The notes under the pieces were generated by a model that worked only from the letters and a program-made list of their open reading frames with translations, ran no database searches and was not told the origin of the DNA. A stretch of 64,000 nt of DNA from Patescibacteria group bacterium (GTDB lineage: Bacteria; Patescibacteriota; Microgenomatia; Levybacterales; GWA1-39-11), in contig DASZRC010000027.1 of NCBI GenBank assembly GCA_035549315.1, positions 4,514 to 68,513 of the forward strand, read 5' to 3'. Made by a program: the position numbers and the translations under genes. Numbering within the stretch: the first letter of the stretch is position 1; every line of letters begins with the position of its first letter. Positions 1 through 64,000 of the stretch are shown here, one piece after another.

Positions 1-540
1 ATTTATTTCATCTGGCTTGGCTCCGCGCCTTTCAGCTGTATCTCTTGTTAATTTTTCTGCTGCTCTCAAAACCTGCCTTTGTCTTGCAGACAGTTCCTCT
101 ATCTTTGATTTTCTTTCTGATTCTGAAAGCCCATCAAGAATACTAGACAATCTACTATCTCCAACAATAAAATCAAATGCATCCATTACCGTACCTGTGT
201 TGTTGTATCTTAAAGTTTCACCAATAAAACCGCGATTTAAATTCTCCGGAGGCTCAACTTCATTTGCCACTCTCCATAAGTCATGGGTAAAAGGACTTTG
301 GTTGAAACCTCTAAGCTGCACTCTTAGGTTTAACTCCTCCCATTTTCTCTTACCTTGATCATGAATTTTTAAAACGCTCCATCCCAATGCAAAACCAATT
401 TCTGCGGCCACAAAGCTTCTTGCCTATACTCTGCATTAACTGCATCAACAACAAACCTCCCCATCTCTCCGCGATCATTATATGTTGATGGATCTGCTAA
501 TCTAAGTGAGGCTTCTGTATCTCTAACCATGACTGAATTT
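1..540 (-). pseudogene. Frameshifted, 5'-truncated gene remnant running off the window start. Two consecutive minus-strand reading frames are separated by an in-frame stop. Product unknown.
   Basis: Manual translation of the minus strand: an ATG at ~530 gives ~53 aa (MVRDTEASLRLADPSTYNDRGEMGRFVVDAVNAEYRQEALWPQKLVLHWDGAF) followed by a stop. A second frame then stays open for >120 aa to the window edge (…KIHDQGKRKWEELNLRVQLRGFNQSPFTHDLWRVANEVEPPENLNRGFIGETLRY…). No ORF of ≥60 aa is listed on this strand. Confidence 0.3.
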
Positions 541-549
541 TAACATAAT

Positions 550-750
550 TTATCCTTTGGGGAATACTATTTTTGATCTGGCAATGAGTATTGGAATCAA
601 GCCTTCTTCTCCCTCTCTAATATATCTTGGCTCGGTAACTTCTACCAAGTCTTCCCCATCCGCATATCTATTCCAATGTTTTATTGCCAAGTCCGCTGCA
701 ACTTTTTTCTGTCTTTCCTGCAGGGTTTCAGGGGTATCATTTGCTTTCAT
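550..750 (-). CDS. Small hypothetical protein (66 aa). It may be the N-terminal piece of the same disrupted gene as 1..540.
   Basis: ORF track. It lies directly upstream of the frameshifted region in the same orientation. Confidence 0.3.
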   Translation of the reverse strand: MKANDTPETLQERQKKVAADLAIKHWNRYADGEDLVEVTEPRYIREGEEGLIPILIARSKIVFPKG

Positions 751-904
751 TTTCTTCCCTCATGAGTCGCTCTTACCATTCTTTCGAATGTTTTTCCTTC
801 ACCAGAAGCAAGTATTCCTAAACGCGGTGCATCTTTAATCATCTTAACCTTAACTCAATAGAATTATAAATTAAATTTTGTACTTTAGGATATCCAAAAA
901 ATTA

Positions 905-932
905 TTGACTTCTATAGCTTGACTGATAGAAT
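905..932 (+). promoter_or_regulatory. Sigma70-like promoter candidate: TTGACT, 16-bp spacer, TAGAAT, ~15 bp before the ATG at 948.
   Basis: Hexamers read directly from the sequence. Confidence 0.3.
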
Positions 933-947
933 AAACTTATTCTTCAT

Positions 948-2129
948 ATGATACAGGAAAATCCAATAACTTATTCCTCTACTGGTGTTAACTACGATGC
1001 AATGGATCCTTTCAAAAGAAATGCTCAACAAGAAGCAAAAAAAACGTCTGGAAACCTGGAAAGATTTGGTTTTACAGAAGTCGAAAGGAGCCGAGGAGAG
1101 TCTGCTTTTGTAATAGACGAAGGCGACAGATACACCGCTCATGTGGTTGAAGGTCTTGGAACCAAAAATCTTGTTGCAGATGAAGTTAGAAAAATTAGAC
1201 TCCAAGATCAATCAGATATTGCATACAACACAGGAAGAATCACAAGAAATACATACTACGACAAAATCGCAAAAGATAATGTTGCAATGATCATAAATGA
1301 CCTTCTTACCGTTGGAGCAGATCCCGTTGTTGTTAATGCATATTGTGCCGTTGGAAGTTCCGATTGGTTCGATGATGAAGAAAGATCAAATGATTTAACC
1401 AGGGGCATAAGAGAAGCGGTTGATGAGGCTGGCGCAGTATGGGGAGGAGGAGAAACCCCAACCCTAAAAGGAATTGTAAACCCAGAAACTATTGATCTTG
1501 CAGGAAGCGCATATGGAGTTATAAAACCGAAAGAAAGATTAACCTTGGGGGACAAGCTAAAACCTGGGGATGCTATTATCTTAGTGGGAAGCAGCGGAAT
1601 ACATGCTAACGGATTAACTCTGGCACGAACACTTGCAGAAAATATTTCAAAAAAAGATGAAGTTAGCCTAGCCGAAGCCTACGCAACACAAATCTCCGAT
1701 GGGACAATGTACGGAGAGGCATTACTTGAACCAACTCATATATATGCATCTCTCATAAGAGATCTTTTTGAGTCTGGAATTGATATTCATTATATGGCAA
1801 ATATTACTGGCCATGGATGGAGAAAAATAATGAGATGCGAAAAGGATTTAACATATAATATTGAGCGAATTCCCCAACCTCAACCAATTTTCGAGTTTAT
1901 TCAGCAAGAATCCGGGAATGACGATTATGAAATGTATGGAAATTACAATATGGGTGCTGGTTTCGCTATATTTGTTCCTCGGGAAATGGTTGAAGATGTA
2001 CTAAAAATTGGTGGAGAGAATCATGGATTTGATATGCTACACGCCGGGCAAGTTGAAGAAGGACCAAGACAAGTAAACATTAAACCACTAGGTTTGACTT
2101 ATGGGGCAGAAACACTAGGGGTTAGATAA
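948..2129 (+). CDS. AIR synthase-related protein of the PurM-like superfamily (PurM/HypE/SelD/ThiL-like fold)
   Basis: C-terminal PurM-type motif GDAIILVGSSGIHANGLTLAR. The overall N- and C-domain arrangement matches the PurM-like superfamily. Confidence 0.6.
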   Translation: MIQENPITYSSTGVNYDAMDPFKRNAQQEAKKTSGNLERFGFTEVERSRGESAFVIDEGDRYTAHVVEGLGTKNLVADEVRKIRLQDQSDIAYNTGRITRNTYYDKIAKDNVAMIINDLLTVGADPVVVNAYCAVGSSDWFDDEERSNDLTRGIREAVDEAGAVWGGGETPTLKGIVNPETIDLAGSAYGVIKPKERLTLGDKLKPGDAIILVGSSGIHANGLTLARTLAENISKKDEVSLAEAYATQISDGTMYGEALLEPTHIYASLIRDLFESGIDIHYMANITGHGWRKIMRCEKDLTYNIERIPQPQPIFEFIQQESGNDDYEMYGNYNMGAGFAIFVPREMVEDVLKIGGENHGFDMLHAGQVEEGPRQVNIKPLGLTYGAETLGVR

Positions 2130-2139
2130 TCCAAATTGA

Positions 2140-3816
2140 TTACATGTTGAGTTTTGGACCGTCCATTATTTCTCCAATTTGTCCTAAGATTTTATCTTTG
2201 TTTCCAAACTTTTTAAGAACCGCAATTACATAATAAGCTTCTTTAATATCAAAGAGCCAAGTAAAGAAAACGTATGCTACTATACCAAAAAGTGATGCAA
2301 TCCCGGTAAGAATAAGGAGGTTAAAAGTTTTTGTTGTATCAAAAACCAATTGGTCAAGTAATTTTATTGGCACATATACTGCAACCCCCATAACTACAGT
2401 TGAAATAAATATTTTAAGAAAACTAATTGCCATATCCATCTTTGGCAATTCTACTTTTTTATTAAAGTAATAAATCATAGCAATAGTTGCTGCAATTGTT
2501 CCAATGGAAAATGAAAATGCCAGTGAATAAATTGGAAGATGATAGACAAGTACAAAAAGATATGAAAGCGCAATATTAACAAGGACTGAAAAGATAGTTA
2601 TATAAAGCGGCGTTCTTGAATCTTTGTATGCATAAAAGGCGCGGGACAAAAGATAAATAATGGCGCTCCCCGCAATTGATATAGAAAAATAAGCAAGAGT
2701 TAAACCCGTATCAACGGTTGCATCCCAATCAAACCTTGAAGCTCCAAAAAATAAGCGGACAAGAGGAATTCTAAGAACTATAAGAAGTGCTGCAAGCGGC
2801 ATTGTGAGATAAAGTATCTGGTTAAAAGAACTTACAAAAATTTCCAAAAATCCTTTTTTGTCCTCATACTTTAATGACATAGCGGGAAAAGAAGCTTGAG
2901 CTATAGATTGACCAATAAGAAGGACCGGTGCCATTGCAAGAGTTTGGGCCAAATCAAAAACAACTAAAGATCTTGCAGAAATAAATGATGCAAAAAATAC
3001 ATTTGCCGTCGCTGTCATCTGAGTAACTATGAGCGTCATAGTCCTTGGAACCATAAGTCTTCCAAGCTTTATAAGACCTTGGCTAAATTGGAGAACCATA
3101 GTAAATCTAAAGCCGGCAAAGAAAACCAATGGCAGCTGAAGTATAAAGAAGAAAATAGATCCTATTAATACTCCTATCGTTGCCCCATATATTCCAAACC
3201 CTAGAAAATAAGAAAAAATAATTAGACCCAAAATTATTCCAAAGTTATAAAAAGCTGTTGCGATACCGGGAATTAAAAAATGCTGGAAGGATTGAAGTAT
3301 TGCTGTAAATATTGTTCCCAAAATAAAAAATATTTGTGAGAGCTGAATTATTATCATAAGATTTGCCATTAAAGTCAGCTCTCTTGGTGAAAACCCCGGA
3401 GCAATTAAGGAACAAAGCTGGTATGCAAAAACTATAGTTATGGCAGAAATTACCATAAAGAAAATCATTCCAATAAAAATAAGCTCAGAAGTAAAACCAA
3501 AGGCTTCCTTTTTCTTACCCTTTGCTACGTATTCAGTAAAAATTGGGATAAAAGAAGCAGACAATGCACCTGCCACAACAACCTGAAAAATAAAATCCGG
3601 GATCCTAAAGGCTGCAAAGAACACACCAAGGTCGGAAGAAGCTCCAAAAAGAGAAACAAGCAATCTATATTTAAGTATGCCCAAGAACTGTGAAAAAACG
3701 GTGGTAAGGATTATGAAAGTGGCCGCTGTAAAAATATTGGTTTGGCGGGAAACTATTGCCTCTATACTTTTTTTTACAATATCTTTGACCATATATATAA
3801 AATGACCAAACGCCAA
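2140..3816 (-). CDS. murJ: Lipid II flippase MurJ (MviN family)
   Basis: 558-aa polytopic membrane protein. Its N-terminal region (…LGILKYRLLVSLFGASSDLGVFFAAFRIPDFIFQ…) is characteristic of MurJ/MviN. Confidence 0.85.
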   Translation of the reverse strand: MAFGHFIYMVKDIVKKSIEAIVSRQTNIFTAATFIILTTVFSQFLGILKYRLLVSLFGASSDLGVFFAAFRIPDFIFQVVVAGALSASFIPIFTEYVAKGKKKEAFGFTSELIFIGMIFFMVISAITIVFAYQLCSLIAPGFSPRELTLMANLMIIIQLSQIFFILGTIFTAILQSFQHFLIPGIATAFYNFGIILGLIIFSYFLGFGIYGATIGVLIGSIFFFILQLPLVFFAGFRFTMVLQFSQGLIKLGRLMVPRTMTLIVTQMTATANVFFASFISARSLVVFDLAQTLAMAPVLLIGQSIAQASFPAMSLKYEDKKGFLEIFVSSFNQILYLTMPLAALLIVLRIPLVRLFFGASRFDWDATVDTGLTLAYFSISIAGSAIIYLLSRAFYAYKDSRTPLYITIFSVLVNIALSYLFVLVYHLPIYSLAFSFSIGTIAATIAMIYYFNKKVELPKMDMAISFLKIFISTVVMGVAVYVPIKLLDQLVFDTTKTFNLLILTGIASLFGIVAYVFFTWLFDIKEAYYVIAVLKKFGNKDKILGQIGEIMDGPKLNM

Positions 3817-3912
3817 ATTCCAATTTACAAATATTTATGGAAGGTTTTGCAAATTGTCCCCGGCGTGGCCAATATTCTTGTATTTATAAGTATAACATGC
3901 TAAAATTGCCAC

Positions 3913-4239
3913 ATGCCAGTAATAAAATCTGCAATTAAGAAACTAAGAAAAGACGTGAAAAGAGAAAAAAGAAATTCTCAATTTCGCGCAGAACTTGATA
4001 AGGCAATAAATTCTGCAAAGAAATCAAAGACAGAAAAAACCGTTAAAGAGGCCATTTCTGCTGTTGATAAAGCAGTTAAAAAGAACCTTCTTCACCAAAA
4101 CAAAGCCGGAAGAATGAAGTCTTCTTTATCAAAACTTGCAAAGATTGGCGCAACCAAAGCAAAAACCACAACAAAAGAGACAGTAAAAACTGTTAAAAAA
4201 GCAGTTGCTCCCAAAGCCCCTAAGAAATCTGCTAAATAA
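3913..4239 (+). CDS. rpsT: 30S ribosomal protein S20 (bS20)
   Basis: The N-terminus MPVIKSAIKKLRKDVKREKRN is the typical S20 start. The protein is a highly basic 108-aa Lys/Ala-rich protein. Confidence 0.85.
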   Translation: MPVIKSAIKKLRKDVKREKRNSQFRAELDKAINSAKKSKTEKTVKEAISAVDKAVKKNLLHQNKAGRMKSSLSKLAKIGATKAKTTTKETVKTVKKAVAPKAPKKSAK

Positions 4240-4336
4240 GCTCATTCTCAGATATAAAATGTTGACTTGTCGCATTTAGTAATTCGCATATTTGCTGCTT
4301 CTAAATAATTGCAGGAAAATTGAAGCTAATTTTGCT

Positions 4337-4365
4337 TTGACAAAACACCCCAAAATCTCTAAACT
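4337..4365 (+). promoter_or_regulatory. Promoter candidate: perfect TTGACA -35, 17-bp spacer, TAAACT -10. The ATG at 4372 lies ~7 nt downstream, so the transcript would be near-leaderless.
   Basis: Seen directly in the sequence. Confidence 0.4.
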
Positions 4366-4371
4366 AAATTT

Positions 4372-4935
4372 ATGGCGAATTCACCTCATGTGAAGATTAA
4401 TCTTATTGGCAAGAGCGAAGTATCCTTTAGGGATGACATACTCAAGTGGGCAATAAGCGTGGGAAGAATCATTATAGTTGTTACAGAACTTGTAGCCGTA
4501 GGGGCGCTAGCCTACAGATTTACCATAGATAGAAAAATAGTTGACCTCCACGATCAAATAAAAAAAGCGGATCTTTTTGTAGAAGCTCAGGCAGCAAAGG
4601 AAGCAGACTACAGAAGCATTCAAAACAGGCTTGCTAATATTAAAACAATAGATACTGATGCTGAAAACAAAATCTCTATCATGAAAGAAATCCTCGCCTC
4701 TATGTCTACCGGAGATTTTTCGTCTACAAATCTAACCGTTAGCCAAAAATCTATAAACATAAATGGTGTAGCCTTTTCCATTTTCCCAATAAACAATTTT
4801 ATAGAGGAGCTTAAGAAAAATCCCAATGTTACCTCTATCAGCCTTGATGACATATCAAGCACAGATGAAGGGGTTAAATTTAAAATGACAATTGAATTAA
4901 AGCAAACAACAAATTTACCAGATGAAACTAACTAA
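4372..4935 (+). CDS. pilN: Type IV pilus assembly protein PilN-like
   Basis: The short cytoplasmic N-terminus carries an INLIG motif (the PilM-binding INLLP-like motif), followed by a single TM, a coiled coil and a C-terminal domain. A PilO-like gene follows with a 14-bp overlap. Confidence 0.55.
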   Translation: MANSPHVKINLIGKSEVSFRDDILKWAISVGRIIIVVTELVAVGALAYRFTIDRKIVDLHDQIKKADLFVEAQAAKEADYRSIQNRLANIKTIDTDAENKISIMKEILASMSTGDFSSTNLTVSQKSININGVAFSIFPINNFIEELKKNPNVTSISLDDISSTDEGVKFKMTIELKQTTNLPDETN

Positions 4936-5533
4936 TATTACCCAAACCATAAGAAGTCTTTCAGATAAATACATTGGGAGACTAACTGATACCCAAAAAA
5001 AACAAATAATTGGGTATATTTATATAATCTTGACCCTTATCACCGTTTCTTTCTTTGGCCTTTTTGCTATTGCGCCTACTCTTTCTACCATTGGAAACCT
5101 TAATAAACAATACCAAGACAGCAAGCTTGTTTATGATGCACTAAATAAAAAATTAACAAACCTGCAGCTACTAGACAATGAATACAAAGATATTCAAACC
5201 GATCTACCAATAATCTATACTGCTGTTCCCCAGACTACAAAAATTCCAGAGCTAACAAGAAAGCTAGAAGATGTAGCGACCTTAAACAATGTAACAGTAT
5301 CAAGGCTTACCTTTGGAGAAGTTGAAGTTTATCCAAATTCTAAAAAAAGCCCAATATATTCTTTCACCTTCACTATTGGGGTTGTGGGAACTCAGCAAAA
5401 TGTTAATAACTTTATAGAAAGCGTGATTGATTTTGACAGAATAATAGGTATTGATAAGATAATCACGGGTGTTGACCAAGAAGGAAAATACACAGCCCAA
5501 GTTACAGGAAGGGCTTACTTTGTTACAAAATAA
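4922..5533 (+). CDS. pilO: Type IV pilus assembly protein PilO-like
   Basis: An N-terminal TM follows a short cytoplasmic segment, then a coiled coil and a C-terminal domain. It is translationally coupled to the PilN-like gene. Confidence 0.5.
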   Translation: MKLTNITQTIRSLSDKYIGRLTDTQKKQIIGYIYIILTLITVSFFGLFAIAPTLSTIGNLNKQYQDSKLVYDALNKKLTNLQLLDNEYKDIQTDLPIIYTAVPQTTKIPELTRKLEDVATLNNVTVSRLTFGEVEVYPNSKKSPIYSFTFTIGVVGTQQNVNNFIESVIDFDRIIGIDKIITGVDQEGKYTAQVTGRAYFVTK

Positions 5534-5535
5534 AT

Positions 5536-5853
5536 ATGTTTAACGGACTCAAAGGATTACTATATATTACGCTTCTAACAACAGCTGCTATAATCTCTTG
5601 GATTGCTTTCTCAATTTATCACAGCAATACGGCTTCTACTATTGCGCCTGATACGGCAATTATAATTACGCCAATTCCTGCCCAATTTGACCGTGAAACA
5701 ATTGAAAAACTTAAAACTAAGAAAGTTGTTGAAGTAGATTTGGGAGCACAAAGAGTTGATCTTCCTATAACAACTGATCAAGCAGGAGCATCTAACTCCG
5801 CAAAAACCATAGAAACTCAACAAGCGTCACCATCAGCAGAGGAACAATTATAA
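5536..5853 (+). CDS. Small membrane-anchored protein, possibly PilP-like
   Basis: 105 aa with an N-terminal TM. It sits in the same operon between the PilO-like gene and the surface protein. Confidence 0.35.
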   Translation: MFNGLKGLLYITLLTTAAIISWIAFSIYHSNTASTIAPDTAIIITPIPAQFDRETIEKLKTKKVVEVDLGAQRVDLPITTDQAGASNSAKTIETQQASPSAEEQL

Positions 5854-5854
5854 T

Positions 5855-7336
5855 ATGAAAAAAGGATTATGGAATCAAAGAATCCCAACAGTAGTTGCCT
5901 TATTTATACTTTTGGTAGGTATTGGCGTAAGCTCTATCTTTATTCAAAGAGGAGTTAATGTTGTAAGTAGGGCCGGCCCTGAAAAAGTACCCCAAAATGT
6001 AATAATTTCCAACGTAACAGATAGTGCTTTTACTGTTAACTTTACAACAAATAGCCAAACCGTAGCAGCTGTCCAAGTAGAAGATGGCGCAAGTAGTCCT
6101 TTCCTTGTTTATGACGACAGAAACAAAAAAACCGGAGAACAAACTGCTTACTATTCACACTACATTACCGTATCGGATCTTAAACCAACAACAAAATATC
6201 AGTTTTCAATATTATCCGATGGAGAAACTTACCTTTTGAATGGAAATAAATACACCATTACAACGGGTACCAAAATAACAAACTCTCCGCCCACCCAATC
6301 TCCTATTGCGGGTAAAATATTACTTCCCCAAGGAGGAGAAGCAAGTGACACAATTGTTGAACTAAGGGTTCCCAATGCGGAAAGAATAACTGCCCTAACC
6401 CAAACCAATGGGAATTATATATTACCTACCAATTCAATCAGGAATAACACATTAACAGACTATATAACTTTGAGCGGAAATGAGGAGTTAACTCTTATTG
6501 CATACAGACAAAATCTTAAAACAGAAACTAAAATTGTTTATAAGCCAAATCTCACAATTCCGCCAATAACACTTGAACAGCAATATGACTTTACAGATAT
6601 ATCAAACATTGAGGAATCAACTGTATCTTCTCAACTAAAAGCTCCACTTACACAAAATACGAGCAGCACAACCGTATCAATATCTGTTCCGGCAAATTCA
6701 CAATCATTTGTTGATAGCCAACCATCATTTAGAGGAACAGGGGTGGCAGGGAAAACAGTATCTATCTCTATTGATCCGGGACCAATAACGGCATCTGTTA
6801 CTGTTGGGAGCAATGGGTCCTGGACGTACAGACCAAGTCAACCATTAGACATAGGTGACCACAAGATTAATATTCAGAGCCAAGACAAAACCGGAATAAC
6901 TAAAAGTGTTTCAAAAAGCTTTAGTATTTTTGCTGCAGGGTCTCAAATTGCAGGATCCGGTCCCACAACTACACCTACGCCAAAAGTATCACCAACACCA
7001 AAACCAACAGCAAAACCTGCAAGTAGCCCTACTCCAACTCCTGCTGTTGCAACTCCTACTCTTGCTGTTACGCCAACACTGGGCCTAAGTCCTACTCCAA
7101 CTATTTCCCTGTCTCCAACACCAACGTCAACCGTAAGCGGAACACCAATACCAACAGCAACTATTATTCCTACGGCAACCCTTGTTCCGCCAACGGCAAC
7201 ACCAACACAAATTGTTATAAACACACCACCACCAATTGCAACACCTCCACCAACCGGAAATACAACGCCAATTTTATTAACTGCGGTTTCTGTTATCTTA
7301 ATAATTGCCGGGGGAGCACTTCTATTTATGCTTTAG
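5855..7336 (+). CDS. Surface protein with an N-terminal TM/signal, FN3/Ig-like beta domains, a Pro/Thr-rich low-complexity stalk and a C-terminal TM anchor
   Basis: The N-terminal hydrophobic segment is followed by beta-rich domains. Residues 360-470 are PT repeats (PTPTPKVSPTPKPTAKP…), and the protein ends in …PPPTGNTTPILLTAVSVILIIAGGALLFML. Confidence 0.6.
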   Translation: MKKGLWNQRIPTVVALFILLVGIGVSSIFIQRGVNVVSRAGPEKVPQNVIISNVTDSAFTVNFTTNSQTVAAVQVEDGASSPFLVYDDRNKKTGEQTAYYSHYITVSDLKPTTKYQFSILSDGETYLLNGNKYTITTGTKITNSPPTQSPIAGKILLPQGGEASDTIVELRVPNAERITALTQTNGNYILPTNSIRNNTLTDYITLSGNEELTLIAYRQNLKTETKIVYKPNLTIPPITLEQQYDFTDISNIEESTVSSQLKAPLTQNTSSTTVSISVPANSQSFVDSQPSFRGTGVAGKTVSISIDPGPITASVTVGSNGSWTYRPSQPLDIGDHKINIQSQDKTGITKSVSKSFSIFAAGSQIAGSGPTTTPTPKVSPTPKPTAKPASSPTPTPAVATPTLAVTPTLGLSPTPTISLSPTPTSTVSGTPIPTATIIPTATLVPPTATPTQIVINTPPPIATPPPTGNTTPILLTAVSVILIIAGGALLFML

Positions 7337-9085
7337 TTTAAAGACGTAGAAGTTATCTATTTTTTTTACTAAAGATAATTTATTATTTTCATTGAGTTCA
7401 TTAACTATTTCCATACCGTCTTCTTTTTCTTCTCTTTTTGAAAATCCCAAATCATACGTTTTTTTATCTACAATAATGTAATCAAGTTTTAATAGAGCCA
7501 ATTTTTCTATAGACTTTTTATTTGGAAAGTTAATATGTAGGTAGGAAACACTATTCTGCCACGGGGGCGGAGAAAATCCACTTGATCCATTAACCATTGC
7601 CCTGTATTCAACGGTTGAATAAAACTCTCGTTCTATCTCCATCCCATTGCCCCACATATTCCAATTAAAGATTGGCATAATTATTATCTTTGAGTTTGTG
7701 GGAAGGCTATTAAGATATGAATAAATTTTGGGAAAATTTTTTGCTTGGAGCGCAGGATAAAATTGCATTGGGAAATTATATTCTAGAACTATCAATAGAA
7801 TTAATAATCCAAAAAAAGTGTTACCAATATTTTTTACTTTCTTCTTGGAAAAATCTGCCAACATATATGCAATGACCGGGGCAATAAAAATGATAGACAT
7901 CATTTCAAAACGGGAAGAATTTCTAAACCCCTTAAAGCCTGGCGCTAAATAATAAAATGGTAAATAAGGAAGAGGTATGGGCAAAGGATGATGGATAGTA
8001 ACCCTTCCAAAATGGAGAAAAGGACCAAAACTTAGAAGCAATCCAAGAATTGATGCTATCAAAAATATATTTATAATCCCATTATTTTTATTTTTCCTAT
8101 TTTTTGCTACATATATTAAAGCGCAAATTGATAGAACTGTAAAAACAAAACCAAGATACCCCGTTTTTATTTCTGCATTTTCAGGATATTTATTTCTATT
8201 ACTTAAATAAAGTAAGGGCTTTTGTAATCTTGTAGTTTCGTTTGGGTATAAAAGATCTTCCGGTTGTAATGCAAAATGTATAGTATCCCTTATATCTCTT
8301 GTATAACTGAACTCTTTTGAGACTTGATAATAAGGGATTACAAAAGGCAGTATGGCAACAATGGCGCCTAACAGTAAAAGTAAAATTTTTTTATCTTTAA
8401 ATAAAATAAATTTGGCTCCATCAAAAAAATAAACATAAGTAAAATAGACAAAATAAAACAAGATCAAAAAATAACCTGCCATAAAACAGTTATAAATCTG
8501 AATAACTGAGAAAATAACTGCAAGGCTAATAAATTTAAATTGTTTTGACCTAACAAAATTTAGGAAAAAAATAATTGAAAATGGAATCCATTCTAAAGCA
8601 AGCATCTGCAGATGGATTCTCTTGTCTAAAACCGCGGGAGAAAAAACCACCAAAAAACCGGCAATAAGACTTGTTGCAAAATTTTTAGTTAAATAATAGC
8701 TTAAAAGGAAAATTCCAAAAGGTAATAATATTAAAGAAACAATCATAGTAAAATTTATTGCAACAATTGGCTCACGTGTTATTAGGACAATTGGTGCTGC
8801 CATAATGCTTGAAATTAAATGAAGATCCGAATAAGCAAGCGTGTTTGTGTAAGGATAGTAGATATTTGCTTGAAAAAGACTTAGGGGATTTGTTATCAAT
8901 GCATGAATTACCCAGTTCATGATCCAGGAAATAACCAATTCATCACCAAATCCGGTGGTTAGACTTCCAAGATTAACAATTAGAGGATATGTAATATAAA
9001 CTGAGGCAGCAATAAAAATAAAAAACGCCAATATAATTTTTCCTAAATTTGTTTTGAGCATTTTACACTCAGTAGTATATATCAA
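7322..9085 (-). CDS. Polytopic membrane protein, putative GT-C fold glycosyltransferase (PMT/ArnT/YfhO-like)
   Basis: 587 aa with more than 12 predicted TM segments. It lies within the glycosylation cluster. Confidence 0.45.
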   Translation of the reverse strand: MIYTTECKMLKTNLGKIILAFFIFIAASVYITYPLIVNLGSLTTGFGDELVISWIMNWVIHALITNPLSLFQANIYYPYTNTLAYSDLHLISSIMAAPIVLITREPIVAINFTMIVSLILLPFGIFLLSYYLTKNFATSLIAGFLVVFSPAVLDKRIHLQMLALEWIPFSIIFFLNFVRSKQFKFISLAVIFSVIQIYNCFMAGYFLILFYFVYFTYVYFFDGAKFILFKDKKILLLLLGAIVAILPFVIPYYQVSKEFSYTRDIRDTIHFALQPEDLLYPNETTRLQKPLLYLSNRNKYPENAEIKTGYLGFVFTVLSICALIYVAKNRKNKNNGIINIFLIASILGLLLSFGPFLHFGRVTIHHPLPIPLPYLPFYYLAPGFKGFRNSSRFEMMSIIFIAPVIAYMLADFSKKKVKNIGNTFFGLLILLIVLEYNFPMQFYPALQAKNFPKIYSYLNSLPTNSKIIIMPIFNWNMWGNGMEIEREFYSTVEYRAMVNGSSGFSPPPWQNSVSYLHINFPNKKSIEKLALLKLDYIIVDKKTYDLGFSKREEKEDGMEIVNELNENNKLSLVKKIDNFYVFKLKHK

Positions 9086-9208
9086 AATCTGATAAAATTA
9101 CTCTTATTCACCCCATTAAATATTTTTGGTATTATTTATGGAATTAAAAATTGAGACTATGACTAATTTGTATTTATTGATCAGAACGAAAGGAGAAGTT
9201 TTTAGGGG

Positions 9209-10492
9209 ATGAAAATTGGTATTGTTGGAGCGGGATTTACGGGCCTTGCTGCTGCCTACTATCTTTCAAAGGAGGGGCATAAGGTAACAATTATAGAGAT
9301 GGGAGAAAAACCCGGAGGGCTAGCAATAGGCTACAAAGAAAAAGAATGGGATTGGACCCTAGAAGAACACTACCACCATTGGTTTACAAATGACTTTAGC
9401 GTTTTAGACCTAGCAAAAGAAATAGGATATGAGGTAATTATAAAAAGACCAAAAACCTCTAATTTTGTTGAGAATGGTATATACCAACTTGACTCACCAA
9501 TCTCTCTTCTTAAATTTCCAAAGTTAAGTCTTCCCAATAGAATAAGGATGGGAGCATCTTTGGCTTTACTACGCTACAACTTCTTCTGGAAACCTTTTGA
9601 ATTCTTTAAGGCAGAACCATACCTAAAACTATCCATGGGAGAAGAAGGTTATAAAAAACTTTGGAAACCACTTATGGATAACAAACTTGGTGAGTATGCA
9701 AAGGTTGTATCTCTTGCATGGTTTTGGTCTAGAGTCTATAAAAGAACTCCATCTCTTGCATATCCAAAAGGGGGATTTCTAAATTTCGCAAAAGCGCTAG
9801 AGAAAAAAATTGAGGAACAAGGCGGTAAGTTTATTTATAATTCAAAAGTAACAAATCTGGAATCAAATAAAAAAATTAAAATAAGTTTTCAAAAAAATGA
9901 TAAGAAGAGAATTGAACACCTAGAGTTTGATAAAGCACTTGTAACTTCCCCCATCCCAATATTTGCAAAGATTGCGCCGAGCCTTCCAGCGTCTTATGTT
10001 GATAAATACACTAAGCTTCAGGGAATTGGGGCAATCAATTTGGTTATAAGATTTAAGAAACCGTTTCTTCCGGATGATACTTACTGGCTTAGCATGACAG
10101 AGGGAAAATCTCCAATCTTGGCTATAGTTGAACATACAAACTTTATGGATAACAAAGGATACAACAATGAACACATTGTCTATTTTGGGAATTATATGCC
10201 AGCATCTGACCCACGATTTAGTATGAACGAGGATCAAATCCTAAAACTATATGATCCATGGCTTAAGAAGATTAATCCTAAGTACAAAGACGCCATAATT
10301 TCTAAGAAATTATTTAAGGCAGCTTTTGCACAACCAATAATTACAACCAACCACTCAAAGAAAATTCCCCCTATGACTACGCCACTAAAAAACGTTTATC
10401 TTGCCAACATACAACAAGTTTACCCTTGGGATAGAGGGACAAATTATGCAGTAGAATTAGGTAAAAAAGTGTCCAATTTAATTCTCTCCTAA
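9209..10492 (+). CDS. FAD/NAD(P)-binding oxidoreductase (amine oxidase/protoporphyrinogen oxidase-like family)
   Basis: N-terminal Rossmann motif KIGIVGAGFTGLAAAYYL…IIE. An SD-like AAGGAGAAG sits upstream. Confidence 0.7.
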   Translation: MKIGIVGAGFTGLAAAYYLSKEGHKVTIIEMGEKPGGLAIGYKEKEWDWTLEEHYHHWFTNDFSVLDLAKEIGYEVIIKRPKTSNFVENGIYQLDSPISLLKFPKLSLPNRIRMGASLALLRYNFFWKPFEFFKAEPYLKLSMGEEGYKKLWKPLMDNKLGEYAKVVSLAWFWSRVYKRTPSLAYPKGGFLNFAKALEKKIEEQGGKFIYNSKVTNLESNKKIKISFQKNDKKRIEHLEFDKALVTSPIPIFAKIAPSLPASYVDKYTKLQGIGAINLVIRFKKPFLPDDTYWLSMTEGKSPILAIVEHTNFMDNKGYNNEHIVYFGNYMPASDPRFSMNEDQILKLYDPWLKKINPKYKDAIISKKLFKAAFAQPIITTNHSKKIPPMTTPLKNVYLANIQQVYPWDRGTNYAVELGKKVSNLILS

Positions 10493-12118
10493 ATGGAAAC
10501 TAAAATTTTAAAAGCAGTTTTTTTTGCATCCTTCTTTTTATTTGTAATTTTTATATTTGTAAATATTAATTGGGGAGAACCTTTCTATTTTCACCCCGAT
10601 GAAAGAAATATTGCATCCTCTATCTCTCAATTAAACTTCCCCAAAAATCTAAATCCTCATTTTTTTGCATACGGGTCCCTACCTATATACTTAGCTTTTG
10701 TGCTTGGGTCTATTCCACAAATAGCAAGCAATGGACTCAATAACTTAATTGTTGATTTTAGTACAGCCATAATATTAACAAGGCTTGCATCTGCATTATT
10801 TGCATTACTCTTAATCTTTTTAATTTTTAAAACCACGGAGTTATTGGCAGGGAAAAGAGAGGCTTTTCTTGCAGGAAGCCTTGCGAGTCTTAGTGTTGCC
10901 TATATTCAATTTGCTAATTTTGGGACATTTGAGATGTGGCTTTCTTTTTTCTCACTGTTAATAATTTATCTACTTCTTTTATTTGTTAAATCCGGTAAGG
11001 ATAATTTTATAGTTTATTCATCTATAGCATTTGGGATCTTATGCTCTTTAAAGCTGTCTTTCATAGGCCTTATCCCAATCTTTATTCTGGCACTATTATT
11101 TGGTTTTAAGCCAAAAGATAAAATAGCTAAGAAAATTTTTATATTTCTTTTATTTATTTTAGTTTCAACAATGTCTTATCTTGTATCATCACCCTTCAAT
11201 CTACTGGATAGCCAAGGATTTATTTCAAGCATGAACTATGAAGGATCGGTTGCATTGGGTACGCTTCCGGTTTTCTATACTGGAACTTTTTTTAATACTA
11301 TACCTATCTTGTATCAATATGAAAAAGTTCTCCCTTTTTTAATAAATCCTTTATTAACCTTAATTTCAATTCCGAGTCTTATCTATCTATCCTATTTATC
11401 AATTACAAAAAGGAATAAGTTGTTGGGATTAGTAGTTTTTTCTTTTCTGATAATTTTTGTTTCCCAATCAGCTCTTTTTGTTAAGTGGACTAGATATGCA
11501 GTCCCCAGTCTCTCTTTCTTATATATATTAATTGCTATATTTATTTTTAAAATTAAAGATATAATTAATGGCAAAATTTTTAATTTAATTATTTTATTTG
11601 TTTTGGGAGTTAGTTTTATATATTCAATATCATATGCAAAGACCGTTAAATTATCCCAAGATACGAGAATAGAAGCTCTTAATTTTTCTACCAAAACAAT
11701 TGATAAGAATTCTAAGATATTAAGTGAGGTATATGATCTTGGAATAGTTCCATTTAATAGTTATTATCCGCATATCACATTGTTTAATTTTTATGATTTG
11801 GACAATGTAGATACAAGTAAAAAAGCGTTATCAGAGGAGCTTAATAACTCAGACTACATTATCATACCAAGCCAAAGAATTATGCAATCAAGAATATTAG
11901 ATAATTCTAACTTTCCAAACGGAAACAACTTCTACAAATCTCTCTTTGCTGATAAACTTAACTATAGGAAGATTTATCAAACTCCTTGTGATATCTTTTG
12001 TAAAATTACATATATGGGAGATCCTGTTTTTAATTTAGAACAAACGGCTAGTGTATTTGATAGACCCACTGTTTTTATTTTTGAAAATAAAAAGATCACA
12101 AATAAAAATAATAAATGA
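10493..12118 (+). CDS. GT-C family membrane glycosyltransferase (PMT/ArnT-like), paralog 1
   Basis: A first-loop motif FHPDERN…FPKNLNPHFFAYGSLPIYL is shared with the next gene. Many TM helices are predicted. Confidence 0.6.
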   Translation: METKILKAVFFASFFLFVIFIFVNINWGEPFYFHPDERNIASSISQLNFPKNLNPHFFAYGSLPIYLAFVLGSIPQIASNGLNNLIVDFSTAIILTRLASALFALLLIFLIFKTTELLAGKREAFLAGSLASLSVAYIQFANFGTFEMWLSFFSLLIIYLLLLFVKSGKDNFIVYSSIAFGILCSLKLSFIGLIPIFILALLFGFKPKDKIAKKIFIFLLFILVSTMSYLVSSPFNLLDSQGFISSMNYEGSVALGTLPVFYTGTFFNTIPILYQYEKVLPFLINPLLTLISIPSLIYLSYLSITKRNKLLGLVVFSFLIIFVSQSALFVKWTRYAVPSLSFLYILIAIFIFKIKDIINGKIFNLIILFVLGVSFIYSISYAKTVKLSQDTRIEALNFSTKTIDKNSKILSEVYDLGIVPFNSYYPHITLFNFYDLDNVDTSKKALSEELNNSDYIIIPSQRIMQSRILDNSNFPNGNNFYKSLFADKLNYRKIYQTPCDIFCKITYMGDPVFNLEQTASVFDRPTVFIFENKKITNKNNK

Positions 12119-13821
12119 ATACAAAAGAAAAAATATTACTTTTAATAATTATTTTATTTGGGTTCTTCCTAAGATTTTACGGAATCAATTGGGATGCAAC
12201 ATGCTGTCAACACCCGGACGAAAGGGCTATTGTAATGTATACAACGCCTTTATCTTTCCCCAAAAATATTGATCAATTTCTTACTCCCCAAAGTCCATTA
12301 AATCCGCATTTCTTTGCATACGGAAACTTCCCTCTTTACCTCTTAAAAGGCGCCTCCTTACTTGCAGGCAATATTGACCCAAGCTTTTTACAGTATGACA
12401 AGATTAATCTGATTGGAAGACTTATCTCTATAATTTCTGACACAGGAACAATAATTATTATTTTCTTGCTAGGAAAAATTCTTTTTAATAAAAAGTCTGG
12501 GTTCTTAGCTGCCTTTGTTTACGCGGTATCGGCTTTACCTATTCAATATTCCCATTTCTTTACATCAGATATTTTACTTACATTTATAATCAGCTTAATT
12601 CTTCTGACTGTAATTAATTTTTATAAGAAACCTAGTTTAAAAAGTGCAATTTTTATAGGTATTTTATTTGGTCTTGCTCTTGCAACTAAAATTAGCGCGA
12701 TACCAATAATTATTTCTATAACCTTGGCGATAACATTGGATTTCTTATTTATTTTTACAAAGTCTCCCCACAAGCCAAAACTCTGGATAAACCACTTACC
12801 CCATGTTGTTAAAAAACTAATCAGTGAATGGGTTTTAATTATGTTGATCGCATTCATAACATTTTCTATCAGCCAACCCTATGCAATTATAGATTCCCAA
12901 GAATTTGTAAACCAAAATATGCTCCAGTCAATGATGACAAAAAACCCATACATATTCCCTTATACGCTTCAGTACGTGGGTAAGATTCCTTATATATATG
13001 AGCTGAAGAATATATTTTTATGGGGACTTGGTCCAATAATCTCTGTGCTCTCCTTTGCGGGCCTAGCCCTTACTTTTTTTAATTTTAAAAAATACAAACA
13101 AGACAAAAAAGCGGAAATAATTCTTATATCAGCATTTCTTATTTCTTATTTTGCGGTTGTTGGAAGTTTTGCAATTGGGTTTATGAGATATTTACTTCCA
13201 ATTTATCCACTTCTGGCAATTTTTGGAGGGTTTTGTTTTTATAAACTGTTTGAATTGTTTGCTTCCTTTATAAAAAATTCCTATGCTATAACATTTTTAA
13301 AATTTGTAGTAATTTTATTGGTTCTTATTTGGCCGCTATCTTTTGTTTCTATATATAGCAGAGTCAATACAAGAATAGACGCAACAAATTGGATCAATAA
13401 AAATATACCCCAAAATAGCACCATAGCAATTGAACACTGGGATGACAGGCTCCCACTTAACTCTCCAAATACTTATAACTTTTCAGAACTTACCATGTAT
13501 GATCAGCCGGACAATGCTCAGAAGTGGCAAGTACTATCCTCTAAATTGAGCGGATCAAATTATCTTATAATCGCTTCCAATAGACTTTACGTCCCTATAC
13601 AAAAACTTAGTAATTGTAATAAATATAAGGTTTGTTATCCCTTAGCAAGCCAATACTACAAAGCACTGTTTAGTGGCAAGCTACCATTCAAACTTGTCTC
13701 CGAGTTTACGTCCTACCCAACCATACCTTTTACAAACATTAAAATACCCGATGACACAGCAGATGAGTCCTTTACAGTTTATGACCACCCCAAAATTTAC
13801 ATCTTTAAAAAAACTCCTTAA
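12115..13821 (+). CDS. GT-C family membrane glycosyltransferase (PMT/ArnT-like), paralog 2
   Basis: The motif QHPDERAIV…FPKNI…NPHFFAYGNFPLYL is homologous to the preceding gene. The two genes overlap by 4 bp. Confidence 0.6.
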   Translation: MNTKEKILLLIIILFGFFLRFYGINWDATCCQHPDERAIVMYTTPLSFPKNIDQFLTPQSPLNPHFFAYGNFPLYLLKGASLLAGNIDPSFLQYDKINLIGRLISIISDTGTIIIIFLLGKILFNKKSGFLAAFVYAVSALPIQYSHFFTSDILLTFIISLILLTVINFYKKPSLKSAIFIGILFGLALATKISAIPIIISITLAITLDFLFIFTKSPHKPKLWINHLPHVVKKLISEWVLIMLIAFITFSISQPYAIIDSQEFVNQNMLQSMMTKNPYIFPYTLQYVGKIPYIYELKNIFLWGLGPIISVLSFAGLALTFFNFKKYKQDKKAEIILISAFLISYFAVVGSFAIGFMRYLLPIYPLLAIFGGFCFYKLFELFASFIKNSYAITFLKFVVILLVLIWPLSFVSIYSRVNTRIDATNWINKNIPQNSTIAIEHWDDRLPLNSPNTYNFSELTMYDQPDNAQKWQVLSSKLSGSNYLIIASNRLYVPIQKLSNCNKYKVCYPLASQYYKALFSGKLPFKLVSEFTSYPTIPFTNIKIPDDTADESFTVYDHPKIYIFKKTP

Positions 13822-13866
13822 AAAAGCTGTTGTAAGCTCACTACCTTTGCTGTAGAATTTAAGCTT

Positions 13867-14904
13867 ATGAAAACGGTTTTAATAACAGGTGGTGCAGGAT
13901 TTTTAGGCGTCTACTTATCACGTTTTCTGCTCAAAAAAGGCTTTAAAGTAATTTGTCTTGATATTGCCCCGTTCACCGCAAAAGATATAGAGAAAAAAAT
14001 TACCTACATTGAGGGGGATATAAGAAATCTTAAGAAAATTGAAGGCCATTTTAAAAATGTTGATTACGTAGTTCACGCAGCAGCAGCTCTACCAATAATC
14101 CATGCTAGGAAAGAAATCTTTAAAACAAACGTTGATGGAACAAAAAATGTATTGGAATCAAGCTTAAAACATAAGGTAAAAAAACTTGTATTTATATCAA
14201 GCACTGCTACTTATGGTGTCCCGGAACATCTTCCGGAAACCGAAGGTGACAAAATTGCCCCAATTGGACATTATGGTGAATCAAAAGTAATAGGAGAAGA
14301 ACTCTGCTTTAGATATTTAGGAAAAGGGCTCCCTGTAAATATTATTAGGCCAAAAACATTTTTAGGCCCGGAAAGACTTGGGGTATTTACTCTTTGGTTT
14401 GAAGCAATTTATCAAAATAAACCGGTATTTATTCTGGGTAATGGGAATAATCTATACCAACTACTTGAGGTTAATGACCTATGCGACTTAATTTACAATG
14501 CACTAATTACCAAAAAGAGAGGGGAGATCTTTAACGCCGGAGCAGAAAAATTTGGGACCTGGAGAAAAGACTTGGGAGCTCTTATAAAACATGCAAAGTC
14601 AAAATCAAAAATAGTTGGATTTCCTGTTTTACCATCACAACTAATATTGGGAGTTTTGGAAAGCCTTAATTTATCACCGATTGTTGCCTGGCACTATAAA
14701 ACTTTACCTATTAATTCTTACGTAAGCATTGATAAAGCCAAAAAAGAATTAGGGTTTAAACCGAAAAGGTCAAATCAGGATATACTTATAGAAAGTTACG
14801 ACTGGTACAAAACTCACAGGGCAGAATTTATAGGCAAAACAGGTACCGGACATAGGGTAGTTTGGAATTTTAAACTTCTTGGAATATTTGAAAAATTAAC
14901 ATGA
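13867..14904 (+). CDS. NAD-dependent epimerase/dehydratase (SDR family, UDP-sugar 4-epimerase-like)
   Basis: The protein carries a TGGAGFLG glycine-rich motif and the catalytic YxxxK as YGESK. Confidence 0.8.
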   Translation: MKTVLITGGAGFLGVYLSRFLLKKGFKVICLDIAPFTAKDIEKKITYIEGDIRNLKKIEGHFKNVDYVVHAAAALPIIHARKEIFKTNVDGTKNVLESSLKHKVKKLVFISSTATYGVPEHLPETEGDKIAPIGHYGESKVIGEELCFRYLGKGLPVNIIRPKTFLGPERLGVFTLWFEAIYQNKPVFILGNGNNLYQLLEVNDLCDLIYNALITKKRGEIFNAGAEKFGTWRKDLGALIKHAKSKSKIVGFPVLPSQLILGVLESLNLSPIVAWHYKTLPINSYVSIDKAKKELGFKPKRSNQDILIESYDWYKTHRAEFIGKTGTGHRVVWNFKLLGIFEKLT

Positions 14905-15461
14905 GCAAAAAATTAATAATTGGCATAGACTTTGATAAAATTTTTGTTAACTATCCCCCCTTTATCCCAGGCCCACTGATAGAGAGATTTTATAAAAAGA
15001 AAAATCACAAATTGTCTTATAGAATTCCTGGGAAAATTGAACAACAATTTAGAATACTTCTACATACCCCAATATTTCGTCAGCCAATAAAAACCAATAT
15101 ATCAGAATTGGAAAAAATATTTAATGAAGATAAGTATTCTATATATCTTGTCTCAAGCAGATTTTCTTTTCTAAAAGGAAAAACCAATTTATGGAATAGG
15201 AAGCATAAGATATCAAAGTTCTTTGAGAAAATGTATTTCAATTTTGAAAACCAACAGCCCCATATTTTTAAAGATAAAATCATTAAAAAAGAAAACATTA
15301 AAAGATTTATAGATGATGATCTGGATCTTCTAATGTATCTCTCTTCCAAGAACCCGGATGTAGATTTTTTTTGGGTTACACCAAACATTGCTAAAGTAAA
15401 TCTTCCCAAAAATATAAGAATGATAAGAAATTTAAAAGAATTTAGATTAAAATATTTATAA
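14901..15461 (+). CDS. Hypothetical protein, possibly a HAD-like hydrolase
   Basis: A GIDFD motif near the N-terminus and a DDD motif. It overlaps the upstream epimerase by 4 bp. Confidence 0.35.
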   Translation: MSKKLIIGIDFDKIFVNYPPFIPGPLIERFYKKKNHKLSYRIPGKIEQQFRILLHTPIFRQPIKTNISELEKIFNEDKYSIYLVSSRFSFLKGKTNLWNRKHKISKFFEKMYFNFENQQPHIFKDKIIKKENIKRFIDDDLDLLMYLSSKNPDVDFFWVTPNIAKVNLPKNIRMIRNLKEFRLKYL

Positions 15462-15462
15462 C

Positions 15463-17574
15463 ATGCCCGACCTATTGGTAGTTCTTCAATGGTGGATACC
15501 CATATTTATTGTAGGAATAGTTTTTCTTCCCACAACCGACTTCTTTTTCTCTGGTTTTTTGGATAGGGGGTATCTGTTTTCCAAAGTACTTGGTCTTGGA
15601 ATTACCACATATATCATATTTGTCTTAAGCTTTATTAGAATCCTTCCCTTTAACATCCTGTCTATAATATTGGTTTTGTGGGTTTGTCTAATGGGCAACT
15701 TTTATTTTTTTAAAAAAACCAAATATAAAATAAAATCTCTTCCAATTAAAGCATTTATCTTGGAGGAAATACTTTTTCTTATCTGCATAATATTTTGGTC
15801 ATATATTAGAGCGCATGAACCAAGTATAAACGGTCTTGAAAAATTTATGGATTTTGGTTTCCTAAATTCAATCCTAAGATCTACCTACATGCCCCCAAAT
15901 GACATGTGGTTTACCCCATTCTCAATTAATTATTATTATTTTGGACATCTAACAACTGCCGTCTTAACTAAGATATCTTTCTTGCCGTCTCTATTAACTT
16001 TCAACCTTATGATTGCAACACTCTTTGCCTTTACTTTCTCTTTATCTTTTTCACTAGTCATGAATTTGGTAAATGGTTTTGCAAAAAAAGGCAAAGCATT
16101 AATAGGTGGACTACTTGCTGCTTTTTTTGTTTCTTTTGGAGGAAACCTGCATACTATTTATTCATTATTTAAACCCTATGACGTAGATAATCCAGTACCA
16201 TTTTGGAAACTTGCTTTCTTGCCCCAAACATTCCCAAATAGTTATTGGTATCCCAACGCAACAAGATTTATCCCTTTTACAATTCATGAATTCCCTATCT
16301 ATTCTTTTGTTGTCTCTGATCTTCATGGACATGTATTGGATTTGATGTATGTGCTTTTATTAATTGCCCTGTCTTATGTGCTTTTTGTAAAAGGGGTAAA
16401 TAAGATAATACTTGGAACAATCGCTCTCTTTTTGGCAATTATGTATATGACAAATGCCTGGGATGGTGCAATCTACATGCTACTTGTTGGTTTTGCCATT
16501 CTTGCAAGAAACTATATTGATATTAAATCACACATAAAAAAAAACAAAACATTTTTCAGTTGTTTAATTCCGGCAATTAAAAAAACTATTGTTCCCTTTT
16601 TATCTACGGCAATTCTTTTTGTGATATTTACCCTTCCTTTTAGTTTAACTTTTAAACCTTTTGCCAGCGGCATTGGAGTATTATGCGCACCCTCCTTTTT
16701 AACAAAGATGGAACACTTGGGACCATTCCTTTTTGAAGCAAACCATTGCCAAAAATCTTCATGGTGGGAATTATTAACTCTCTATGGAGCGTTTTATTTC
16801 TTTGCTCTTTCACTGGTATTTTTTGTCTTTAGAACAAAAAAGAAAATATTAGATACCGACTACTTTGCCTTAATCTTAATAGGACTTTCAACAATTTTAA
16901 TAATAATTCCAGAGTTTATTTACTTAAAAGATATTTATCCGGCCCACTACAGAGCCAACACTATGTTTAAGTTAGTTTATCAATCGTTCATAATGTTATC
17001 TCTTGTTTCCTCCTACGCCATTGTTAGGATAATCACTTCAACCAAAAATATATTGTTTTATCTTGCAAGCGTTTTAATACTTATAGGAATATTTATTTAT
17101 CCATATTTTGCAATTAAGGGCTACTACGGAGATTTAACAAATTACAAAGGTCTAGATGGAACTTCTTATCTAAAAGAGAGATACCCACATGACTATGCTG
17201 CAATAAATTGGATCAATAAAAATATAAAGGGAACTCCTGTTATTGCAGAGGCACAGGGCGATTCATATACAGATTATGGAAGAATATCGTCTAATACCGG
17301 CCTTCCAACAATACTTGGATGGACAGTACACGAATGGCTGTGGCGTGGAACCTATGATGTCCCGGCTCCAAGAATTGAGGAAGTAAGAAGGATTTATGAA
17401 TCAAATAGTCTATCTGAAACAAAACAATTATTGAATAAATATAAAACTCAGTACGTATATATTGGAGATTTGGAAAGAGAAAAATACCCAAGCATTAATG
17501 AAACAAAGTTTAATAATTTAGGCAAAGTTGTTTTCCAAGACGGAAATAGCAGGTTGTACAAACTCAACAACTGA
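15463..17574 (+). CDS. DUF2298 / YYY-domain membrane protein (chlor_Arch_YYY family, predicted membrane glycosyltransferase)
   Basis: Contains the hallmark motif INYYYFGH. The 703-aa polytopic membrane protein has a C-terminal soluble domain. Confidence 0.65.
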   Translation: MPDLLVVLQWWIPIFIVGIVFLPTTDFFFSGFLDRGYLFSKVLGLGITTYIIFVLSFIRILPFNILSIILVLWVCLMGNFYFFKKTKYKIKSLPIKAFILEEILFLICIIFWSYIRAHEPSINGLEKFMDFGFLNSILRSTYMPPNDMWFTPFSINYYYFGHLTTAVLTKISFLPSLLTFNLMIATLFAFTFSLSFSLVMNLVNGFAKKGKALIGGLLAAFFVSFGGNLHTIYSLFKPYDVDNPVPFWKLAFLPQTFPNSYWYPNATRFIPFTIHEFPIYSFVVSDLHGHVLDLMYVLLLIALSYVLFVKGVNKIILGTIALFLAIMYMTNAWDGAIYMLLVGFAILARNYIDIKSHIKKNKTFFSCLIPAIKKTIVPFLSTAILFVIFTLPFSLTFKPFASGIGVLCAPSFLTKMEHLGPFLFEANHCQKSSWWELLTLYGAFYFFALSLVFFVFRTKKKILDTDYFALILIGLSTILIIIPEFIYLKDIYPAHYRANTMFKLVYQSFIMLSLVSSYAIVRIITSTKNILFYLASVLILIGIFIYPYFAIKGYYGDLTNYKGLDGTSYLKERYPHDYAAINWINKNIKGTPVIAEAQGDSYTDYGRISSNTGLPTILGWTVHEWLWRGTYDVPAPRIEEVRRIYESNSLSETKQLLNKYKTQYVYIGDLEREKYPSINETKFNNLGKVVFQDGNSRLYKLNN

Positions 17575-17596
17575 CCTGTCTGCCGACAGGCAACTA
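17575..17596. repeat. Palindromic element GACCTGTCTGCCGACAGGCAAC, copy 3 of the GACCTGYCTGCCGRCAGGCA family. It sits immediately after the stop codon of the YYY protein.
   Basis: Seen in the sequence. The two substitutions relative to the other copies are mirror-symmetric (C>T and G>A), which preserves the hairpin. Confidence 0.8.
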
Positions 17597-17606
17597 GCTT
17601 CTTTAT

Positions 17607-17634
17607 TTGACTTTGAAAATTCTATTTATATAAT
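17607..17634 (+). promoter_or_regulatory. Promoter candidate: TTGACT, 16-bp spacer, TATAAT. The ATG at 17641 is 7 nt downstream, so the transcript would be near-leaderless.
   Basis: Seen in the sequence. Confidence 0.4.
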
Positions 17635-17640
17635 TGCAGG

Positions 17641-18117
17641 ATGCCTAGAGAGATAAAAATTAGCGACCCATATCTTGCTGGTGAGTACTTGAAAACCGGA
17701 ACAAAATTAAATATTAGAGATAAACGTGGTTATCCCTTAATGAAAGTAGAACTTGGACCAGCTCTGGATGCGGAACATTATTGCCATACTTGTGGAGAAA
17801 CAGGCGAAAAGATAATTGCAGATTCGGAAACAAGTAATTCCCTTGCTCGTTCTAAGCTGGAAGTTGCCAATCTAGAGTTCACATCAGTTCCTACCTGTCC
17901 ACTCGCGCGATATAAAGATCTAGATAAAGAATCTGTTCAATCCATACAGTCAGACTGTATAAATAGAAGACCAGCAAGCAAAAAACAGGTAGAGCTAATT
18001 GAGGAAACTCAAATATATATAAATCATGCCCTATTAGCTACAGATCTGGGATATGCGGAGATTATTAGCTTAGACACAGAACGAACAATCGAGGCTTTAG
18101 AAAAAATAACTATTTAG
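17641..18117 (+). CDS. Hypothetical protein (158 aa) with Cys/His residues, possibly metal-binding
   Basis: ORF with a good promoter upstream. No recognizable family. Confidence 0.45.
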   Translation: MPREIKISDPYLAGEYLKTGTKLNIRDKRGYPLMKVELGPALDAEHYCHTCGETGEKIIADSETSNSLARSKLEVANLEFTSVPTCPLARYKDLDKESVQSIQSDCINRRPASKKQVELIEETQIYINHALLATDLGYAEIISLDTERTIEALEKITI

Positions 18118-19255
18118 ACTTTTGTTTTGTGGTAATTGAGGGAGTGGGCGTTGGATCAATGCCCAAACCTTTGGCCATGATCTCACATACATGTCCGCCG
18201 GCAACACAATTTACGTAAGACTGAATTTCAGAAAAGTCACCGTCTCCAACTCTAGGAATTAAATTGTATTGAAAACCTTTTGTCTCAGTTGGAATATCTT
18301 CTTTTAAAAGACCAAACCTACCCTCACTTTGATCGCCAAAATCTATAACAAAACTATCTATCTTTGCCTTCTGCATTTTCTGGGCCAAATTTATAAAGTC
18401 GTCATATTCATTTGGGGTCACATCTGTATCAATATTATCTTTTAAAATATTGAATATCCCAATAACCTTAACCGGATTAAGAATTATTCCAAGAGATAAT
18501 ACTTTTGATTTTATTGCAGATATTACTTCCTGCTGACGCCTTGATCTTGCAAAATCACTTCCCTCACCATTTATTCCATGCCTTGACCTTGAGAATTGAA
18601 GCGCAGTCTCCCCATCCATATGTTGAACTCCCTGATCCACATGAAGGTGCTTATAGCGACATTCAAAATATTTCCATTGATCAAGTTCGGCAGGCCCCGT
18701 AGCAATAAAGTCTTTTACCTCATCTTCCGGATGACCACAAAGGTCTGTTTCTTTTCCTTCTATTGGATAGTTGTAGTCATCCAAAGTATGGGCAACATTA
18801 ACATCTATACCACCAAGATAATCAACCAACTTTACAAAACCGGAGAAATCTATAACAACTACATAATCAATTTGTTTACCTGTAATTTTTTTTACTACGC
18901 TTTTAACCAAAAGCTTATTTTTATCATTTTTATCCAAACCTAATTGATAGGTTTTGTTTATCTTCCCATTAACATCCGACACCCATAAATCGCGGGGAAT
19001 AGAAACCAAATTTACAGTATTTTTTGTAGGGTTAATCATTGCAACAATGATTGTATCTGTAAGGTTTGGCCCATCATGGTTACCTCCGCCAATTCCCAAT
19101 ATTAAAATATTTATGTTTCCGGTTTTCTGTTCTTTTTTAAGAACTATTTCTTTTTTAATGTGGAATTTGTATATAAAGAATCCCCCAAAGATCAATGCTA
19201 TTAAACCAATAGCAAGTACCACCAATTTCCAATTTTGGGAACTTTTTTTTAGCAT
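18110..19255 (-). CDS. LytR-CpsA-Psr (LCP) family cell-envelope polymer transferase
   Basis: An N-terminal TM is followed by an LCP domain with conserved motifs (…IPRDLWV…, …GGIDV…, …FSRSRH…). Confidence 0.8.
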   Translation of the reverse strand: MLKKSSQNWKLVVLAIGLIALIFGGFFIYKFHIKKEIVLKKEQKTGNINILILGIGGGNHDGPNLTDTIIVAMINPTKNTVNLVSIPRDLWVSDVNGKINKTYQLGLDKNDKNKLLVKSVVKKITGKQIDYVVVIDFSGFVKLVDYLGGIDVNVAHTLDDYNYPIEGKETDLCGHPEDEVKDFIATGPAELDQWKYFECRYKHLHVDQGVQHMDGETALQFSRSRHGINGEGSDFARSRRQQEVISAIKSKVLSLGIILNPVKVIGIFNILKDNIDTDVTPNEYDDFINLAQKMQKAKIDSFVIDFGDQSEGRFGLLKEDIPTETKGFQYNLIPRVGDGDFSEIQSYVNCVAGGHVCEIMAKGLGIDPTPTPSITTKQKSK

Positions 19256-19932
19256 CTTTCAATAAGAGAGAAAAAGTTTGAAGCTTCAAGACTTGCGCCG
19301 CCCACTAAAACACCTGAGATATCCGGGATGTCTGTAAACTTCTTAATATTATCCGCAGTAACACTTCCACCATACAAAACTTTTTCAACGTTCTTATTTT
19401 TTTCCTTTATTGATTTTGCCACTTTTTCTGCATTTTCCGGCGACTCAGGATTTCCTGTACCAATTGCGCTTATTGGCTCATACGCTACTATCTTAACAGT
19501 CTCCGGAATTGGGGTAGAATCACCCTGAACGCAAAAAACTATATTAAGACCACTTGCGTCAGCATTAACAACTTTTGTCTCTAGAACCTCATCCGTATCT
19601 CCAAAGTTCTGTCTTCTTTCCGAATGTCCAATTATTGTATAACTTGCCATCTTTTTAATAATTTCAGCAGGAATTTCACCCGTATATGCTCCTGCAACAA
19701 ACCTTGAAACGTCTTGGGCTCCAATCTTGAACTCAAGAGCGTTAGCCACAACGTATGCATTTAAAAGCTGTAAAAGAGTATATGGGGGACAGATTAAAAT
19801 TTGCTTATTAGTAAGATCCAGCTTTGCCTCGAATATTTTTCTATTAAATTCCTCTAGCCAGAGGCGTGCCTCATCTTCCGTTTTGTGCGCTTTCCAGTTA
19901 GCAACGAGCAGTAGATCTTTCATATGATACAA
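19249..19932 (-). CDS. tpiA: Triosephosphate isomerase
   Basis: Carries the TIM motifs ANWKAH, IIGHSERR, AYEPISAIGTG, YGGSV and GVLVGGASL. Confidence 0.9.
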   Translation of the reverse strand: MYHMKDLLLVANWKAHKTEDEARLWLEEFNRKIFEAKLDLTNKQILICPPYTLLQLLNAYVVANALEFKIGAQDVSRFVAGAYTGEIPAEIIKKMASYTIIGHSERRQNFGDTDEVLETKVVNADASGLNIVFCVQGDSTPIPETVKIVAYEPISAIGTGNPESPENAEKVAKSIKEKNKNVEKVLYGGSVTADNIKKFTDIPDISGVLVGGASLEASNFFSLIERC

Positions 19933-20232
19933 TTGAAGAGATTTAGCCTCTTAAATTCAATTTAAACTATTATAACAGTATATGCAAAACATTTTAAAGC
20001 ATCATAACATTAGATTCTTAGAATTTTGCCCGATTTTTGAAATGCATGCGAATCAATTTGCCACTTCGAAGTTGAGTGCATGAGAAAGGAGTGAGTTTGT
20101 CAGGGGGATTCCTCACAAACTTGTTGAGGAGGGGGTGAAATCACCCGACTAAACGAACGAGCTTAGAGAGCACGAAACAAGACCGTGGCTAGAGCTTTTG
20201 ATACTTTTCGCGGTAGAAAAGTATAAAAAATA

Positions 20233-22116
20233 ATGGAAAACATTCTCAATAAACTAAACGCGGAACAAAAAGTTGCAGTTGTAGCAACAGAAGGACCAAT
20301 TATTGTTCTGGCAGGAGCAGGATCCGGGAAAACTCGTGTACTTATTAATCGCGCCCTTTATTTGGTAGTGGAGAAAAAAGTAAGACCGGAGAATATCTTA
20401 CTAGTTACATTTACAAATAAAGCTGCCGGAGAAATGCTTGAGAGGATTACCAAAACATTTAGCGAGTTCAAAATATCCGGCCAACCAATTGTTGGAACGT
20501 TTCATTCAATATGTTCAAAAATATTAAGACGGGATGGAAGAAGTATAAATATCCCAATAGGTTTCCAAATATTTGACGACCAAGACCAATTAGAAACTGT
20601 AAAGGAAGCTTTTTCTTTTCTAGATATTAGCATTAAAGACATAAAACCAAGGTCAGTACTTGCAACTATATCCCAGGCAAAAAACCAAATGATTGACCCT
20701 GCCTCTTATGAATCTTTTGCGCGGGGATATTTTCAGGAAACAGTTGCAAAAATTTACCCCATATATCAAGGCTTATTGCGGGACCATGAGGCCCTAGACT
20801 TTGATGACCTTATGCTAAAAACTATTGAGTTGTTTAAAAATGACCCAATTGTTTTGTCCCGCTACCAAGACCAATTCCAATATATTATGGTAGATGAGTA
20901 TCAGGATACAAATGAGGCCCAATTCCAACTTACAAAACTTCTTGCTGGAAAGGAAAGAAATGTTTGCATAGTTGGAGATTTCTCCCAAAGTATATATTCT
21001 TTCCGTGGGGCGGATTTTAGGAACTTGGAAAAATTTAAAAGGGATTTCCCGGAAAGTAAAACTTTCCCTCTTTCCCAAAACTATCGCTCTACCCAAAATA
21101 TTTTGAATGCTGCCTACTCTGTGATTTCCAATAATACAATGCACCCTGTTTTATCACTCTGGACACAAAACCATGAGGGAGAAGAAATAAAAATATTTCC
21201 GGCAAATAGCGAACACAATGAGGCAGAATTTATAATTGAAGAAATTACCCTTGCCCAATCACGTGACCCCCGCGTAAAGTTTTCTGATTTTGCCGTACTC
21301 TATAGAACAAATGCGCAATCAAGGGCCCTGGAAGAAACTTTTTTGCATAACTCTATTCCATATATATTAGTAGGTGGCACAAGATTTTATGAGAGACGGG
21401 AAGTAAAAGATGTTCTTTCATACATTGCCTACCTTGCAAATCCCAAAAACAAGGTTGCTCTAAAAAGAATTACAAAGCTTGGGAAAAGAAGATTAGAAAA
21501 ATTCCAAGAATTTGTAAAAGAATTCCAGGAAAATGATTATTTATCCAAGAAAACTACAATAGAAGTATTAGATGACGTGTTGAACAAATCTACTTACCTA
21601 AGTCTTTACAATGAAGAAGATCCGGAAGACAAGGCAAGACTTGAGAATATAAAAGAACTGCGCTCTGTGGCAATTGAATTTCCAAATCTTAATTTATTTT
21701 TGGAAAACGTAGCTCTTGTTGAACAGCAATATTCCTCTAATGGAGCGATGCCAGACCTGCCTGCCGGCAGGCAAGGTGGGCCAGTTGGGGAAAATCCGGA
21801 CGCTGTAACTCTTATGACAATGCACGCAGCAAAAGGACTAGAGTTTGGGACAGTGTTTATTGTTGGAATGGAAGAAGGATTATTCCCCCACTCCCAATCA
21901 ACTTTTGATACAGGAGAACTGGAAGAAGAAAGAAGACTTTGCTATGTTGGAATAACAAGGGCCCGCCACAAACTTTATCTTACTTTTGCAAAAAGAAGAT
22001 TATATTTTGGACAACTTGTAAGTAATTCTATTTCCAGATTTATTTTTGAACTTCCGGAAGAAGTTTTGAAAGCAAATTATATAGAAAGAATAGCCAATGA
22101 ACCGGAGTGGATGTGA
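20233..22116 (+). CDS. uvrD: ATP-dependent DNA helicase, UvrD/PcrA (SF1) family
   Basis: Motif I is VLAGAGSGKT, motif II is VDEYQDTN, motif V is TLMTMHAAKGLEF and motif VI is YVGITRAR. A 7-codon palindromic-element insertion (DLPAGRQ) lies just upstream of motif V. Confidence 0.85.
   Translation: MENILNKLNAEQKVAVVATEGPIIVLAGAGSGKTRVLINRALYLVVEKKVRPENILLVTFTNKAAGEMLERITKTFSEFKISGQPIVGTFHSICSKILRRDGRSINIPIGFQIFDDQDQLETVKEAFSFLDISIKDIKPRSVLATISQAKNQMIDPASYESFARGYFQETVAKIYPIYQGLLRDHEALDFDDLMLKTIELFKNDPIVLSRYQDQFQYIMVDEYQDTNEAQFQLTKLLAGKERNVCIVGDFSQSIYSFRGADFRNLEKFKRDFPESKTFPLSQNYRSTQNILNAAYSVISNNTMHPVLSLWTQNHEGEEIKIFPANSEHNEAEFIIEEITLAQSRDPRVKFSDFAVLYRTNAQSRALEETFLHNSIPYILVGGTRFYERREVKDVLSYIAYLANPKNKVALKRITKLGKRRLEKFQEFVKEFQENDYLSKKTTIEVLDDVLNKSTYLSLYNEEDPEDKARLENIKELRSVAIEFPNLNLFLENVALVEQQYSSNGAMPDLPAGRQGGPVGENPDAVTLMTMHAAKGLEFGTVFIVGMEEGLFPHSQSTFDTGELEEERRLCYVGITRARHKLYLTFAKRRLYFGQLVSNSISRFIFELPEEVLKANYIERIANEPEWM
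21754..21775. repeat. Palindromic element GACCTGCCTGCCGGCAGGCAAG, copy 1, inserted in-frame in the helicase CDS where it encodes DLPAGRQ
   Basis: A 19/20 perfect palindrome, read directly from the sequence. Confidence 0.85.
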
Positions 22117-22158
22117 TAATATCATTAAAACATTAACAGATTAAAAATTAACGAACTA

Positions 22159-22183
22159 CGAATCCGCCAGCTGGCGGACGAAC
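22159..22183. repeat. 25-bp element CGAATCCGCCAGCTGGCGGACGAAC with a 16-bp perfect palindrome core (TCCGCCAGCTGGCGGA, containing CAGCTG). It is flanked by CGAACTAC direct repeats.
   Basis: Identical in reverse orientation at 60154..60178. Confidence 0.8.
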
Positions 22184-22240
22184 TACAATTAGTATTTGGT
22201 ATATGGTAAATAGTGTATAGTAAATGTTAAACAATGTATT

Positions 22241-23203
22241 ATGCCTGACGATATTGAAACTCACCTTCCGAGTCAAAACGAAGTAGAAAAAAACCTAGCA
22301 GAACTCAAGGCAAGAGCTCAAGCAGCTTTTCCTGATGCAGCTGATATATCACTTGAAGAAAGTTATAGAGATATAGAATCCGATCCAGATAACTTTTTTG
22401 CGACAGGAAAATCAAATAATGAAACTATAAGGGCTTATTATGATTATCAAACAGATCTAGAAGATGGAGATATTATTTTTAAAGAATCTTCTGCATCTAT
22501 TATCAATTTCACTGATGGATATATTAATTTTTACAAAATTGGGAGGAAAAAAGGAAATGATAGCCTCAACGATACGGAACATGCCGAAGATGAATGCCTA
22601 ACTATTAAATCGGATAAAGAAGGTAAAGCAATATCCTACATCTTTAATAACCCAAAAGGAAATGACTACCGAATAAATGAATTGAGGACTATGAGAGAAA
22701 CGATAGATAATCCAGACGGAGCAGATATTGAAGGGCCTATAACAAATATCACCATTAGCTATGGACCTGATGGTAACCTATCACACTTTTGGCCACCGCA
22801 GTTTGAAGATTTTTTTGTGAATTCAACTAAAGGTAATTCCACCGAAGAAGTAGATCAATATCTTAAAGATCCCAATCAAGATAGTATTAGTTTTAGAATT
22901 ATAGACACACACCTTGACATAACATACAAGAAAACCGATGACGAACATCTTGGAGTTTTTAACGTAATTATTAAAGACCAAGAAGGAAAGCCTAGATACA
23001 GACTACAGATGTTTAGAAAAATAGATCCAGAAGAAATTGCTGACGCTCTGGACTTTGATCAATTACTCGCTCATCCCGACCAGCCGGCGAATGGGATAGT
23101 AGATGAAAATGGTGAGAATAGAAGATCTTGGGGAGACCTTGAATGGAGACGAGCTAGCTTTCCTGATCTTACCGGCATACACATAACTCCTCTTGATATA
23201 TAA
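22241..23203 (+). CDS. Hypothetical acidic protein (320 aa)
   Basis: ORF only. No recognizable motifs. Confidence 0.45.
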   Translation: MPDDIETHLPSQNEVEKNLAELKARAQAAFPDAADISLEESYRDIESDPDNFFATGKSNNETIRAYYDYQTDLEDGDIIFKESSASIINFTDGYINFYKIGRKKGNDSLNDTEHAEDECLTIKSDKEGKAISYIFNNPKGNDYRINELRTMRETIDNPDGADIEGPITNITISYGPDGNLSHFWPPQFEDFFVNSTKGNSTEEVDQYLKDPNQDSISFRIIDTHLDITYKKTDDEHLGVFNVIIKDQEGKPRYRLQMFRKIDPEEIADALDFDQLLAHPDQPANGIVDENGENRRSWGDLEWRRASFPDLTGIHITPLDI

Positions 23204-24290
23204 TCTAATAATGGATCAGTTCATTGATATCACAGAGGAAAATAGAGATGATTACAACAAAGTTGTTGATCATCCACTCCAATCCTATGAGTGGGGAGAA
23301 TTTCGCAAAAAAACCGGAGTAAAAGTAATAAGACGCGGACTTGTCAGAGACCTGCCTGCCGGCAGGCAGGTTGTCGATGGATTTACACTAACCCTTCATA
23401 AGGTTCCAAAAACAAAATACTACATTGGCTATCTTCCAAAAGGAAACAAACCCACCCCCCAAATCTTGGAAGAAATAAAAAGAATAGGAATAGAAAATAA
23501 ATGCATATTTATTCAACTCGAACCAAATTTGGTCAATGGTCAATGGTCAATGGTCAAAGGTTTTAATTTAAAACGCGCAGCACATCCACTGTTTACCAAA
23601 TACACTTTTGTTCTTAACATGCAACATACCGAAGAGGAATTGTTAAAAAATATGCATCCAAAAACTCGCTACAACATAAGGGTTGCAGAAAAACACGGGG
23701 TCAAAGTAAAAGAAGATAATTCAGAATCTGCTTTTAATAACTACCTTAAACTTATGACAGAAACAACAGACAGACAAGGATTCTATGCGCACACCCCTTC
23801 TTATCATAAACACTTATGGGAGATTTTATCAAAAAACGAAAAACGAACCACGAACCACAATTCCTTAACATATCATCTTATTAATGCAACCTATAAGCCC
23901 ACGACTAACGACGAACGAACTACAAATAACGATGCAGTTTTAACATCTTGGGTTTTGTTTGTTTTCCATGACCATCTCTATTATCCGTATGGCGCTTCAA
24001 GCCGCCTGTACCGCGAAACAATGTCTAATAACTTAGTTGCATGGGAAGCAATAAAGTTTGGTAAAAAATTGGGATTAAAAGATTTTGATATGTGGGGAGC
24101 GCTAGGTCCGGAGCCAGATAAGAATGATCCTTGGTATGGATTCCATAGATTCAAACAAGGGTATGGTGCAGAACTTGTGGAATTTGTAGGAAGCTACGAC
24201 TTAGTTATAAAACCCGCTTCTTATGAAGTTTATAAAGTTATGGATAAGCTGCGCTGGGCCGCATTAAGAGTCAAAAAAATGATTGGGTAA
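23193..24290 (+). CDS. FemAB/FemX-family peptidoglycan-bridge (aminoacyl-tRNA-dependent) peptidyltransferase
   Basis: The N-terminal motif HPLQSYEWGEF is a FemX/MurM-type motif, and the C-terminal region reads …HDHLYYPYGASS…GYGAELVEF. The CDS contains a palindromic-element insertion (DLPAGRQ), a (GGTCAAT)4 tandem repeat and a low-complexity insertion. Confidence 0.65.
   Translation: MIYNLIMDQFIDITEENRDDYNKVVDHPLQSYEWGEFRKKTGVKVIRRGLVRDLPAGRQVVDGFTLTLHKVPKTKYYIGYLPKGNKPTPQILEEIKRIGIENKCIFIQLEPNLVNGQWSMVKGFNLKRAAHPLFTKYTFVLNMQHTEEELLKNMHPKTRYNIRVAEKHGVKVKEDNSESAFNNYLKLMTETTDRQGFYAHTPSYHKHLWEILSKNEKRTTNHNSLTYHLINATYKPTTNDERTTNNDAVLTSWVLFVFHDHLYYPYGASSRLYRETMSNNLVAWEAIKFGKKLGLKDFDMWGALGPEPDKNDPWYGFHRFKQGYGAELVEFVGSYDLVIKPASYEVYKVMDKLRWAALRVKKMIG
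23348..23369. repeat. Palindromic element GACCTGCCTGCCGGCAGGCAGG, copy 2 (a perfect 20-bp palindrome), inserted in-frame in the FemAB-like CDS where it encodes DLPAGRQ
   Basis: Seen in the sequence. Confidence 0.85.
23531..23558. repeat. Heptanucleotide tandem repeat (GGTCAAT)x3 plus GGTCAAA, lying inside the FemAB-like CDS where it encodes NGQWSMVKG
   Basis: Seen in the sequence. The unit length is not a multiple of 3. Confidence 0.85.
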
Positions 24291-24984
24291 GATGGATAGT
24301 TATTCTCAAAAACAATCAGAAGAGATAGAAAGAATTGAGCGGGCTTTTAAAAGCGGCAATAATCCTTCTCAAGTTGTTGAACCGGTAGATGATTACGCAA
24401 ATGACAACAGACTTTGTCTAACTAGCGTTGTATTCTTGCCAAAAGAGATAACAGAAATTATTACCAACAAATTAATAGAGCCATTAAGAAAGCTTGATGA
24501 AAAACAATATTTCTTTCCCCCGGAATCAATGCACATCACAATAAATAATATTAGAGTTATAAATGACCCTCCGCATTTTAATGATGATGATATAGAAAAG
24601 ACCAAAGAAGTTTTTGGCAGAGTCATCCCAAAATATAAAATGATTAATTTTGACCTAAGGGGATTATGGGACTTACCAACAAGTCTTGCATTAAAAGCCT
24701 TTACCGACGAAAGATTCGGGAATCTAGCAATGGAAATAAGAAAAGAATTGAAAAATGCAGGCGTCCCGGATGATAAATCTTATGGATCAAATGATGTTGT
24801 AATAGGGAGCTCAACAATTGTTCGCTACACATCAAAACCAAATGAAAAATTTATGAAAAAAATAGAAGAACTAAAAAATATTAAGGTTGGATCTTTTGAT
24901 GCAAAAGATATAAAACTTATTGTTACCAACGCAGTTGACCACCCAAACAAAACAAAAATTATAGAATCATTTAGTTTATCTTGA
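24283..24984 (+). CDS. Hypothetical protein, possibly a 2H-phosphoesterase/LigT-like. Only one clear H-x-T-x motif (MHITI) is present.
   Basis: One HxTx motif. The start overlaps the stop of the upstream gene. Confidence 0.3.
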   Translation: MGKMDSYSQKQSEEIERIERAFKSGNNPSQVVEPVDDYANDNRLCLTSVVFLPKEITEIITNKLIEPLRKLDEKQYFFPPESMHITINNIRVINDPPHFNDDDIEKTKEVFGRVIPKYKMINFDLRGLWDLPTSLALKAFTDERFGNLAMEIRKELKNAGVPDDKSYGSNDVVIGSSTIVRYTSKPNEKFMKKIEELKNIKVGSFDAKDIKLIVTNAVDHPNKTKIIESFSLS

Positions 24985-25009
24985 AATTATTGTTTGATAT
25001 AATTCCTCC

Positions 25010-25843
25010 ATGTCATCAATAGAAAGCGCAATTTCCGGGTTCCAATATAAAATTGCAGAAAAAAAATTACCAATTCAACAAGAAGATGCAAGAAATTTTG
25101 CAACAGCAGTAATGGATTATTCTCCACCGGAAGGATTTTTTGATGCAATTGCTGATTCAATGCAATATATACCAAAAAGACAATTTAATAGAGACCTCCA
25201 AAAAGCAGCTAGGGAAGGAAATGCGTTAACATCTGATAAACCTTATTATGCGGTAGTTCACCATAATCCAGGAAGCGGAATATGGGTATATAGAAATTTG
25301 GTAGACCGCGGAATGAAACCAGCAGAAAAAGTCATCAATAGAAACTCAAGAGAAATGGGAGCAATACTGGAAAAATATAATATAGATAAAGAAGCACTAC
25401 TTGGTGAAATACCAAAAGACACACACATATTAGTACCTGATGATTTATCAATAACCGGTAGCCAAATTGCAGATGAAATGCTTGGGCTCTTACCGCCTGG
25501 TTATTTCAAACAATCTGTTTTGTTATTATATTCATCAGATTATGCTGACTCTGCAATAAATGATGTTGATCCAAAAATAAAAGTTATTAGAGTTGGGCAA
25601 AAAATAAAAAATTTTGGGGATCTAGATCCAAAGATATTTGAGTTTATAAGCAGACTAAATGATCATGCAAATATGGCGAGGGATGGCGCAACAGAAGAAA
25701 CTGAGTCACTTTTTTGGACTTGGTATAAAATACCAGATAGAATCCCGCATATTTTTCTAGGTAAAGGTGGGTTGCCAGTTTTGATAAGACGGCAAGACTT
25801 TCAACCTCCTTATGAAAATGATTATTCTTTATTGGAGAGGTAG
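25010..25843 (+). CDS. Hypothetical protein (277 aa)
   Basis: ORF only. Confidence 0.45.
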   Translation: MSSIESAISGFQYKIAEKKLPIQQEDARNFATAVMDYSPPEGFFDAIADSMQYIPKRQFNRDLQKAAREGNALTSDKPYYAVVHHNPGSGIWVYRNLVDRGMKPAEKVINRNSREMGAILEKYNIDKEALLGEIPKDTHILVPDDLSITGSQIADEMLGLLPPGYFKQSVLLLYSSDYADSAINDVDPKIKVIRVGQKIKNFGDLDPKIFEFISRLNDHANMARDGATEETESLFWTWYKIPDRIPHIFLGKGGLPVLIRRQDFQPPYENDYSLLER

Positions 25844-26262
25844 TCGCGGATCATTGTAAGTTCTGCGGTATGTTCTGCGGTGTGGGCTGTTATAAAAATT
25901 AATCCTCCCCCAACACTATCAATTACCATTTCTCCCATTGGGGTTTCTTCACTCAATTTATCATCTAGCTTTAGACTTCTTGTTCCAAAATCTTCAACTG
26001 CATCAAGCGCCATATCTATTGATGCATTAATATCTTCCAGACTATGTTCACTACCATATTCTGCATCCTTATCCCTTTCAAATTCTAACCCCATAATTTT
26101 CACTCTTAACCAAAAGTTGGCAGACTGAGCGGCATGAAAAGCAACTTGATTTACTTTTGTTCCTTCTTTGTAAACTTGTTTATTAATATCTACCTCGTTA
26201 ACTACTGTTTTAAGTTTTGTAAGATATGACTTTAATCTTTGTGCCGGATTATTCTTTTCCAT
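25822..26262 (-). CDS. DinB/YfiT-like (DinB_2) four-helix-bundle metal-dependent protein
   Basis: Histidine-rich helices (…FHAAQSANFW…, …ITAHTAEHTAEL…) are typical of the DinB superfamily. Confidence 0.4.
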   Translation of the reverse strand: MEKNNPAQRLKSYLTKLKTVVNEVDINKQVYKEGTKVNQVAFHAAQSANFWLRVKIMGLEFERDKDAEYGSEHSLEDINASIDMALDAVEDFGTRSLKLDDKLSEETPMGEMVIDSVGGGLIFITAHTAEHTAELTMIRDYLSNKE

Positions 26263-26303
26263 ATTTAATATTCTAACTCTTTAACCCGTTAACCCGCAAC
26301 TCT

Positions 26304-26855
26304 TTAACTAACCTTATACAAGTGCATTTTGTTTTCTTTATCCGTTTGTACAAAAGTTAATTCCGGGCCAGATGAATCTTTTGACGCAGAGGGAAATTCA
26401 TAATTAAAACTTACAACCCTTGTTCCTTTTTTAAGTTCTTTTAAAAGTTTTGGTTTTAGTTTTTCCAAAACTCTTGGCACTAAATATACAAATACTACTG
26501 TTGCGGAAGATAAATCTTCTTCAAAAAAATTGGCTTTTTTTAATTTAACTTTTTTGCCCAATTTATTTTTCTTAACATTTATCATGGCAATTATGTGGCG
26601 CGTTGGGTCTATTTCTATTCCCACACTTTGTGCTCCAAATTTTTTGGAAGCTACTACCAAAAATGTTGCATCCCCACTACCCAATTCATATACCAAATCA
26701 TTCTCTGTGATATTGGCAAGAGTTGCTGCTGCCATTGCCTTCTTTCCATTTGTTCTCCACCATGGACTCCAAGGACTATCAGGAGGCCAAACCCAAGAAA
26801 GAATGATAAGCAAAAAACCTATGAAGATAAGAAGGATGATGTTAATAATTTCCAT
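26304..26855 (-). CDS. Class I SAM-dependent methyltransferase with an N-terminal TM anchor
   Basis: Motif I is VYELGSGDATF, and an acidic motif II follows. Confidence 0.55.
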   Translation of the reverse strand: MEIINIILLIFIGFLLIILSWVWPPDSPWSPWWRTNGKKAMAAATLANITENDLVYELGSGDATFLVVASKKFGAQSVGIEIDPTRHIIAMINVKKNKLGKKVKLKKANFFEEDLSSATVVFVYLVPRVLEKLKPKLLKELKKGTRVVSFNYEFPSASKDSSGPELTFVQTDKENKMHLYKVS

Positions 26856-26993
26856 ATAGTTAGATATTCGAAAGTCGCTGGTCGTGATTAGCCGAAGCAG
26901 GCATAATAGTATTTTAGCATGGAAGTGATAGAATCATAAGTAGAATATCAGACCGAAGAATACAAGATTCTTCTCCGATAAATCGGTATCAGA

Positions 26994-27545
26994 ATGACAA
27001 ACGTAAAAATGACTATTGAAGAGATTGCCAAACAACATAAATTTTGTTTTATTTGCGCCGGTGTTTTGGAATACAAAGAAAAGAATTTATTAATCTGCAC
27101 AAAATGCGGTTACCACAAATACATTAATCCAGTCCCATGCAACGGGGCTTTGTTGAAAAATTCTAAAGGTGAAATATTACTTATAGAAAGGCGAATTGAC
27201 CCAATGAAAGGTTATTGGGATTTTCCCGGAGGATTTGTAGATTTGGATGAAAATATAGAAGAATCAATGGCTCGTGAATTAAAGGAGGAAACAGATCTTA
27301 CTATTGTAGATTTAAAATATTTTTGTTCAGAATATGATATTTATACTTATGATGGAATTACCTTTCCCACCCTGGGGTCAATATTTACGGGAACAATTCC
27401 CGACGGTCAAGAAATTACGGTTCACGATGATGTTGCAAGTTACAAATTTTTTGAACCAAGCAAACTCCCATTTGATAAACTCGCTTTCAAAAGTGTAGAA
27501 AAGGCGCTTAAAACCTTAATTGCGGAAAACGCGATTGACCTCTAA
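26994..27545 (+). CDS. NUDIX hydrolase with an N-terminal zinc ribbon (NudC-like)
   Basis: A C-x2-C…C-x2-C zinc ribbon is followed by the Nudix box GGFVDLDENIEESMARELKEETDL. Confidence 0.75.
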   Translation: MTNVKMTIEEIAKQHKFCFICAGVLEYKEKNLLICTKCGYHKYINPVPCNGALLKNSKGEILLIERRIDPMKGYWDFPGGFVDLDENIEESMARELKEETDLTIVDLKYFCSEYDIYTYDGITFPTLGSIFTGTIPDGQEITVHDDVASYKFFEPSKLPFDKLAFKSVEKALKTLIAENAIDL

Positions 27546-28101
27546 AAGGCTCTATTCTTTTAGCAACATCTAGGATATTCTTTTGGAGTTGATTCATGTC
27601 TGTAGTTAAAGAACCACCCACTTCTCTTACTGGTATTGCAGTTCCCGTATATCTCTCTACCTGTTCCGCGATAGTTTCATTTTTCCCTCCATCCAAATAA
27701 GACTGGTCATACATGACTTTTAAACCTCCTGCCAAACCCACGATAAAACGCCTAACGTGATTTCCAGATGCCCATTCTAAATATGAGGCTGCAACACCCG
27801 TAGAATAGTATCCTGTCTTTATGTAATCGTCTCCACCACCCATTCCAAATTCTCCCTCTACGACTCCGTCGCTAGAGTCTATTTTCCCTTGTCCCTCTAG
27901 CAACTCTTCATTTATGGCTGCCAAAATACTCTCAACTCCAATCTGCTCATTTAGGAAAACTCTCGCCTTATGCATCTCAACTTCTGCGCCTTGCTTCTCT
28001 ATTTGTTCTCCCACAACAGATTCCGCAACCTTCACAACTCCAGCAGTCATCTCTGCCTCTCTAGCTGCTTTAATTTTCCTGAGATCTTCAATAAAACCCA
28101 T
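27508..28101 (-). CDS. Hypothetical protein (197 aa)
   Basis: The ORF converges on, and overlaps, the 3' end of the Nudix gene by 38 bp. Confidence 0.35.
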   Translation of the reverse strand: MGFIEDLRKIKAAREAEMTAGVVKVAESVVGEQIEKQGAEVEMHKARVFLNEQIGVESILAAINEELLEGQGKIDSSDGVVEGEFGMGGGDDYIKTGYYSTGVAASYLEWASGNHVRRFIVGLAGGLKVMYDQSYLDGGKNETIAEQVERYTGTAIPVREVGGSLTTDMNQLQKNILDVAKRIEPFRGQSRFPQLRF

Positions 28102-28119
28102 AAGGAGGATATTATACCA

Positions 28120-28959
28120 CTAACTTTCACGGCCGTTGCAGATCAGACGAGCAGATTCTTTTATACCTGGCACTCTCTTATGATCTATCTGGTACATTCC
28201 ACTCAATTGTTCATCCGGAACCTTTACCAAATCACAAGTCATAACAATCCCATTATCAATGAACCTGGTTTTTTCTTCTTTTGAAATATCTGTAAGCGTT
28301 GTAACCGGATACATCTTGGGCCTTTCTACAAAGTCTTGAAGATTTCCTTCTTCCGGATAATTCCATGCAAGCGTTTTAACACCTTTACACTCTGCATAAG
28401 TTATGGCGTCTGTTGTAAGCTTGGTATTTGTTGCTACCCAAACAGCATCAATTTTGTTTTTCTCTTTTACATCTAAAAATCTTGCATAGGTATAAAGAAT
28501 TACCTGGACATCAGACTTGCCAAAAGTCTGGTTGTGGAATTTTACTTCTACAATTTCCCTTCTTCCATCTTTTTCGAGGACTATATCTATCTCATGGCTC
28601 ACACACTCACCCTGCATAATTACATCTGTCTGGGTTTTGTAACCTTGGTCTTGAAAGATTGCGGCAAGATATTTTTCAAAAGGGAAGCCTGTTGGCCCCA
28701 GCTCAAAGATTGCTTGGCGGAGATTAAAACGGAGGCCGGCTTTTTTATCTTTGTCTATTAAGAATTCACGGATGTGATAGAAGATTTCATCTGTTGTGAT
28801 GTAGCCGTTTGCCGGTACCTTTTCCCTAATGTGCTCTAGAACTCTATCATGGAGTTCTTTTGGTACGCCAACACGGGTCATGGAGCGGATGACGCGAGCG
28901 TCATCAAACTTAACCTGCTCTCCATTCCGCTTAACTACTATAATAGGTTCACTAGGCAT
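28120..28959 (-). CDS. ATP-cone domain protein fused to a restriction-endonuclease-like (Mrr/PD-(D/E)xK) nuclease domain
   Basis: The N-terminus IIVVKRNGEQVKFDDARVIRSMTRVG is ATP-cone/NrdR-like. The central segment …EIDIVLEKDGRREIVEVKFHN… matches a PD-(D/E)xK core. Confidence 0.55.
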   Translation of the reverse strand: MPSEPIIVVKRNGEQVKFDDARVIRSMTRVGVPKELHDRVLEHIREKVPANGYITTDEIFYHIREFLIDKDKKAGLRFNLRQAIFELGPTGFPFEKYLAAIFQDQGYKTQTDVIMQGECVSHEIDIVLEKDGRREIVEVKFHNQTFGKSDVQVILYTYARFLDVKEKNKIDAVWVATNTKLTTDAITYAECKGVKTLAWNYPEEGNLQDFVERPKMYPVTTLTDISKEEKTRFIDNGIVMTCDLVKVPDEQLSGMYQIDHKRVPGIKESARLICNGRES

Positions 28960-29078
28960 TAAGAATAGTATACTAAATTAGTTAATAGTTTGTAGCTTAT
29001 GACTATAAAATGTACCTTAAATTGAGAATTGTAAGAAACTCTTGAAATTCACCTGAAAATGGAGCAAAAATTAATTAT

Positions 29079-29639
29079 ATGGCTACCGAAGATAAAACAC
29101 CAAAAGACCCTATTGGGAAATTAATTTCAGAACATACGGAATACTCTAAAAATAAAGATGAACTTTTAGATATTCATGTTGGTAATCCCCTCAAGAGAAT
29201 TACAGAACTACTTGAGGAAATAAAAAAACAAAAAGCTTTTAGCTTTACACTCAAAGGCTCTTTAGGAATAGCAGGTGTTTTCCTTGCCTTATCTATCTTC
29301 GGAATACTCGGGGGAGGAGCGATTTTGTGTGACAAGGGTAATCAAAGCCAGGTGGGAATAGTTAAAGTATTGAACGTAAAAGATACGGATAACGCATCCG
29401 ACTTGCCTGTTATATCTTTATGGATAAATTATTTCGCACCAAAACACACGTACAATCGTACTGTATTAGTGAAACAGAATGGAGATATCATTAGGCTTCC
29501 ATATTCTAATAAGGTTGACTTCTCGAACTATTCTAACTACCAAGTATTGGCAACTGGAAGTTATGATTCCTGCAGCCAAAGCCTTACAATTAACGACCCG
29601 TCTGGAATAGAAGTTTACTTAAATTCTCCTAAGAATTGA
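29079..29639 (+). CDS. Hypothetical membrane-anchored protein (186 aa)
   Basis: ORF with one central TM segment. Confidence 0.4.
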   Translation: MATEDKTPKDPIGKLISEHTEYSKNKDELLDIHVGNPLKRITELLEEIKKQKAFSFTLKGSLGIAGVFLALSIFGILGGGAILCDKGNQSQVGIVKVLNVKDTDNASDLPVISLWINYFAPKHTYNRTVLVKQNGDIIRLPYSNKVDFSNYSNYQVLATGSYDSCSQSLTINDPSGIEVYLNSPKN

Positions 29640-29720
29640 AAATAGTTCTTGGTCTACTAATCAAAATCCTTTTACTTTTGGGTCTACTCATGCTATCATT
29701 CGGAACATTGGAATTAACAT

Positions 29721-30452
29721 ATGGAAAATAGAAAAAAAATACATGAGGAATATCACAAAAAAACTTCTGGACAAACTAAACTAATTTCAGAAAAAGATTT
29801 TACATATAAGCTTTTACTACCAATTATTAACAGGTATGACAAGGGGAAGAAAAAAGTCCTCGATATAGGCTGTGGAGCAGGAACAATCTCTTTATACCTT
29901 GCAAGTAAAGGACACAGTGTTAAAGGAATAGATATATCAAATAAAGCAATAAAAGCATGTATAAAATCTGCGAAAGACATGAGAATAAATAACGTTCATT
30001 TTCAAAGAATAGATTTTCCACATACTATCCCTACTGGCAAATTTGACTTAATAATTTGTACAGAAATTATTGAACATCTTGACCAGGACATTCAGGCACT
30101 TAAAAAGATGTATAGAATTCTAAATAAAAATGGCGTACTAATTCTTTCAACTCCATCCATTGATGCTCCGCTAAATAAACTTGGCTTAACAAAAAAATTT
30201 GATAAGAGAGTCGGACACCTCAGGAGGTATAAAAAGAATGATCTTATCAAGACATTAAAAAAAGAGAATTTTAAGATTATAAGCTCTGAGATAAAAGAAG
30301 GACCAATTCGTAACTATTTATTTGTAAATAATTATGCTGGCAAATTTGTGAGATTTATAAAATTTTTCTTAGTAGATGTAGTGACTTTCATGGATAACTT
30401 GTCAGTAAAATTTTTTGGAGGATCAGATATTGTTATTGTTGCTAAAAAATGA
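29721..30452 (+). CDS. Class I SAM-dependent methyltransferase
   Basis: Motif I is VLDIGCGAGTISLYLA. A post-I acidic residue and a motif II (DLIICTEIIEHL) follow. Confidence 0.75.
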   Translation: MENRKKIHEEYHKKTSGQTKLISEKDFTYKLLLPIINRYDKGKKKVLDIGCGAGTISLYLASKGHSVKGIDISNKAIKACIKSAKDMRINNVHFQRIDFPHTIPTGKFDLIICTEIIEHLDQDIQALKKMYRILNKNGVLILSTPSIDAPLNKLGLTKKFDKRVGHLRRYKKNDLIKTLKKENFKIISSEIKEGPIRNYLFVNNYAGKFVRFIKFFLVDVVTFMDNLSVKFFGGSDIVIVAKK

Positions 30453-30600
30453 CCTCTTAGGAATTCGGAGACCAAAAAGACTTGTTCTTATCTTCAAATT
30501 CAACAAAAAAAACTCTAATAAGGAAAGGTTTTCCAAAAGAGAAGCAAAATCATACTATTTACCTATTGTTTTATAAAGGTTTACAATGTAGTATTATAGT

Positions 30601-31872
30601 GTGCATAGAAAAGTTATTAAAAAATATATTCATGTAATGAAATATATGGGCTCTAAGCGGGAACTATTAGAGCAAATAGAGAAAATCGTGGCCAAGAATC
30701 TACCTGAGGGCGGGGTTCTTTTAGATATATTTGCAGGAACTTGCGGAGTTGGAATTTATCTTAGAGATAAATATCCAATCTACTCTAATGATATTCAACT
30801 GTATTCAGAATTTATATCTAAAGGAACAGTTGAATCTGGCCCTATCCAAGTAAGTCGTGAACAAGTTTGGGCCCTAATTAAGGATGACTATGAGAAAAAT
30901 TACAATCACGTGTACTCTAAGCTTAAAGAGAGCGTTGATTTAAGCAATAAGTTCATTGCAACTAAGACGTGGACTAAACCAATTCTTGCTGAATATTTGA
31001 AATTTATTAAAAGTCTTCCAAACCCAGAAAACATGGAAATGTTTAAAGGCAAGAACTGGCTTGTAGACAAATATATTGAGCGCTCAAATAAAAATTCCTT
31101 GTTTCCCTACATCCAAACTATATTTTTGTTTTCGGAAATGTATTTTAGCCTAGATCAATCACTAAAAATTGACAGCATAAAATATGCAATAGACAAGTTA
31201 TCAGAAAAAAACCTAGCTTTGGGGAATTTAATGAATGTGGCCTTAATTCATGCCTATAGCTATTGCAGCGCAGGAACTGGTCATTTTGCTCAATTTAGAG
31301 ACTTATCAACTCTAAGTTCGGTTACAGATGTATTTTTATATAGAGGTAGAAGCATTGAGGATTATTTTCTTAAAAAAATGGAAGAGTTAATTTTGGCTAC
31401 GCAACTGAATAAATATCATGATTTGAGCAAATCCTTCTCTCAAAACTACACAACGCTACTAGATAATAAGTCAGTTATGTCTAAAGTTGGCCTTATATAT
31501 GCTGACCCGCCCTATTCGTTTGTCCATTACTCAAGATTCTATCATGCTATTGAGGATTTATGCAGGTATGATTATCCAATAGTGCTACATAAAGGAAGAT
31601 ACAGGACAGACCGCCATCAATCTCCTTTCTGCATTAAAACGTTGGCACCTAAAGCATTCAAAGACTTACTAGCTAAGGCAAACAAATTCAAAATACCAGT
31701 TTTAATATCCTACTCTAATACTGGCATGATTAGACTAAGTCAAATAATCAAGATAGCTAACGATATCGGCTACAAAACGGAGCTAACGGAAGTCGCTCAC
31801 AAGCACTCAACGATGGGAAGACTTAAGGATAAAGATCGCGATGTGACTGAAGCCCTAATTTTATGCAATTAG
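30601..31872 (+). CDS. DNA N6-adenine/N4-cytosine amino-methyltransferase (Dam-like D12 class), the M subunit of a Type II R-M system
   Basis: N-terminal YMGSKR and FAGTCGVG (FxGxG) motifs, and a C-terminal IYADPPYS (DPPY) motif. The gene converges on the REase gene with a 4-bp overlap. Alternative in-frame starts at M13 and M16 lie closer to the conserved motif. Confidence 0.75.
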   Translation: MHRKVIKKYIHVMKYMGSKRELLEQIEKIVAKNLPEGGVLLDIFAGTCGVGIYLRDKYPIYSNDIQLYSEFISKGTVESGPIQVSREQVWALIKDDYEKNYNHVYSKLKESVDLSNKFIATKTWTKPILAEYLKFIKSLPNPENMEMFKGKNWLVDKYIERSNKNSLFPYIQTIFLFSEMYFSLDQSLKIDSIKYAIDKLSEKNLALGNLMNVALIHAYSYCSAGTGHFAQFRDLSTLSSVTDVFLYRGRSIEDYFLKKMEELILATQLNKYHDLSKSFSQNYTTLLDNKSVMSKVGLIYADPPYSFVHYSRFYHAIEDLCRYDYPIVLHKGRYRTDRHQSPFCIKTLAPKAFKDLLAKANKFKIPVLISYSNTGMIRLSQIIKIANDIGYKTELTEVAHKHSTMGRLKDKDRDVTEALILCN

Positions 31873-32504
31873 TTCTCTCCTGCTGCTTCTTCTATTTGCT
31901 CTTTAACTTCCTTAACGCACGCATTTTTAGTTATTGCTAAAACTAAAAGAGGACACTCCGCTGCCCCACCACCTATTATTTTTGGCATAAGTTTCCCTAA
32001 ATGCGTAGTAGATGCACCATAAGATGAACCCTTACCCAGTTCATTAAATAACTCTTGCAATTCATCTGCCCTGGTAACTATGATGCCAACACTAACCACG
32101 CCAATCTGATGCAAAAGCCTAAAGTTATTCAAATCCCTATCAAAGAAGGGGTCTTTGTTATTCCATTCTAATTCAACAGCTATCTTGTTCTTATAGTAGT
32201 CGACGTTATGCGTAGGCGAAGGATTACTCGTACCATCTATCACTACATCCACATCCCATTTTTTCTCTTTCCAGCCATTACCGTATAAAACATTATCGAA
32301 TTTTGTTGCAATTGGTGACTTCCTCCCACCCGGGGTAATAATATCTTCGTGAGTTATTTGAAACTGTTGAAGAAGATCCGAAAGCTGTTTTAATTCCTCA
32401 GGGAAATCATTTTTTAGAATAGCGCTAGCATGTCTAAACTCATGGATGTCGAATTTATGCAGTATTTCAGGACTAAATATTGATGTTGATGATAAGCTTG
32501 TCAT
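31869..32504 (-). CDS. Putative Type II restriction endonuclease with a BamHI/BglII-like catalytic core
   Basis: An E-x-E motif in …KIAVELEWNN… followed by a hydrophobic strand (…LLHQIGVVSVGIIV…) resembles the BamHI active-site arrangement (…GMEFETGN…LAIIL…). The gene is co-transcribed downstream of a C-protein gene and converges on an MTase. Confidence 0.45.
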   Translation of the reverse strand: MTSLSSTSIFSPEILHKFDIHEFRHASAILKNDFPEELKQLSDLLQQFQITHEDIITPGGRKSPIATKFDNVLYGNGWKEKKWDVDVVIDGTSNPSPTHNVDYYKNKIAVELEWNNKDPFFDRDLNNFRLLHQIGVVSVGIIVTRADELQELFNELGKGSSYGASTTHLGKLMPKIIGGGAAECPLLVLAITKNACVKEVKEQIEEAAGEN

Positions 32505-32725
32505 TCAAAAAGTCTTTCTATTTTAACATTTAATCCAATTGATATCTTCTGTAAAGATTTAACCGATAAATTTCTGGCCCCTCTTTCAACCGAACCGATA
32601 TAGTTTCTGTGTAGCTTACAAGCTGATGAAAGCTCCTCTTGAGTGATCGCTTTCATCTCTCTGTATTTTTTAATGTTTCCTCCGATAATTTTTAGTATGT
32701 CTGACATGCCATAAAGTATAACCAA
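32501..32725 (-). CDS. Controller (C) protein, an HTH_XRE-family transcriptional regulator of the R-M system
   Basis: 74 aa with a helix-turn-helix (…ITQEELSSACKLHRNYIGSVERGARN…). Its stop overlaps the REase start (ATGA), which is the canonical C-R arrangement. Confidence 0.75.
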   Translation of the reverse strand: MVILYGMSDILKIIGGNIKKYREMKAITQEELSSACKLHRNYIGSVERGARNLSVKSLQKISIGLNVKIERLFE

Positions 32726-32750
32726 AATAAGTAATTTATTCTATATCTTA

Positions 32751-32770
32751 CCATATCATAGAAGGTATGG
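32751..32770. promoter_or_regulatory. Candidate C-box/operator: inverted repeat CCATA-N10-TATGG, 26-45 bp upstream of the C-protein start
   Basis: Seen in the sequence. Assigning it as an operator is an inference. Confidence 0.25.
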
Positions 32771-32860
32771 ATACAAAATTTATATTATAAAGACTTTTTA
32801 TGCTTTTGATAAATTTTATTCTATTAAAAAATTATTAACCAGAATTTTAAAAAACAAATG

Positions 32861-32896
32861 GCAGCCAAACAACGTCGCCATTATTGGACGAAAAAC
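32861..32896. repeat. Conserved 3'-end motif GCAGCCAAACAACGTCGCCATTATTGGACGAAAAAC, copy A. It starts 9 bp after the stop of 32905..33540.
   Basis: Copy B (33613..33648) shares ~33/36 nt with it. The core GCAGCCAAACAACGT also occurs at 36047..36061. Confidence 0.75.
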
Positions 32897-32904
32897 TTAA
32901 TGGC

Positions 32905-33540
32905 TTAGGGTTCTTCGTGATATTTTTCCATAAACTCCTGTCTCCACTTTTGTAATCTTGCCGCACTTGGACTATTGGGATCCGGAACATAATCTTTATT
33001 ATTTCCGCCCTCTCTATTAAGATTTTGAATAAATCTTTCCATAACTCTAATATTCTGTAATGAGCCCCTATATTTTCTGCTATATGCGAGCTTCTCAATA
33101 ACTTTTGCATCTTTTGGGTCGAAAATTCCCGCTCCATCCTGTGAATTAACAACAACTATATCGTAGACAAAATCCTTTTTCATCTCATCTGCAAGAGGAC
33201 CAACTAAAAACCTCGTCTCTCTAGGGTTAAATTCAATCTCTTTCCATGCCCCCGCATCGCATAAACCCTCAAATATCTCTATTAATTCCTCTCTAAATGA
33301 CGGTGTTATATGAGCCTGTGGAAGTAATCCCCTGACCCCAACCATAATTCTGTCTTTCAATTCTGATGTTCTGGGCACATCTGAAACTTCCATTGCCGGT
33401 AGACCAAATGCTTTCTCTAATGAACTTGGCTCAACCCTCTTAAATCTCATGTCTCTTCTTGGAAGTAAATCATATAAGCCCAATAATTGGTGATTTAAAA
33501 ATTGAGGATCTTGTGGGATTGGAACGCCTTCTGTTGTCAT
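32905..33540 (-). CDS. Hypothetical protein (211 aa). It is the last gene of the minus-strand hypothetical cluster.
   Basis: ORF only. Confidence 0.45.
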   Translation of the reverse strand: MTTEGVPIPQDPQFLNHQLLGLYDLLPRRDMRFKRVEPSSLEKAFGLPAMEVSDVPRTSELKDRIMVGVRGLLPQAHITPSFREELIEIFEGLCDAGAWKEIEFNPRETRFLVGPLADEMKKDFVYDIVVVNSQDGAGIFDPKDAKVIEKLAYSRKYRGSLQNIRVMERFIQNLNREGGNNKDYVPDPNSPSAARLQKWRQEFMEKYHEEP

Positions 33541-33612
33541 TGGATTGAATTATAAATCCAACCAGCAATAAGGTAAAGTACTTTTGAATAAACGGTCAAA
33601 AACGTCCGACCA

Positions 33613-33648
33613 GCAGCCAAACAACGTGGCAATTATTGGACGAAAGAC
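33613..33648. repeat. Conserved 3'-end motif, copy B (GCAGCCAAACAACGTGGCAATTATTGGACGAAAGAC). It overlaps the stop codon of 33633..35150.
   Basis: Seen in the sequence. Confidence 0.75.
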
Positions 33649-35150
33649 GTAGTTACCTGAATTAATTGAGCTAAGTTTCTTTCCTCTCTCATTCTAAGCC
33701 TCAATTCATCCGCTCTAGTAGATAGTCTTTTTCTCTCCTCTGACCATTTTTCGCGGTCCGTATCTGAATTGGCAGCTTGAATCATTCCATCGAGCGCATT
33801 GCTTCCTCTATTTAATGCTTTTAACTCATGTACCATTAAACCTAATTTATTAAATTCCTCGGCTGCAGAAGAACTCGCAATATAAGATCGATTATCCCAA
33901 TCGGCTCTATTAGCTTTGTCCAATTTTCTTATACGTGATGCCGTCTTTGATAGCTCAATGAGAGCATTAGCAGCCCTTCTTGGATCTTTTACGCGGTCAA
34001 AATCCTGCGCAATCTTTAATTGAGTTTGATATAAAAGTTCAAGATAAGTTATTTTTCTTTTCTCCCAAGTCTCCTTATCCTCTGGTTTCAATTTAATCAT
34101 CCCATCTATTCCTGCTAGACAATATATGAGCTGCGTTACCCGCCTAGAAGGATTGGTTTCCGAATCTGCCATTCTCTTATTCCAACCGATATTTTTATCC
34201 AACCATTGACTCTTATCTTCATCTGTATCTGATAACTTAACCAAATTACTTGTAATGAATGCCGCCAAACCATACTCCGCCCTTAGAGATTCTCCATCCT
34301 GCGCAAGATCTATAGAACGAGTTACAGAATTATCTGCAACAACAAACCATTTCCTAGCCTCGTCTTTATTTACCTCACCATATCCAATCGCAGCTGCAGC
34401 CTGAGCAGACCAGTATATATATACTCTCTCCCCATGAGAATTATCACTCCTATGAGAAACTTCTGCTGCTTTCCGTGCATGATCAAACCATATTTCATCC
34501 CATGCTCTCTTATCTTCTGGAGTATTTACATATAACGCCGCTTTTCTCGCTGATTTATGAAGAGTGGCATGAAAAGTAAATTCCCAACCATTGTTTATAA
34601 GAGATACGGAGTCTAGAATATCATGAAGGTTTTTATATGCCTGTTCTAATAAATCTTTTCGTTTTTCTGGATCTTCCTCTATCTCTGCCTGTTCATTTCT
34701 TGCCCAGGCCTGCATGACAGCGGCAGAAAAAACTTGCCCAGATGAATCTGGCAGTTTTAAATCCAAAGCTTTATCTGACCACTTACATGACTCTTCATAC
34801 CAGTTAATCTTAGCAGCTGGCTCAGTCTCTCCGCGGGCGACTTTAAGTGCACTATCACCTAGATTTACGTATGCCAACAACCTGACCTTGGCGGGCATTT
34901 CTAAATGCAAGATTTTTCTAACCGAGTTGAAGGCTCCAAGCGCATTACCGTCCATCATGTCTACTGTACTATTTTTAATAGCACGGTAGATATTGGGTTT
35001 CCTGACCAAATTAGAACCTCTACCCAAACGCCTATTACTACCTTCTTTTTCTAAAAGAGAATTTGCAAGATCTTCCTCGCCCATATATTGCTCAAGAAGT
35101 GATGCAAAATCTTCTTCTGGTTGAGCACCCGGATTGTCTAGTTCTGTCAT
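33633..35150 (-). CDS. Hypothetical protein (505 aa), predicted all-alpha with repeat-like segments and a C-terminal coiled coil
   Basis: The ORF is preceded by a conserved promoter cassette and followed by motif B. Confidence 0.5.
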   Translation of the reverse strand: MTELDNPGAQPEEDFASLLEQYMGEEDLANSLLEKEGSNRRLGRGSNLVRKPNIYRAIKNSTVDMMDGNALGAFNSVRKILHLEMPAKVRLLAYVNLGDSALKVARGETEPAAKINWYEESCKWSDKALDLKLPDSSGQVFSAAVMQAWARNEQAEIEEDPEKRKDLLEQAYKNLHDILDSVSLINNGWEFTFHATLHKSARKAALYVNTPEDKRAWDEIWFDHARKAAEVSHRSDNSHGERVYIYWSAQAAAAIGYGEVNKDEARKWFVVADNSVTRSIDLAQDGESLRAEYGLAAFITSNLVKLSDTDEDKSQWLDKNIGWNKRMADSETNPSRRVTQLIYCLAGIDGMIKLKPEDKETWEKRKITYLELLYQTQLKIAQDFDRVKDPRRAANALIELSKTASRIRKLDKANRADWDNRSYIASSSAAEEFNKLGLMVHELKALNRGSNALDGMIQAANSDTDREKWSEERKRLSTRADELRLRMREERNLAQLIQVTTSFVQ

Positions 35151-35154
35151 GTGC

Positions 35155-35210
35155 GTATTTTATCAAAAAATGAGGCTAAATGCTCAAGGTTAGTTAGGAG
35201 AGGTTAGTTG
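35155..35210 (-). promoter_or_regulatory. Conserved promoter cassette, copy 1. On the minus strand it reads …AACAACTAACCTCTCCTAACTAACCTTGAGCATTTAGCCTCATTTTTTGATAAAATACGCAC-ATG. A TAAAAT -10 lies 6 nt before the start of 33633..35150, and the cassette also contains a remnant of a small-gene 3' end.
   Basis: About 50 of 53 nt are identical to copy 2 at 36971..37024. A diverged third copy lies at 35985..36015. Confidence 0.55.
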
Positions 35211-35299
35211 TTTTTTATTGAGCCACTTACATTATCAGGCAAATTATCAAAATATAATTTCCTTTGATCTTCCTCAAGTTTACCAATCTGTTTTTCATT

Positions 35300-35980
35300 T
35301 TATTTGTTTACTACTGCATACAAATACTTATATGCATCGACTGCAAGCTGTGCGCCCGCAAGAGTAAATTCCGGAATCAACAATCCATGATAATCGGCAG
35401 CAAAAAGCTGTCTCCTCATACTCTTTAGTTGCTCTTCTACTGTTTTTTCTCCAGAATTATCCTTAATTAAAGTATCACTACGTCTTTTTGCTTGATCTAT
35501 TAACTTCAGATAATATTCTGCGTCTTTAACAGCGTCTAGCTCCACGCCGTTTACAACTCTAACATAATCCATTGATTCCTGAACGACTTGTCCCGCGGTT
35601 CCTGCTATATACTCCTCTCCCGAAGAAATCGAATTAATAATTACACCAGCACCCACTGATGCATCAGCCAAAACAAAGAAGTGATTCATTTCATTCTTGC
35701 CCATCTCAACAAGTGCATCTTTACCCATAACCCCGGAAAGATCCACCATTAATCGTGCTGTAATTAAGCCTGGAACGGAATGCCCTTTGCCAGATTCCCT
35801 ACTATCTCTTATTTCTCCCGCAATATCAGTTTTTTTATCCTTAAGCCCTCTCATGAGAGCTTGCTTGTAGCCGGAAAAATAAGCAAGAGTATCTCTTTTA
35901 TCTGCTTTTGACAGATTTCTTGATCTTTCACCCCACATCACCCTGTATGTAAACACTAAATCATTTTCCTGATTTGCCAT
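35300..35980 (-). CDS. Hypothetical protein, 225-aa family paralog P1
   Basis: Shares with 36285..36962 the motifs WG(E/D)RSRNLS, YFSGY(K/R)Q, LADAS, GEEYIAG and an identical 23-aa C-terminus EFTLAGAQLAVDAYKYLYAVVNK. Confidence 0.55.
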   Translation of the reverse strand: MANQENDLVFTYRVMWGERSRNLSKADKRDTLAYFSGYKQALMRGLKDKKTDIAGEIRDSRESGKGHSVPGLITARLMVDLSGVMGKDALVEMGKNEMNHFFVLADASVGAGVIINSISSGEEYIAGTAGQVVQESMDYVRVVNGVELDAVKDAEYYLKLIDQAKRRSDTLIKDNSGEKTVEEQLKSMRRQLFAADYHGLLIPEFTLAGAQLAVDAYKYLYAVVNK

Positions 35981-36046
35981 AACGCGTATTTTACCAAAAT
36001 ATATGCCTAAAAGCTTATTTTATTTTTATATCCTACAAAAAATTGG

Positions 36047-36061
36047 CAGCCAAACAACGTT
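36047..36061. repeat. Core GCAGCCAAACAACGT, copy C
   Basis: Seen in the sequence. The upstream context AAAAATTGGCAGCC resembles copy A. Confidence 0.6.
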
Positions 36062-36164
36062 TCCATACAAGAATTTAAAATTTAGAAATATTTTGACTCA
36101 TATATGAGACAAAATAAATTAAAAGTTAAGATAAAGAATGTAGTTGTTTGTGGAAGAAAGATCT

Positions 36165-36282
36165 AACTATTTCTTATTGGGGATTCAGCATATTCATTTT
36201 CTTTGTAAATATATGCCTGTACCCTTACTGCTCGTAGATACCCACCTTCTTCTTCCTCAATATTTCCGAATCTTTCTTTCAT
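36165..36282 (-). pseudogene. Truncated duplicate (39 codons) of the N-terminus of the small-paralog gene 37356..37706. It sits 2 bp after the stop of paralog P2.
   Basis: ATGAAAGAAAGATTCGGAAATATTGAGGAAGAAGAAGG matches the first ~38 nt of 37356..37706 except for 3 substitutions, and the sequence then diverges to a stop. A more decayed copy (ATGAAAAACAGATTGGTAAACTTGAGGAAGATCAAAGG) lies at ~35220..35290, directly after paralog P1. Confidence 0.55.
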
Positions 36283-36284
36283 TT

Positions 36285-36962
36285 TTATTTGTTTACTACC
36301 GCATACAAATACTTATATGCATCAACTGCTAATTGAGCTCCTGCGAGCGTAAACTCCGGAACCCACAGCCCTCTATATCCCGCAACTGAAAATCCCTTTC
36401 TCAAACTTTTTAATTTATCCTCTACCGTCTTCGCTCCAGAATTATCCTTAATTAAGGCGGAACTACCTAGCTTTGCCTCCTCCATCATCTTTATATATAT
36501 CCCTGCACCACGTACTGCATCTATGCTTGGGTCAAAAGATTCTGCTACATATCCAATAGTTTCGCTCACTTTGTTTTCCGCAATTCCTGCGATATATTCT
36601 TCCCCTTCTGTTACTGAATGCAAGACTAAGGTGGAACCCATGGATGCATCAGCTAAAACTAAAAAATTGTTAACTTTATTCGCCGCCATTTGATTGAGCG
36701 CGTCATGGTCTATTACCCGAGGAATCTCCATCACTAAACGATTGGCTATTAGGCTAGGGACCGAGAGCCTAGTCCTATCTGCTGTAGCAGTCTTTATATC
36801 AGCCACAAGCTCATCCCTCTTATTTTTTAGATCTCTTAATAACGACTGCCTGTATCCGGAGAAGTAGAACATAGCAGCTTTTTTATCTGCTTCCGAAAGA
36901 TTTCTACTTCTATCTCCCCACGCTTCTCTCATTCTAAATACTAATCCAGCTTCATGATTCAT
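36285..36962 (-). CDS. Hypothetical protein, 225-aa family paralog P2
   Basis: Paralogous to 35300..35980. The last ~45 nt of the two genes are nearly identical, and a promoter cassette copy lies upstream. Confidence 0.55.
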   Translation of the reverse strand: MNHEAGLVFRMREAWGDRSRNLSEADKKAAMFYFSGYRQSLLRDLKNKRDELVADIKTATADRTRLSVPSLIANRLVMEIPRVIDHDALNQMAANKVNNFLVLADASMGSTLVLHSVTEGEEYIAGIAENKVSETIGYVAESFDPSIDAVRGAGIYIKMMEEAKLGSSALIKDNSGAKTVEDKLKSLRKGFSVAGYRGLWVPEFTLAGAQLAVDAYKYLYAVVNK

Positions 36963-36970
36963 AATGGTTG

Positions 36971-37024
36971 CATTTTATCAAAAAATGAGGCTAAATGCTC
37001 AAGGTTAATTAGGAGAGGTTAGTG
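36971..37024 (-). promoter_or_regulatory. Conserved promoter cassette, copy 2. It is upstream of paralog P2 and overlaps the last codons and stop of 37009..37353.
   Basis: Near-identical to 35155..35210. Confidence 0.55.
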
Positions 37025-37353
37025 AGCCTTTTTTCCATTGATAGACTTACTTCTATTGCCCTTCTTTTTCTTACTAAGAAATCTACAAAATTCCATTCTA
37101 TTTCCTTTATCTCTCCACCTTTACTTAGAACCTTTTTAATCCTTTCATCTTGTGCATATGTTGGCCCCAAACCAATAACAACTACAGCCTGCATATATTT
37201 ATTACCTTCTATGTATACTGTTGCTCCGGGATTTTGCTTCACAATTCTATCAACTACAAAATACGCCCCGAGCGATTGACGCAGAGATTTAAAAATCGCT
37301 GCCCTAACATATACGCCTTCTTCTTTAAAAATTGGTCCGAGTTTTTCCGCCAT
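37009..37353 (-). CDS. Small hypothetical protein (114 aa), small-paralog family member C
   Basis: Shares the pattern …EEGxYxRxA…NPGAxV…VVVIG… with 37769..38131 and, more loosely, with 37356..37706. Confidence 0.5.
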   Translation of the reverse strand: MAEKLGPIFKEEGVYVRAAIFKSLRQSLGAYFVVDRIVKQNPGATVYIEGNKYMQAVVVIGLGPTYAQDERIKKVLSKGGEIKEIEWNFVDFLVRKRRAIEVSLSMEKRLTNLS

Positions 37354-37355
37354 GA

Positions 37356-37706
37356 TTAGTTACGTCTTATTGGATCCATTTGTCCATTAGAATATTTTTT
37401 GAGTGCTTGATCACTATAAATTCCTTCAACCCTAGAAATAAGATCATCGTCAAATTGCATTATTCGTCCTGATATTGCAAGTGCATTAGTTATCGCCTTA
37501 TCAACTGTTTCCCTGGGTTTTTGCCTTGCACTTACAATAAGGAGAAACTTTTCTCCATAAGGAAGACCTGCGACATTAACGCTTGCACCATTAATAGCTG
37601 CCAATATTCCATCTCCCGCCCAGGAAACTTCATCCTGTGAATCCACTTCTGCAACTCTTAGGTATATTCCTTCCTCTTCCTCAATATTTCCAAATCTTTC
37701 TTTCAT
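37356..37706 (-). CDS. Small hypothetical protein (116 aa), small-paralog family member B. It has weak roadblock/LC7-like character (GDGILAAINGASVNVAGLP).
   Basis: ORF with a 2-bp gap to the downstream gene. Its N-terminus is duplicated twice downstream as decayed fragments. Confidence 0.5.
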   Translation of the reverse strand: MKERFGNIEEEEGIYLRVAEVDSQDEVSWAGDGILAAINGASVNVAGLPYGEKFLLIVSARQKPRETVDKAITNALAISGRIMQFDDDLISRVEGIYSDQALKKYSNGQMDPIRRN

Positions 37707-37768
37707 AGAAAGGAATTATATGATTAAAGTGGGGAAAAGTAAATTTAAGTCACCTCTAAGTTAAGAGG

Positions 37769-38131
37769 TTAGTTGTTTGAGGCAAGCTTTTGCTTTAAGG
37801 ATTCTTCTATTTCTTCTCCTATTCTTTTTCTAAGTAAACCATCAACTACCAACTCATGTACGTTAATTTCTCTTCCATTCTTATCTTTCAAAGCACTCAT
37901 AATATCATTATCAAAACGCCAATAAGATTCATCATCTCCAATAACAATAACCGTACTCATATTCTTATTTCCCGGGGGAACCAAATGCACTTGTGCACCA
38001 GGATTTCTATCTACTATTCCGGAGACGGAATTAAATGCTTTATCCGCTTGTATTGGATCATAGAATATTGCACCCCTTACATACCTTCCTTCGTCCTTCT
38101 CAATAGCGCTTCTTTGTCTTTCATTTTTCAT
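37769..38131 (-). CDS. Small hypothetical protein (120 aa), small-paralog family member A
   Basis: Paralogous to 37009..37353. Confidence 0.5.
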   Translation of the reverse strand: MKNERQRSAIEKDEGRYVRGAIFYDPIQADKAFNSVSGIVDRNPGAQVHLVPPGNKNMSTVIVIGDDESYWRFDNDIMSALKDKNGREINVHELVVDGLLRKRIGEEIEESLKQKLASNN

Positions 38132-38218
38132 AAGTTTTTAATAATTATTATTCTGTGATTTCTTATGCCACAAGTTAAGTATTATAAGATTGATAAGTTA
38201 AAAAGTAAAATTAAGTAG

Positions 38219-38695
38219 CTATTCCTCAAACGGATTAGGGAGAGGATCGCGGGGCGGAAGATATTTAGCATAATAAGCCATAATATGGAGATTCATATCT
38301 ACCCCTAATTCTTGGTATGCTGCCAAATATTTCATTTTTGCTTCCTGAATTCTTAATGCTGCAAGCTCAGGATCAAGGCCACCCAAGACATCATCTACAA
38401 TTCTTTTTCCTATGGGAGGTAGATACAATGTCTGCTCTTTTCTATCCTTATTATAGGAATCTTCCATTAAGCCCCTATTATGGATTCTCCCTCCTAGTAT
38501 ATTTAAGGAATATAAAGTTCTTTGCGCAACATTAGCCTCGGATAAATCAAGAGATGAGTACAAGCCTTTAACTCTGTCTAACTCTTGCCTAGCTGTTTCT
38601 AGTGTAATTTCAGGATAGGGCTCGGGCTCAGGCGCCACATTTTCCGGCTTTCTCCAGAAAGCGAATCTACCAAATTTACCGCGTCTTGATTCCAT
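38219..38695 (-). CDS. Hypothetical protein (158 aa)
   Basis: ORF only. Confidence 0.45.
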   Translation of the reverse strand: MESRRGKFGRFAFWRKPENVAPEPEPYPEITLETARQELDRVKGLYSSLDLSEANVAQRTLYSLNILGGRIHNRGLMEDSYNKDRKEQTLYLPPIGKRIVDDVLGGLDPELAALRIQEAKMKYLAAYQELGVDMNLHIMAYYAKYLPPRDPLPNPFEE

Positions 38696-38731
38696 AATCT
38701 ATATTATAGGTCTAATTGTTTAAAAGTCAAA

Positions 38732-39202
38732 CTAAGATTTTTTACGGGGAAATTGCGGAATTTGATCCGGAGTTACGATACCTCTTTTAACAAGCTCAAA
38801 TAATCTACTGCCATCTGTTATTTGTGCCTTCAATCTATCTATCTCAGCCAAGGCAGCTCTATTCACCCCAGCATCATTTCTTCCTGGATCAACCATTTGT
38901 TCCCGAAAAAACTGGGCTGCTTTCCTAACCCTTACCGATGGCTTATCATAATCCCAACTTTCTCTTGCAGCTTGAACATCGCGAATATTTTCAAAAGATC
39001 TACCATCAAAAAATCCAAAATCCAAATCTGGAATTCTATTATTAATAGCAACTTCATCTGCTATGGCAATTACTTGCGCAGCATTAACAATCCCTTCTCT
39101 TGTTAAAATTTTTCGTGTTCTGGGATCTAAACGTAAAAGCTCAAGTCCCATCTGAGAGAATCGATTTGGCTGATACCTATCTTCTTTTTGATCTGCACTC
39201 AT
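38732..39202 (-). CDS. Hypothetical protein (156 aa)
   Basis: ORF only. Confidence 0.45.
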   Translation of the reverse strand: MSADQKEDRYQPNRFSQMGLELLRLDPRTRKILTREGIVNAAQVIAIADEVAINNRIPDLDFGFFDGRSFENIRDVQAARESWDYDKPSVRVRKAAQFFREQMVDPGRNDAGVNRAALAEIDRLKAQITDGSRLFELVKRGIVTPDQIPQFPRKKS

Positions 39203-39240
39203 AAAACGGATTATAAGATTTTAGATGTGAAGTTGCAAAC

Positions 39241-39921
39241 CTATCCTACAGCAACCGGCTCTTGGGGATGATGCTTGTCATATACTCCCATTATTTCTTC
39301 TAATTTTTCTTTTGCCTCTGTCATTAGCTGGTCATCCGGATTAGCCAATAAAGTTTTGTAATTTTTCCTCATATCAGAAAGCATTTCATCAAGTTCTTCA
39401 ACCCTTGTTGAGTGATTTTCTACAACATAGTAAACAAAGTTGCTATGATATGGGTCATTCTGTGCCGTTAACTCTTCTCCTGGTTTTAAAGGCGTGCGTG
39501 GCCTTCCGCCTTTTTCAACAAGAAAATAATGGTCCCGTCTTATAAAATCTGCAATAAGATCTCTAACCAAAAGCTTTTTATCTATGGGACTATTTGTAAC
39601 TTCTTGATAAAAAGTAGCTACCGCTCCGCTGAAATCTTCCCCAACGCTACCCTGAGTTAAAATCATTCCGGCTTTGTTTTCTCTAGGATGATTACCGGAC
39701 AAAACTACATTTGCCATCTTTCCCTCAAGGGCAGAATCCAACCCGACGTCTTCCACTAGTTCGTCTGTCATAACCCAATCAGGCCTAATACTTTTTGCAT
39801 ATGAAAACATTTTTCTTTGAGCAAGCTTATCTCCTTGAGAAAGCGGGAATGTTGCAAAAACAATTGCTTTTGCTTTATCTGCTGTGAGTGGGGGATATTG
39901 CCCTGGCTTCTCTTCTTCCAT
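39241..39921 (-). CDS. Hypothetical protein (226 aa), the first gene of the minus-strand cluster
   Basis: ORF only. It has weak, unconvincing similarity to the P1/P2 family in its central region. Confidence 0.45.
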   Translation of the reverse strand: MEEEKPGQYPPLTADKAKAIVFATFPLSQGDKLAQRKMFSYAKSIRPDWVMTDELVEDVGLDSALEGKMANVVLSGNHPRENKAGMILTQGSVGEDFSGAVATFYQEVTNSPIDKKLLVRDLIADFIRRDHYFLVEKGGRPRTPLKPGEELTAQNDPYHSNFVYYVVENHSTRVEELDEMLSDMRKNYKTLLANPDDQLMTEAKEKLEEIMGVYDKHHPQEPVAVG

Positions 39922-40216
39922 AATTTATATATTCTACCACGGGTACGCAATTACATTTTCTTACAATTTTCATACGTTGATAAATTGCTTAAAAATTGGT
40001 CAAAAAAACGTTAAAATGCTTACTTTGAACCTGAATTGCTAGCTAATTTCCCTTTTATAACCCTACGTGTTACACTAAATATCTCCTGATTTTATTCTTA
40101 CAATTCTTTAACCTGACTAAGGTTTAATGCTTTATTAGGTCCTAGCCTCGGCTTGACCCATACAATTGGTTTTATTAAACAATTCAAAATATTTTTTGGA
40201 GGAGGAATTTTAAAAG

Positions 40217-43200
40217 ATGCAGAAGAAAAAGAAAACATTAAACAGAAAAAACTTACAAAACCCTGAGTTTTATGGACTCCCAAAGTACACACAATTTTTC
40301 TACACTCTCCTGTCTCTAATTTTTGTTTTCGGCTTTGCTCTCTGGTGGTTTCAACCAAACCATATACCTTTTAACTTTGCCGGAGAACTCCGTTTTATAG
40401 ATATTCTCTTATTTCTAACCGTAAGCTACATTATCTGGCAACCAATAACAATGGATATTTTGACATGGGCAATTTCATCCAACATAAAAGATATTCGTCA
40501 CCAAAAACCGACCGCCGGATCAAAAGTAGCTTTTATAACAACCATAGTTCCTGCTAGTGAATCACTAGATTTACTACATAAATGTTTACCTGCTATGGTA
40601 GATGCGTCATACCCGCATGACACTTGGCTTTTAGATGAAGGGGATAGCGCTGAAGTAAAAGAAATTTGTAGAAAATATGGTGTCCACTATTTTACAAGAC
40701 ATGGCAGGGAAGAATTTAACACCCCAAATGGAAAGTTCACCAAAACAAAAGGCGGAAACCACAATTCTTGGTATGAAGTCTATGGAGATAATTATGATTT
40801 TGTTGCCCAGATTGATACAGACTTTGTCCCCAAAAAAACTTTTCTCACAAAAACATTAGGATACTTTAGGGATCCAAAAGTTGCTTTTGTTGGTACTCCA
40901 CAAATATATGGAAATACAGATGAGTCAATAATTGCAAGAGGAGCAGCGGAACAACTTTATACATTCTACGGATCTGTTTTAAAAGGATTAAGTAGTATGA
41001 AGATGACTCTACTTATTGGGGCAAACCATATTATTAGAGTTGCAGCCTTACGTAATGTTAATCACTATAGTGCACATATAACTGAAGATTTAATAACGGG
41101 AATGAAACTCCATGCCAACGGTTGGGAGAGCGTTTACATTTCAGAACCTCTTGCAGTTGGGGAGGGCCCATCAACCTGGGAGGCATATTTTAGTCAACAA
41201 ATGCGTTGGGCGTATGGATGTATGGATATATTTTTCCACCACAGCCCAAAACTATTTAAAAGAATGGGGCTAAGAAGAACAGTATATTATTTCTTTCTCC
41301 AACAACATTATTTTACAGGACTTGCCATGGCGCTAAGTATAATTTTGATAAGTCTTTATTTTTTCCTAGGACTTAGGGCAGCAAATGTAGACCTCTACAA
41401 ATTTTTTGGGCTCTACTCCGTAACCCTCATAATTTGTTGGCTAATGTCTGTTTTCCTACAAAGGTTCAACGTATATAGAAAAAGTGAAGGGGAAATGCTA
41501 GTTGCCGGAAAACTTATTAGTATTGCGGCATGGCCCGTTTGGTTCTTGGCATTTATAAGTTTGGTTACCGGTAAAAAATTATCATACAAAGTTACTCCAA
41601 AAGGGGAAAATGACGCAAAACCAAAAAGGTCCTTTAAAATTTTTATTCCCCATATAACACTGGGGTTAATAACATTGGCAGGACTTCTTTATTCTATTTT
41701 CATAGGAAGACAAAACATTGGAATGGTTTTCTGGGCAAGTGTTTCTATTATTCTTATGTTTAGTGTTCCATTTACCCAAGAAATAGATGATTTTACAAAG
41801 AAAGCGCAGAAAATTATGGTAAGGGTAGGTTTTAAACTTTATAAAATAATAAGAAAAATTGATAGCAAACTTACACCGGAATTATTTAAATCAAGCGAGG
41901 AAAATGATGTCAAAAGGGTTAAAAAAATTGCCCCAAGAAAAAGATATCTTAATGATTATGTTTTTCTAACTCTTGTAGTAATTATTTCATCTGTTCTCTA
42001 TATAAATAAGATTTCATTTTATAGTGATGACTGGTCATTCTTGGGAAACTTTAGTTTGTCACAAAACCATTCACTACTTGGATTATTCCAAACAGCAACA
42101 ACACCAAATACATTAATGCGCCCCGTCCAAAATTTTTATGAAGCGCTTCTATATTGGTCTTTTGGAACATCACCTCTTGGCTACCAACTGGTAAATTTGG
42201 GAATATTTATTGGAATAGTTGTATTTTTCTATACCGTTCTAAGGCAGCTCAAAGTACCAAGACTTTTATCCGTTGCGATTCCCCTTGTCTATGTACTGCT
42301 CCCCAATTATTCAACAGACAGATTTTGGTTTGCGGTACATCAAGCAAACCTTAGCGTACTATTTTATTTTATAAGCCTTTTTGCTGCTTTAAAATCCGTA
42401 TCACGTTTTACACTTAGAAAAAGTCTATGGAAAGTAATTAGTATAGTGGCCCTTTTATTAAGCGTATTAAGTTATGAAGTTGTTATTCCATTATTTGTAA
42501 TAAACTTATTTATTTTGTGGAACCCATACAATCTTTTCTTAAGAATTGTTTATGGGAAAAGACGGTCAAATATGGTTTTTATAAGCGTAATCTCCATATT
42601 TCTTCTTTATACCTTGGTCTTCAAAGCACTTACAACAAGGCGCCTTACCGGAGGCATTGACATAAACTACATCCTACATGTTTTGGGATCTGCGATACAT
42701 GTAAATTACGGTTCTTGGTTTATTAACCTACCATACATATGGGGAGAAATAATTTCTGCCCATACCGATCCAATTCTTCTTGCACTAACCGGAATAATGT
42801 ATGTTTTTATTTTCTATCATTTATATTCCCTTGCATCAGACCCCGATTTTAAATTCCCTACAATTTCTGCAATGAAAACTCTAACACTTTCTAGTTTTGT
42901 TATTTTCTTTTTGGGATATGCAATTTTTTTCACAAACAACCAAGTTGGATTTTCTCCAACGGGGGTTGAGAATAGAGTTGCTATTGCAGCAGCCATTGGA
43001 GTGGCTATGACTTTTGTTGGGCTATCCGGATGGTTAAGTAAAATATTTTTGCCGGAAAAAGCAGCAAAGGTAATGTTTTGCATTATTCTATCTTTGATAT
43101 GCGCCGGAAGTTTTTTGACCGTTAATACAATTGCATCTTTTTGGGCCGATGCAGGATCCAAGAGCACCAAAGTTCTTGCCGACATACATAAAGAATTTCC

Positions 43201-43570
43201 TACTGTGAACAATAAAAGTACAATACTTCTTGATGGAGTGTGTCCATATGTTGGACCGGCACCGGTTTTTGAAGCAGATTGGGATCTTAAAGGAGCACTG
43301 GAAACATATTACCTCAAACCATTGAATGCAGATATTGTGACGCCTCGCCTAAAGGTAAAAGACAATAGCATAACAACTACTATTTATACATTCACCACAA
43401 GCTATCCTTATAAAAACATGTACATCTACAATTACAAAACCAAACAAATTTTCAAAATTAATGATGCTGACGATGCGCATGCATACTTTAATACGTACAA
43501 CAATGACCTAAATAATGGCTGTCCCAATGCAGAGGCCGGAAAGGGTGTGGCTATCTTTAAATTTATATGA
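40217..43570 (+). CDS. Family-2 glycosyltransferase (processive cellulose/beta-glucan-synthase-like, BcsA-type) fused to a ~600-aa C-terminal polytopic membrane domain
   Basis: Carries the D, DxD, TED and QxxRW motifs (…DEGDSAEV…, …QIDTDFVPK…, …ITEDLITG…, …QQMRWAYG…). A GGAGGAGG SD lies upstream. Confidence 0.75.
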   Translation: MQKKKKTLNRKNLQNPEFYGLPKYTQFFYTLLSLIFVFGFALWWFQPNHIPFNFAGELRFIDILLFLTVSYIIWQPITMDILTWAISSNIKDIRHQKPTAGSKVAFITTIVPASESLDLLHKCLPAMVDASYPHDTWLLDEGDSAEVKEICRKYGVHYFTRHGREEFNTPNGKFTKTKGGNHNSWYEVYGDNYDFVAQIDTDFVPKKTFLTKTLGYFRDPKVAFVGTPQIYGNTDESIIARGAAEQLYTFYGSVLKGLSSMKMTLLIGANHIIRVAALRNVNHYSAHITEDLITGMKLHANGWESVYISEPLAVGEGPSTWEAYFSQQMRWAYGCMDIFFHHSPKLFKRMGLRRTVYYFFLQQHYFTGLAMALSIILISLYFFLGLRAANVDLYKFFGLYSVTLIICWLMSVFLQRFNVYRKSEGEMLVAGKLISIAAWPVWFLAFISLVTGKKLSYKVTPKGENDAKPKRSFKIFIPHITLGLITLAGLLYSIFIGRQNIGMVFWASVSIILMFSVPFTQEIDDFTKKAQKIMVRVGFKLYKIIRKIDSKLTPELFKSSEENDVKRVKKIAPRKRYLNDYVFLTLVVIISSVLYINKISFYSDDWSFLGNFSLSQNHSLLGLFQTATTPNTLMRPVQNFYEALLYWSFGTSPLGYQLVNLGIFIGIVVFFYTVLRQLKVPRLLSVAIPLVYVLLPNYSTDRFWFAVHQANLSVLFYFISLFAALKSVSRFTLRKSLWKVISIVALLLSVLSYEVVIPLFVINLFILWNPYNLFLRIVYGKRRSNMVFISVISIFLLYTLVFKALTTRRLTGGIDINYILHVLGSAIHVNYGSWFINLPYIWGEIISAHTDPILLALTGIMYVFIFYHLYSLASDPDFKFPTISAMKTLTLSSFVIFFLGYAIFFTNNQVGFSPTGVENRVAIAAAIGVAMTFVGLSGWLSKIFLPEKAAKVMFCIILSLICAGSFLTVNTIASFWADAGSKSTKVLADIHKEFPTVNNKSTILLDGVCPYVGPAPVFEADWDLKGALETYYLKPLNADIVTPRLKVKDNSITTTIYTFTTSYPYKNMYIYNYKTKQIFKINDADDAHAYFNTYNNDLNNGCPNAEAGKGVAIFKFI

Positions 43571-44550
43571 TACCTAAAGTTATTTTTATTTTTATCACTA
43601 TTGTTTTGATATTAGGTGGCAGTTATACACTGCTTAATAACCACCCGCATCAAGAAATTTTACTTGGTGCTTGGACACAAGGATTTTATGATGCAAACCA
43701 GAAAAAGTTAAACCCTCAAAAACTTTTAGACTTTGAGTCTTTAACAAAGAAAAAATATTCTATAGCCCATTATTACAGAGGATGGGAATCTTTTATTGAT
43801 CCCACTCTTGTTAAAGAATTTAGTTTACTAAGAAAAAACGGATGGACCCCAATGCTTAGCTCTAACCCATATTATTTTTCTGATTGTCCCGTGCAAACTG
43901 AATCAATATACAAAAGCATTGCAGAAGGTAAGTGTGACGAGTTTTTAAATAAAGCCGGGGAAAATTTAAAGAAAATTAACAAACCGTTTTATTTGGCTTT
44001 TGCTTGGGAAATGAATAACAAAGATCTTGAATGGAGTGTTCCTTATACAGGGAGCTCTCCACAAGATTTTGTAGATGCATGGCGCCACATTCATGATATG
44101 TTTGAAAAACACGGAGCAAAAAATATACTCTGGGTATTTTGTCCAAATATTCCGGATGTTCCCCACCCGTCCTATAAAGACCTTTATCCCGGCGACAAAT
44201 ACGTAGACTGGACTTGTTTAGATGGATACAACTGGGGGACAACTCAAAGTTGGAGCAAATGGACAAGCTTTACAGACATTTTTGGTTCCTCCTATCAAAC
44301 CATTTCAGACATAGCTCCGGGCAAACCATTAATGATTGGGGAAGTAAACACAACAGATGTTGGCGGAAACAAAGCGGGTTGGTACGGGGATGCATTTAGG
44401 GATATTCCCTACAATTTTCCAAACATAAAAGCTGTTGTTATTTTTAATGAAGATAAAAGCAAACAGGAAAATGTTAATTGGAGAGTTGATGTCTCAAAAG
44501 ATTCTTTGAATTCTTATATATCTGCAATTAAACCTGCGATTTATAAATAG
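43567..44550 (+). CDS. Clan GH-A glycoside hydrolase (GH26/GH113-like endo-beta-1,4-glycanase) with an N-terminal TM
   Basis: …LAFAWEMNN… supplies the acid/base Glu and …MIGEVN… the nucleophile Glu. The gene overlaps the upstream GT2 by 4 bp. Confidence 0.55.
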   Translation: MIPKVIFIFITIVLILGGSYTLLNNHPHQEILLGAWTQGFYDANQKKLNPQKLLDFESLTKKKYSIAHYYRGWESFIDPTLVKEFSLLRKNGWTPMLSSNPYYFSDCPVQTESIYKSIAEGKCDEFLNKAGENLKKINKPFYLAFAWEMNNKDLEWSVPYTGSSPQDFVDAWRHIHDMFEKHGAKNILWVFCPNIPDVPHPSYKDLYPGDKYVDWTCLDGYNWGTTQSWSKWTSFTDIFGSSYQTISDIAPGKPLMIGEVNTTDVGGNKAGWYGDAFRDIPYNFPNIKAVVIFNEDKSKQENVNWRVDVSKDSLNSYISAIKPAIYK

Positions 44551-44561
44551 GTTTTTTAAAT

Positions 44562-47420
44562 ATGAATATTCTGTCCTATTACAAAATTATGGAATTTGAT
44601 ACGGCAAGAACGCCTCCGTTACCGTCTGCTCCCACAGATCAAGAAAAATATATGTACCTTAAAAGGGGTAATAGATCTCTTATCTTTTTTTCAATAATAA
44701 GCTTTATTGGAATTTATATTAGTCTGTTTGATTTTCTTGGTAATCACACAGCACTTTGGCCACTGTATGTGTACCTTGTTCTTACCGGAATTTATTTTGT
44801 AGATTCTATTATTGTTAATTTCTTCTCAAAAGATTTTGACATTAAAAAACATAAATATCTGGTTAATAAATGGTCCAAGGGTCTTGATAGAAGGGTTGAT
44901 GTTTTTCTGCCAACAGCCGGAGAAGATATATCCATATTACAAAACACGTGGAATGGAATATTAGACATGACCAAAAACTTTGGCGGGAAAATCCAAGTCT
45001 ATTGTCTTGATGACTCAGCAAGAACGGAAGTCAAAACTCTGGCAGAAATATATGGATTCAATTACATAGTCAGACCAAAAAGAGGATGGTTTAAAAAATC
45101 CGGAAACCTGCGATATGGGTACAAAGTTTCTAATGGAGAATTTATTGCAATTTTTGATGCAGACTTTAAACCAAGGGCAGACTTTTTGAATGAACTTTTA
45201 CCTTACTTACTTGAATATAAAGATGTAGGACTAGTCCAATCCCCGCAATATTTTGATGTAAACAAAAATCAGAATTGGCTGCAAAGGGGCGCAGGAGAAG
45301 TACAAGAATTATTTTATAGAATGTGCCAAGTTTCTCGCCAAAGCCACAACGCCTCAATTTGCGTTGGCTCAAATGCATTGTATAGAAGAGACGCACTTGC
45401 AGAATCCGGAGGGACAGCGCTTATTCAACACTCAGAAGATGTACATACCGGTTTCAACATGAGAATGAAGGGATGGACGATACAATATATCCCAATAGTT
45501 CTTGCCAAAGGCCTTTGTCCTGACGACATGGTCTCTTTCTTCAAACAACAATACAGGTGGTGCATGGGGTCAATGACACTTTTGTCCTCTCATAAATTTT
45601 GGCATACCAAAATTTCATTAAAGGCTCGCCTCTCATATTTCTCCGGATTTTTATATTATATTCATACTGCAATTAGTTCTTTTATAGCGCCAATTATTCC
45701 GCTAACCGTCCTAATCTTTTTCCCGGAAAAAGTTTATTGGGGAACATATCTCTATATTCTTCCTTCAATAATATTTATACAAATCATTTATCCTCTTTGG
45801 CACAGAGCCGTTTATGGCATTGAAGCTTGGTCAACCAGAATTGTTTATGGATGGGCTCATCTATATGCAATTTTTGACGGAATAACAAAGGACGCAATGT
45901 CATGGCAGCCAACCGGAACAAAAAGTAAAGCAGACCCCAAGTATTTTAGATTTAGACTGTTACAAATAATTTTTAATTTATTACCCTCTATTGTTTGGGT
46001 TTATCTTGCAGCCCGCCAGGTAATTGTCTACAACAACTTTGTTTTTATTCCAATATTATTAAGCGGAATTTATTACTACCTAATATGTGCAAAGATTAGT
46101 TTCTTTGTTTCCAACAGCAGACTAAATTTTGGTGATTTATTTTCTGCAAATATCAAAAGCGTGTCAAAACAAATTGTAATTGCTATGCCGTTATTAATAT
46201 TAGTTTCTCTGGGGGTATTACTTTTTAATGCCAACTCTTTGAATATTAAATTTAATTTCTACCAGAGCAAACCAATAGTAAGCGGGGTTAGCCAAAAGAA
46301 GACTTCTATTAAAAATGCTTATGCAAATAACACATTGATTCAGAGTGTTAATAATGATGAGATATTATTAAAGACGTGGACATATTACAAAGATAATTTT
46401 GTTACAGAAAATGGCCAAAGCATTGACCCTGATAGACAATACAAAACAACTTCTGAAGGACAATCATACATACTGCTAAGAAGTGTGATAATAAATGATA
46501 AAGATACGTTTGAAAAATCCTGGAGCTGGACAAAAGAAAATCTTCAGCACAAACAAAATGATAAACTTTTTTCTTGGTTATGGGGAGGAGCAACTCCTGC
46601 AAAAGAAAAAGTTATCTATAAAGAAAACGCAACAGACGCAGATGAAGATATTGCATTGGCTTTAATACTTGCATCATACAAATGGAACAATAAGGAATAT
46701 TTAGCGGAAGCAAAGGCAATAATTTCTGACATATGGAAATTTAATGTTGTTAAACAAAACACCAGATATTATTTATTGGGAGGATCACAATTTAATAAAC
46801 CCCAAGGATTTGTTATAAACCCATCCTACATCTCTCCTGCCTCGTACAAAATATTCTCCGCTGTTGATAAAGATCATCCTTGGAAAAATCTGGCAAAAGA
46901 TTCATATTACTTACTCCAAAAAATTAATCTAGATACCCCCAATACGGTTGGTCTTCCTCCAAATTGGATATTGTTAAGTAGGTCCGGAAAAATTACCAAA
47001 GCAACAATTTTTGTTACCGGCAACTCTGACATGTACGGCTATGATGCATTTAGGACTTTTTGGAGAGTAGCGCTTGACGCAAATTGGTTTGACAACAAAG
47101 AAGCAAAAGATTATCTAAGTATTGCAGAAATATTTTTTGGAGAAAAATGGAATAAGGATAAAAAGATAAATGCAGTATATACTACAGATGGAAAAGTAAT
47201 AGATAGTAAACAAAGTGTTAGCACCTATACCGGCCCACTTTCTGTATTTAGCATAAGGGACAAAAAGATAGCGGATGAAATTTACAAAGACTACTATAAT
47301 AAGCAGCTAAACCATGATGGATACTGGGGAAACGGAAAAAATTATTATGACCAAAACTGGGCTTGGTTTGCAACTGCTTTGTATTCCGGCAATATAAAAC
47401 TTCCAAAAAACTTACCCTAA
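44562..47420 (+). CDS. Fusion protein: an N-terminal GT2 cellulose-synthase-like domain (BcsA-type) and a C-terminal GH8 endoglucanase domain (BcsZ-type)
   Basis: The GT2 motifs are …CLDDSARTE…, …FDADFKP…, …SEDVHTG… and QQYRW. The GH8 signature motifs are …TTSEGQSYILL… and …ATDADEDIALALILASYKW…. Confidence 0.75.
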   Translation: MNILSYYKIMEFDTARTPPLPSAPTDQEKYMYLKRGNRSLIFFSIISFIGIYISLFDFLGNHTALWPLYVYLVLTGIYFVDSIIVNFFSKDFDIKKHKYLVNKWSKGLDRRVDVFLPTAGEDISILQNTWNGILDMTKNFGGKIQVYCLDDSARTEVKTLAEIYGFNYIVRPKRGWFKKSGNLRYGYKVSNGEFIAIFDADFKPRADFLNELLPYLLEYKDVGLVQSPQYFDVNKNQNWLQRGAGEVQELFYRMCQVSRQSHNASICVGSNALYRRDALAESGGTALIQHSEDVHTGFNMRMKGWTIQYIPIVLAKGLCPDDMVSFFKQQYRWCMGSMTLLSSHKFWHTKISLKARLSYFSGFLYYIHTAISSFIAPIIPLTVLIFFPEKVYWGTYLYILPSIIFIQIIYPLWHRAVYGIEAWSTRIVYGWAHLYAIFDGITKDAMSWQPTGTKSKADPKYFRFRLLQIIFNLLPSIVWVYLAARQVIVYNNFVFIPILLSGIYYYLICAKISFFVSNSRLNFGDLFSANIKSVSKQIVIAMPLLILVSLGVLLFNANSLNIKFNFYQSKPIVSGVSQKKTSIKNAYANNTLIQSVNNDEILLKTWTYYKDNFVTENGQSIDPDRQYKTTSEGQSYILLRSVIINDKDTFEKSWSWTKENLQHKQNDKLFSWLWGGATPAKEKVIYKENATDADEDIALALILASYKWNNKEYLAEAKAIISDIWKFNVVKQNTRYYLLGGSQFNKPQGFVINPSYISPASYKIFSAVDKDHPWKNLAKDSYYLLQKINLDTPNTVGLPPNWILLSRSGKITKATIFVTGNSDMYGYDAFRTFWRVALDANWFDNKEAKDYLSIAEIFFGEKWNKDKKINAVYTTDGKVIDSKQSVSTYTGPLSVFSIRDKKIADEIYKDYYNKQLNHDGYWGNGKNYYDQNWAWFATALYSGNIKLPKNLP

Positions 47421-47583
47421 CTTAGGCTTATAATATTTGACTTTCTAATCAATTCTGGATATGATTCCATGATATGGTATTAAGAGAAGGGGTCGAGGTC
47501 ACAGATGACGATCGTGACTGGGTTGATAAAATAACCGGACATATTAAAACTCCAGCTTTTGAGGAAGATGCATATACAAACTT

Positions 47584-48297
47584 CTAAACTTTAGCGGCAA
47601 TAACTTCCACTACATTAGATGTATGAGGACTAATCATGGATCTACCAAAGTCTTGATAAAGTCTTTCGTCATGCTGCAAAATATCCTCAATCTCAAATCC
47701 GGATGCTTTAAGATGTGATGTAATAGAGCCAGCTGAATGAAAATACCTATTTATCATATTAGAATAATCTAGGGATCCGTCTGGTTTTGTAAAGGGATAG
47801 CTAGTCATACTAGTTTTGTCGTCATAAGTTGCACCTGGTAAAGTTCGTTCAGGATCATCCAAGGATCTTACAACAACAAACATTTTGTGGCCTTTTTTTA
47901 GAACCCTATGCAACTCTTTTAGCGAAGCGTCAAGCTTATCCTTTGGCAAATAGTGAAGAAGAAGTCTTGCGTAGATATAATCAAAGCTTTCATCGACGTA
48001 TGGTAAAGGCTCAGAAACGTCTTCTTTTTTAATCTTTATTCTATCTTCCAAACCCGCTACCCTAACAATATCAACAACCCCATCTATTCCCTTATCATCA
48101 ATGCTAGTTGCAGTAATAATTCTTTCCTTGTTACCCAAAGCCATTTTTAACTCTGCTATACCTCCCGTACTTATTCCAGGACTATAAACGCTCAAGTCTG
48201 AATCGGTAAGCAAATTCAATCCTCGCCTTTCACTCTCGGAAAACTTCTCTTGAGAAAGAATATCTTTTATTTGAATCGGGAGATTTTCCAATGTCAT
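47584..48297 (-). CDS. Class I SAM-dependent methyltransferase
   Basis: Rossmann-fold methyltransferase motifs (…GIDGVVDIVRVAG…, …DESFDYIYARLLLHYL…). Confidence 0.6.
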   Translation of the reverse strand: MTLENLPIQIKDILSQEKFSESERRGLNLLTDSDLSVYSPGISTGGIAELKMALGNKERIITATSIDDKGIDGVVDIVRVAGLEDRIKIKKEDVSEPLPYVDESFDYIYARLLLHYLPKDKLDASLKELHRVLKKGHKMFVVVRSLDDPERTLPGATYDDKTSMTSYPFTKPDGSLDYSNMINRYFHSAGSITSHLKASGFEIEDILQHDERLYQDFGRSMISPHTSNVVEVIAAKV

Positions 48298-48330
48298 ATT
48301 TATGATTCTACAACTTATCGCAAGTAATAA

Positions 48331-48810
48331 CTATCTATCCTTTATCCGATAGACAAATTTTAAACCTGAATAGATATCATTTATTGCTGCAACTTTTACA
48401 TCTACCAAGCCGTTTTTAAGACCTATTCCCCGAATTATATTTTCATCAAGATCTGTAACAACGCCAGATGTTTTTTTGGGCCAAGATACCCAAAGAGCAC
48501 CATCTTTTTTGAGATGAACAAAAGCTTGTCTAAATAGAGTCTCTAGATCCTCTTTTGACTTAGAAAATATGTGTATGTAGTCAAAATTTCCATCCAATTT
48601 GTTTTTAGCCACTATATAATAAGGAAGCTCACCCAGGGATTCTTTAAAATCGCTAGGCTCGTTGATAAATATAACTCGGGAATTTTCTTTTATCCCAAGC
48701 TTTTTATAAAGTGGAGTACTTGAATAGCCAGTCATAAGCCTGTTCTTAGATATTAGATCTTGGATCTTAGATTTATATAAAAGATATAAGCAATTGTAGC
48801 ATAATTGCAT
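48331..48810 (-). CDS. Hypothetical protein. The true start may be the internal Met at ~48735.
   Basis: ORF only. Confidence 0.4.
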   Translation of the reverse strand: MQLCYNCLYLLYKSKIQDLISKNRLMTGYSSTPLYKKLGIKENSRVIFINEPSDFKESLGELPYYIVAKNKLDGNFDYIHIFSKSKEDLETLFRQAFVHLKKDGALWVSWPKKTSGVVTDLDENIIRGIGLKNGLVDVKVAAINDIYSGLKFVYRIKDR

Positions 48811-48841
48811 TTTAGGAAAAAAAGGCTATAATTCGAGAAAT

Positions 48842-49126
48842 ATGAGTAGATGGCCAGAAACTCCTAATTATCAAGGTGATGGTTTTTTTGTAGACGGGGG
48901 ACCTATTAAGCTTAGCAATGGAGAAAAAGCGGCTATGCTTTTTACTGCTGCCCTTATTACTACTATTGCCGTTCTTTCTAGTGGAGACAAAAAGACAGGA
49001 ACCGTTCAAGATGTTCCCTTTAACCAAAAACCGGACTATAAGCAACTCCACAAAGTTCTTGAACAATCCGAAATAAAATTAGTACCCTACCAACCGTCTG
49101 GAATAAATACTCCCCACGCTAGATAA
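48842..49126 (+). CDS. Hypothetical protein (94 aa)
   Basis: ORF only. Confidence 0.35.
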   Translation: MSRWPETPNYQGDGFFVDGGPIKLSNGEKAAMLFTAALITTIAVLSSGDKKTGTVQDVPFNQKPDYKQLHKVLEQSEIKLVPYQPSGINTPHAR

Positions 49127-49158
49127 TTTTATTACTTTTAATTTGCTATACTTAACTC

Positions 49159-49716
49159 ATGGAATGGAAATCTTATAGATATAAAAATATAACTTTTTTA
49201 ATACTCACCTTTTTACTTTCCTTAACCTTAGGAAGTTTTGGACCATTTCATGATCTTCTTATTTGGGCCGGGTATTCTGCTGCTTTTATTGCCGGGGTTT
49301 TCTTTATTTCAACTTTCACTGCGCCTATTTCTGCTGCCGCCTTACTAATTTTGGCGGAGTATTATTCTTTACCCGGAATTGGGCTTGCTGCAATTTTTGG
49401 TGCAATGGTAAGTGATTACTTTTTCTTTAGCTTTACAAAAGATAATTTAGGACGTGAAATAGAACCAATTTATGAAGGTCTTGCCGGAAACCATTTTGAT
49501 AAAGTTATAAGTACAAAACATTTTAGATGGATGTTTCCGGTAATTGGGGCTTTAATTATTTTGTCCCCACTTCCAAAAGATCCGGGGCTTAACATGATGG
49601 GAATTCCAAAACTAAAAAAATCTCAGTTTGTATTAATGTCTATGGGGATGAATATTGTAGGAATCGCTTTTATCCTACTGCTATCTTTTGTCATCAAACC
49701 AACTCCAATAATATAG
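49159..49716 (+). CDS. Hypothetical integral membrane protein (185 aa)
   Basis: ORF with several TM segments. Confidence 0.45.
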   Translation: MEWKSYRYKNITFLILTFLLSLTLGSFGPFHDLLIWAGYSAAFIAGVFFISTFTAPISAAALLILAEYYSLPGIGLAAIFGAMVSDYFFFSFTKDNLGREIEPIYEGLAGNHFDKVISTKHFRWMFPVIGALIILSPLPKDPGLNMMGIPKLKKSQFVLMSMGMNIVGIAFILLLSFVIKPTPII

Positions 49717-49719
49717 ATC

Positions 49720-50508
49720 TTAAGTTCTGGAATTATTTTTATTAGGCTTAATTAATCTTTCAACGGCTTCACTCGTTAATAATTCTGCATTAGTTAAAGA
49801 ATGAGCAAAAGCGGCATTACGATATCCTCTTTCTCTCATAAATCTCCATTGGGAAACTCCAGCAAAAAATTGAACAACGGGCTTAGCTTTTAAATTAAGC
49901 GTCTTCTTCCCTGTATCTTTATTTTCTTCTAGTTCAATCGCGTGATACAACGCAAAAGCAGCTGCTGCTCCTATACCCACACCCCAATCTAAAAATTTAT
50001 TGTCTTTACCAACAATAACGGATGGTAGAGATCTGAATGTAGCTTCTTCTACCTGCGGGGCAACACCTGTTGCTATAACCCCCATCTCAAAAGGAGCTCT
50101 ATTTATTAGTTCCGCCATTTTTTTAACATTGTCTTTACCTAATCCAATCTGGAGCCCCATCTTGTCAGTAACATTTTTAACTAAAAGCTCTACGGACGTA
50201 ACTGCGGTAACTTCCACAGCTGTTTTGATATAATCACGAATATCTACTTTTGACTCCTTACCCGAAATGCTTGCTACACCTTTCTCCAACGCTATTGTAT
50301 ATGCCAATCCTCCAACAACACCAATCCAAGTACCTGCCAAAAATTTTGCCCAATTTTCTTTTGGAATTCCCGCTAGAATAGCCTTTAAATCTTCATCTCC
50401 GCTACCTACTTCTCCAATAGATTTTTTTTGTTTAGATTTGAATTTTGCAAAGAGATCTCTGCTCGAAAACCCCTTTTCATCGCTTGGCATATTATTATTT
50501 TCTGTCAT
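49720..50508 (-). CDS. CPBP-family intramembrane glutamic endopeptidase (CAAX protease/Abi-like)
   Basis: Motifs EEATFR (EExxxR), FALYHAIE (FxxxH) and HSLTN (HxxxN). The ORF-track start at 50580 runs into a duplicated tRNA fragment, so the internal Met at 50508 is the likelier start. Confidence 0.6.
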   Translation of the reverse strand: MTENNNMPSDEKGFSSRDLFAKFKSKQKKSIGEVGSGDEDLKAILAGIPKENWAKFLAGTWIGVVGGLAYTIALEKGVASISGKESKVDIRDYIKTAVEVTAVTSVELLVKNVTDKMGLQIGLGKDNVKKMAELINRAPFEMGVIATGVAPQVEEATFRSLPSVIVGKDNKFLDWGVGIGAAAAFALYHAIELEENKDTGKKTLNLKAKPVVQFFAGVSQWRFMRERGYRNAAFAHSLTNAELLTSEAVERLIKPNKNNSRT

Positions 50509-50536
50509 ATTTTTATTGGGAGAGATTTTCACTTGT

Positions 50537-50576
50537 GAAGTACTGAGTTCACCGAAGTGCGGAGAGGGCGAGATTC
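50537..50576. repeat. 40-bp direct repeat, copy 1. It duplicates the 3'-terminal 17 nt of tRNA-Ser(TGA) plus 23 nt of 3' flank.
   Basis: Identical to 50643..50682. Confidence 0.85.
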
Positions 50577-50642
50577 CCATTCGACTTCGCTCAGGGTAAA
50601 CTTCTCATCTCGCATCTTCCATTCCTCAGCAATCTCAGTATC

Positions 50643-50682
50643 GAAGTACTGAGTTCACCGAAGTGCGGAGAGGGCGAGATTC
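50643..50682. repeat. 40-bp direct repeat, copy 2. It overlaps the 3' end of tRNA-Ser(TGA).
   Basis: Seen in the sequence. Confidence 0.85.
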
Positions 50683-50752
50683 GAACTCGCGGTGAGCTTG
50701 CACCCACAAAGGTTTTCAAGACCTTCGCACTAGACCACTATGCGACCTCTCC
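50666..50752 (-). tRNA. tRNA-Ser (anticodon UGA)
   Basis: Manual fold: acceptor GGAGAGG/CCTCTCC, anticodon loop CTTGAAA, long variable arm, T-loop GTTCGAATC and discriminator G. CCA is not encoded. Confidence 0.85.
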
Positions 50753-50799
50753 AGATTGTCATATTATATCCGAAATCGAGGCTACCAACAAGGTGAAAG

Positions 50800-52119
50800 C
50801 TATTGAAGGTCAAACATTGAGGAAGCAAGTGTCTCATCATTAATAATTCTTGCAATTTTTGCTCCTCCCATAATCGATTGCAGAAGACCTATCCCGTTGC
50901 AACCAAGATTATATAAAAGACTATCTGACTTAGGATCTTTACCAACCCACCTCGCATGATTCGGAGTATATGCCATCATACCATTCCAATGGTAATCAAA
51001 TTTAGGAACGGACTCTCCAAATGTTCTTTCTAAAAATTCGTTATACACATTATCAACATTAACTTTTGATTCTTCTTGCCAATCATATTCTTCTCCTATA
51101 GATAATTCTTTTTCCGGCCCGCCTACAACAGCCAATGCTTTCCCATTTTTGGAAACCTTGTGATAGTAAAAATATGGGACGTTTGTTATATTTTTTCTTT
51201 CATCAAAAACAAGCACTGTTAAAAAATCCTTGTCGTTATTATCATAGGCAACCATATATCCAACCGATCTACCCAACTTTTTTAATCTATCATCCTCTCT
51301 ATCATTTATAATCACTTTGAAGTCATTGTAGGCGTTGGTACAAAGAACAACTTTCTCTACTCTTATCACATTTTCTCCTGAATATAAGATGGCGCCATCT
51401 CCAATTTTTATTTCACTTATATTTGCTTGTTCAAAAACTTCAAATCTATCAGAATAATTTTTCTTGAGGAACGAAATTATTTTATAGCATAATTCTCCAG
51501 AGTTAACTCTAGCTTTTTTAATATAATCATTTTTAGGAATTGCTGCTCCAACACAACCCTTATCAATAATTCTTAGTTTTCTCAAAATATCATCTTGAGG
51601 AATAACCTCTAAATATTTTTTGTATTTCTCATCAATATCATTAGGAGCAAATTCGGCTGCTAACAAATATTTCCAAGCTCCTCGACCAATCTCATCATCT
51701 ACCATCTCTTCTTCTATGCCTCCCCAAAATGATTCGATAGTCGTATATACTAATCCTCCGTCCGGTACAAAATTAATTTCATCCATTCCACAATCTTTAA
51801 TAATCTTCTCGAGCAAATCCCAAGCGGACCTAAGTTCAGAAAAACCGTTTTTCACTTTTTCCTTTCCAAACTCCTTTATTAGCTCTTGTGTTACTGCTTC
51901 CATAGAGTTAACGGCAAATCCAGCATTATGTCCTGTTGCCCCACTTGCTATTTTATTTTTTTCAAGCAAGACAACTTTTTTGTTTGTGTTTTTAAGAAGA
52001 AAATACAAGGTAGAAACTCCGGCTATTCCCCCACCTATTATTGCTATATCAGAATCAACATCGCCTGAGAGTGACAAAAAAGAAGGCCTATCAAATTTAA
52101 GCCAGGGAGAATTGTCCAT
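50800..52119 (-). CDS. FAD-dependent oxidoreductase (DAO/glycine-oxidase-like)
   Basis: N-terminal dinucleotide-binding motif DIAIIGGGIAGVSTLYFL…LLEK. Confidence 0.7.
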   Translation of the reverse strand: MDNSPWLKFDRPSFLSLSGDVDSDIAIIGGGIAGVSTLYFLLKNTNKKVVLLEKNKIASGATGHNAGFAVNSMEAVTQELIKEFGKEKVKNGFSELRSAWDLLEKIIKDCGMDEINFVPDGGLVYTTIESFWGGIEEEMVDDEIGRGAWKYLLAAEFAPNDIDEKYKKYLEVIPQDDILRKLRIIDKGCVGAAIPKNDYIKKARVNSGELCYKIISFLKKNYSDRFEVFEQANISEIKIGDGAILYSGENVIRVEKVVLCTNAYNDFKVIINDREDDRLKKLGRSVGYMVAYDNNDKDFLTVLVFDERKNITNVPYFYYHKVSKNGKALAVVGGPEKELSIGEEYDWQEESKVNVDNVYNEFLERTFGESVPKFDYHWNGMMAYTPNHARWVGKDPKSDSLLYNLGCNGIGLLQSIMGGAKIARIINDETLASSMFDLQ

Positions 52120-52184
52120 TATGTAATTATACGATAGCCCCTTTGCAAACCACTAGCGGACTTGTCCGCCGTAGCTCGCTTCGG

Positions 52185-52270
52185 CGAGCAAAGGCGGAGG
52201 AGACAGGATTCGAACCTGCGAGAGTCTTACGACTCAGGGATTTAGCAAACCCCCTCAGTGGGCCACTGTG
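52185..52270 (-). tRNA. tRNA-Ser (anticodon GCU)
   Basis: Manual fold: acceptor GGAGGAG/CTCCTCC, anticodon loop TTGCTAA, long variable arm and T-loop GGTTCGAATCC. Two GC hairpins follow its 3' end. Confidence 0.8.
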
Positions 52271-52386
52271 ACACTCCTCCAGAGGCTATATTATACCAAA
52301 GCTAAACTTGTTTTTGTTAAATTCTGTTAGGATTTTGTGAGGCTAATTAGGTTGCTCACAAACCCTCCCTGTGCTATGATTTAGAC

Positions 52387-52824
52387 ATGCCTGACATAGT
52401 AGAACATCAGCCGATATCAAATGTGGCTCCAGCAGCTCAGCACATTGAACCCAATCCCCACATGGATGTTGTTGCAGCCAATGTAGATACCGTGCACGAA
52501 AAAGAGATAGAAAAGGAACTTGCAAAAGTTGCAAAAGAAGTTGGAGGAGAGCCAACACATACGGCAGCGCTTGCCCAGGATTTAACAGGGGACAATATCC
52601 AAATTATTGAAAAGCCAAAAGTCCATCCTGATGATAACAGATGGGGAGCAGAAAGATTAGAAGAGATAGAAAATTTGAAAAAGGGAATTAAGGTAAATAA
52701 GAAAAACAATATTCTCTCGGGTCTAACTAGTATTTTTAGCAGAAAAAATAGCGCTACAAAAATGCAGGACCAACAGATAAGTCGTCCGCAACAAACGGAA
52801 GGAGAAATAAAAAATGCAGCTTGA
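52387..52824 (+). CDS. Hypothetical protein (145 aa)
   Basis: ORF only. It overlaps the next gene by 11 bp. Confidence 0.4.
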   Translation: MPDIVEHQPISNVAPAAQHIEPNPHMDVVAANVDTVHEKEIEKELAKVAKEVGGEPTHTAALAQDLTGDNIQIIEKPKVHPDDNRWGAERLEEIENLKKGIKVNKKNNILSGLTSIFSRKNSATKMQDQQISRPQQTEGEIKNAA

Positions 52825-55231
52825 TTCATTTTCAACACTAGTAATTAATGTAGTTCTTGCTTTTGTGATTGCGTTTTTACTTTCCTCAATTATTATTGCT
52901 TGTCTTGTAGGAATTGCTATTGCTTTTGGGTTCTGGCAGAAAAGTAAAAAAAGACAAGAGAGAGCTATTGATACTGTCTTATTAGAAGTGTCTTTGCCTC
53001 GCGAAAATGAAATAAAGATTGATGCAGCTGAACAGCTTTTCTCAAGCCTCACATCCATGAAAGGAACAAAAGGAATGTTGTCATTCCTAAAACTTGCAGA
53101 TAGCATTTCTTTTGAAATTGTTGCGCGTCCACAAGACATTAGATTCTACATTGGAGTTTCAAATAAATTAAAGGACATGGTTGAGAAACAAATTCATGGG
53201 GCCTACCCTGACGCACAAATTTTGGAAGTTGAAGACTACAATCTTTTTCAACACCCTGGAAAAATAGCCTATGCATCCTTAAAACTTGAGAAGTCTAATT
53301 ATTTACCAATCAAAACCTATAAGGATCTAGCTATTGATCCATTGTCTTCAATCACAAGCACTATTGGGAAAATGGTAGAAGGAGAAGCAGCTGCCATACA
53401 AATATTAATAACTCCCGGCGGAGATGCTTGGAAAAAAGCAGGGAGAGAATATATTACAACTACCAAAAAACGCGAGGCAAATCCTGAAACAGCAAAGTAC
53501 TCTGTTGACCAAAAAGAATTAGAAGCAATTGAGCAGAAAATTACAAAGCCCGGGTTTATGACTTACGTCAGAATAATGGCAGTAGCCCCAACAAAAGAGG
53601 CAGCAGATATCCACCTATCAAATATAGAAGGGGCGTTTTCTCAATTTTCATCCTTTAATTCTTTTGGAACGGAAAAAAATAAATTTTTCAAAGGAATGGC
53701 GATTGTTGATTTTATATACCGCCAACTCCCACTTATTCCAAAAAATCTTGGCGTCTTAGCAACAGATGAACTTGCAACCATTTTCCACTTTCCAAATAAA
53801 ACCGTTGAGACACCAAGCATTCACTGGCTTGGAGCTCGCGTTGCTCCGGCTCCTGCTAATATTCCAAACCATGGCCTATTCTTAGGAAAGAGTGTTTACA
53901 GAGGACAAGAAAGACCAATATTTATTGGGGATGATGACAGAAGGCGACATATGTATATCATTGGAAAAACCGGAGTAGGAAAATCAGAATTCTTAAAAGA
54001 CATGATTCTGCAAGATATTAGGGAAGGAAAAGGAGTCTGTTTTATTGACCCGCACGACACAATAGATATGATTCTTCCTCTTATTCCGCCGGAAAGAGCT
54101 GAGGATGTAATCTTGTTTGACCCGTCTGATACAGAACGCCCCATGGGAATTAACTTCTTGGACGCAGACACTGAAGAACAAAAAGATCTTATCTGTTCTT
54201 CAATCATAGGACTTATGTACAAACTTTACGACCCTAATAAAACAGGTATTATTGGTCCGCGTTTTGAGCACGCAATTAGAAATGCAATGTTAACCGTTAT
54301 GACTGAAAAGGGAAATACTTTTGTAGAAGTTGTTAGGGTCTTAACAGATGCTTCTTTTGTTCAGGAGTTATTGCCAAAACTTCAGGATCCCATGGTAAGA
54401 CGTTATTGGACAGACCAAATTGCACAAACTTCTGACTTCCACAAATCAGAAGTTCTTGATTACATTGTTTCAAAGTTTGGAAGATTTGTTACAAACCGTA
54501 TGGTAAGAAATATTATTGGACAAAGTGAATCCGGATTTAACTTCCGTAAAGTTATGGATGAAGGGAAAATTCTCCTGATCTCTCTTGCAAAAGGAAAGAT
54601 TGGAGAAGATAATGCTGCTTTTCTTGGTCTAATTCTTGTTCCAAGAATCTTGGCTGCTGCTATGAGTAGGCAAGATATTCCACAAGACCAAAGGCGCGAC
54701 TTTTATCTATATGTTGATGAGTTCCAAAATTTCGCTACTCCTGACTTTGGACAGATTTTGTCTGAGGCAAGAAAATACAAGCTTAACTTAATTGTTGCAA
54801 ACCAGTTTATTGGACAAATTGAAGAAGATGTTAAGAACGCAATTTTTGGAAATGCCGGTACAATAATTTCTTTCCGTGTTGGAGTATCTGATGCAAATTA
54901 TTTACAACATGAATTCCAGCCAATATTTAATGAGGCGGATTTAATTAACGTAGAGGTTTACCATGCATATATTAAAACTCTTATTGGAAACGAACCAACG
55001 CCTCCTTTCTCTCTTGACCTTACAAAGGATATTGCTGCAGAGAAAAAAATGGAAAACCCAAGAGTTGCAGAATTAGTACGGGAACTATCACGTCTTAAAT
55101 ACGGTAAGCCAAAAGATTTGGTGGAAGCAGAAATTGCAAAGCGTTCAAGGCTTTACGAAGTCTTGGGTGATATTCAATCTAGTATTGAGGGGAATAATGA
55201 ATCCGGTCTTGGACCGGGAGGAAGTATTTAG
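52814..55231 (+). CDS. TraD/TraG/VirD4-family (DUF87-like) membrane-anchored ATPase, a type IV secretion coupling-protein homolog
   Basis: Two N-terminal TM segments, a Walker A (IIGKTGVGKSEF), a Walker B (FYLYVDEFQNF) and a conserved C-terminal region of VirD4/TraG-like ATPases. Confidence 0.65.
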   Translation: MQLDSFSTLVINVVLAFVIAFLLSSIIIACLVGIAIAFGFWQKSKKRQERAIDTVLLEVSLPRENEIKIDAAEQLFSSLTSMKGTKGMLSFLKLADSISFEIVARPQDIRFYIGVSNKLKDMVEKQIHGAYPDAQILEVEDYNLFQHPGKIAYASLKLEKSNYLPIKTYKDLAIDPLSSITSTIGKMVEGEAAAIQILITPGGDAWKKAGREYITTTKKREANPETAKYSVDQKELEAIEQKITKPGFMTYVRIMAVAPTKEAADIHLSNIEGAFSQFSSFNSFGTEKNKFFKGMAIVDFIYRQLPLIPKNLGVLATDELATIFHFPNKTVETPSIHWLGARVAPAPANIPNHGLFLGKSVYRGQERPIFIGDDDRRRHMYIIGKTGVGKSEFLKDMILQDIREGKGVCFIDPHDTIDMILPLIPPERAEDVILFDPSDTERPMGINFLDADTEEQKDLICSSIIGLMYKLYDPNKTGIIGPRFEHAIRNAMLTVMTEKGNTFVEVVRVLTDASFVQELLPKLQDPMVRRYWTDQIAQTSDFHKSEVLDYIVSKFGRFVTNRMVRNIIGQSESGFNFRKVMDEGKILLISLAKGKIGEDNAAFLGLILVPRILAAAMSRQDIPQDQRRDFYLYVDEFQNFATPDFGQILSEARKYKLNLIVANQFIGQIEEDVKNAIFGNAGTIISFRVGVSDANYLQHEFQPIFNEADLINVEVYHAYIKTLIGNEPTPPFSLDLTKDIAAEKKMENPRVAELVRELSRLKYGKPKDLVEAEIAKRSRLYEVLGDIQSSIEGNNESGLGPGGSI

Positions 55232-55255
55232 GTTATAGGCAATAGGTATTAGGGG

Positions 55256-55328
55256 TGGGCGCGATAGGACTCGAACCTATGACCAGGTGTGTATAAGACA
55301 CCCGCTCTACCAACTGAGCTACACGCCC
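55256..55328 (-). tRNA. tRNA-Ile with a genomically encoded UAU anticodon
   Basis: A canonical 73-nt cloverleaf: acceptor GGGCGTG/CGCGCCC, D-arm TAGCTCAGTTGGTAGAGC, anticodon stem GGTGT/ACACC, loop CTTATAC and T-loop GGTTCGAGTCC. Confidence 0.8.
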
Positions 55329-55421
55329 TCGTGAGTAATCCTTATTATACCAATAATGTGCGTAAAGTTGAAGCTTTGAGATAGATTTGATTAGCTTCAA
55401 TCTGATATAATAAAATCTCCA

Positions 55422-57182
55422 ATGAGAAAGTTTTTCTTACTGCTCCTATTGGGATTATTTGTATTCCTGAAACTATCTCCTATTACTCAGGTTTTTTCTG
55501 AAGATGATATAAACTCCCTTAACCTTGACCAAATCAATACCAAACTATCAGAACTCCAAAACGCACTTAGCTCATCACAAAAAGCCACGGCCCCTCTTGA
55601 ATCACAAGTTGCAAGTCTTCAGACGCAACTTAAGGGAATTGAAAATAGAGTTGCAGCAATAGAAGTAGACCTTGCCGAAAAGAAAAAATTTATTGATGAA
55701 GGCTATAAGGAACTAGAAGCAAATAAAGATGTATTCAATAAAACAGTTCGCGACTACTATATTAAAAGCTACTTCTTCTCCCCACTACTAATTTTTGCGT
55801 CAAGTACCGATGCTGCAAATGTCACAAGACTTATTGTTTACCAAAAAAAAGGCGCTGATAAAGACAAGGATACAATAACTTCTCTTGCCCTAAAATTGGT
55901 TGACTTAGAAAATAGAAAAGCAAAACTGGAAGATGAAGAATCAAAGTTATCATCGGTTAAAGATAAATTAGCTAGTGAAAAAGGAGAACTTGATAAGGTT
56001 GTTAAGGGCGCAAAGGATTACCAAGCAACTCTTACCAACCAGATAGCTCAACTCTCTGCCCGCCAGAAAGATATTTTGAACCAAAGGCTTGGAAGTCTTA
56101 ATATTCCAACCACTGCTTACACATCTCAAGGGGGATGTTCTGATGATAGATCTGTTAATCCAGGATTCTCCCCAAGAATTGCATTTTTTACATACGGAGT
56201 TCCAAATCGCGTTGGATTAAATCAGTACGGAGCAAAAGGAAGAGCAGAAGCAGGACAGAACGCACAGCAAATTTTACAAGCATATTACAATGCGGATTAC
56301 ACAACAGGCTACAATACTGGAATAAATATTCACGTAACAGGAACCAATGAATATGGTCAGTCATTTGATACAAACTGGAATATAGAAGAATACTTAAAAC
56401 ACGTTTATGAGATTCCAGCCACCTGGCCCGCAGAAGCTCTAAAGGCTCAAGCGATTGCTGCAAGATCATACGCCTTATCAAGGACAAACAACGGAGCTAA
56501 TGCAATTTGTCCTAGCCAATCATGCCAAGTTGTAAAACAAGAACAAAATGCCCAAGCCTGGATAGACGCAGTTAACGCAACATCAGGAATTGTATTAACC
56601 TCTGGCGGCAACCCAATAACAGCCTGGTTTTCATCTACTCATGGTGGATACGTATTTTCATCCGGAGATATTGGATGGTCAGGGACTTCCTACACAAAAC
56701 ATGCAACAGACACAACAACCGGATCCGCTTCATCATTTTCCGATCTACAATCAAACGCTTATGACAAAGGCTCTCCTTGGTTTTATTGTGACTGGGGATC
56801 ACGCGCATCCTACAACAAAACCGCCTGGCTAAAACCATCTGAGGTTGCAGATATTGTAAATGTAATTCTTCTTGCACGCGCTGACTCATCAACAAATGAA
56901 CATCTATACCAAACAGACAAAGCCAATCCTGCCGGAACAGATACATGGAATGAGGATAAAGTTCGCCAAGAACTTAGGAATAGAAATATAAATCCATATT
57001 CAAATGTCACCGATATATCTGTGAACGCAGACTTTGGAGTAGGGAAAACCAATTCTATTAATATAAGTGGTGATGGCGGATCCCAAAATATTTCCGGAGA
57101 TGAGTTTAAAAATTGGTTTAATCTTAGGGCTCCCGGTAATCTCCAAATAGTTGGCCCACTATTTAATACGGAAAAACAGTAG
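55422..57182 (+). CDS. SpoIID/LytB-domain protein with an N-terminal signal/TM and a long coiled coil (a peptidoglycan-remodelling lytic transglycosylase-like protein)
   Basis: The C-terminal SpoIID motif is …EALKAQAIAARSYALS… and the N-terminal coiled coil runs over residues 30-210. Confidence 0.7.
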   Translation: MRKFFLLLLLGLFVFLKLSPITQVFSEDDINSLNLDQINTKLSELQNALSSSQKATAPLESQVASLQTQLKGIENRVAAIEVDLAEKKKFIDEGYKELEANKDVFNKTVRDYYIKSYFFSPLLIFASSTDAANVTRLIVYQKKGADKDKDTITSLALKLVDLENRKAKLEDEESKLSSVKDKLASEKGELDKVVKGAKDYQATLTNQIAQLSARQKDILNQRLGSLNIPTTAYTSQGGCSDDRSVNPGFSPRIAFFTYGVPNRVGLNQYGAKGRAEAGQNAQQILQAYYNADYTTGYNTGINIHVTGTNEYGQSFDTNWNIEEYLKHVYEIPATWPAEALKAQAIAARSYALSRTNNGANAICPSQSCQVVKQEQNAQAWIDAVNATSGIVLTSGGNPITAWFSSTHGGYVFSSGDIGWSGTSYTKHATDTTTGSASSFSDLQSNAYDKGSPWFYCDWGSRASYNKTAWLKPSEVADIVNVILLARADSSTNEHLYQTDKANPAGTDTWNEDKVRQELRNRNINPYSNVTDISVNADFGVGKTNSINISGDGGSQNISGDEFKNWFNLRAPGNLQIVGPLFNTEKQ

Positions 57183-57238
57183 GCTAGCTGATAAGCTTAG
57201 GGCTAGCAATTTTTATTTCTTAATTCTTAATTTTTATT

Positions 57239-57270
57239 GACTCCGATCAAATCGGAGTTGAATTTTTAAT
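57239..57270 (+). terminator. Rho-independent-terminator-like hairpin CTCCGAT-CAA-ATCGGAG followed by a T-rich tract
   Basis: Seen in the sequence, downstream of the SpoIID gene. Confidence 0.45.
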
Positions 57271-57367
57271 GCTTTAAACATTGAAAATTAACAATTGATT
57301 AGAAATTAGTAATTAAAAATTGGAAATTAAATGGAAATCCATTTGAAATGGTATAATTGTAAGAAGT

Positions 57368-58021
57368 ATGCCGGAAGATTTAGAGGGAGAGTTTGTTCTT
57401 AAAGATAAAGATAGCAAAACCGTAGCGACTAACGAGCCGCAAAATGTGGTAAGTGCTCCTGAAAAGAAATTAACAAATATTCATTTCTTAAGCTCCCTTG
57501 CAAAATATCCGGCAGATGTTACTTTTGAAAATCAGGAAGAGGATGAGGAGATAATCCTACTTGTAAGGCGGGACCTTATTACAAATGTACCTTGGCTACT
57601 TGCTGCAATAATTTTAATTTTTATTCCTCCATTAATTTCTTTGTTTTCTGATTTATTTGCGCCTTTCTTTACTGTGTCTCCAGAGACTCAACTTGTTGCA
57701 GTATTATTTTATTACCTAATAGTTATTGGGTTTATTATTGTGCAGTATACATTGTGGTATTTTAACGTTGGGCTTGTCACAAATAAAAGAATTGTTGATC
57801 TTAATCTATCCGGAATACTTTTTAAACAAGTAGCAGAAACCAGACTTAATCTTATAGAAGATGTTTCCTACAGCCAAATTGGTACAATACGATCTGTTTT
57901 TGACTACGGAGATGTCTTTATGCAAACTGCCGGAACCAATGAAAACTTTGAGTTTGATAGGGCTCCGGAGCCGGCTTTAGTCACAAGAATAATTGCGGAT
58001 TTGATTGGAGGACCAAGGTAA
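57368..58021 (+). CDS. Bacterial PH-domain (YdbS/YdbT-like) membrane protein
   Basis: Two TM helices are followed by a PH-like beta domain. An extended -10 TGGTATAAT lies 12 nt upstream. Confidence 0.5.
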   Translation: MPEDLEGEFVLKDKDSKTVATNEPQNVVSAPEKKLTNIHFLSSLAKYPADVTFENQEEDEEIILLVRRDLITNVPWLLAAIILIFIPPLISLFSDLFAPFFTVSPETQLVAVLFYYLIVIGFIIVQYTLWYFNVGLVTNKRIVDLNLSGILFKQVAETRLNLIEDVSYSQIGTIRSVFDYGDVFMQTAGTNENFEFDRAPEPALVTRIIADLIGGPR

Positions 58022-58022
58022 A

Positions 58023-58259
58023 ATGGATGCTATAAACCAAATATTATCTATTTTTTCAGACCAAGACGGATTATTCCGCTTCGCGCTTATTATTTTGATT
58101 TCTTTATATACCCTGTTTGCCTTGATTATTTTGATCCAAATAAGAAGCCTAAATAGAATCATAAACCAAGTTAAGTTCTCCCCTATCTTCTTTTTCTTGG
58201 CGTTTAACCATTTCCTTGCGGCTATTGCGCTACTTGTGTTTACAGTGTTATTCTTATAG
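58023..58259 (+). CDS. Small hydrophobic protein (~79 aa)
   Basis: ORF with two TM segments. It is translationally coupled to the PH-domain gene. Confidence 0.3.
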   Translation: MDAINQILSIFSDQDGLFRFALIILISLYTLFALIILIQIRSLNRIINQVKFSPIFFFLAFNHFLAAIALLVFTVLFL

Positions 58260-58264
58260 TACGC

Positions 58265-60112
58265 ATGGATACGAACGTTTTGCTGTCCAAAATTGTTGCT
58301 ACCCCAAAAGAATCTGGCTGGTCACAGGCTTATTCCACTTTGAACCTCTATATTGTTCTAAGTATTAAGTCCGACCAATCTGATCAACCAACAACCAGTG
58401 GTGAAACAGGAAAAATAGTTGCTGAAGGAAAAGAACTATTTGAAAGGATTCAAAGAGAATACTTCTCACTAGATGAGAAAAATCTTAAAAAGATTAAAGA
58501 GAGTGTAGATGCTGCCCTTGATGGAATTGAGGATAAAAGTAGAATTTCTGTCTTACTTGCAACCCTAACAGATAACATTCTCTACATTGTTATTGCTACC
58601 GGTGGAAGTGTGATTCTAAAAAGAGAAGATAAACTTGGTGTTATTGCCAAAGGAACACCTGGGATAACAGAAGCTTTTTCCGGAGAATTAAAAAATAATG
58701 ACATTGTATTAATTGAAACAGAAGATTTTGCAAACAAATTACCAATAGCAAAGCTTACAGAAGTTCTTGACCACCTTGAAGTTTCTGAGATATCAGAAAG
58801 TCTTGCTCCTTTAATTCATGAAGATTCTTTGGGAAGTGAAGCGGCAATTGTACTGCAATATAAAAATCTTTCGGAAAAAGAAGAGATGGCCGCAGGCCCA
58901 GGAGAAGTTATTGATACTGACGAATCAGGAGAAACTGAACAACCACACACAAGTGGGGAATCTGTATTTGATGAACCCGTTGAAGAAGAAATAAAACATG
59001 AAAAAGCAGAAAGCCATATGCCTTCTATTAAGGCTCCAAAAATAAACGCACCAAGCTTTAAGGCAGGAGGCAAAAAGAAATTAATAATCGCTGCAATTAT
59101 TATTCTTGTTGTAATACTTCTTGGAAGTATTGTTTTTGAAAGGTCAAGAATGGATGCTAAAAAGAGGGCTTCTGTCCTAAATGAAATCTTAGGACCTGCA
59201 CAGAAAAAGTATGATGAGGCCAGTGATTTAATATCCCTTAACAAGGGTCTTGCGCTAGATGACTTTAATGAACTAAAAGCAGACCTTGACCGTGATCAAG
59301 CAAAATTAAAGACGGGAACCCCTGAACGCCAAAAACTTGATGAGTTTATAGGAAAGGTAGAATCAAAGATTGGAGAGCTCGGAACAGGAAATACGGTAAC
59401 AGGAGACAAAGTTATTTTTGATAATGTATCTCTTGTTTACTTTAACGGTTCAAAGATTGTTGCGACAGATAAAGATGGAAAAGGATATGTACTAGATACA
59501 GACGGCACTAAACAAGAAGATCTTTCAACAGATAATAAAAATACTGTTGCCATAACAGCTAGCGATACAGACGTTTTCATAATGGGAGATGATGGAATTA
59601 CAAGAAGTCCAATTGCAGGAGGAACTTCTAAAACCGCTGTTAAAGATGCTGCTGACACAATTTCTATGGGAACTTTTGGAACCAATCTCTACGGACTTAA
59701 TTCCAAAGATAAAACAGTTTACAAATATGCTGGCGGAACAACAAAGGGTGATTACTTTACGGGGGACGTAACACTTAATAATCCAACAAGTATGGCAATT
59801 GACAGCTCAATCTGGATAATGGACGATGGAAAGATAAAAAGGTTTACCAGAGGCAAAGAAGATAGCTTTATTGTAAATGGACTAACAGGAGACATTTCAC
59901 CCGATTCACAAATATTTACCGGGGTTGATTATGCAAACGTTTACGTCTTGGATAAAAAGGCCGCCAAGATAATATCGATCAACAAAAGTGGTGAAGTCCA
60001 AAACCAATATATGTGGACCAAACTATCTGGTGCAACATCATTTGCAGTCAATGAAGACGGCAAAAAAATCTACATCACAATAGACAACAAACTTTACTCC
60101 ATAGACCTCTAA
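58265..60112 (+). CDS. Membrane protein with an N-terminal cytoplasmic domain, an acidic linker, one TM and a C-terminal extracytoplasmic beta-propeller-like repeat domain
   Basis: A TM lies at residues ~270-290. The C-terminal repeats are of the form …(D/N)x(I/V)Y(V/I)xD…G.I.R/K…. Confidence 0.5.
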   Translation: MDTNVLLSKIVATPKESGWSQAYSTLNLYIVLSIKSDQSDQPTTSGETGKIVAEGKELFERIQREYFSLDEKNLKKIKESVDAALDGIEDKSRISVLLATLTDNILYIVIATGGSVILKREDKLGVIAKGTPGITEAFSGELKNNDIVLIETEDFANKLPIAKLTEVLDHLEVSEISESLAPLIHEDSLGSEAAIVLQYKNLSEKEEMAAGPGEVIDTDESGETEQPHTSGESVFDEPVEEEIKHEKAESHMPSIKAPKINAPSFKAGGKKKLIIAAIIILVVILLGSIVFERSRMDAKKRASVLNEILGPAQKKYDEASDLISLNKGLALDDFNELKADLDRDQAKLKTGTPERQKLDEFIGKVESKIGELGTGNTVTGDKVIFDNVSLVYFNGSKIVATDKDGKGYVLDTDGTKQEDLSTDNKNTVAITASDTDVFIMGDDGITRSPIAGGTSKTAVKDAADTISMGTFGTNLYGLNSKDKTVYKYAGGTTKGDYFTGDVTLNNPTSMAIDSSIWIMDDGKIKRFTRGKEDSFIVNGLTGDISPDSQIFTGVDYANVYVLDKKAAKIISINKSGEVQNQYMWTKLSGATSFAVNEDGKKIYITIDNKLYSIDL

Positions 60113-60153
60113 TTAGCTTATGGCTGATAGCAATTCGTTTTTCGTAATTCGCC

Positions 60154-60178
60154 GTTCGTCCGCCAGCTGGCGGATTCG
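60154..60178. repeat. Second copy, in reverse orientation, of the element CGAATCCGCCAGCTGGCGGACGAAC
   Basis: The reverse complement is identical to 22159..22183. Confidence 0.8.
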
Positions 60179-60244
60179 TTATATCATTCATCATTAATCT
60201 ACAATCAATAATCATTAATTTATTATTGTTGGTATAATAGGTTC

Positions 60245-60685
60245 ATGCGAGTTGTTAATAAATTTGCCAATACGTATAAGCCTCTTGATAAAATTGAGGC
60301 AGGCATTGCTTTGCTTGGAAGTGAGGTAAAGGCTTTACGTGAAGGACATGCTGACATAACCGGCAGCTATATTAGAATAAGTGGTCTTGAGGCATATCTA
60401 GTTAATGGAAAGATTTTTCCATATAAGTTTTCTAGAATTGGCGGATACCAAGAAGATAGAAGCAGAAAACTATTGCTCCATAAAAAGGAAATATTGGCTT
60501 TGAAAAGCAAAATGGATCAAGGGAAATATACAATTATTCCGCTGGCAATTTATTTAAAAGACAGAAATTTTAAAGTTGAAATAGCTCTTGTTGAAAGCAA
60601 AGATAAAAGAGAAAAAAGGCGGGACAAAAGACGTGACACTATGGAACGCGACGAAGCGCGGGAAATAAAAAACCTAGTTTCCTAA
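60245..60685 (+). CDS. smpB: SsrA-binding protein SmpB
   Basis: SmpB core (…GIALLGSEVKALREGHADITGSYI…LLHKKEILAL…) and a basic C-terminal tail. Confidence 0.85.
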   Translation: MRVVNKFANTYKPLDKIEAGIALLGSEVKALREGHADITGSYIRISGLEAYLVNGKIFPYKFSRIGGYQEDRSRKLLLHKKEILALKSKMDQGKYTIIPLAIYLKDRNFKVEIALVESKDKREKRRDKRRDTMERDEAREIKNLVS

Positions 60686-60781
60686 TTTTCTCTCCGCATC
60701 CCAGAACTACCTAAAATGTCTCCTATTTAGCCTCAGATTGGGCTTGAAAATAGACCTATAATTTGGTATAATAATGGCCTT

Positions 60782-61193
60782 GGGGATGCATTGCATCGAC
60801 AAGGTTGCTCATTAAAAACTGCAAGCCGATAATGATACTAATCGCAAAATTGTATCAAAAATAAATGCTGACGGAGTTATATCCAAAGGCCGTGGGTTAA
60901 TGCCAAAATTGGCAGATGCCTTCTCACCAAAAGCTTATGCTTTTAGTGGGTTAGCTGCTTAAAAAACAGCCACTATTTACACCGTTTCTTTTCTCAAGCG
61001 GATAGGTGTAGGTAAAAACAAAGTTTGAGATAGGATAAGGAAGTTGATTTGGTCCTTACTCCAAAACTAAGAATCTTGGAATTGTTTTCCCCGCCAATTG
61101 GGTCAGAACAAGACGACAATTAAGATTTGGCTAAGCTTGTAGATGTTTTTAGAGAGTCAATTTTGGACGAGGGTTCATTACCCTCCATCTCCA
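60782..61193 (+). ncRNA. ssrA: tmRNA (SsrA), ~412 nt
   Basis: The 5' end GGGGATGCATTGCATCGACAAGG pairs with the 3' end CATCTCC-A to form an acceptor stem carrying the G3·U70 alanine identity pair. T-arm GAGGG-TTCATTA-CCCTC. An internal tag ORF ends …AYAFSGLAA-TAA. The gene lies immediately downstream of smpB. Confidence 0.7.
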
Positions 61194-61219
61194 CAAAAGT
61201 TAGTAGTAGAGCATACCCA

Positions 61220-61948
61220 TTAAATCTCCCTTGCGAAGGTGACGCCGAGAACGCGTTTAACGCCATTTTTCTTAAGAACGCTTGATGCTGCCTTAAGTGT
61301 TGCAAAACTTGTGGCAATATCATCAATCAAAATCACAGATTCTGGGATTCGTTTGGCGACGGATAAATTTTTAGACTTTTTATAGATATTTGTAATTTCA
61401 AATGCATTTTTAAGATTTTCAAATCTTTCAATTTTATTTAATTTATATTGTGGTTTTGTATCTTTGATACGTTGTAATAAGTCCGTATTTAATTTAAGGC
61501 CAAAATATTGTGCGACATAATAACCAATCAACTCAGCATGGTTATATCCACGGGTTCTCAGTCTTTTTTCACTTAATGGAATGGGAATTATAACGGGGTT
61601 ATACTCTTCTAAAAATTTGTAGAATGACTCATTCTGTATCAACCCCTCTATTAGGACTTTAGAAATTATCACCGCAAGTGCCTTAATATATGGAGGATAT
61701 TTCAGACGAAAAATTAGCTTTTTTACAATATTGTTATAGTTTGTAATAGAGACAACTCCGTCTATCCCACCCCTTTTTAGACACCCATTATGCGTCATTC
61801 CATTGATGGAGGGCCTAAGGCAAACTGGACAAGAATAGTTATCAGAATATTCTATTTTTACAATGCAGTTATGGCAAACGTATTCGCCGAATCTACGACA
61901 ATTTACGCATTTTTTGGGAAAAATAATGTCAAGAAGTTTCATGATCAA
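61220..61948 (-). CDS. comF: ComF-family protein (ComFC-like phosphoribosyltransferase with an N-terminal zinc finger)
   Basis: Two Cys pairs form the zinc finger. The PRTase motif is VILIDDIATSFATL. Confidence 0.75.
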   Translation of the reverse strand: MIMKLLDIIFPKKCVNCRRFGEYVCHNCIVKIEYSDNYSCPVCLRPSINGMTHNGCLKRGGIDGVVSITNYNNIVKKLIFRLKYPPYIKALAVIISKVLIEGLIQNESFYKFLEEYNPVIIPIPLSEKRLRTRGYNHAELIGYYVAQYFGLKLNTDLLQRIKDTKPQYKLNKIERFENLKNAFEITNIYKKSKNLSVAKRIPESVILIDDIATSFATLKAASSVLKKNGVKRVLGVTFAREI

Positions 61949-61988
61949 AAAATGATTAATGATTTACGAATAACGAATAATGAATGCA

Positions 61989-62016
61989 TCTTTAATCTTT
62001 AATCTTTAATCTTTAA
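61989..62016. repeat. Heptanucleotide tandem repeat (TCTTTAA)x4 in the divergent intergenic region between comF and the SOD gene
   Basis: Seen in the sequence. Confidence 0.85.
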
Positions 62017-62090
62017 TCTTTAATACTGTTATCATATATCTATTAACTCTTTCTTACAAAATTATAATGGTGTAGAATTAGGATAATAAT

Positions 62091-62696
62091 ATGTTTAAAC
62101 TTCCGGAACTTCCTTACGACTACGACGCCTTGGCTCCATATATAAGCACTGACATACAACATTTGCATCATGACAAACACCACCAAGCATATGTAGATAA
62201 TCTTAATAAAGCGCTAGCAGATTATCCTGATTGGCAAGAGAAATCTATTGAGGAAATAATAACAAGTCTTGACCAAGTTCCGGATGCTATAAAAACGGTT
62301 GTTAGAAATAATGGTGGCGGTCACTATAACCACTCTATGTTCTGGGAAATGATGGCCCCAAAGAAGGACCAAAAACCATCCGGCACCCTACTTGATAAAA
62401 TCCAGCATGACTTTGGAGAATTTGAAACATTCAAAACCCAATTTACGGAAGGCGCTACAAAGGTATTTGGAAGCGGTTGGATGTGGCTTGTAAAAGACGG
62501 GGACAAACTTGCTCTTATGAGTACCCCCAACCAAGACAGCCCATTAACATCCGGTAAAATTCCACTCCTGGGACTGGACGTTTGGGAACATGCTTATTAT
62601 TTGCAGTATTACAACAAAAGGGCCGATTACATAGAAGCTTGGTGGAACATTGTAAATTGGGAAGACACTGCAAAACGCCTCGATACAACTCTATAA
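62091..62696 (+). CDS. sodA: Fe/Mn superoxide dismutase
   Basis: Motifs LPELPYDYDALAPYIS, HHDKHHQAYV and DVWEHAYYLQYYNKRADY. Confidence 0.9.
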   Translation: MFKLPELPYDYDALAPYISTDIQHLHHDKHHQAYVDNLNKALADYPDWQEKSIEEIITSLDQVPDAIKTVVRNNGGGHYNHSMFWEMMAPKKDQKPSGTLLDKIQHDFGEFETFKTQFTEGATKVFGSGWMWLVKDGDKLALMSTPNQDSPLTSGKIPLLGLDVWEHAYYLQYYNKRADYIEAWWNIVNWEDTAKRLDTTL

Positions 62697-62754
62697 TTAG
62701 TTCTTAGATCTTGGTTCTTAGATATTTAGGTTACCTCCTTGGTATAATCCACTT

Positions 62755-63312
62755 ATGCTTTATATTATTGGTGGTGCTGCAAGATCCGGGAAAAGTATAA
62801 TATCAAGAAAATTTACACAGGATTTTGGAATACCATCTTTTTCCATAGACTTCCTAATAACAGTGCTTGAAAACGCACCGGAACACGATATTAGTCACGG
62901 ACAACAAGCGATTCCAAAAGCTGAAAAGTTATGGAAGTTTTTAAAACCATTATGCCTCAACTTAATATATGAAGTTGATAAATATTTATTAGAAGGAGAC
63001 GGACTTTTACCAAAACACGTAGCAGAACTTCAAAAAGAATTTCCGGATAAGGTTCGCGCCTGCTTCTTTGGAGCAACAGAAGCAGAACCAAATACAAAGC
63101 TTGAAATAATAAGAAAATGGGAGAACTTGCCGGATGCTGCCTGGACAAAAAGATATGATGATGATGAACTTTTAAGAGTTATTGAGCGAATCAAAGAGTT
63201 TAGTATTTACCTCAAAGAAGAATGCAAAAAATACTCTATTCCCTACTTTGAAATGCATGACAATATAGACTCTACTTACGAAGAACTAAAAGATCTATTT
63301 ATTGATAACTAA
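62755..63312 (+). CDS. P-loop NTPase (AAA/kinase-like)
   Basis: Walker A motif GGAARSGKS. Confidence 0.5.
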   Translation: MLYIIGGAARSGKSIISRKFTQDFGIPSFSIDFLITVLENAPEHDISHGQQAIPKAEKLWKFLKPLCLNLIYEVDKYLLEGDGLLPKHVAELQKEFPDKVRACFFGATEAEPNTKLEIIRKWENLPDAAWTKRYDDDELLRVIERIKEFSIYLKEECKKYSIPYFEMHDNIDSTYEELKDLFIDN

Positions 63313-63650
63313 TCTGTCTTTTTGTGCTGCTCTGGAGTCCAAGCAGGCGTACAAGAAATAAAAAGTGTTGCCTCCCCTTCCCAATAATACTTTTCCAAAG
63401 GATCAATTAAAATCTGGTCGCCATCAGTAAATTTTGTTTCCTTCCCGTCTACTACAACCCTTCCCTTACCTCTTATAACAAAAGATAATTCTTTGCACTC
63501 TTCGTTATAAACCCGTCCCTCAGTAGGATACCTGCCATTTAATTCAATTACAGCTCCATTTATGGAATTATCCATGTGGTCATACTCATAAGAGGTCATT
63601 ACCTCGCTTACTTTTATAACTTTGGAATCGCGTTTATGAGATATGGTCAT
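63309..63650 (-). CDS. Cupin-domain protein
   Basis: Cupin beta-barrel motifs (…GAVIELNGRYPTEGRVYNEECKELSFVIRGKGRVVVDG…). Confidence 0.55.
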   Translation of the reverse strand: MTISHKRDSKVIKVSEVMTSYEYDHMDNSINGAVIELNGRYPTEGRVYNEECKELSFVIRGKGRVVVDGKETKFTDGDQILIDPLEKYYWEGEATLFISCTPAWTPEQHKKTD

Positions 63651-63816
63651 ACATTATTTTATCAAAAAAATCATTTGGTATCCGAGCCTAAACTATAAGA
63701 CTATGGTTTTGGTTTTCCCCACAGGTTATCCACATTTTCTTGTTTTTACTACAGGACATTCTTAGTTATTTGTGCCTAGATTTTGGTTTTTGGGGAAGAA
63801 AATGCCGTGGATAACT

Positions 63817-64000
63817 CTAACGGGGGAAATTCTCTAAAAAAGTATACTTACCACCAACCACACATTTAGTGACGCGATGATTAAAGCTATTGCGCCGGCA
63901 ATTACCCTAAGGACGATTGGGTTAACAAACTCCCCCATTATACTGGTCTTGCTGGTAAAGAATAGGAGTGGAAAAACTGCGAAAGAAAGCTGAATAGACA
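63817..64000 (-). CDS. 3' end of a membrane-protein gene running off the window (partial)
   Basis: Manual translation of the minus strand gives an open frame …GEFVNPIVLRVIAGAIALIIASLNVWLVVSILFLENFPR-stop. Confidence 0.3.

Follow-up and report, generated by a model that had tools for sequence, protein, structure and literature searches.

Defence islands, with the systems catalogued in PADLOC, and flexible genomic islets are the closest described counterparts of a block of ten minus-strand ORFs (g1-g10, positions 32905-39921, gaps of 2-304 nt) found in a 64,000-nucleotide stretch of Patescibacteria DNA, hereafter the window. The block resembles defence islands and PADLOC systems in that it adjoins a Type II restriction-modification (R-M) system with C protein and an Mrr/ATP-cone nuclease gene, and in that its genes are fast-evolving and of unassigned function. 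It differs from them by having neither a PADLOC match nor an enzymatic effector domain, by the absence of the R-M system from the sister genome L010 and by the lack of co-occurrence of its genes elsewhere. With flexible genomic islets it shares the bracketing by conserved genes, a content that varies between close relatives, many genes without homologues, local duplication and decay and the uptake of an R-M system, but it carries no mobility gene and no compositional sign of import, and g1-g3 as well as a family of small proteins are inherited and under purifying selection. Immunity-gene arrays typically consist of small cytoplasmic proteins in tandem diverged copies and are subject to decay and copy-number change. 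The block is probably a variable region in an ordinary Patescibacteria chromosome, restricted to the lineage and turning over rapidly, and not a single ten-gene machine.

All ten co-oriented ORFs of the initial annotation were recovered at the same coordinates, with the one correction that g8 encodes 226 and not 225 aa. The annotation had also reported no recognisable motif and no obvious TM segment, and both observations held. Significant matches for g1-g10 were obtained neither in Pfam, NCBIfam, PADLOC and PHROGs nor to PDB sequences, and no TM segment was evident in the block proteins, the maximum 19-residue Kyte-Doolittle window being 1.62. By composition, the proteins are nearly Cys-free. 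In PADLOC-DB v2 (5027 models) the best hit aligned 47 residues of g4 with Cas8a (E=0.019, 12 bits), which is noise. Effector-type domains (nuclease, ATPase, protease, NTase) were not detectable in the block with Pfam, NCBIfam and PADLOC, PHROGs gave nothing below E=0.0026, and viral relatives were absent from INPHARED (searched with g1 only), IMG/VR and BFVD. By these comparisons the ten proteins are undescribed and without known relatives in these databases, the rarity of g1-g6 and g10 being judged from pattern-seeded JGI metagenome scans (small family and g1 only), IMG/VR scans and phage tblastn (g1). The products would be soluble intracellular proteins without a catalytic signature that most probably work by binding to partners, and may act biochemically as soluble binding or regulatory proteins.

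Two conserved genes anchor the block on either side, one for the Mrr/ATP-cone nuclease and one for a GT2 cellulose-synthase-like protein, and the neighbours were as originally described (C protein, BglII-like nuclease, D12 methylase, Nudix, ATP-cone/Mrr and GT2/GH genes). In L010, a sister Patescibacteria MAG with flanking genes that are 74-89% identical (anchors 84-89%), the same site retains g1-g3 and five small-family genes in the same order. The genes g7-g10 and the R-M genes (C protein, BglII, D12 methylase) are absent from L010, and the R-M adjacency is therefore a strain-specific insertion. The only defence-type neighbour kept in L010 is the Mrr/ATP-cone gene, which is located ~4 kb from the block. 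The defence-island setting that had been proposed was not supported, since the R-M adjacency is not kept, a PADLOC match is lacking and the block genes do not co-occur elsewhere. As judged from one sister genome plus one same-strain assembly, the stable core of the block comprises g1-g3 and a tandem array of small paralogues with varying copy number, and g7/g8, g9 and g10 are genome-specific additions. The shared presence of g1-g3 and the small family in both genomes could reflect a functional unit. In the comparison with L010, pN was lower than pS in 6 of 6 conserved genes, with pN at 2-5 times the GT2 value and dS saturated. This suggests a relaxed yet purifying selection on the conserved members which, combined with copy-number turnover, would fit adaptation to a changing partner.

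The triad g1-g3 belongs to this core. Conservation within the lineage core is highest for g1 (39241-39921, minus strand), a soluble acidic protein of 226 aa with a 71-72% identical orthologue at L010 9035-9721 (pN 0.17, pS 0.64) and without relatives in families, PDB, phage (INPHARED tblastn) or metagenomes. The basic protein g2 (38732-39202, minus strand; 156 aa, pI 9.4) has a 50% identical orthologue in L010 and carries two hairpin-like 'GIV/GIT' motifs, which provide a lead towards a candidate helix-hairpin-helix DNA-binding function; the motif aligned with the RpoA C-terminal domain in hhalign without significance (prob 0.1). The third member, g3 (38219-38695, minus strand; 158 aa), has a 50-51% identical orthologue in L010, and neither g2 nor g3 matched the PDB.

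The triad is followed on the minus strand by three intact members of the small family, namely g4 (37769-38131, 120 aa), g5 (37356-37706, 116 aa) and g6 (37009-37353, 114 aa). That they form a three-member family of ~115 aa, as initially proposed, was supported by 40% identity between g4 and g6 (E=4e-16) and 27% between g5 and g6 (E=3e-5). The decayed extra copies of the small gene, likewise noted before, are two stubs. Stub 1 (36163-36282, minus strand; 39 codons) lies directly after the g7 stop codon with its N-terminal ~15 residues recognisable, and over 52 nt it shares 85% identity with the g5 5′ end (small-family HMM E=7.7e-6, model positions 1-22). Stub 2 (35227-35298, minus strand; 24 codons) begins directly after the g8 stop codon in the same manner. 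Thus three intact copies and two stubs are present here versus five copies in L010, where the g5 orthologue is located at 5831-6169 and a 50% identical g6 orthologue, in the same coupling arrangement, at 5479-5826. The start codon of g6 is positioned 2 nt past the g5 stop codon, so that g6 is probably translationally coupled to g5. Identities among the eight members of the two genomes range from 17 to 50%, and conservation in the family is highest in the N-terminal motif MKERFGxIExEEGxYVRAA, contrary to the fast N-terminal divergence that had been claimed.

The structure model of the small family (pLDDT 80.5), from which a fold class and not a homologous family can be read, has the order beta-alpha-beta-beta-alpha-beta and points to a generic ferredoxin-like alpha+beta sandwich to which a long helix is added at the C-terminus; g4 is likewise predicted to be ferredoxin-like. 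Small oligomeric modules that bind ligands, proteins or nucleic acids use folds of this kind. PCD/DCoH, CutA, ribosomal S6/S10, BMC-like and designed ferredoxin folds share the predicted strand and helix order, but none of them resembles the small family in sequence or profile, and unlike them the small family has an extra C-terminal helix of ~27 residues and its own conserved N-terminal motif. The faint roadblock/LC7-like character attributed to one of the small proteins was not substantiated. Roadblock/LC7 proteins (MglB-like) are small alpha/beta proteins of similar size, but PF03259 was rejected for g4-g6 on the grounds that no Pfam match was obtained at E<=1 and that the predicted order is ferredoxin-like and not that of the roadblock fold; hhalign with a DYNLRB1 sequence gave prob 0.1. 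A BMC shell protein (PF00936) was rejected as well, as no Pfam match was found and the block contains no enzyme or EutN-type gene; the hhalign value against a PduA sequence was prob 0.1. The small size (~115 aa), cytoplasmic nature, tandem diverged paralogy, pseudogenised copies and copy-number change between the genomes would also fit an array of orphan immunity or antitoxin-like genes, in which diverged copies act against toxins of competitors or toxins encoded elsewhere in the genome. This explanation is quite unlikely, given that the variable region contains no toxin gene or domain here or in L010, that no Pfam immunity family is matched and that the fold is a generic one.

Downstream of the array, and among the genome-specific additions, are g7 (36285-36962, minus strand; 225 aa) and its paralogue g8 (35300-35980, minus strand; 226 aa), which represent an undescribed all-alpha family. 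Their assignment to one two-member family of ~225 aa proved correct (52% identity, E=9e-82). The last 24 residues of both proteins are identical, yet 10 of the 24 codons differ synonymously, as would be expected if the g7/g8 duplication is old and has been under purifying selection. Among 1.84 billion proteins the family comprises 31 representative clusters, and it is thus rare and does not consist of widespread single-copy core genes. The hmmsearch hits (E 1e-11 to 8e-4) aligned over nearly the full length; g7/g8 and 30 representatives span 192-276 aa and share the motifs F..D...G, AE, DPSGF and PE.V.AGAELA..YK.LYP, and no Pfam model covers any member. The structure prediction recommended by the initial annotation yielded a confident all-alpha AlphaFold model (pLDDT 92.8) without structural neighbours in the PDB or a viral set. 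In ten other contigs, homologues occur as solitary genes or as a tandem pair among varying housekeeping neighbours (TopA/SpoU, L33/RNase HII, FolD/PriA/Def, ComEC/ComEA, MgtE). Relatives of the other block genes were found near them in none of the 10 contigs, and the proposed co-occurrence of the 225-aa and 115-aa families was accordingly not observed.

The remaining additions are two strain-specific orphans on the minus strand. The Trp-rich (13 W), highly charged g9 (33633-35150, 505 aa) had no relatives besides itself among 5.8 billion clusters and none in PDB or IMG/VR, and g10 (32905-33540, 211 aa) had none in families, PDB or IMG/VR. The recurring 3′-end motif noted before was found again as 39 nt in three copies, but it is no 3′ motif belonging to the genes of the block; by sequence comparison it is left over from an opposite-strand methyltransferase gene, whose 3′ end it represents. 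Copy 1 (32787-32902, plus strand; 39-nt motif at 32861-32899) is what remains, as a pseudogene, of a class-I methyltransferase gene at its 3′ end; it translates to IKTFYAFDKFYSIKKLLTRILKNKWQPNNVAIIGRKT followed by a stop, and it matches the C-terminus of a 264-aa methyltransferase of L010 (74% nt identity; tblastn 67% over 42 aa, E=3e-14). This copy marks where the array formerly ended. Copy 2 (33613-33651, plus strand; 39 nt) is 90% identical to copy 1 and includes the last codons and the stop codon of g9, and copy 3 (36046-36084, plus strand; 39 nt) is a junction scar.

The reused promoter cassette was confirmed as a 52-nt sequence in two copies plus one partial copy, all on the minus strand. 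Cassette A (36972-37023), upstream of g7, combines the last codons of the small gene (..NLS and stop) with an extended -10 promoter (TTGAGC-17-TGATAAAAT). Cassette C (35157-35208), upstream of g9, again contains the small-gene 3′ end and is 98% identical to cassette A, a match for which 0 occurrences are expected by chance. Cassette B (35984-36015), upstream of g8, is a partial, diverged promoter copy with 81% identity. From their positions, cassettes A, B and C are predicted to drive g7, g8 and g9, respectively. Copies of the small-gene end, of the downstream promoter and of the 39-nt methyltransferase end are carried by the added segments and form the present-day scars. A prophage or mobile-element remnant, in which the three 39-nt copies represent duplicated attachment sites of successive integrations, would account for the arrangement of the copies, which derive from a gene 3′ end and lie on both sides of g10 and of the g9-g8 segment, as expected for tandem integrations at one att site; the R-M insertion also demonstrates uptake of foreign DNA at this position. 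Such an origin is nevertheless very unlikely: no integrase, recombinase, phage structural or replication gene was found (Pfam, PHROGs), the viral searches described above gave no relatives, and the GC3 of the block is like that of the host and agrees with the rest of the window. Moreover, the inserted segments hold local sequence copies (small-gene ends, promoter), which argues for local duplication rather than import. In the preferred explanation of a variable chromosomal region, the block would have been built through local duplication, and additions would enter at the array's distal end via unequal or illegitimate recombination.

Consensus matches to a -10 box were present 6-10 nt before the ATG of 8 of the 10 genes, all but g4 and g6. 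The box is located 8 nt before the ATG in both g5 and g10, and the predicted g3 promoter (TTGACT-16-TATAAT) ends 7 nt upstream of the ATG. Since -10 boxes at 6-10 nt before the ATG were also seen in L010 and across the whole window, the leaderless pattern appears to be genome-wide and the block not to be one operon. Most block genes would therefore be transcribed separately as leaderless mRNAs, and only g5-g6 appear coupled within the block. A single ten-gene system found no support, as L010 lacks g7-g10, the 225-aa and 115-aa families are not found together elsewhere and the genes mostly have their own predicted promoters. Of the candidate undescribed system of the initial annotation, the undescribed proteins, the internal duplication and the strain-variable region stand, and the unity of the ten genes does not.

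A smaller unit was considered in which g1-g3 and the small-family array belong together as one undescribed conflict system, active in defence, in counter-defence or in the host interaction of an episymbiont, with the triad as effector or sensor and the small paralogues providing specificity or neutralising variable targets. The four families co-occur with unchanged order in the two genomes, the small family combines tandem expansion, decay and fast divergence, and this variable hotspot has acquired the R-M system here and methyltransferase-like genes in L010. However, no effector-type domain and no PADLOC match were found, the predicted promoters suggest that the genes are transcribed as separate units, plus-strand genes interrupt the small-gene array in L010, and conservation in two close relatives may be simple inheritance, so that this system is unlikely. 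It is similarly improbable that g1-g3 and the small-protein array form an unseen Patescibacteria-specific conflict or host-interaction module and that, at the same time, the 225-aa family is a new fold recruited to the same hotspot; if true, variable specificity would come from the array and the constant function of such a module from the triad. A second assembly of the same strain contains the same block, and only two SNPs distinguish the assemblies, both of which are located in g6 and are non-synonymous.

The window represents an ordinary stretch of a Patescibacteria chromosome, in which MurJ, envelope glycosyltransferases, UvrD, FemAB, SmpB, tmRNA and SOD are encoded. The ten minus-strand ORFs of the initial annotation, here g1 to g10 from 39921 down to 32905, were confirmed with intergenic gaps of 2-304 nt. 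NCBI lists all ten, VG917_04480 to VG917_04525 of 'MAG TPA: Patescibacteria group bacterium', as 'hypothetical protein', and their description as unannotatable held, since no significant match to Pfam, NCBIfam, PADLOC or PHROGs was obtained for any of the ten proteins. As had been noted, TM segments are missing; all products are hydrophilic without a TM-like stretch, soluble, almost free of cysteine and without a catalytic signature. The literature search on the block yielded nothing relevant. Despite the small size of Patescibacteria genomes, many of the genes in them are without assigned function. The neighbours were also identified correctly: on one side lie the restriction-modification (R-M) genes with the C protein, the BglII-like endonuclease and the D12 methylase, together with a class-I methyltransferase and the ATP-cone/Mrr nuclease and Nudix pair, and on the exopolysaccharide side lie GT2, GH26 and GT2-GH8 genes. 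The latter stretch (40217-47420, plus strand) adjoins the block and encodes two large fusion proteins with a GH26-like protein between them, the first (1117 aa) being a GT2 cellulose-synthase-like protein extended at its C-terminus by a long multi-pass region and the second a 952-aa protein in which GT2 is joined to a GH8 glycoside hydrolase.

A search with the GT2 protein beside g1 among GTDB species representatives revealed one related genome, a Patescibacteria MAG with 84% identity in GT2 (locus L010, contig DASZYA010000043.1). The anchors are conserved between the window and L010 (Mrr/ATP-cone nuclease 88%, GH26 74%, GT2-GH8 89% identity). Between the anchors, L010 carries orthologues of g1 (71-72% identical), g2 (50-51%) and g3 (50-51%) as well as five genes of the small family (~115 aa, g4 to g6 in the window), among which the coupled pair g5-g6 is kept as a pair; the array is broken by three plus-strand genes, two unknowns and a methyltransferase-like gene, and the interval also holds an intact 264-aa methyltransferase and a Kelch/C39-like protein. 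Neither g7, g8, g9 and g10 nor the C protein, BglII and D12 genes are present in the L010 interval. Hence, the R-M adjacency is a strain-specific insertion, which speaks against the proposed defence-island setting, and four of the ten block genes are strain-specific additions, so that the ten genes probably do not form one system. The inherited core appears to consist of g1 to g3 and a small-gene array with variable copy number. At the same place, the window (29079-32902) holds, besides the R-M cassette with its C protein, BglII-like nuclease and D12 methylase, an unknown of 186 aa and a methyltransferase of 243 aa, and L010 (562-3689) holds the 747-aa Kelch/peptidase-C39-like protein and the 264-aa methyltransferase.

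The genes shared with L010 could be taken for a new conflict module made up of g1 to g3 and the small array; this reading is considered unlikely, and every membership test placed the block outside the known defence systems. The block is probably a mosaic instead of one system. It forms a variable interval between conserved anchors, with g1 to g3 and the small-gene array as inherited core and g7 to g10 as strain-specific additions. A flexible islet of lineage-specific orphan genes is a familiar kind of locus, of which the block is a further example.

Several repeats are found within the block. The reuse of a promoter cassette was verified for a 52-nt segment that precedes g7 (at 36972-37023) and, with 98% identity, g9 (at 35157-35208), where 0 matches are expected by chance; g8 is preceded by a diverged version (35984-36015). 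In coding-strand direction, the end of a small-family gene comes first (final codons ..N-L-S-stop, as in g6), followed by TTGAGC-17 nt-TGATAAAAT, a putative extended -10 promoter whose end lies 6-9 nt before the ATG. Decayed extra copies of the small gene, likewise noted before, exist as stubs at 36163-36282 and 35227-35298; both open with a new ATG directly after the stops of g7 and g8, and the stub at 36163-36282 is still matched by the small-family HMM. From the cassettes with a small-gene end and the stubs after g7 and g8 it follows that the unit of duplication comprised a small-gene end, the promoter, a 225-aa gene and a small-gene start. Duplicated segments bring promoter and gene ends along. 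The motif reported as a conserved 3'-end motif is indeed present in three copies, but plus-strand translation and tblastn identified it as the relic of a methyltransferase gene: 32787-32902 (plus strand) translates to IKTFYAFDKFYSIKKLLTRILKNKWQPNNVAIIGRKT followed by a stop, which corresponds to the C-terminus of the 264-aa class-I methyltransferase intact in L010 (tblastn 67% identity, E=3e-14). As a pseudogene remnant, the window retains just the terminal ~113 nt of that gene. Shorter relic copies at 33613-33651 and 36046-36084 represent junction scars. Within one of these, read antisense, g9 has its final codons and its stop (..TSFVQ-stop, 33633-33651); the coding end of g9 has thus come from the complement of a dead gene. 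Such repeats might alternatively be regarded as duplicated att sites of a mobile-element remnant; this is considered very improbable, and the block lay outside prophages in every membership test.

For g1, g2, g3, g5, g7, g8, g9 and g10 an own TATAAT-like box was detected, ending 6-10 nt before the ATG, and several of these genes also have a good -35 box. Such boxes likewise precede the L010 orthologues and many other genes of the window, where no Shine-Dalgarno sequence lies between box and start codon (for example upstream of 17641, 25010, 27508(-), 47584(-), 50800(-), 55422, 57368, 60245 and 62755). As the boxes occur across block, L010 and window, leaderless gene-by-gene transcription looks like a habit of the organism, and the sequence data suggest that leaderless mRNAs are common in it. 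With a putative leaderless promoter for each block gene, transcription of the block as one operon is improbable.

Both paralogue families proposed initially were recovered, with identities of 52% for g7/g8, 40% for g4/g6 and 27% for g5/g6. Together with the five L010 members, the small family comprises eight sequences of 17-50% identity, in which an N-terminal motif is conserved and the C-terminal end (..N-x-S/N) weakly so. According to a structure model built from three paralogues, the family is ferredoxin-like, and it expands and contracts between the sister genomes. The faint roadblock/LC7-like character ascribed to one member was not supported by Pfam scan, model or profile comparison, and BMC shell proteins were rejected by Pfam scan and profile comparison; the block lay outside both groups in every membership test. 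Pattern-seeded scans of JGI metagenomes retrieved no relatives of the small family. Its varying copy number would fit an orphan immunity-like array, a reading judged improbable next to the mosaic, in which the family may turn over because it tracks a partner that itself changes. Over 20,345 nt, a second assembly of the window's own strain (GCA_964585445.1, CAZPDH010000014.1) differs at just two positions, 37055 and 37073. Both SNPs are non-synonymous A/T changes (I to K and V to E) that fall into the C-terminal helix encoded by the small gene g6.

The 225-aa family (g7 and g8) has a wider distribution. A word-seeded search through 5.8 billion clusters retrieved g7 itself and the paralogue g8 alone. 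When 1.84 billion representatives were scanned in full by HMMER with a two-sequence profile, 31 matches at E up to 1e-3 were obtained, namely g7's own cluster and 30 distant relatives (192-276 aa, 18-24% identical) aligning nearly end to end with shared motifs. A repeated search with a 32-sequence profile yielded at least 4 proteins. None of the 32 aligned sequences matched Pfam (0/32), and pattern-seeded scans found no relatives of g7/g8 in GTDB genomes or in IMG/VR. The structure model is all-alpha with high confidence and has no structural neighbour in the PDB or viral structure libraries. A HEPN-like toxin was rejected, as the invariant columns contain no conserved His or Rx4-6H motif. Ten contigs carrying relatives were inspected for genomic context. 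Relatives are encoded twice between TopA and SpoU methylase, once as a tandem pair; in the latter case, on an unrelated low-GC contig (L002, 2766-4507), the diverged paralogues are followed by a small sigma-70 region-4-like protein. Further relatives were located near L33 and RNase HII, among metabolic genes of a 56% GC contig, between FolD and PriA/Def/Fmt, beside cupin, GDSL lipase and MgtE genes, and beside ComEC and ComEA; four further contigs of this set were too short for the neighbourhood to be read. Co-occurrence with the other block families was not observed (0/10 contigs with a relative of any other block gene), and the 225-aa family therefore does not need the remaining block genes in order to work.

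Searches of the PDB by sequence and by profile, run with g1, g2, g3, g9, g10 and both families, gave nothing significant. Pattern-seeded scans of IMG/VR retrieved no relatives of g9, g1, g2, g3 or g10, relatives of g1 were missing from phage genomes (tblastn) and JGI metagenomes (pattern-seeded scan), and the word-seeded search of 5.8 billion clusters with g9 returned only g9 itself. The g2 product is basic and contains two G-I-V/T hairpin-like motifs, which align with the helix-hairpin-helix of the RpoA C-terminal domain without statistical support; a helix-hairpin-helix in g2 is at present a lead only.

The pN/pS values between the window and L010 were 0.17/0.64 for g1, 0.34/0.69 for g2, 0.29/0.57 for g3, 0.35-0.48/0.59-0.70 for the small family and 0.09/0.68 for GT2, with synonymous sites being saturated. 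As pN was below pS in all six block genes with orthologues, purifying selection acts on them; measured against GT2, they still diverge 2-5 times as much at non-synonymous sites. The last 24 residues of g7 and g8 are identical, yet 10 of the 24 codons differ synonymously, which rules out recent gene conversion, and across the wider family, too, no motif is better conserved than this C-terminus, so that its identity is attributed to constraint. The GC content of the block is raised, with the excess in codon positions 1-2, and GC3 (0.21-0.35) equals that of the rest of the window; a foreign origin was thus dropped, the composition giving no sign of recent import.

Both protein families are uncatalogued, and for one of them the fold is predicted with confidence but has no neighbours in the libraries searched. 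Uncatalogued families are common in Patescibacteria. The products may act as binding or regulatory proteins. Two targets emerge, the uncatalogued all-alpha family and the small ferredoxin-like family that changes copy number between sister genomes. The locus offers a view of orphan-gene origin and turnover, with a fixed hotspot bounded by conserved anchors, promoter-carrying tandem duplication, copy decay and a coding end derived from the antisense of a dead gene. For triage, it illustrates that a co-oriented run of orphans beside an R-M system resembles a defence island, and here a single sister-genome comparison was enough to recognize the R-M adjacency as recent and the run as not one unit.

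Elsewhere in the window, an 805-aa protein (52814-55231, plus strand) with weak matches to VirD4/TraG/TrwB-type coupling-protein domains is encoded between tRNA-Ser (52193-52280) and tRNA-Ile (55254-55328). The latter (minus strand) carries the anticodon TAT according to ARAGORN, which is unusual for bacteria, where AUA is mostly decoded by a lysidine-modified CAT tRNA. The tmRNA gene (60782-61196, plus strand) directly follows smpB (60245-60685) and has a long predicted tag peptide (ADGVISKGRGLMPKLADAFSPKAYAFSGLAA).

Follow-up and report, generated by a model that had tools for sequence, protein, structure and literature searches.

A probable lineage-specific, nested tandem duplication, part-way through decay, in an orphan gene cluster of a Patescibacteria chromosome

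The locus described here lies in the window, by which is meant the whole stretch of 64,000 nt that was analysed (GCA_035549315.1, contig DASZRC010000027.1, positions 4,514 to 68,513, forward strand), and derives from the MAG of a small-genome CPR organism, a Patescibacteria group bacterium (Patescibacteriota; Microgenomatia; Levybacterales; GWA1-39-11). All genes of the duplicated region are carried on the minus strand, and the GC content of the region is 37-39%. The region is part of an orphan block of ten genes (32905-39921) that adjoins a restriction-modification system. None of the ten proteins gave a family-threshold or otherwise convincing match in Pfam, NCBIfam, PADLOC or PHROGs, the 120-aa product of the small gene s120 giving no match at all in these collections, and known defence systems, phage proteins and Pfam/NCBIfam families were rejected on this basis as identities for the cluster genes. 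Within the block, two head-to-tail copies are found of a segment that comprises an extended -10 promoter, a 225-aa gene and the beginning of a small gene. A third small-gene remnant, together with a promoter copy, is located 5' of a 505-aa gene, and three intact small paralogs are found upstream. The individual features are as follows.

33613..33651, minus strand: 3' end of the 505-aa gene plus a terminator-like motif, duplicated at 32861-32899 downstream of a 211-aa gene (90% over 39 nt, E 3.5e-8)
33633..35150, minus strand: g505, the 505-aa gene, not a paralog of the P genes, read from the sequence behind a copy of the repeated promoter
35157..35208, minus strand: copy B of a 52-nt repeat (51/52, E 3.5e-17), comprising an orphan small-gene 3' end and the extended -10 promoter of g505 (TGATAAAAT)
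35209..35298, minus strand: small-gene relic after P1, with an s116-like 5' end (0/2000 shuffles) and an s114/s120-like 3' end (weak, 57/2000 shuffles)
35300..35980, minus strand: P1, a 226-aa paralog of P2 (52% amino acid and 63% DNA identity)
35984..36015, minus strand: diverged P1 copy of the promoter (81% to the g505 copy, 22/28 to the P2 copy), with a predicted extended -10 box TGGTAAAAT ending 7 nt before the ATG
36016..36132, minus strand: spacer of ~110 nt, peculiar to the interval between P2 and P1, that contains a 24-bp palindrome (36091-36114) and, at 36046-36060, the 15-mer ACGTTGTTTGGCTGC with a T-run behind it
36163..36282, minus strand: s39, the stub of an s116-like small gene, 39 codons long, whose start is 2 nt past the P2 stop (85% over 52 nt to s116, E 1.5e-10)
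36285..36962, minus strand: P2, the 225-aa paralog of P1, belonging to an unannotated all-helical family (protein comparison and family profile)
36972..37023, minus strand: copy A of the 52-nt repeat (51/52, E 3.5e-17), comprising the end of s114 (TNLS-stop), a -35-like hexamer TTGAGC and the extended -10 box of P2 (TGATAAAAT)
37009..37353, minus strand: s114, an intact small gene of 114 aa (open reading frame), starting 2 nt past the s116 stop (TAATCATG)
37356..37706, minus strand: s116, an intact small gene of 116 aa, whose 5' end is, by sequence comparison, the template-like relative of both remnants
37715..37743, minus strand: promoter-like sequence motif of s116, TTTACT-17-TATAAT, whose -10 box ends 8 nt ahead of the ATG
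37769..38131, minus strand: s120, an intact small gene of 120 aa (40% identical to s114, E 4e-16)
38181..38209, minus strand: promoter-like site upstream of s120, TTTACT-17-TATAAT (10/12 consensus positions), perhaps of common origin with the s116 promoter

The proteins encoded by s120, s116 and s114 constitute one family of mutual paralogs. The preliminary description had treated the 116-aa gene and s114 (its small gene C) as separate entities, a distinction that had to be abandoned, since s114 and s120 are related at the level given above and s116 aligns over its full length at 30% identity. In a k-mer-indexed search the family returned only itself and its paralog, with no homolog outside its own genome. 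Two other genes, g158 and g156, were considered as further members and rejected, the hhalign comparison with the small-protein profile being negative; the corresponding comparison of g226 and g211 with the P profile likewise excluded these two as additional P paralogs.

P1 and P2 are adjacent, in the same orientation and collinear in their homology. Positions 35268-36015 align with 36251-36999 over 750 nt (63% identity, E 1e-81), the period being 984 nt. The aligned block takes in the promoters upstream of both genes and ~30 nt of a small-gene start 3' of each P gene, such that the homology is not limited to one gene but also covers non-coding flanks and parts of adjacent genes. Synonymous sites are saturated between the two P genes, only 50% of the identical residues being specified by the same codon, and the C-terminal 24 residues of the proteins are identical. 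The duplication appears to be lineage-specific, because P1 and P2 are by far each other's closest relatives, with 52% identity as opposed to a maximum of 24% to any other family member; no close relatives were found in 5.8 billion proteins or in GTDB representative genomes. Over 1574 nt of the window (35428-37001), which take in the P2-s39-P1 arrangement, the sequence agrees at 100% with an independent Logan assembly, SRR12170510; this arrangement is therefore no artefact of the MAG assembly. The proposal that a unit of small gene, promoter and downstream gene was duplicated in at least two rounds can be retained in part: same-orientation tandem copies do cross the gene boundaries, but the 225-aa gene is present in only two of them. 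A third full unit is lacking, as the remnant and promoter at the third site precede the unrelated 505-aa gene and no 225-aa paralog. Comparison of the P1 and P2 proteins with that of g505 gave nothing better than E 0.048, over 22 aa.

The promoter copies share a common layout. At P1, P2 and g505 the motif TGnTAAAAT (TGATAAAAT or TGGTAAAAT) ends 6, 7 or 9 nt before the ATG (6 nt in the case of g505), i.e., a TGn element and a TAnnnT box are located at the appropriate distance from the start, and a Shine-Dalgarno motif was not found. The copy upstream of P1, which had been put forward as a third and more diverged version, was borne out: 35984-36015 matches 35153-35184 at 81% (E 0.006), and the observed score was reached in 0 of 2000 shuffles. 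The two promoter-like sites of the intact small genes, 38181-38216 for s120 and 37715-37750 for s116, show a weak similarity of 75% over 36 nt (E 0.049) which, if real, would add a further duplication. Of the 61 long ORFs of the window, 20 have a TAWAAT box whose end lies 5-10 nt ahead of the start codon, the distance at which its distribution peaks. Since the -10 box is so close to the start codon in many genes, leaderless mRNAs are implied, and the genome would appear to use them widely. Extended -10 (TGn) promoters with leaderless mRNAs have been described in Actinobacteria, Deinococcus and archaea, and the present sites resemble them in the TGnTAAAAT or TATAAT box 6-9 nt before the ATG and in the lack of a Shine-Dalgarno motif, the difference being that here the layout is predicted from sequence. 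In the literature searched on leaderless translation in CPR bacteria, no description of such a layout for Patescibacteria was found. With leaderless mRNAs, a duplicated gene would stay expressed only if its promoter were copied along with it, which would account for the persistence of a promoter copy beside each gene; the locus may thus serve as a case in which a leaderless layout forces the co-copying of promoter and gene.

The repeat of about 50/53 previously noted upstream of the 505-aa gene and of P2 was recovered as 51 of 52 positions (35157-35208 versus 36972-37023), and its reading frames were as proposed: on the P2 side the final codons of s114 are encoded (...LTNLS-stop), while the g505-side copy retains KKQLTSPN-stop, attached to no gene. 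A 33-nt promoter core (CCTTGAGC...GATAAAAT) is exactly identical in the two copies, and homology continues upstream of the tract at a lower level (16/22). This identity cannot stem from the P1/P2 duplication, given that P1 and P2 retain only 63% DNA identity and the same codon at half of their identical residues; it would require recent gene conversion, re-copying or strong selection. Because synonymous sites are saturated between P1 and P2, we infer, from the contrast in identity alone, that the tract was probably subject to recent gene conversion. In bacteria, gene conversion and concerted evolution between dispersed paralogous segments are known from duplicated tuf genes and rRNA operons, among others. 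The present case is similar in that a short, 98% identical tract is embedded in paralogous DNA of ~63% identity, and differs in that the tract measures only 52 nt and consists mostly of non-coding promoter.

Strong selection would offer a different explanation, whereby the 52-nt tract, and perhaps also the 15-mer ACGTTGTTTGGCTGC, represents an operator and promoter that co-regulate P2 and g505. The tract indeed covers the whole promoter and stands out at 51/52 from the 63% background, and the 15-mer occurs three times, exclusively in the cluster and in each case at the 3' end of a gene or gene remnant. The identity does not stop at the -35-like hexamer, however, but continues for ~20 nt upstream of it, where one copy carries the coding end of s114 and the other a non-coding relic; at P1, the paralog of P2, the promoter copy has nonetheless diverged to ~80%; and no regulator gene was recognised in the cluster. 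We therefore regard co-regulation as a credible but unlikely reason for the identity, and retain gene conversion or re-copying as the preferred one. The repeated non-coding elements were also considered as structured RNAs and rejected: folding of copy A was no better than that of shuffled sequences (z -0.15), z values ranged from -0.15 to -1.4 overall, and Rfam gave no match in the region.

The small-gene remnants occupy equivalent positions behind the two P genes. Following the P2 stop and two intervening bases is the sequence ATGAAAGAAAGATTCGGAAATATTGAGGAAGAAGAAGG (36245-36282, minus strand), the beginning of the 39-codon ORF s39. Both the position of this small-gene 5' end and the length of its ORF had been correctly described, but the number of substitutions relative to s116 is two rather than three. 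Following the P1 stop and a single base is ATGAAAAACAGATTGGTAAACTTGAGGAAGATCAAAGG (35261-35298), 38 nt whose local alignment to the s116 or s39 5' ends scored above all 2000 shuffles. A 1-nt deletion after codon 7 shifts the frame of this copy, and ~250 nt of the middle are missing, in agreement with its earlier description as a further-decayed copy. The 3' ends are weakly supported in all remnants, being equalled in 359 of 2000 shuffles for s39 and in 57 and 89 of 2000 for the other two comparisons. Both sequences thus combine significant similarity to an intact paralog (E 1.5e-10 for s39; 0/2000 for the P1 relic) with disabling lesions, the relic retaining ~90 nt of the 345-363 nt of the intact genes and s39 39 of 116 codons. 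The proposed loss of the small gene from two copies is supported to the extent that two copies are truncated or frameshifted.

Alternatively, the 39-codon ORF behind P2 and the 23-codon ORF behind P1 could be functional small genes, e.g., translationally coupled mini-proteins or leader peptides. In support of this, s39 is an intact ORF 2 nt past the P2 stop, its first 13 residues are those of s116, of the eight base differences within its first 51 nt, five fall in codons for the same residue, and the ORF was also called by the gene caller behind the Logan assembly. The small-family HMM, on the other hand, matches s39 over profile positions 1-21 only, no significant similarity to the family is evident past residue 23, and the ORF has one third of the length of intact members; in the copy after P1, the ATG frame shows no further similarity beyond the frameshift. 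A functional role for these ORFs is consequently considered improbable, and decay of redundant gene copies the better account.

The duplicated unit was probably composed of an s116-like gene, an s114-like gene, a promoter and a P gene, ~1.42 kb in all. This composition is suggested by the offset of 1424 nt between the start of s116 and that of s39, and by the relic after P1, which joins an s116-like 5' end to an s114-like 3' end. In the proposed course of events, an ancestral unit of ~1.4 kb would have been doubled by unequal recombination or replication slippage, after which the redundant small-gene pairs would have lost their interiors by deletion, leaving one 39-codon stub and one frameshifted relic, while the P genes and their own promoters would have been kept under selection. 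The ~110 nt with the terminator-like motif would have ended up between the stub and the P1 promoter, and a later short gene conversion or re-copying event would have homogenised 52 nt between the s114/P2 and relic/g505 junctions. The third unit without a P gene may reflect either precise deletion of P or copying of the small-gene-plus-promoter module alone. All promoter and terminator activities invoked here are predicted.

The block might be viewed instead as a lineage-specific, fast-turnover functional module, e.g., in host interaction or defence, in which the small proteins partner the P proteins and g505, copy number is actively in flux, and the 52-nt tract, the 15-mer and the palindrome are dedicated cis-regulatory sites under selection. 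If this were true, the pattern of duplication and decay would represent ongoing adaptive amplification and pruning as opposed to neutral decay; we consider it decidedly doubtful. An origin from phage or other mobile elements was rejected, as tblastn searches of phage genomes with P2 and g505 gave no match. Chance similarity in AT-rich, low-complexity sequence, or an assembly artefact, has a negligible probability and was dismissed: the region is indeed 37-39% GC and several of the shorter matches are weak individually (E 0.006-0.05), but the main matches reach E 1e-81 to 1e-10 and proved significant against shuffled controls, the 33-nt core of the 52-nt repeat was never matched twice in shuffled versions of the window, the 38-nt relic after P1 exceeded all 2000 shuffles, collinearity is preserved among the matches, which occupy corresponding places with respect to stop and start codons, and the independent assembly reproduces 1574 nt exactly. 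Apart from the small corrections given above, all of the sequence features listed in the preliminary description are present, with a signal far above chance.

A nested, lineage-specific tandem duplication in which decay has proceeded part-way is thus considered the likely reading of the locus. The type of event is an ordinary one, tandem duplication and pseudogene decay, here within an orphan gene cluster. Tandem segmental duplication followed by pseudogenisation of redundant copies is the classical unequal-recombination or amplification-divergence model, and the locus conforms to it in its head-to-tail, same-orientation copies, in homology that extends over gene and promoter boundaries, and in the fate of its genes, one set (P1 and P2) being kept and diverging and the other truncated or frameshifted. 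It departs from the classical cases in its setting in a streamlined CPR genome, in the promoter of the unit abutting the start codon, and in the third partial copy, which drives an unrelated gene. As an evolutionary event it would be textbook in all its parts, from a tandem duplication through the divergence of one gene and the decay of its redundant neighbours to the homogenisation of a short tract. Streamlined CPR genomes are regarded as poor in pseudogenes and recent paralogs, and the locus would provide a clean and internally dated example in such a genome.

Both protein families of the duplicated region lack any annotation. A profile search with P1 and P2 yielded 31 proteins of 192-276 aa, P2 included, with E values down to 1e-11; a phmmer comparison of P1 with one family member gave 3.8e-15. 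The ~30 distant relatives, none of which is annotated, form an uncharacterised CPR family of ~230 aa that has no Pfam or NCBIfam model. P1 and P2 resemble its members in length, in the all-helical prediction and in the motifs F..D...G, (A/G)E, KDxSG and C-terminal AGAxLA..YK.LY, with significant profile similarity over most of their length; D105, G109, E121, D173, G176, G208, Y216 and Y220 are invariant or nearly so in the family and are all present in both proteins. The two are, however, only 18-24% identical to the other members. The AlphaFold model is confident and all-helical; it had no Foldseek match in the PDB or BFVD, and no PDB sequence match was found. Further relatives were scarce: a k-mer-indexed search with P2 returned only itself and its paralog, the same search with a profile of 32 sequences returned four proteins (P1, P2 and two relatives already known from the first profile), GTDB representative genomes scanned with two different alignments gave no relative, and a scan of JGI metagenomes gave four distant loci only. 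The genomic context also differs, as the other family members adjoin topA and a SpoU methylase, or lepA and hrcA-grpE-dnaK, whereas P1 and P2 belong to the orphan cluster beside the restriction-modification system. None of the P-family genes in other genomes has a small-family neighbour, the genes nearby encoding a SpoU methylase, a RelB/RelE-like pair, hrcA and others. In other metagenomes the distant relatives of the P family lie among housekeeping genes, and the family may merit structural or functional follow-up, however the question of the duplication is settled. Two adjacent P-family genes are likewise found on a second CPR contig (L002/L003), which indicates that tandem duplication recurs in this family.

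All of the relevant genes of the cluster are carried on the minus strand. They are listed here in 5' to 3' order, the number in each g or s name giving the length of the product in aa (s, small gene; s39, a 39-codon stub; P1 and P2, paralogous members of an unannotated all-helical protein family).

39241-39921, minus strand, g226
38732-39202, minus strand, g156
38219-38695, minus strand, g158
37769-38131, minus strand, s120, intact small gene
37356-37706, minus strand, s116, intact small gene
37009-37353, minus strand, s114, intact small gene
36285-36962, minus strand, P2, 225 aa
36163-36282, minus strand, s39, 39-codon ORF
35300-35980, minus strand, P1, 226 aa
149-nt spacer between P1 and g505
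33633-35150, minus strand, g505
32905-33540, minus strand, g211

The preliminary description had interpreted this region as three tandem units, each comprising a small gene, a promoter and a 225-aa gene, with subsequent decay of small genes. Each of the sequence elements that it listed was found to be present, and both the tandem duplication and the small-gene decay are borne out. The three units are not, since the third promoter drives an unrelated gene, g505. In addition, a near-identical 52-nt tract, located upstream of both P2 and g505, requires an event more recent than the duplication of P1 and P2. The mechanism is ordinary: duplication in tandem, divergence, erosion of pseudogenes and local homogenisation. 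It rises slightly above routine because of its setting, a streamlined, apparently leaderless CPR genome, and because none of the genes involved has a known function, one of the families having a predicted fold that is confident yet unmatched.

In a blastn self-comparison covering 32.7-40.0 kb of the window, positions 35268-36015 aligned with 36251-36999 over 750 nt with 63% identity (E 1e-81). Each copy of this collinear block includes ~35 nt ahead of the P start codon, the whole P gene and, past its stop, ~30 nt of a small-gene start. The P1 and P2 proteins are 52% identical, and in a codon-by-codon comparison the codons matched at only 50% of the identical residues; judged by silent sites, the duplication is therefore old. 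Their C-terminal 24 residues are identical; synonymous differences at 7 of the first 11 of these indicate selection at the protein level, and 12 of the last 13 use the same codon.

Similarities among the small genes place three intact genes and two remnants in one family. The s114 and s120 products are 40% identical (E 4e-16), and s116 aligns over its full length at 30%, the N-terminal motif G.I.EEG.Y.R being common to them. The start of s39 (36231-36282) matches that of s116 (37655-37706) at 85% (blastn, E 1.5e-10); for the 38 nt of small-gene start following P2, the reported match to s116 holds, with two differences rather than three substitutions. The decayed start proposed downstream of P1 scored above 2000 of 2000 shuffles against the 5' ends of s116 and s39; here a 1-nt deletion breaks the frame after codon 7. 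In this relic an s116-like 5' end is fused to a 3' end resembling those of s114 and s120, with an s114-type promoter after it, and the offset between the starts of s116 and s39 (1424 nt) equals s116, s114, the promoter and P2 combined. Both observations favour an ancestral unit of ~1.4 kb, containing an s116-like gene, an s114-like gene, a promoter and P, from which redundant small-gene interiors would have been deleted later. This composition is suggested by sequence comparison, in which the 3'-end similarities of the remnants are weak, their scores being reached by 57, 89 and 359 of 2000 shuffles.

The promoter copy described upstream of P1 was recovered by blastn (35984-36015 versus 35153-35184, 81%, E 0.006). 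All three repeated promoters have an extended -10 box, TGATAAAAT or TGGTAAAAT, the end of which lies 6-9 nt before the ATG. TATAAT-like boxes lie 7-9 nt upstream of the starts of g211, s116, g158, g156 and g226, and the promoters of s120 and s116, both TTTACT-17-TATAAT, show weak similarity (75% over 36 nt, E 0.049). No Shine-Dalgarno motif was found upstream of the cluster genes, and such motifs are rare across the window. Of the 61 long ORFs of the window, 20 have a TAWAAT box whose end lies 5-10 nt ahead of the start codon; other distances are almost never seen. Judging from this spacing of the -10 boxes, the organism appears to use leaderless mRNAs widely, a layout for which a literature search found no description in Patescibacteria. 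A duplicated gene would then be expressed only if its promoter were copied too, which would explain the promoter copies at every junction. Leaderless-looking sites were noted window-wide, e.g., at 17641, 25010, 27508-28101, 50800-52119, 55422, 60245 and 62755.

The copies of the 52-nt tract upstream of g505 (35157-35208) and P2 (36972-37023) are identical at 51 of 52 positions (blastn, E 3.5e-17), and two matches to its 33-nt core were found in none of the shuffles of the window. Their stop contexts are as first described, the P2-side copy encoding the ...LTNLS-stop of s114 and the g505-side copy a KKQLTSPN-stop that is part of no gene. Weaker homology (16/22) is also present beyond the upstream edge of the tract, and both sites therefore share descent. 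Since P1 and P2 retain 63% DNA identity, with saturated silent sites, the tract cannot date from their duplication, and the sharp rise to 98% most likely reflects gene conversion or re-copying of a short stretch in recent times. Alternatively, selection on a common cis-element could have kept the two copies identical; strong selection on the entire tract is disfavoured, however, by the P1 copy of this promoter, the identity of which has fallen to about 80%. An assembly artefact as the origin of the P2-s39-P1 order is rejected, since a Logan assembly (SRR12170510) reproduces positions 35428-37001 with 100% identity. It stops 30 nt inside the 52-nt tract, as would be expected if the k-mer graph branches at this repeat.

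A profile of P1 and P2 (HMMER, 1.84 billion representative proteins) retrieved P2 and 30 other proteins of 192-276 aa (E 1e-11 to 1e-3, 18-24% identity to P2). The family motifs are F..D...G, (A/G)E, L(I/L)KDPSGF and PEFVxAGAxLA..YK.LYP; the relatives carry no Pfam domains, and the family has no sequence match in the PDB. The AlphaFold2 model of P2 from the family alignment (mf6b062b736b0, positions 36285-36962) is confident and all-helical, with 11 helices (pLDDT 92.8, pTM 0.90); against the PDB and BFVD, Foldseek returned no match (TM below 0.3). A functional site is hinted at by invariant positions with acidic, glycine and tyrosine residues (D105, G109, E121, D173, G176, G208, Y216 and Y220). 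On other metagenomic contigs, P-family genes occupy housekeeping neighbourhoods, downstream of topA and/or directly upstream of a SpoU methylase (contigs L002 and L007 and a JGI contig) or between lepA and hrcA-grpE-dnaK, in that order (L012). Two adjacent, highly diverged P-family genes occur on L002, another CPR contig (2766-3491 and 3776-4507, between topA and the SpoU methylase), and partly on L003, so that tandem duplication recurs independently elsewhere in this protein family. By far the closest relative of each of P1 and P2 is the other, and their duplication is thus lineage-specific. P-family genes elsewhere have no small-family neighbour, and no small-family relatives were detected outside this genome or in the PDB; the association is therefore particular to this genome, and a conserved functional module of small gene and P is rejected. 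Profile comparisons revealed no further hidden paralogs in the cluster, and P2 and g505 had no phage matches. A specific role for the small or P proteins is supported by none of the tests run, a lineage-specific accessory process being the least unlikely guess.

Within the P2-P1 spacer, ~110 nt have no counterpart at the other two junctions. This stretch includes a unique, near-perfect 24-bp palindrome, TTTTGTCTCATATATGAGTCAAAA (36091-36114), perhaps acting as an operator or forming a weak hairpin, and the 15-mer ACGTTGTTTGGCTGC (36046-36060), followed by a T-run. Exactly three copies of this 15-mer occur in the 64 kb (32861, 33613 and 36046; 0.05 expected by chance), all at 3' ends of genes or gene remnants within the cluster. 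Together with the last codons of g505 it forms a 39-nt segment (33613-33651), a 90% copy of which lies downstream of the unrelated g211 (32861-32899). The 15-mer may be a terminator or binding site; folding found no hairpin common to its copies, the repeated elements of the cluster folded no better than shuffled controls, and Rfam had no match in the region.

The window is bacterial chromosome (GC about 36%, with tmRNA and tRNAs), and the NCBI names of P1, P2, s116 and s120 assign it to a Patescibacteria (CPR) MAG, to a 164-kb contig with locus tags VG917_04490 to VG917_04510. The ten successive genes at 32905-39921, all on the minus strand, had no usable match in Pfam, NCBIfam, PADLOC or PHROGs, and constitute an orphan gene island in which most genes possess a strong promoter-like site of their own. 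On one side the cluster borders a BglII-like restriction-modification system, a type II cassette (30601-32725) made up of a D12-class N6-adenine methyltransferase, a BglII-like endonuclease and a 74-aa HTH C-protein; on the other side lie cellulose-synthase-like glycosyltransferases. At 40217-47420, two very large fusion proteins are encoded with a GH26-like gene between them: one of 1117 aa, with an N-terminal cellulose-synthase-like GT2 glycosyltransferase domain and a remainder without Pfam match that looks hydrophobic by eye, and one of 952 aa, with GT2 and GH8 domains. The window also encodes a tRNA-Ile with a UAU anticodon (55254-55328) and a tmRNA (60782-61194), the predicted tag peptide of which is unusually long, at 31 residues.

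Follow-up and report, generated by a model that had tools for sequence, protein, structure and literature searches.

A compact operon of a Patescibacteria bacterium encodes two cellulose synthase-like proteins, one fused to a GH8 domain, and a membrane-anchored GH26 hydrolase

Introduction

What does a tiny, uncultured bacterium of the CPR (Patescibacteria) make with two adjacent cellulose synthase-like glycosyltransferases of family GT2, one of which is joined in a single polypeptide to a glycoside hydrolase of family GH8? The reason that cellulose-type synthases require a cognate hydrolase (BcsZ, CcsZ, CslZ or plant KORRIGAN) is still debated, and CPR envelopes and host attachment are poorly understood. 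A search outside subscription journals found no paper joining Saccharibacteria or CPR bacteria with cellulose synthase in this sense. The locus was analyzed within a stretch of 64,000 nucleotides (the window), for which a preliminary description was available.

Results

Organization of the operon

The extents of all three genes are exactly as stated beforehand: ORF1 occupies 40217-43570, ORF2 occupies 43567-44550, and ORF3 occupies 44562-47420, all on the + strand. Because the start codon of ORF2 overlaps the stop codon of ORF1 (ATGA), ORF2 and ORF3 are separated by 11 nt, and the neighboring genes run on the opposite strand, ORF1-ORF2-ORF3 is a single, translationally coupled operon of 7.2 kb. 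When the sequence was scanned for promoters and terminators, sites were no more numerous than in shuffled sequence. The operon had also been grouped with an upstream GT-C/DUF2298/LCP cluster; this cluster is about 20 kb away, no link to the operon was found, and the grouping is not supported.

The GT2-GH8 fusion protein ORF3

ORF3 contains the following features:
44562-46100, + strand: residues 1-513, GT2b, the second, distinct processive synthase core (Pfam, NCBIfam, AF2, Foldseek)
45003-45017, + strand: CLDDS
45156-45167, + strand: DADF
45429-45443, + strand: HSEDV, residues 290-294
45546-45560, + strand: QQYRW
46128-46352, + strand: residues 523-597, extra helix (hydrophobic core 537-555) and disordered Asn/Ser/Lys-rich tether of about 40 residues
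46353-47417, + strand: residues 598-952, GH8 catalytic domain (Pfam, PDB match, alignment)
46449-46463, + strand: catalytic acid Glu632 in TSEGQ
46629-46655, + strand: ATDADEDIA segment, residues 690-698
47034-47054, + strand: base Asp828 in YGYDAFR

In GT2b, two transmembrane (TM) helices (residues 37-60 and 63-87) precede the GT domain (Pfam GT2 match, residues 113-386), which is followed by IF2 with QQYRW, TM helices 353-386 and 393-414, an amphipathic helix (420-442), the loop WQPTGTK, and TM helices 459-489 and 493-513. WQPTGTK is a variant of the FxVTxK gating loop. The helix pattern of the AF2 model is that of BcsA, which was also the best Foldseek match (9b8v, E 7e-19; 4p00), ahead of CesA and hyaluronan synthases. 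Both GT2s of the operon had been credited with a full D, DxD, TED, QxxRW set; this is true of ORF1, but ORF3 has SED at the TED position. Among NCBIfam models, those of CelA/BcsA scored best with both GT2s, and PgaC and NodC scored far lower. The BcsA equivalog models nevertheless gave values below their cut-offs for ORF3 (158 bits for TIGR03030, cut-off 699; 138 bits for NF008558, cut-off 992) and for ORF1 (136 and 101 bits, respectively). No Pfam match to PilZ was found in ORF1 or ORF3, and there was no BcsB among the three operon genes. By sequence comparison, neither GT2 is a true BcsA, being without PilZ, with two rather than four N-terminal TM helices, and far under the equivalog cut-offs; the earlier label of a BcsA-BcsZ-type fusion is kept as an analogy only.

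The C-terminal half of ORF3 was called as GH8 by Pfam (PF01270, residues 595-924, 151.8 bits, E 3e-44, cut-off 24). Both GH8 signature segments that had been noticed before are present, with TSEGQ at residues 630-634, and the whole domain aligned with CelA (1cem) at E 1e-28 with the catalytic positions in register (SEG, DADED, YDATR). Going by the roles that these residues have in CelA, the GH8 domain is catalytically intact. Other PDB matches were to BcsZ-type enzymes (about 1e-24 to 1e-20), xylanases (about 1e-9), and chitosanases (about 5e-6). The sequence of the domain resembles that of C. thermocellum CelA more than that of BcsZ, and it scored 130.3 bits with the BcsZ equivalog NF008305, below the cut-off of 299. 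As to the (alpha/alpha)6 barrel fold of GH8, Foldseek gave TM-scores (target) of 0.70 for BcsZ and 0.55-0.59 for CelA, but the GH8 half of the model is low in pLDDT because of a shallow alignment in that region.

Between the two domains, ORF3 adds one TM helix to the BcsA helix pattern ahead of GH8, and residues 557-597 had a pLDDT of <50 in the AF2 model. Judged by helix parity against the solved topology of BcsA, the extra helix and tether very probably carry GH8 to the outside.

The fusion itself, as first proposed, is real. No stop or frameshift separates the two domains, and five independently assembled homologs (P0001 to P0005; 53-63% identity) have the same continuous GT2-GH8 architecture; a sixth (P0007) is cut by a contig end. 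The GH8 catalytic residues and GT2 motifs are invariant in the five fusions, and their helix/tether sequences differ while retaining the hydrophobic stretch. At least four further assemblies (53-89% identity) carry the fusion and the cassette too, so the fusion is not an artefact. The entire cassette is found in L001 (89%) and in L023 and L024 (53-55%), amid unrelated flanking genes.

ORF1: the GT2a synthase core and a putative GT-C-like module

ORF1 contains the following features:
40217-41776, + strand: residues 1-520, GT2a, processive cellulose synthase-like core (Pfam, NCBIfam, PDB match, hydropathy, motifs)
40628-40642, + strand: LLDEG, residues 138-142
40814-40825, + strand: DTDF, residues 200-203
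41078-41092, + strand: ITEDL, residues 288-292
41195-41209, + strand: QQMRW, residues 327-331
41585-41602, + strand: YKVTPK, gating-loop FxVTxK motif
41777-41959, + strand: residues 521-581, Lys/Arg-rich linker (17 K+R) from GT2a to the polytopic module
41960-43567, + strand: residues 582-1117, polytopic module (about 10 TM helices) and C-terminal beta-rich soluble domain

In GT2a, the GT-A domain sits between two N-terminal TM helices and a TM bundle at the C-terminal end. The Pfam GT2 match covered residues 107-400 (70 bits), the best PDB sequence match was BcsA (E 6.5e-26), and identity to GT2a of other CPR loci was 54-86%. The linker is predicted, from the positive-inside rule, to lie on the cytoplasmic side.

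A polytopic C-terminal extension had been described on ORF1, and hydropathy bore this out, with about 10 hydrophobic helices over residues 582-970 and then a 147-aa tail; the extension is now read as a GT-C-like module. Its AF2 model (pLDDT 94, pTM 0.93) was searched against the PDB with Foldseek, and the top 22 matches were all GT-C enzymes, at modest TM-scores of 0.29-0.41. Directly after the first TM helix of the extension stands YSDDW (42020-42034), and in a 71-sequence alignment of the extension family D604 and W606 were invariant and D605 was at least 90% conserved. The extension carries these conserved acidic residues (D604, D605) in its first extracytoplasmic loop, as GT-C enzymes do. 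Two cysteines are also invariant in the family, C1009 within DGVCPY (43232-43249) and C1102. Residues 560-1117 had no Pfam or NCBIfam match at E<=0.01, including none to a curated GT-C family such as PMT, PMT_2, or ArnT. Likewise, the precomputed Pfam field was empty in 118 of the 120 extension homologs listed and held a GT-C family in none; the other two had entries for the GT2 domains of P0123 and for PF16760 in P0128. Most homologs are stand-alone proteins of about 560 aa. Two loci of such proteins showed no specific tie to cellulose synthases: the first is part of a polysaccharide cluster with GT2 and GT4 genes, and at the second the protein stands alone. Together, the model and the conserved residues suggest that the extension is a divergent GT-C-like module. 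No candidate lipid-sugar synthase was found within the operon.

ORF2: a membrane-anchored GH26

ORF2 contains the following features:
43567-44550, + strand: ORF2, membrane-anchored GH26 assigned to the Lic26A (lichenase) branch (Pfam, PDB match, hydropathy)
43579-43635, + strand: single N-terminal TM helix, residues 5-23 (hydropathy)
44002-44016, + strand: catalytic Glu in AWEMN
44335-44349, + strand: catalytic Glu in IGEVN

A TM-anchored, GH26-like hydrolase had been proposed to lie between the two GT2 genes, and its assignment could be sharpened. Pfam called GH26 at 30.1 bits (cut-off 20.2), and ORF2 matched PDB 2bv9 and its relatives at E 3e-41 over residues 52-321, while mannanases matched only at E>=6e-4. 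AWEMN and IGEVN aligned with the EaN and aEf positions of Lic26A. This sequence evidence puts ORF2 in the lichenase (Lic26A) branch of GH26. The characterized relatives nearest to ORF2 are lichenases (PMC7157769), which suggests specificity for beta-1,3-1,4-glucan and not mannan.

Pairing of the synthases and shuffling of modules in relatives

The two GT2s had been called duplicated. GT2a and GT2b are 19-28% identical (29% by BLASTP) and reciprocally monophyletic across many genomes, the split being recovered in 100/100 bootstraps, and they are not a local duplication. A head-to-tail GT2a-GT2b fusion is found in many Saccharibacteria, and 38 of the 120 best matches are single GT2a-GT2b polypeptides in the gene order seen here. 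(The GT2a homolog list leaves out fused forms and ORF1 itself and gives no ratio of stand-alone to fused GT2a.) From these fusions and the 100/100 split, GT2a and GT2b are, by sequence, ancient paralogs and a co-inherited functional pair. Top matches of about 1000-1200 aa were considered as ORF1-like proteins with GT2 and extension; BLASTP and domain mapping identified them as GT2a-GT2b tandems.

The partners of the pair vary. A stand-alone GT-C-like protein, GH26, and a GT2b without GH8 adjoin in L025; GH26 precedes a fused GT2a-GT2b in L002; GT2a, GH16, a PMT_2-like GT-C, and GT2b follow one another in L008; a 427-aa GT2 is followed 3 nt on by a GT-C+GH8 protein in L031; and P0337 is a GH8-GT2-PilZ-TPR protein. 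By Rosetta-stone logic, these arrangements indicate that GT2, GT-C, and GH modules recombine. L025 and L031 have genes for polysaccharide deacetylases a few kb away or less, and the labels "Gammaproteobacteria" for L002 and "Limnocylindria" for L004 may be binning errors.

In a complete Saccharibacteria genome with the fused pair, a GH16 nearest to endo-beta-1,3-glucanases (4e-30) stands at the GT2a side, and a GH6 nearest to beta-1,4-endoglucanases (3e-72) overlaps the end of GT2b. These sequence matches suggest that hydrolases are swapped nonorthologously with the class being kept, GH16 or GH26 with GT2a and GH6 or GH8 with GT2b; displacement of hydrolases has been documented for bcs loci (PMC9693552). 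All four, GH26, GH8, GH16, and GH6, are membrane-tethered. In L003 to L005, no GH adjoins the fused synthase, and in Paracoccaceae GT2b stands alone, with a kinase, an FHA protein, and a phosphatase but no hydrolase as neighbors. An Actinoplanes GT2b sits on a 2.3-kb contig, and its surroundings are uninformative.

Outside its own clade, the GH8 domains nearest to that of ORF3 (45-52% identity) occur in GT-C+GH8 proteins encoded beside small GT2s, as in L031. About 44 GH8 relatives of 800-950 aa were considered as further GT2-GH8 fusions, and none matches GT2a or GT2b; of those looked at, 7/9 had a PMT/PMT_2 match and 2/9 had no N-terminal Pfam match.

Discussion

On balance, we lean toward the view that ORF1 to ORF3 make up a self-contained machine with which a single-membrane CPR bacterium secretes beta-glucan by the synthase-dependent route, its hydrolases trimming the cell's own product; it would be a rare, compact form of bacterial surface beta-glucan machinery. 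The architecture and its conservation are virtually certain; the hydrolases probably act on the cell's own product. Synthase loci that have no hydrolase beside them (L003 to L005, Paracoccaceae) count against the view as a whole. GT2a and GT2b would each polymerize sugar from a cytoplasmic nucleotide-sugar donor and push the chain through its own TM channel. On the outside of the membrane, an N-terminal anchor would hold ORF2, and GH8 would be held by the extra TM helix and the flexible tether of about 40 residues that fuse it to GT2b. Acting in cis, both hydrolases may then trim chains as they emerge, release them, or control their quality, a role that BcsZ, CcsZ, and CslZ fill elsewhere as separate proteins; in a cell without a periplasm, the cognate hydrolases would be membrane-tethered instead. 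The GT-C-like module of ORF1 would work outside, where it probably either adds a sugar from a lipid carrier to the glucan or attaches the glucan to an acceptor in the envelope.

The literature offers no reliable GT2 sequence signature for beta-1,4 versus beta-1,3 linkage (PMC6821405, PMC10374906), and no call was made from the GT2s. The hydrolase classes hint, tentatively, at beta-1,4 linkage on the GT2b side and beta-1,3-containing linkage on the GT2a side, and therefore at two polymers or a mixed-linkage product. Against this assignment, the Lic26A type needs a mixed-linkage substrate and the GH16 is laminarinase-like, so that the linkage indicated differs slightly between the two versions. 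A more elaborate and speculative reading is that of a previously undescribed "twin-synthase" CPR machine, in which two GT2s, often in one polypeptide, extrude beta-1,3-containing and beta-1,4 chains side by side, each policed by a linkage-matched, tethered hydrolase (GH16/GH26 and GH6/GH8), and a GT-C-like module finishes or anchors the product. If so, GT2b-GH8 would be the first natural example in bacteria of a cellulose synthase-like channel with a catalytically intact hydrolase built onto its exit.

It is less likely that GT2a and GT2b, as a heterodimer or fused, jointly make one (1,3;1,4)-beta-glucan that GH26, GH8, GH16, and GH6 all process. The nearest characterized relatives of ORF2 are lichenases, GH16, GH8, and GH6 all include mixed-linkage glucan cutters, and the GT2a-GT2b fusion enforces 1:1 stoichiometry, all in keeping with this proposal; yet each GT2 has a complete motif set and TM bundle, chain alternation has no obvious route, and the known mixed-linkage synthases BgsA, RiGT2, and CslF6 work as single GT2s (PMC10374906, PMC6821405).

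Alternatively, the hydrolases might target host or environmental glucans, with the GT2b fusion as a mere membrane anchor. CPR bacteria are often episymbionts dependent on external substrates, GH8, GH26, GH16, and GH6 are classic degradative families, and synthases without hydrolases occur at some loci. We regard this as improbable since hydrolases of matching class stand repeatedly, in varied combinations, beside or fused to these synthases, since ORF1 and ORF2 are translationally coupled, and since a plain N-terminal anchor like that of ORF2 would do, a 7-TM synthase being costly for anchoring.

A chitin/chitosan-like polymer or other beta-glycan, with a GH8 of chitosanase or other type, would fit the chitosanases and xylanases within GH8, the deacetylase genes of L025 and L031, and GT2 motifs common to chitin, hyaluronan, and PNAG synthases. 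Such a product is very improbable, given that the GH8 is far nearer to cellulases than to chitosanases or xylanases, that CelA/BcsA models outscore PgaC and NodC by far for both GT2s, and that glucanases are the nearest relatives of each partner hydrolase (GH26, GH16, and GH6). Finally, the chance that a frameshift or lost stop in assembly or sequencing joined separate GT2 and GH8 genes is negligible: nothing was found in its favor, although the window comes from a metagenome-assembled genome, and five independent assemblies keep one reading frame with a hydrophobic linker helix, as do the gene calls of L023 and L024.

A natural covalent fusion whose tether is short argues for a hydrolase that acts in cis, where the chain leaves the channel, and ORF3 could serve as a minimal single-protein system in structural and biochemical work. 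Together, GT2a and GT2b amount to a double processive synthase, often as a single polypeptide, and this suggests that CPR bacteria may cover their surface with a composite or mixed beta-glucan layer using very few genes. The shuffled GT2, GT-C-like, and GH8/GH26/GH16/GH6 modules also tie the large, unannotated membrane family of the ORF1 extension to glycan biosynthesis.

Comparison with known systems

As in bcs operons, a synthase and a hydrolase are encoded together here; the GT2s share with BcsA the D, DxD, (T/S)ED, QxxRW motifs and a TM channel, with BcsA the best sequence and fold match, and the GH8 of ORF3 shares with BcsZ the catalytic Glu/Asp set and, from a low-pLDDT model, may share the fold. 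The operon differs in joining both activities in one polypeptide through an extra TM helix and tether, in being without PilZ, BcsB, and BcsC and having two, not four, N-terminal TM helices, and in including a further hydrolase and a further synthase that differs from the first.

Tunicate CesA is likewise a cellulose synthase-type GT2 fused to a C-terminal cellulase-family domain (PMC7464555), and it shares the GT2-GH6 combination with the Saccharibacteria relative, in which GH6 is an adjacent gene. However, tunicate CesA is eukaryotic and its domain is GH6, not GH8, which has an active-site substitution and may be inactive; the catalytic residues of the GH8 domain in ORF3 are intact.

Streptomyces CslA-GlxA-CslZ and Clostridioides CcsA-CcsB-CcsZ (GH5) also rely on PilZ-less or divergent GT2s in single-membrane bacteria, each synthase having a cognate glucanase of a family other than GH8. 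Nonorthologous displacement of hydrolases is already known (PMC11022532, PMC9693552). In contrast to ORF1 to ORF3, these are separate proteins with one synthase, no GT-C module, and, as a second partner, GlxA or CcsB, which the operon lacks.

Compared by description, CrdS and BgsA/RiGT2 are BcsA-like GT2s that make beta-1,3 or mixed linkages; like GT2a and GT2b, CrdS and BgsA lack PilZ and begin with two or three TM helices (PMC6821405). The lichenase and laminarinase partners of GT2a/GT2b point in the same direction, to beta-1,3-containing products, but CrdS and BgsA/RiGT2 are single-synthase systems with no fused hydrolase. The uncharacterized GT-C+GH8 proteins of about 850-950 aa resemble ORF3 in that GH8 is C-terminal to a polytopic glycosyltransferase. 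Their GT-C has no detectable homology to the ORF1 extension, and they differ from ORF3 in that the membrane partner is a GT-C of the PMT/PMT_2 type and not a GT2 synthase.

Genomic setting of the operon

The window is low in GC (~35%) and is part of a cellular genome, with tRNAs and a tmRNA; its ORF3 product is identical to an NCBI protein of a "Patescibacteria group bacterium" MAG. Three genes lie at exactly the coordinates assigned to them in the preliminary description:

40217-43570, + strand: ORF1, 1117 aa, GT2a synthase domain with a GT-C-like extension
43567-44550, + strand: ORF2, 327 aa, membrane-anchored GH26 hydrolase
44562-47420, + strand: ORF3, 952 aa, GT2b synthase domain fused to GH8

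The start of ORF2 overlaps the stop of ORF1 (ATGA), 11 nt separate ORF2 from ORF3, and both flanking genes are transcribed from the opposite strand. Together, these genes form a self-contained three-gene operon. Just upstream are five successive ORFs of 120 to 226 aa with no Pfam match (36285-39921, - strand). A separate envelope-glycan cluster (9209-19255) encodes an amine oxidase, two PMT_2-type GT-C proteins, an NAD-dependent epimerase, a DUF2298 membrane protein, and an LCP (LytR-CpsA-Psr) protein; a connection between this cluster and the operon, ~20 kb apart, was looked for and none was found. Among the RNA genes, a tRNA-Ile with anticodon TAT (55254-55328, - strand; ARAGORN; Rfam tRNA, 72 bits) is of an uncommon kind, as bacteria usually decode AUA with a lysidine-modified CAT tRNA. 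The predicted tag of the tmRNA (60782-61196, + strand) is unusually long (ADGVISKGRGLMPKLADAFSPKAYAFSGLAA), and a tRNA-Ser(GCT) (52193-52280, - strand) was called by ARAGORN and was absent from the Rfam results at the gathering threshold.

Two distinct synthase types

ORF1 and ORF3 each contain a cellulose-synthase-type GT2 domain (Pfam Glyco_trans_2_3, Glyco_tranf_2_3, and Cellulose_synt), with CelA/BcsA as the top NCBIfam match (136 bits for ORF1 and 158 bits for ORF3, versus an equivalog cut-off of 699). Every position of the D, DxD, TED, and QxxRW set claimed for both domains is filled: ORF1 carries LLDEG, DTDF, ITEDL, and QQMRW with a canonical gating-loop motif (YKVTPK), and ORF3 carries CLDDS, DADF, HSEDV, and QQYRW with a variant gating loop (WQPTGTK), its third motif being SED rather than TED. 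The operon encodes, as one unit, two different processive synthases whose catalytic motif sets are complete.

The two genes had been regarded as duplicates, but they are not a local duplication. GT2a and GT2b are 29% identical (BLASTP); among 33 domains, identity was 40 to 80% within a type and 19 to 28% between types, and a neighbor-joining tree separated the types in 100 of 100 bootstraps. Moreover, 38 of the 120 best ORF3 matches were single proteins of 1000 to 1200 aa in which a GT2a ortholog is followed by a GT2b ortholog, matching the gene order in the window. Such tandem proteins, mostly from Saccharibacteria and Levyibacteria, occur in many genomes of the Patescibacteria (CPR), for example, at 8001-11180 of CP025011.1 (L009/L026, Saccharibacteria YM_S32) and in protein clusters P0006-P0057. 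All GT2a relatives with a taxon name are CPR; stand-alone GT2b is present in Rhodobacteraceae, Actinomycetes, and Chloroflexi. CPR-type GT2a-GT2b genes 57 to 62% identical to the window proteins were also found on MAG contigs labeled Gammaproteobacteria (L002) and Limnocylindria (L004); these labels could stem from misbinning or from lateral transfer.

The GT2b-GH8 fusion

As first proposed, ORF3 joins a GT2 and a GH8 domain (PF01270, 152 bits) in a single polypeptide. Over its full length, the GH8 domain is closest among solved structures to Clostridium thermocellum CelA (E, 1e-28); BcsZ-type enzymes rank next, and chitosanases and xylanases are much weaker matches. The CelA catalytic positions are matched by TSEGQ, with the acid Glu, by the segment ATDADEDIA, and by YGYDAFR, with the base Asp. 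A search of 5.8 billion clustered proteins revealed the same architecture in five full-length clusters (P0001-P0005; 53 to 63% identical), with the GH8 catalytic residues invariant in all five. Further cases are P0007, truncated by its contig, and an 89% relative cut at residue 406 (L001). When the GH8 domain by itself served as the query of an exhaustive HMMER scan, the 150 best matches included no additional GT2b-GH8 representatives. Loci L001, L023, and L024 retain the complete cassette (GT2a plus extension, GH26, and GT2b-GH8), and the genes around it are unrelated. Recurrence of fusion and cassette in other assemblies excludes an assembly artefact, and the fusion is real but rare. At L023 (1-5149), genes for a phage-type integrase, a MerR regulator, and a serine recombinase immediately precede the cassette. 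The cassette may travel on a mobile element; its neighbors differ among the window, L023, and L024, as would fit such mobility.

Hydropathy and an AlphaFold model (pLDDT ~90 for the GT2b half) give the ORF3 order as two N-terminal transmembrane helices (TMs), GT domain, IF2 with QQYRW, two TMs, amphipathic helix, gating loop, two TMs, an additional helix (523-555, hydrophobic core 537-555), a disordered tether of ~40 residues rich in Asn, Ser, and Lys, and GH8. In fold comparisons, the first half of the model was matched best by BcsA and the second half by BcsZ/CelA. In solved BcsA, four TMs after the GT domain bring the chain back to the cytoplasm, the site of PilZ. Since ORF3 has one more TM, helix parity and homology would place its GH8 domain outside the cell.

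ORF2 and the ORF1 extension

The TM-anchored, GH26-like hydrolase noted between the synthase genes was recovered: in ORF2, a single N-terminal TM helix precedes a GH26 domain that has both catalytic glutamates conserved. By far the closest solved relative of ORF2 is Lic26A, the GH26 module of endoglucanase H from C. thermocellum (E, 3e-41, versus at least 6e-4 for mannanases). The characterized Lic26A-type enzymes, Lic26A and one relative, are both lichenases, and that relative is inactive on mannan (PMC7157769). The operon encodes two hydrolases with complete catalytic sets (GH26 and GH8), both membrane-tethered.

In ORF1, a Lys/Arg-rich linker (aa 521-581) connects GT2a (aa 1-520) to the extension (residues ~560-1117). 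The extension belongs to a large protein family, present in CPR, cyanobacteria, and Bacteroidota, whose members mostly stand alone at ~560 aa and have no Pfam family of their own. Invariant residues in a 71-sequence alignment include an Asp and the Trp of YSDDW, a motif that immediately follows the first TM helix, and two cysteines of the soluble domain at the C terminus. All of the top 22 PDB matches to a confident AlphaFold model (pLDDT 94; pTM 0.93) were GT-C glycosyltransferases (PglB, ArnT, Pmt4, AglB, STT3, DPY19, and AftA), at TM-scores of only 0.29 to 0.41. The extension has the GT-C acidic-loop feature and belongs to no curated GT-C sequence family; the fold evidence is suggestive of a GT-C-like module.

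Recombination of modules across CPR

The modules of ORF1-ORF3 are conserved and recombined across CPR.

Module arrangements at other loci
L025: stand-alone extension homolog, GH26, GT2b without GH8
L002: GH26, fused GT2a-GT2b
L008: GT2a, GH16, PMT_2-like GT-C, GT2b
CP025011 (complete Saccharibacteria genome): TM-anchored GH16, fused GT2a-GT2b, TM-anchored GH6 overlapping the 3' end of GT2a-GT2b

The CP025011 hydrolases are nearest to endo-beta-1,3-glucanases (GH16; 4e-30) and beta-1,4-endoglucanases (GH6; 3e-72). Hydrolase pairing is not universal, since L003-L005 have no hydrolase partners. Outside the ORF3 clade, the nearest GH8 domains are C-terminal in ~850- to 950-aa proteins; about 44 of the 150 best representatives (P0241-P0378) have this layout at 800 to 950 aa, and in seven of nine such proteins examined the N-terminal half was a PMT/PMT_2-type GT-C. 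One GT-C-GH8 protein (L031, 8001-10649) follows a 427-aa GT2 after a gap of 3 nt. This architecture appears to be uncharacterized. P0337 (1684 aa; 44-kb Logan contig) is one polypeptide with GH8, GT2, PilZ, and TPR repeats; it unites parts resembling BcsZ, BcsA, and BcsC in an order that differs from that of ORF3.

Proposed mechanism and comparison with known systems

BcsZ, CcsZ, and CslZ are thought to act in cis on emerging chains. In the model proposed here, GT2a and GT2b would each extrude a beta-glucan chain on which the tethered hydrolases would act in cis, tethering standing in for the periplasmic confinement missing in a single-membrane cell; the GT-C-like module might, as a guess, decorate or anchor the product. 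According to published work, GT2 sequence gives no readout of linkage (PMC6821405, PMC10374906). The hydrolase classes suggest beta-1,4 linkage for GT2b, because its partners are GH8 or GH6, and a beta-1,3-containing linkage for GT2a, because its partners are of the GH26 lichenase or GH16 laminarinase type. The product may be two polymers or, alternatively, one mixed-linkage glucan. The system gains interest if the twin-synthase, linkage-matched-hydrolase model proves true.

In its working, ORF1-ORF3 resembles a synthase-dependent cellulose system with its cognate endoglucanase. The label "BcsA-BcsZ-type fusion" holds by analogy only: the proteins are not BcsA/BcsZ members, because PilZ, BcsB, and BcsC are absent, there are two N-terminal TMs, and scores fall under the cut-off. 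Overall, the preliminary observation was confirmed and its interpretation only in part supported. For bcs loci, exchange of the hydrolase for a nonorthologous one has been documented before (PMC9693552). Among published fusions of a synthase with a hydrolase, tunicate CesA (GT2 plus GH6) is the clearest; its hydrolase domain is probably inactive (PMC7464555). In the searchable literature, with subscription journals outside its scope, no description of a CPR double synthase or GT2-GH8 fusion was found; ORF3 has a rare domain architecture within a broader CPR two-synthase module that is apparently undescribed. In cell-envelope logic, the Gram-positive CslA-GlxA-CslZ and CcsABZ sets are nearest to ORF1-ORF3 (PMC11022532).

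Follow-up and report, generated by a model that had tools for sequence, protein, structure and literature searches.

A tRNA-Ile gene with a DNA-encoded UAU anticodon

The window, by which we mean the whole 64-kb stretch of DNA analysed here, carries a tRNA-Ile(UAU) gene. The gene and the features of its neighbourhood that are considered below are as follows.

52193..52280, minus strand: tRNA-Ser(GCU), called by ARAGORN; a frequent neighbour of tRNA-Ile(UAU) in Patescibacteria/CPR
52814..55231, plus strand: TraD/VirD4-like coupling ATPase (DUF8128 + TrwB/TraG; NCBIfam and Pfam), which adjoins the tRNA and lies outside the decoding system
55256..55328, minus strand: tRNA-Ile(UAU) gene, 73 nt (ARAGORN, Rfam and direct reading of the sequence)
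55297-55291, minus strand: anticodon loop C32-U33-U34-A35-U36-A37-C38 (direct reading)
60245-60685, plus strand: smpB, with the tmRNA downstream
60782-61194, plus strand: tmRNA, with smpB directly upstream

ARAGORN calls the gene as tRNA-Ile(tat) at 55254-55328 on the minus strand, and Rfam RF00005 gives a full-length match to 55256-55328 on the same strand with 72.3 bits (gathering score 29; E 7.2e-14), in an alignment with no non-canonical pairs flagged. Read on the minus strand from 55328 to 55256, the sequence is GGGCGTG TA GCTC AGTTGGTA GAGC G GGTGT CTTATAC ACACC TGGTC ATAGG TTCGAGT CCTAT CGCGCCC A. The stems consist of a 7-bp acceptor (with one U6-G67 pair), a 4-bp D stem, and anticodon and T stems of 5 bp each; the variable loop has 5 nt and the discriminator is A73. 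CCA is not encoded in the gene (CCC comes after A73), and direct reading of the sequence reveals no intron. The original prediction of a genuine, canonical cloverleaf was therefore correct in its anatomy, to which we add the strand, unstated before. That the UAU anticodon is encoded in the DNA, as was also proposed, is clear from the ARAGORN run and from direct reading, which places T34-A35-T36 at 55295-55293 on the minus strand. Because position 34 is encoded as T and not as C, no lysidine step is needed. Position 38 is a C in place of the usual A38. The gene is a functional chromosomal tRNA-Ile, and as such an ordinary and expected part of the translation apparatus of this organism.

Genomic context and the question of a mobile origin

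The organism is a Patescibacteria (CPR) MAG, and the gene content of the window is typical of CPR, with type IV pilus parts, FemAB, PMT_2, DUF2298 and many ORFs that belong to no family. Two very large cellulose-synthase-like GT2 genes (1117 and 952 aa) lie around a GH26-like gene at 40217-47420, and the second of them (952 aa) is fused to a BcsZ-type endoglucanase domain. Eight consecutive ORFs of 114-226 aa on the minus strand (35300-39921) have no Pfam match at E <= 1e-5, and just downstream of this run there is a 505-aa ORF, likewise without a Pfam match, at 33633-35150. A D12-class adenine methyltransferase gene is convergent with one for a BglII-family restriction endonuclease at 30601-32504, forming a type II R-M pair, and an Mrr-like nuclease is encoded at 28120-28959. 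The tmRNA specifies an unusually long tag of 31 residues (ADGVISKGRGLMPKLADAFSPKAYAFSGLAA); compared with the Rfam consensus, its tag region contains a large insertion.

The proximity of the TraD/VirD4-like ATPase gene (52814-55231) to the tRNA could indicate that the latter was brought in by a conjugative element, and a phage could likewise be the source, given that tRNA(UAU) is abundant in viral contigs (at least 120 matches to a loose pattern). However, the pair of TraD-like gene and tRNA is kept in relatives, with amino acid identities of the TraD-like protein of 84% in locus L167 and of 61-62% in loci L168 and L141, the last of which is labelled Woesebacteria. In L167 the synteny also includes the downstream genes, with proteins that are 49-84% identical and a tRNA identical at 73/73 positions. 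The recurrence of the pair in these three loci identifies the site as a conserved chromosomal one and not as a recent insertion. No repeat of the 3' half of the tRNA is present anywhere in the 64-kb window, and no close viral tRNA was found, the best among the matches listed being identical at 55/73 positions. It also counts against a mobile origin that T4SS genes are described as a normal chromosomal feature of Patescibacteria in a recent preprint (bioRxiv 10.1101/2025.01.22.634366). Based on the synteny in relatives and the absence of a 3'-half repeat from the window, we reject a mobile-element or phage-borne tRNA, an origin that we regard as highly improbable. The tRNA-Ser(GCU) is found at most 8 kb from tRNA-Ile(UAU) in 14 loci of relatives.

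AUA usage and amino acid identity

The region has a G+C content of ~36%. Across 51 ORFs, AUA accounts for 616 of 18,039 codons (34.1 per 1000), making it the 7th commonest codon; it represents 38.6% of Ile codons and its count is twice that of AUG. The expectation that AUA would be frequent in this AT-rich genome is thus confirmed by codon count, and the frequency is near the top of the bacterial range given in PMC12514573.

We also considered identities other than Ile. The tRNA could be an anticodon-shifted relative of tRNA-Val(UAC) that receives Val, or AUA could have acquired another meaning, such as Met. Against a sequence HMM of the UAU family, CPR tRNA-Val(UAC) genes score 47-52 bits compared to 58.7 for the window tRNA, and their scores are almost equal to that of the Ile2-like CAU tRNA beside tilS in a Kazan contig. 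In addition, CPR tRNA-Val(UAC) and the UAU family have C38 in common and near-identical acceptor stems. Given the high tRNA-Val(UAC) scores, we tested the meaning of AUA, for which we used FtsH of relatives in the tRNA(UAU) clade and not a protein of the window genome. The 249 AUA codons in FtsH of this clade align with I in 42%, V in 22%, L in 14% and M in 3% of cases in sequences from outside the clade. The corresponding values for AUU are 45/22/15/3% (I/V/L/M), whereas AUG aligns with M in 39% and GUA with V in 58%. AUA sites therefore match Ile as AUU and AUC sites do, and not as GUA or AUG sites would, and on this alignment evidence we read AUA as Ile in the tRNA(UAU) FtsH clade.

The features of the tRNA itself are also informative. 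The Ile identity elements in E. coli are A73, A35, U36, A37, A38, C4-G69, U12-A23 and C29-G41. The window tRNA has A73, A35, U36, A37, C4-G69 and U12-A23, which fit Ile and count against Val; the absence of the other two, with C38 in place of A38 and U29-A41 in place of C29-G41, speaks against Ile by the E. coli rules, which may not fit a type-2 IleRS. Moreover, the main identity element for ValRS, C36, is removed by U36, which again counts against Val. On the FtsH codon alignment, which largely refutes it, we reject a Val or Met identity, and a tRNA with an identity other than Ile is hardly credible.

A conserved tRNA-Ile(UAU) family in CPR

To see how far the gene extends beyond the window, we scanned one genome per species for 185,579 species with a pattern that constrained the D arm, C32-U33-UAU-A37 and the T loop and nothing else. 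At least 119 matches to this scaffold-specific pattern were obtained; since the pattern is specific to one scaffold and the counts are lower bounds, the scan is no census. Among the matches listed, 103 have CPR labels, 10 are unlabelled and 6 have other labels. The CPR labels among them include Paceibacterota, Parcubacteria, Kaiser-, Nomura-, Taylor-, Vogel-, Zambryski-, Staskawicz-, Lloyd-, Campbell-, Doudna- and Woesebacteria, Gracilibacteria and 'Patescibacteria group', and one TPA MAG series among the matches listed is labelled generically as 'uncultured Candidatus Saccharibacteria'. The tRNA of L167 apart, those of L177 and L192 resemble the window tRNA closely, each with 70/73 identical positions.

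Position 38 is a pyrimidine in 115 of the matches listed, the exceptions being four that are labelled Streptomyces or Acidimicrobiales. The 115 matches correspond to 85 distinct sequences. All of these have A73, and at position 38, which the pattern did not constrain, 84 have C and 1 has U. Canonical pairs fill 99.7% of pair cells, and compensatory double changes are seen in 14 of the 15 pairs that were free of the pattern. This conservation, together with the covariation in the stems across 85 distinct sequences, argues for a functional tRNA under selection. In a pattern-free, ftsH-linked sample (n=30), position 38 is C in 16, U in 7 and A in 7 sequences; an invariant C38 is therefore rejected, and C38 prevails in the Paceibacteria-type group without being universal.

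Several variants of the family deserve mention. In 18 of the 85 distinct CPR sequences (L123-L241), C1-G72 replaces the usual G1-C72 at the start of the tRNA. The Streptomyces (L136, L180 and L186) and Acidimicrobiales (L239) matches carry a tRNA(UAU) that agrees with the family in its D arm and T loop but has A38. These high-GC Actinobacteria presumably have TilS, and hence would be cases of a redundant isoacceptor. Finally, L192 and L211, labelled Gammaproteobacteria or Pseudomonadales, have a CPR-type tRNA with C38, which, judged by the sequences, points to mislabelled or contaminated bins.

Bacterial tRNA-Ile(UAU) has so far been regarded as rare. Nine species in three clades with the gene and without tilS were described in 2013 (PMC3575796), TAT-anticodon tRNA genes were reported for 19 bacterial species in 2014 (PMC4013482), and a preprint from 2026 still refers to 'rare cases' (bioRxiv 10.64898/2026.02.03.703510); TilS was reported for 98.2% of bacteria in 2018 (PMC6063277). 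The view that the UAU isoacceptor is confined to a minority of lineages agrees with these reports, but does not hold within Patescibacteria/CPR, where the 103 CPR-labelled genes among the matches listed and the ftsH loci described below make it the norm. TilS-independent decoding of AUA by tRNA-Ile(UAU) is already known, and the broader CPR pattern is the more interesting result. This clade-wide spread is noteworthy and absent from the literature that we searched, in which there are no papers linking lysidine, TilS or tRNA-Ile with Patescibacteria/CPR.

tilS and tRNA-Ile(UAU) at the ftsH locus

Two of the tRNA(UAU) loci from the genome scan, as well as one 562-kb Paceibacterota contig, have ftsH without tilS. 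We surveyed a sample of 80 metagenome loci around relatives of the FtsH proteins from tRNA(UAU) loci. A tRNA(UAU) gene is present near ftsH in 28 of the 80 and also in L243, L217 and L233, giving 31 loci, all of which are without TilS; it is mostly located within ~2.5 kb downstream of ftsH, and in one case at 4.4 kb. In 7 of the 80 loci tilS is directly upstream of ftsH, and all of these are without tRNA(UAU); three of the seven have 2-3 CAU tRNAs beside tilS. Protein searches seeded with CPR TilS recovered short, type-II-like TilS proteins in Kazan, Berkelbacteria, Moranbacteria, 'Parcubacteria group' and 'Patescibacteria group'. Three further TilS loci (Parcubacteria/Moranbacteria) that we looked up show the same gene order, with tilS immediately upstream of ftsH, and again lack tRNA(UAU), which brings the TilS-bearing loci to 10, with tRNA(UAU) in 0/10. 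No locus with both tilS and tRNA(UAU) is present in ~1.9 Mb of CPR DNA (~150 tRNA(UAU) loci and 10 TilS loci); in CPR, tRNA(UAU) and the tilS/tRNA-Ile2(CAU) system are mutually exclusive at every locus inspected. A tblastn search with E. coli TilS against 876 kb of CPR loci gave no hit, at low power (about one hit expected by chance placement). The tRNA sets provide some additional information: in L141 and L149 the CAU tRNAs near tRNA(UAU) are those for fMet and Met, and there is no third one, which, for this small sample, is suggestive of an absence of tRNA-Ile2(CAU).

In a neighbour-joining tree of FtsH, 29 tRNA(UAU) loci group in a single 35-leaf clade, in which there is no TilS locus; the downstream flank of the other 6 leaves is at most 2.5 kb. 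One tRNA(UAU) locus (L291) falls outside this clade. Neither tilS nor tRNA(UAU) is present in several FtsH loci whose flanks extend for 10 kb in either direction, and since many FtsH loci are without either feature, adjacency to ftsH is informative but not universal.

Southlakia epibionticum, a cultured Saccharibacterium, has a TilS of 294 aa whose gene adjoins ftsH and was scored essential in 2/3 analyses, and its tRNA genes include a single tRNA-Ile and three 'tRNA-Met' genes. The presence of TilS, one tRNA-Ile and three 'tRNA-Met' genes identifies this as a canonical lysidine system without tRNA(UAU). The tRNA(UAU) trait is therefore not CPR-wide, and we rejected the idea of a CPR-universal tRNA(UAU). 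The association of the UAU tRNA with loss of tilS that had been suggested for the window gene is thus supported indirectly, the two being mutually exclusive at every informative CPR locus, and has to be narrowed, since some CPR lineages have kept TilS.

An arrangement of divergent smpB, ftsH and tRNA-Ile(UAU) is kept in the Paceibacteria-type FtsH clade (L243 9190-12334, L233 1365-3933 and 10 more); in 12 loci of the UAU clade, no more than 1.5 kb separates ftsH from the smpB gene upstream. In TilS-bearing CPR it is tilS that fills the position next to ftsH on the upstream side, and smpB is present in 0/10 TilS loci. Six loci (L138, L178, L187, L199, L274 and L302) share a conserved cluster of tRNA genes in the order Ile(UAU)-Val(GAC)-...-Leu-Val(UAC), after which Phe and Gly come in most of the six. 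The tRNA-Val(UAC) in this cluster has U32/C38, and its acceptor stem hardly differs from that of the tRNA-Ile(UAU) in the same genome; because of this the UAU tRNA possibly arose from tRNA-Val(UAC) (C36U) and not from tRNA-Ile2(CAU) (C34U). Finally, eight loci (L137 7711-7798, L165, L194, L203, L224, L238, L243 17441-17530 and L261) have a tRNA-Ser(ACU) with the loop U-U-A-C-U-A-A, and 7/8 also have a tRNA-Ser(GCU), at a distance of between a few tens of bases and ~1 kb. Ser tRNAs with A34 are very rare in bacteria, with 3 cases in tRNADB-CE (PMC4013482); A34 of tRNA-Ser(ACU), if deaminated to inosine, would read AGA too.

Decoding of AUA in the window organism

No tilS, ftsH or CAU tRNA is present in 78 kb of the 164-kb contig, including 7.7 kb beyond the window ends, and none of the six frames of the window contains the PP-loop motif SGGxDS. 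Proteins of the HVZ series, a sister MAG of the window organism, are not among the best 'Patescibacteria group' TilS matches. A tblastn search with E. coli IleRS as query found no ileS in the window or the fetched loci. In the window lineage the tRNA adjoins the TraD-like gene, as in L167, L168 and L141, and is not ftsH-linked, so that the ftsH-locus argument reaches the window genome by extrapolation only. The window lineage may be nearer to Microgenomatia.

We consider it likely that the window tRNA is a functional chromosomal tRNA whose U34-A35-U36 anticodon reads AUA by direct Watson-Crick pairing and that, as in its relatives, TilS has been lost, leaving this tRNA as the sole AUA decoder. 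Alternatively, TilS and tRNA-Ile2(CAU) could be kept elsewhere in the genome, with tRNA-Ile(UAU) adding AUA capacity as a redundant isoacceptor. Such an arrangement has been proposed for Lactobacillus casei, Cyanothece and Ferrimonas, in which tilS and tRNA-Ile(UAU) occur together (PMC3575796), and TilS does exist in CPR (Southlakia, Kazan, Berkelbacteria, Moranbacteria and 'Parcubacteria group'). The 78 kb covered here are the smaller part of the genome, which is compatible with redundancy, as is the lack of a link between the window tRNA and ftsH. On the other hand, redundancy would be at odds with the lack of any locus bearing both systems in the CPR DNA inspected and with the CAU tRNA sets of L141 and L149. 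Furthermore, no large tRNA(UAU) contig was recognised in the TilS match lists, and the strong conservation and covariation of the family argue for a tRNA that is needed and not optional. Taken together, we judge a redundant isoacceptor to be unlikely.

With tRNA-Ile(UAU) as the only AUA decoder, one of the commonest codons would be paired directly by U34-A35-U36, and charging would be carried out by an IleRS that tolerates U34. The IleRS of Minisyncoccus archaeiphilus, a cultured Paceibacteria isolate, has PF19302 (DUF5915), while that of E. coli has the PF06827 zinc finger; by these domains, the Minisyncoccus enzyme is classified as archaeal/eukaryote-type. A37 is probably t6A. How misreading of AUG would be limited is more speculative: competition by tRNA-Met and features of the ribosome could contribute, and closure of the loop by pyrimidine 32 and pyrimidine 38 might weaken codon binding enough to make U-G wobble at AUG unfavourable. 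Position 38 is a pyrimidine in 23/30 of the pattern-free, ftsH-linked sequences, and C38 is also found in tRNA-Val(UAC) of the clade.

It is possible, and we propose it tentatively, that a large part of Patescibacteria (Paceibacteria-type and others, amounting to thousands of species) has swapped TilS/tRNA-Ile2(CAU) for a genomic tRNA-Ile(UAU), often at the ftsH locus, and that a lineage-specific Y32/Y38 loop, together with a type-2 IleRS, enables U34, unmodified or with an unusual modification, to read AUA and not AUG. Lysidine formation by TilS is treated as essentially universal in bacteria by textbooks and recent papers, the TilS/tRNA-Ile2(CAU) system is also regarded as stable in evolution, and CPR is one of the largest bacterial radiations. 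If a top-ten codon is read by a plain UAU anticodon without TilS in a major CPR branch, the exception would be far commoner than thought, and TilS would be unsafe as a universal marker or drug target for these organisms. The avoidance of AUG by U34 would also become testable, because Minisyncoccus archaeiphilus is now in culture.

Comparison with known systems

Phage tRNA(UAU) has the same anticodon as the window tRNA, but the window gene is chromosomal, vertically conserved and syntenic, and has no close counterpart among the viral matches listed. The UAU anticodon is also DNA-encoded in the eukaryotic cytosolic tRNA-Ile(UAU) and in the archaeal one found without TiaS, which are served by an archaeal/eukaryotic-type IleRS. 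The eukaryotic tRNA-Ile(UAU) contains an intron, and its positions 34 and 36 are pseudouridines, whereas the window gene is intronless. The canonical pair of tRNA-Ile2(CAU) and TilS, as in Saccharibacteria, Kazan, Berkelbacteria and Moranbacteria, performs the same task of reading AUA as Ile and is likewise found at the ftsH locus; the CAU tRNA beside tilS in Kazan (L298 5376-5452) even has its acceptor stem and overall scaffold in common with the UAU family. The differences are that position 34 is T and not C, and that tilS is missing from every tRNA(UAU) locus inspected.

Among bacteria, Bifidobacterium and Neorickettsia combine tRNA-Ile(UAU) and a eukaryote-type IleRS with the absence of tilS (PMC3575796). 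They belong to other phyla than CPR, and their pairing of a type-2 IleRS with tRNA-Ile(UAU) would be paralleled in Paceibacteria, as suggested by the Minisyncoccus enzyme. The tRNA-Ile2(UAU) of Mycoplasma mobile (Taniguchi et al. 2013, PMC3575796) is similar in that a genome-encoded bacterial UAU anticodon reads AUA in an AT-rich, reduced genome without tilS, and A37 follows U36 in both tRNAs (t6A in M. mobile). The original prediction invoked special features of the anticodon loop that avoid misreading of AUG in this organism; this is not supported by the published work, in which the ribosome and not the anticodon loop is implicated and U34 is unmodified (PMC3575796). The M. mobile IleRS is bacterial-type with a Trp-to-Arg change, while the enzyme of the CPR relative Minisyncoccus appears to be archaeal/eukaryote-type. 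Finally, M. mobile represents an event in one species of the Mollicutes, whereas the CPR trait spans a large radiation.
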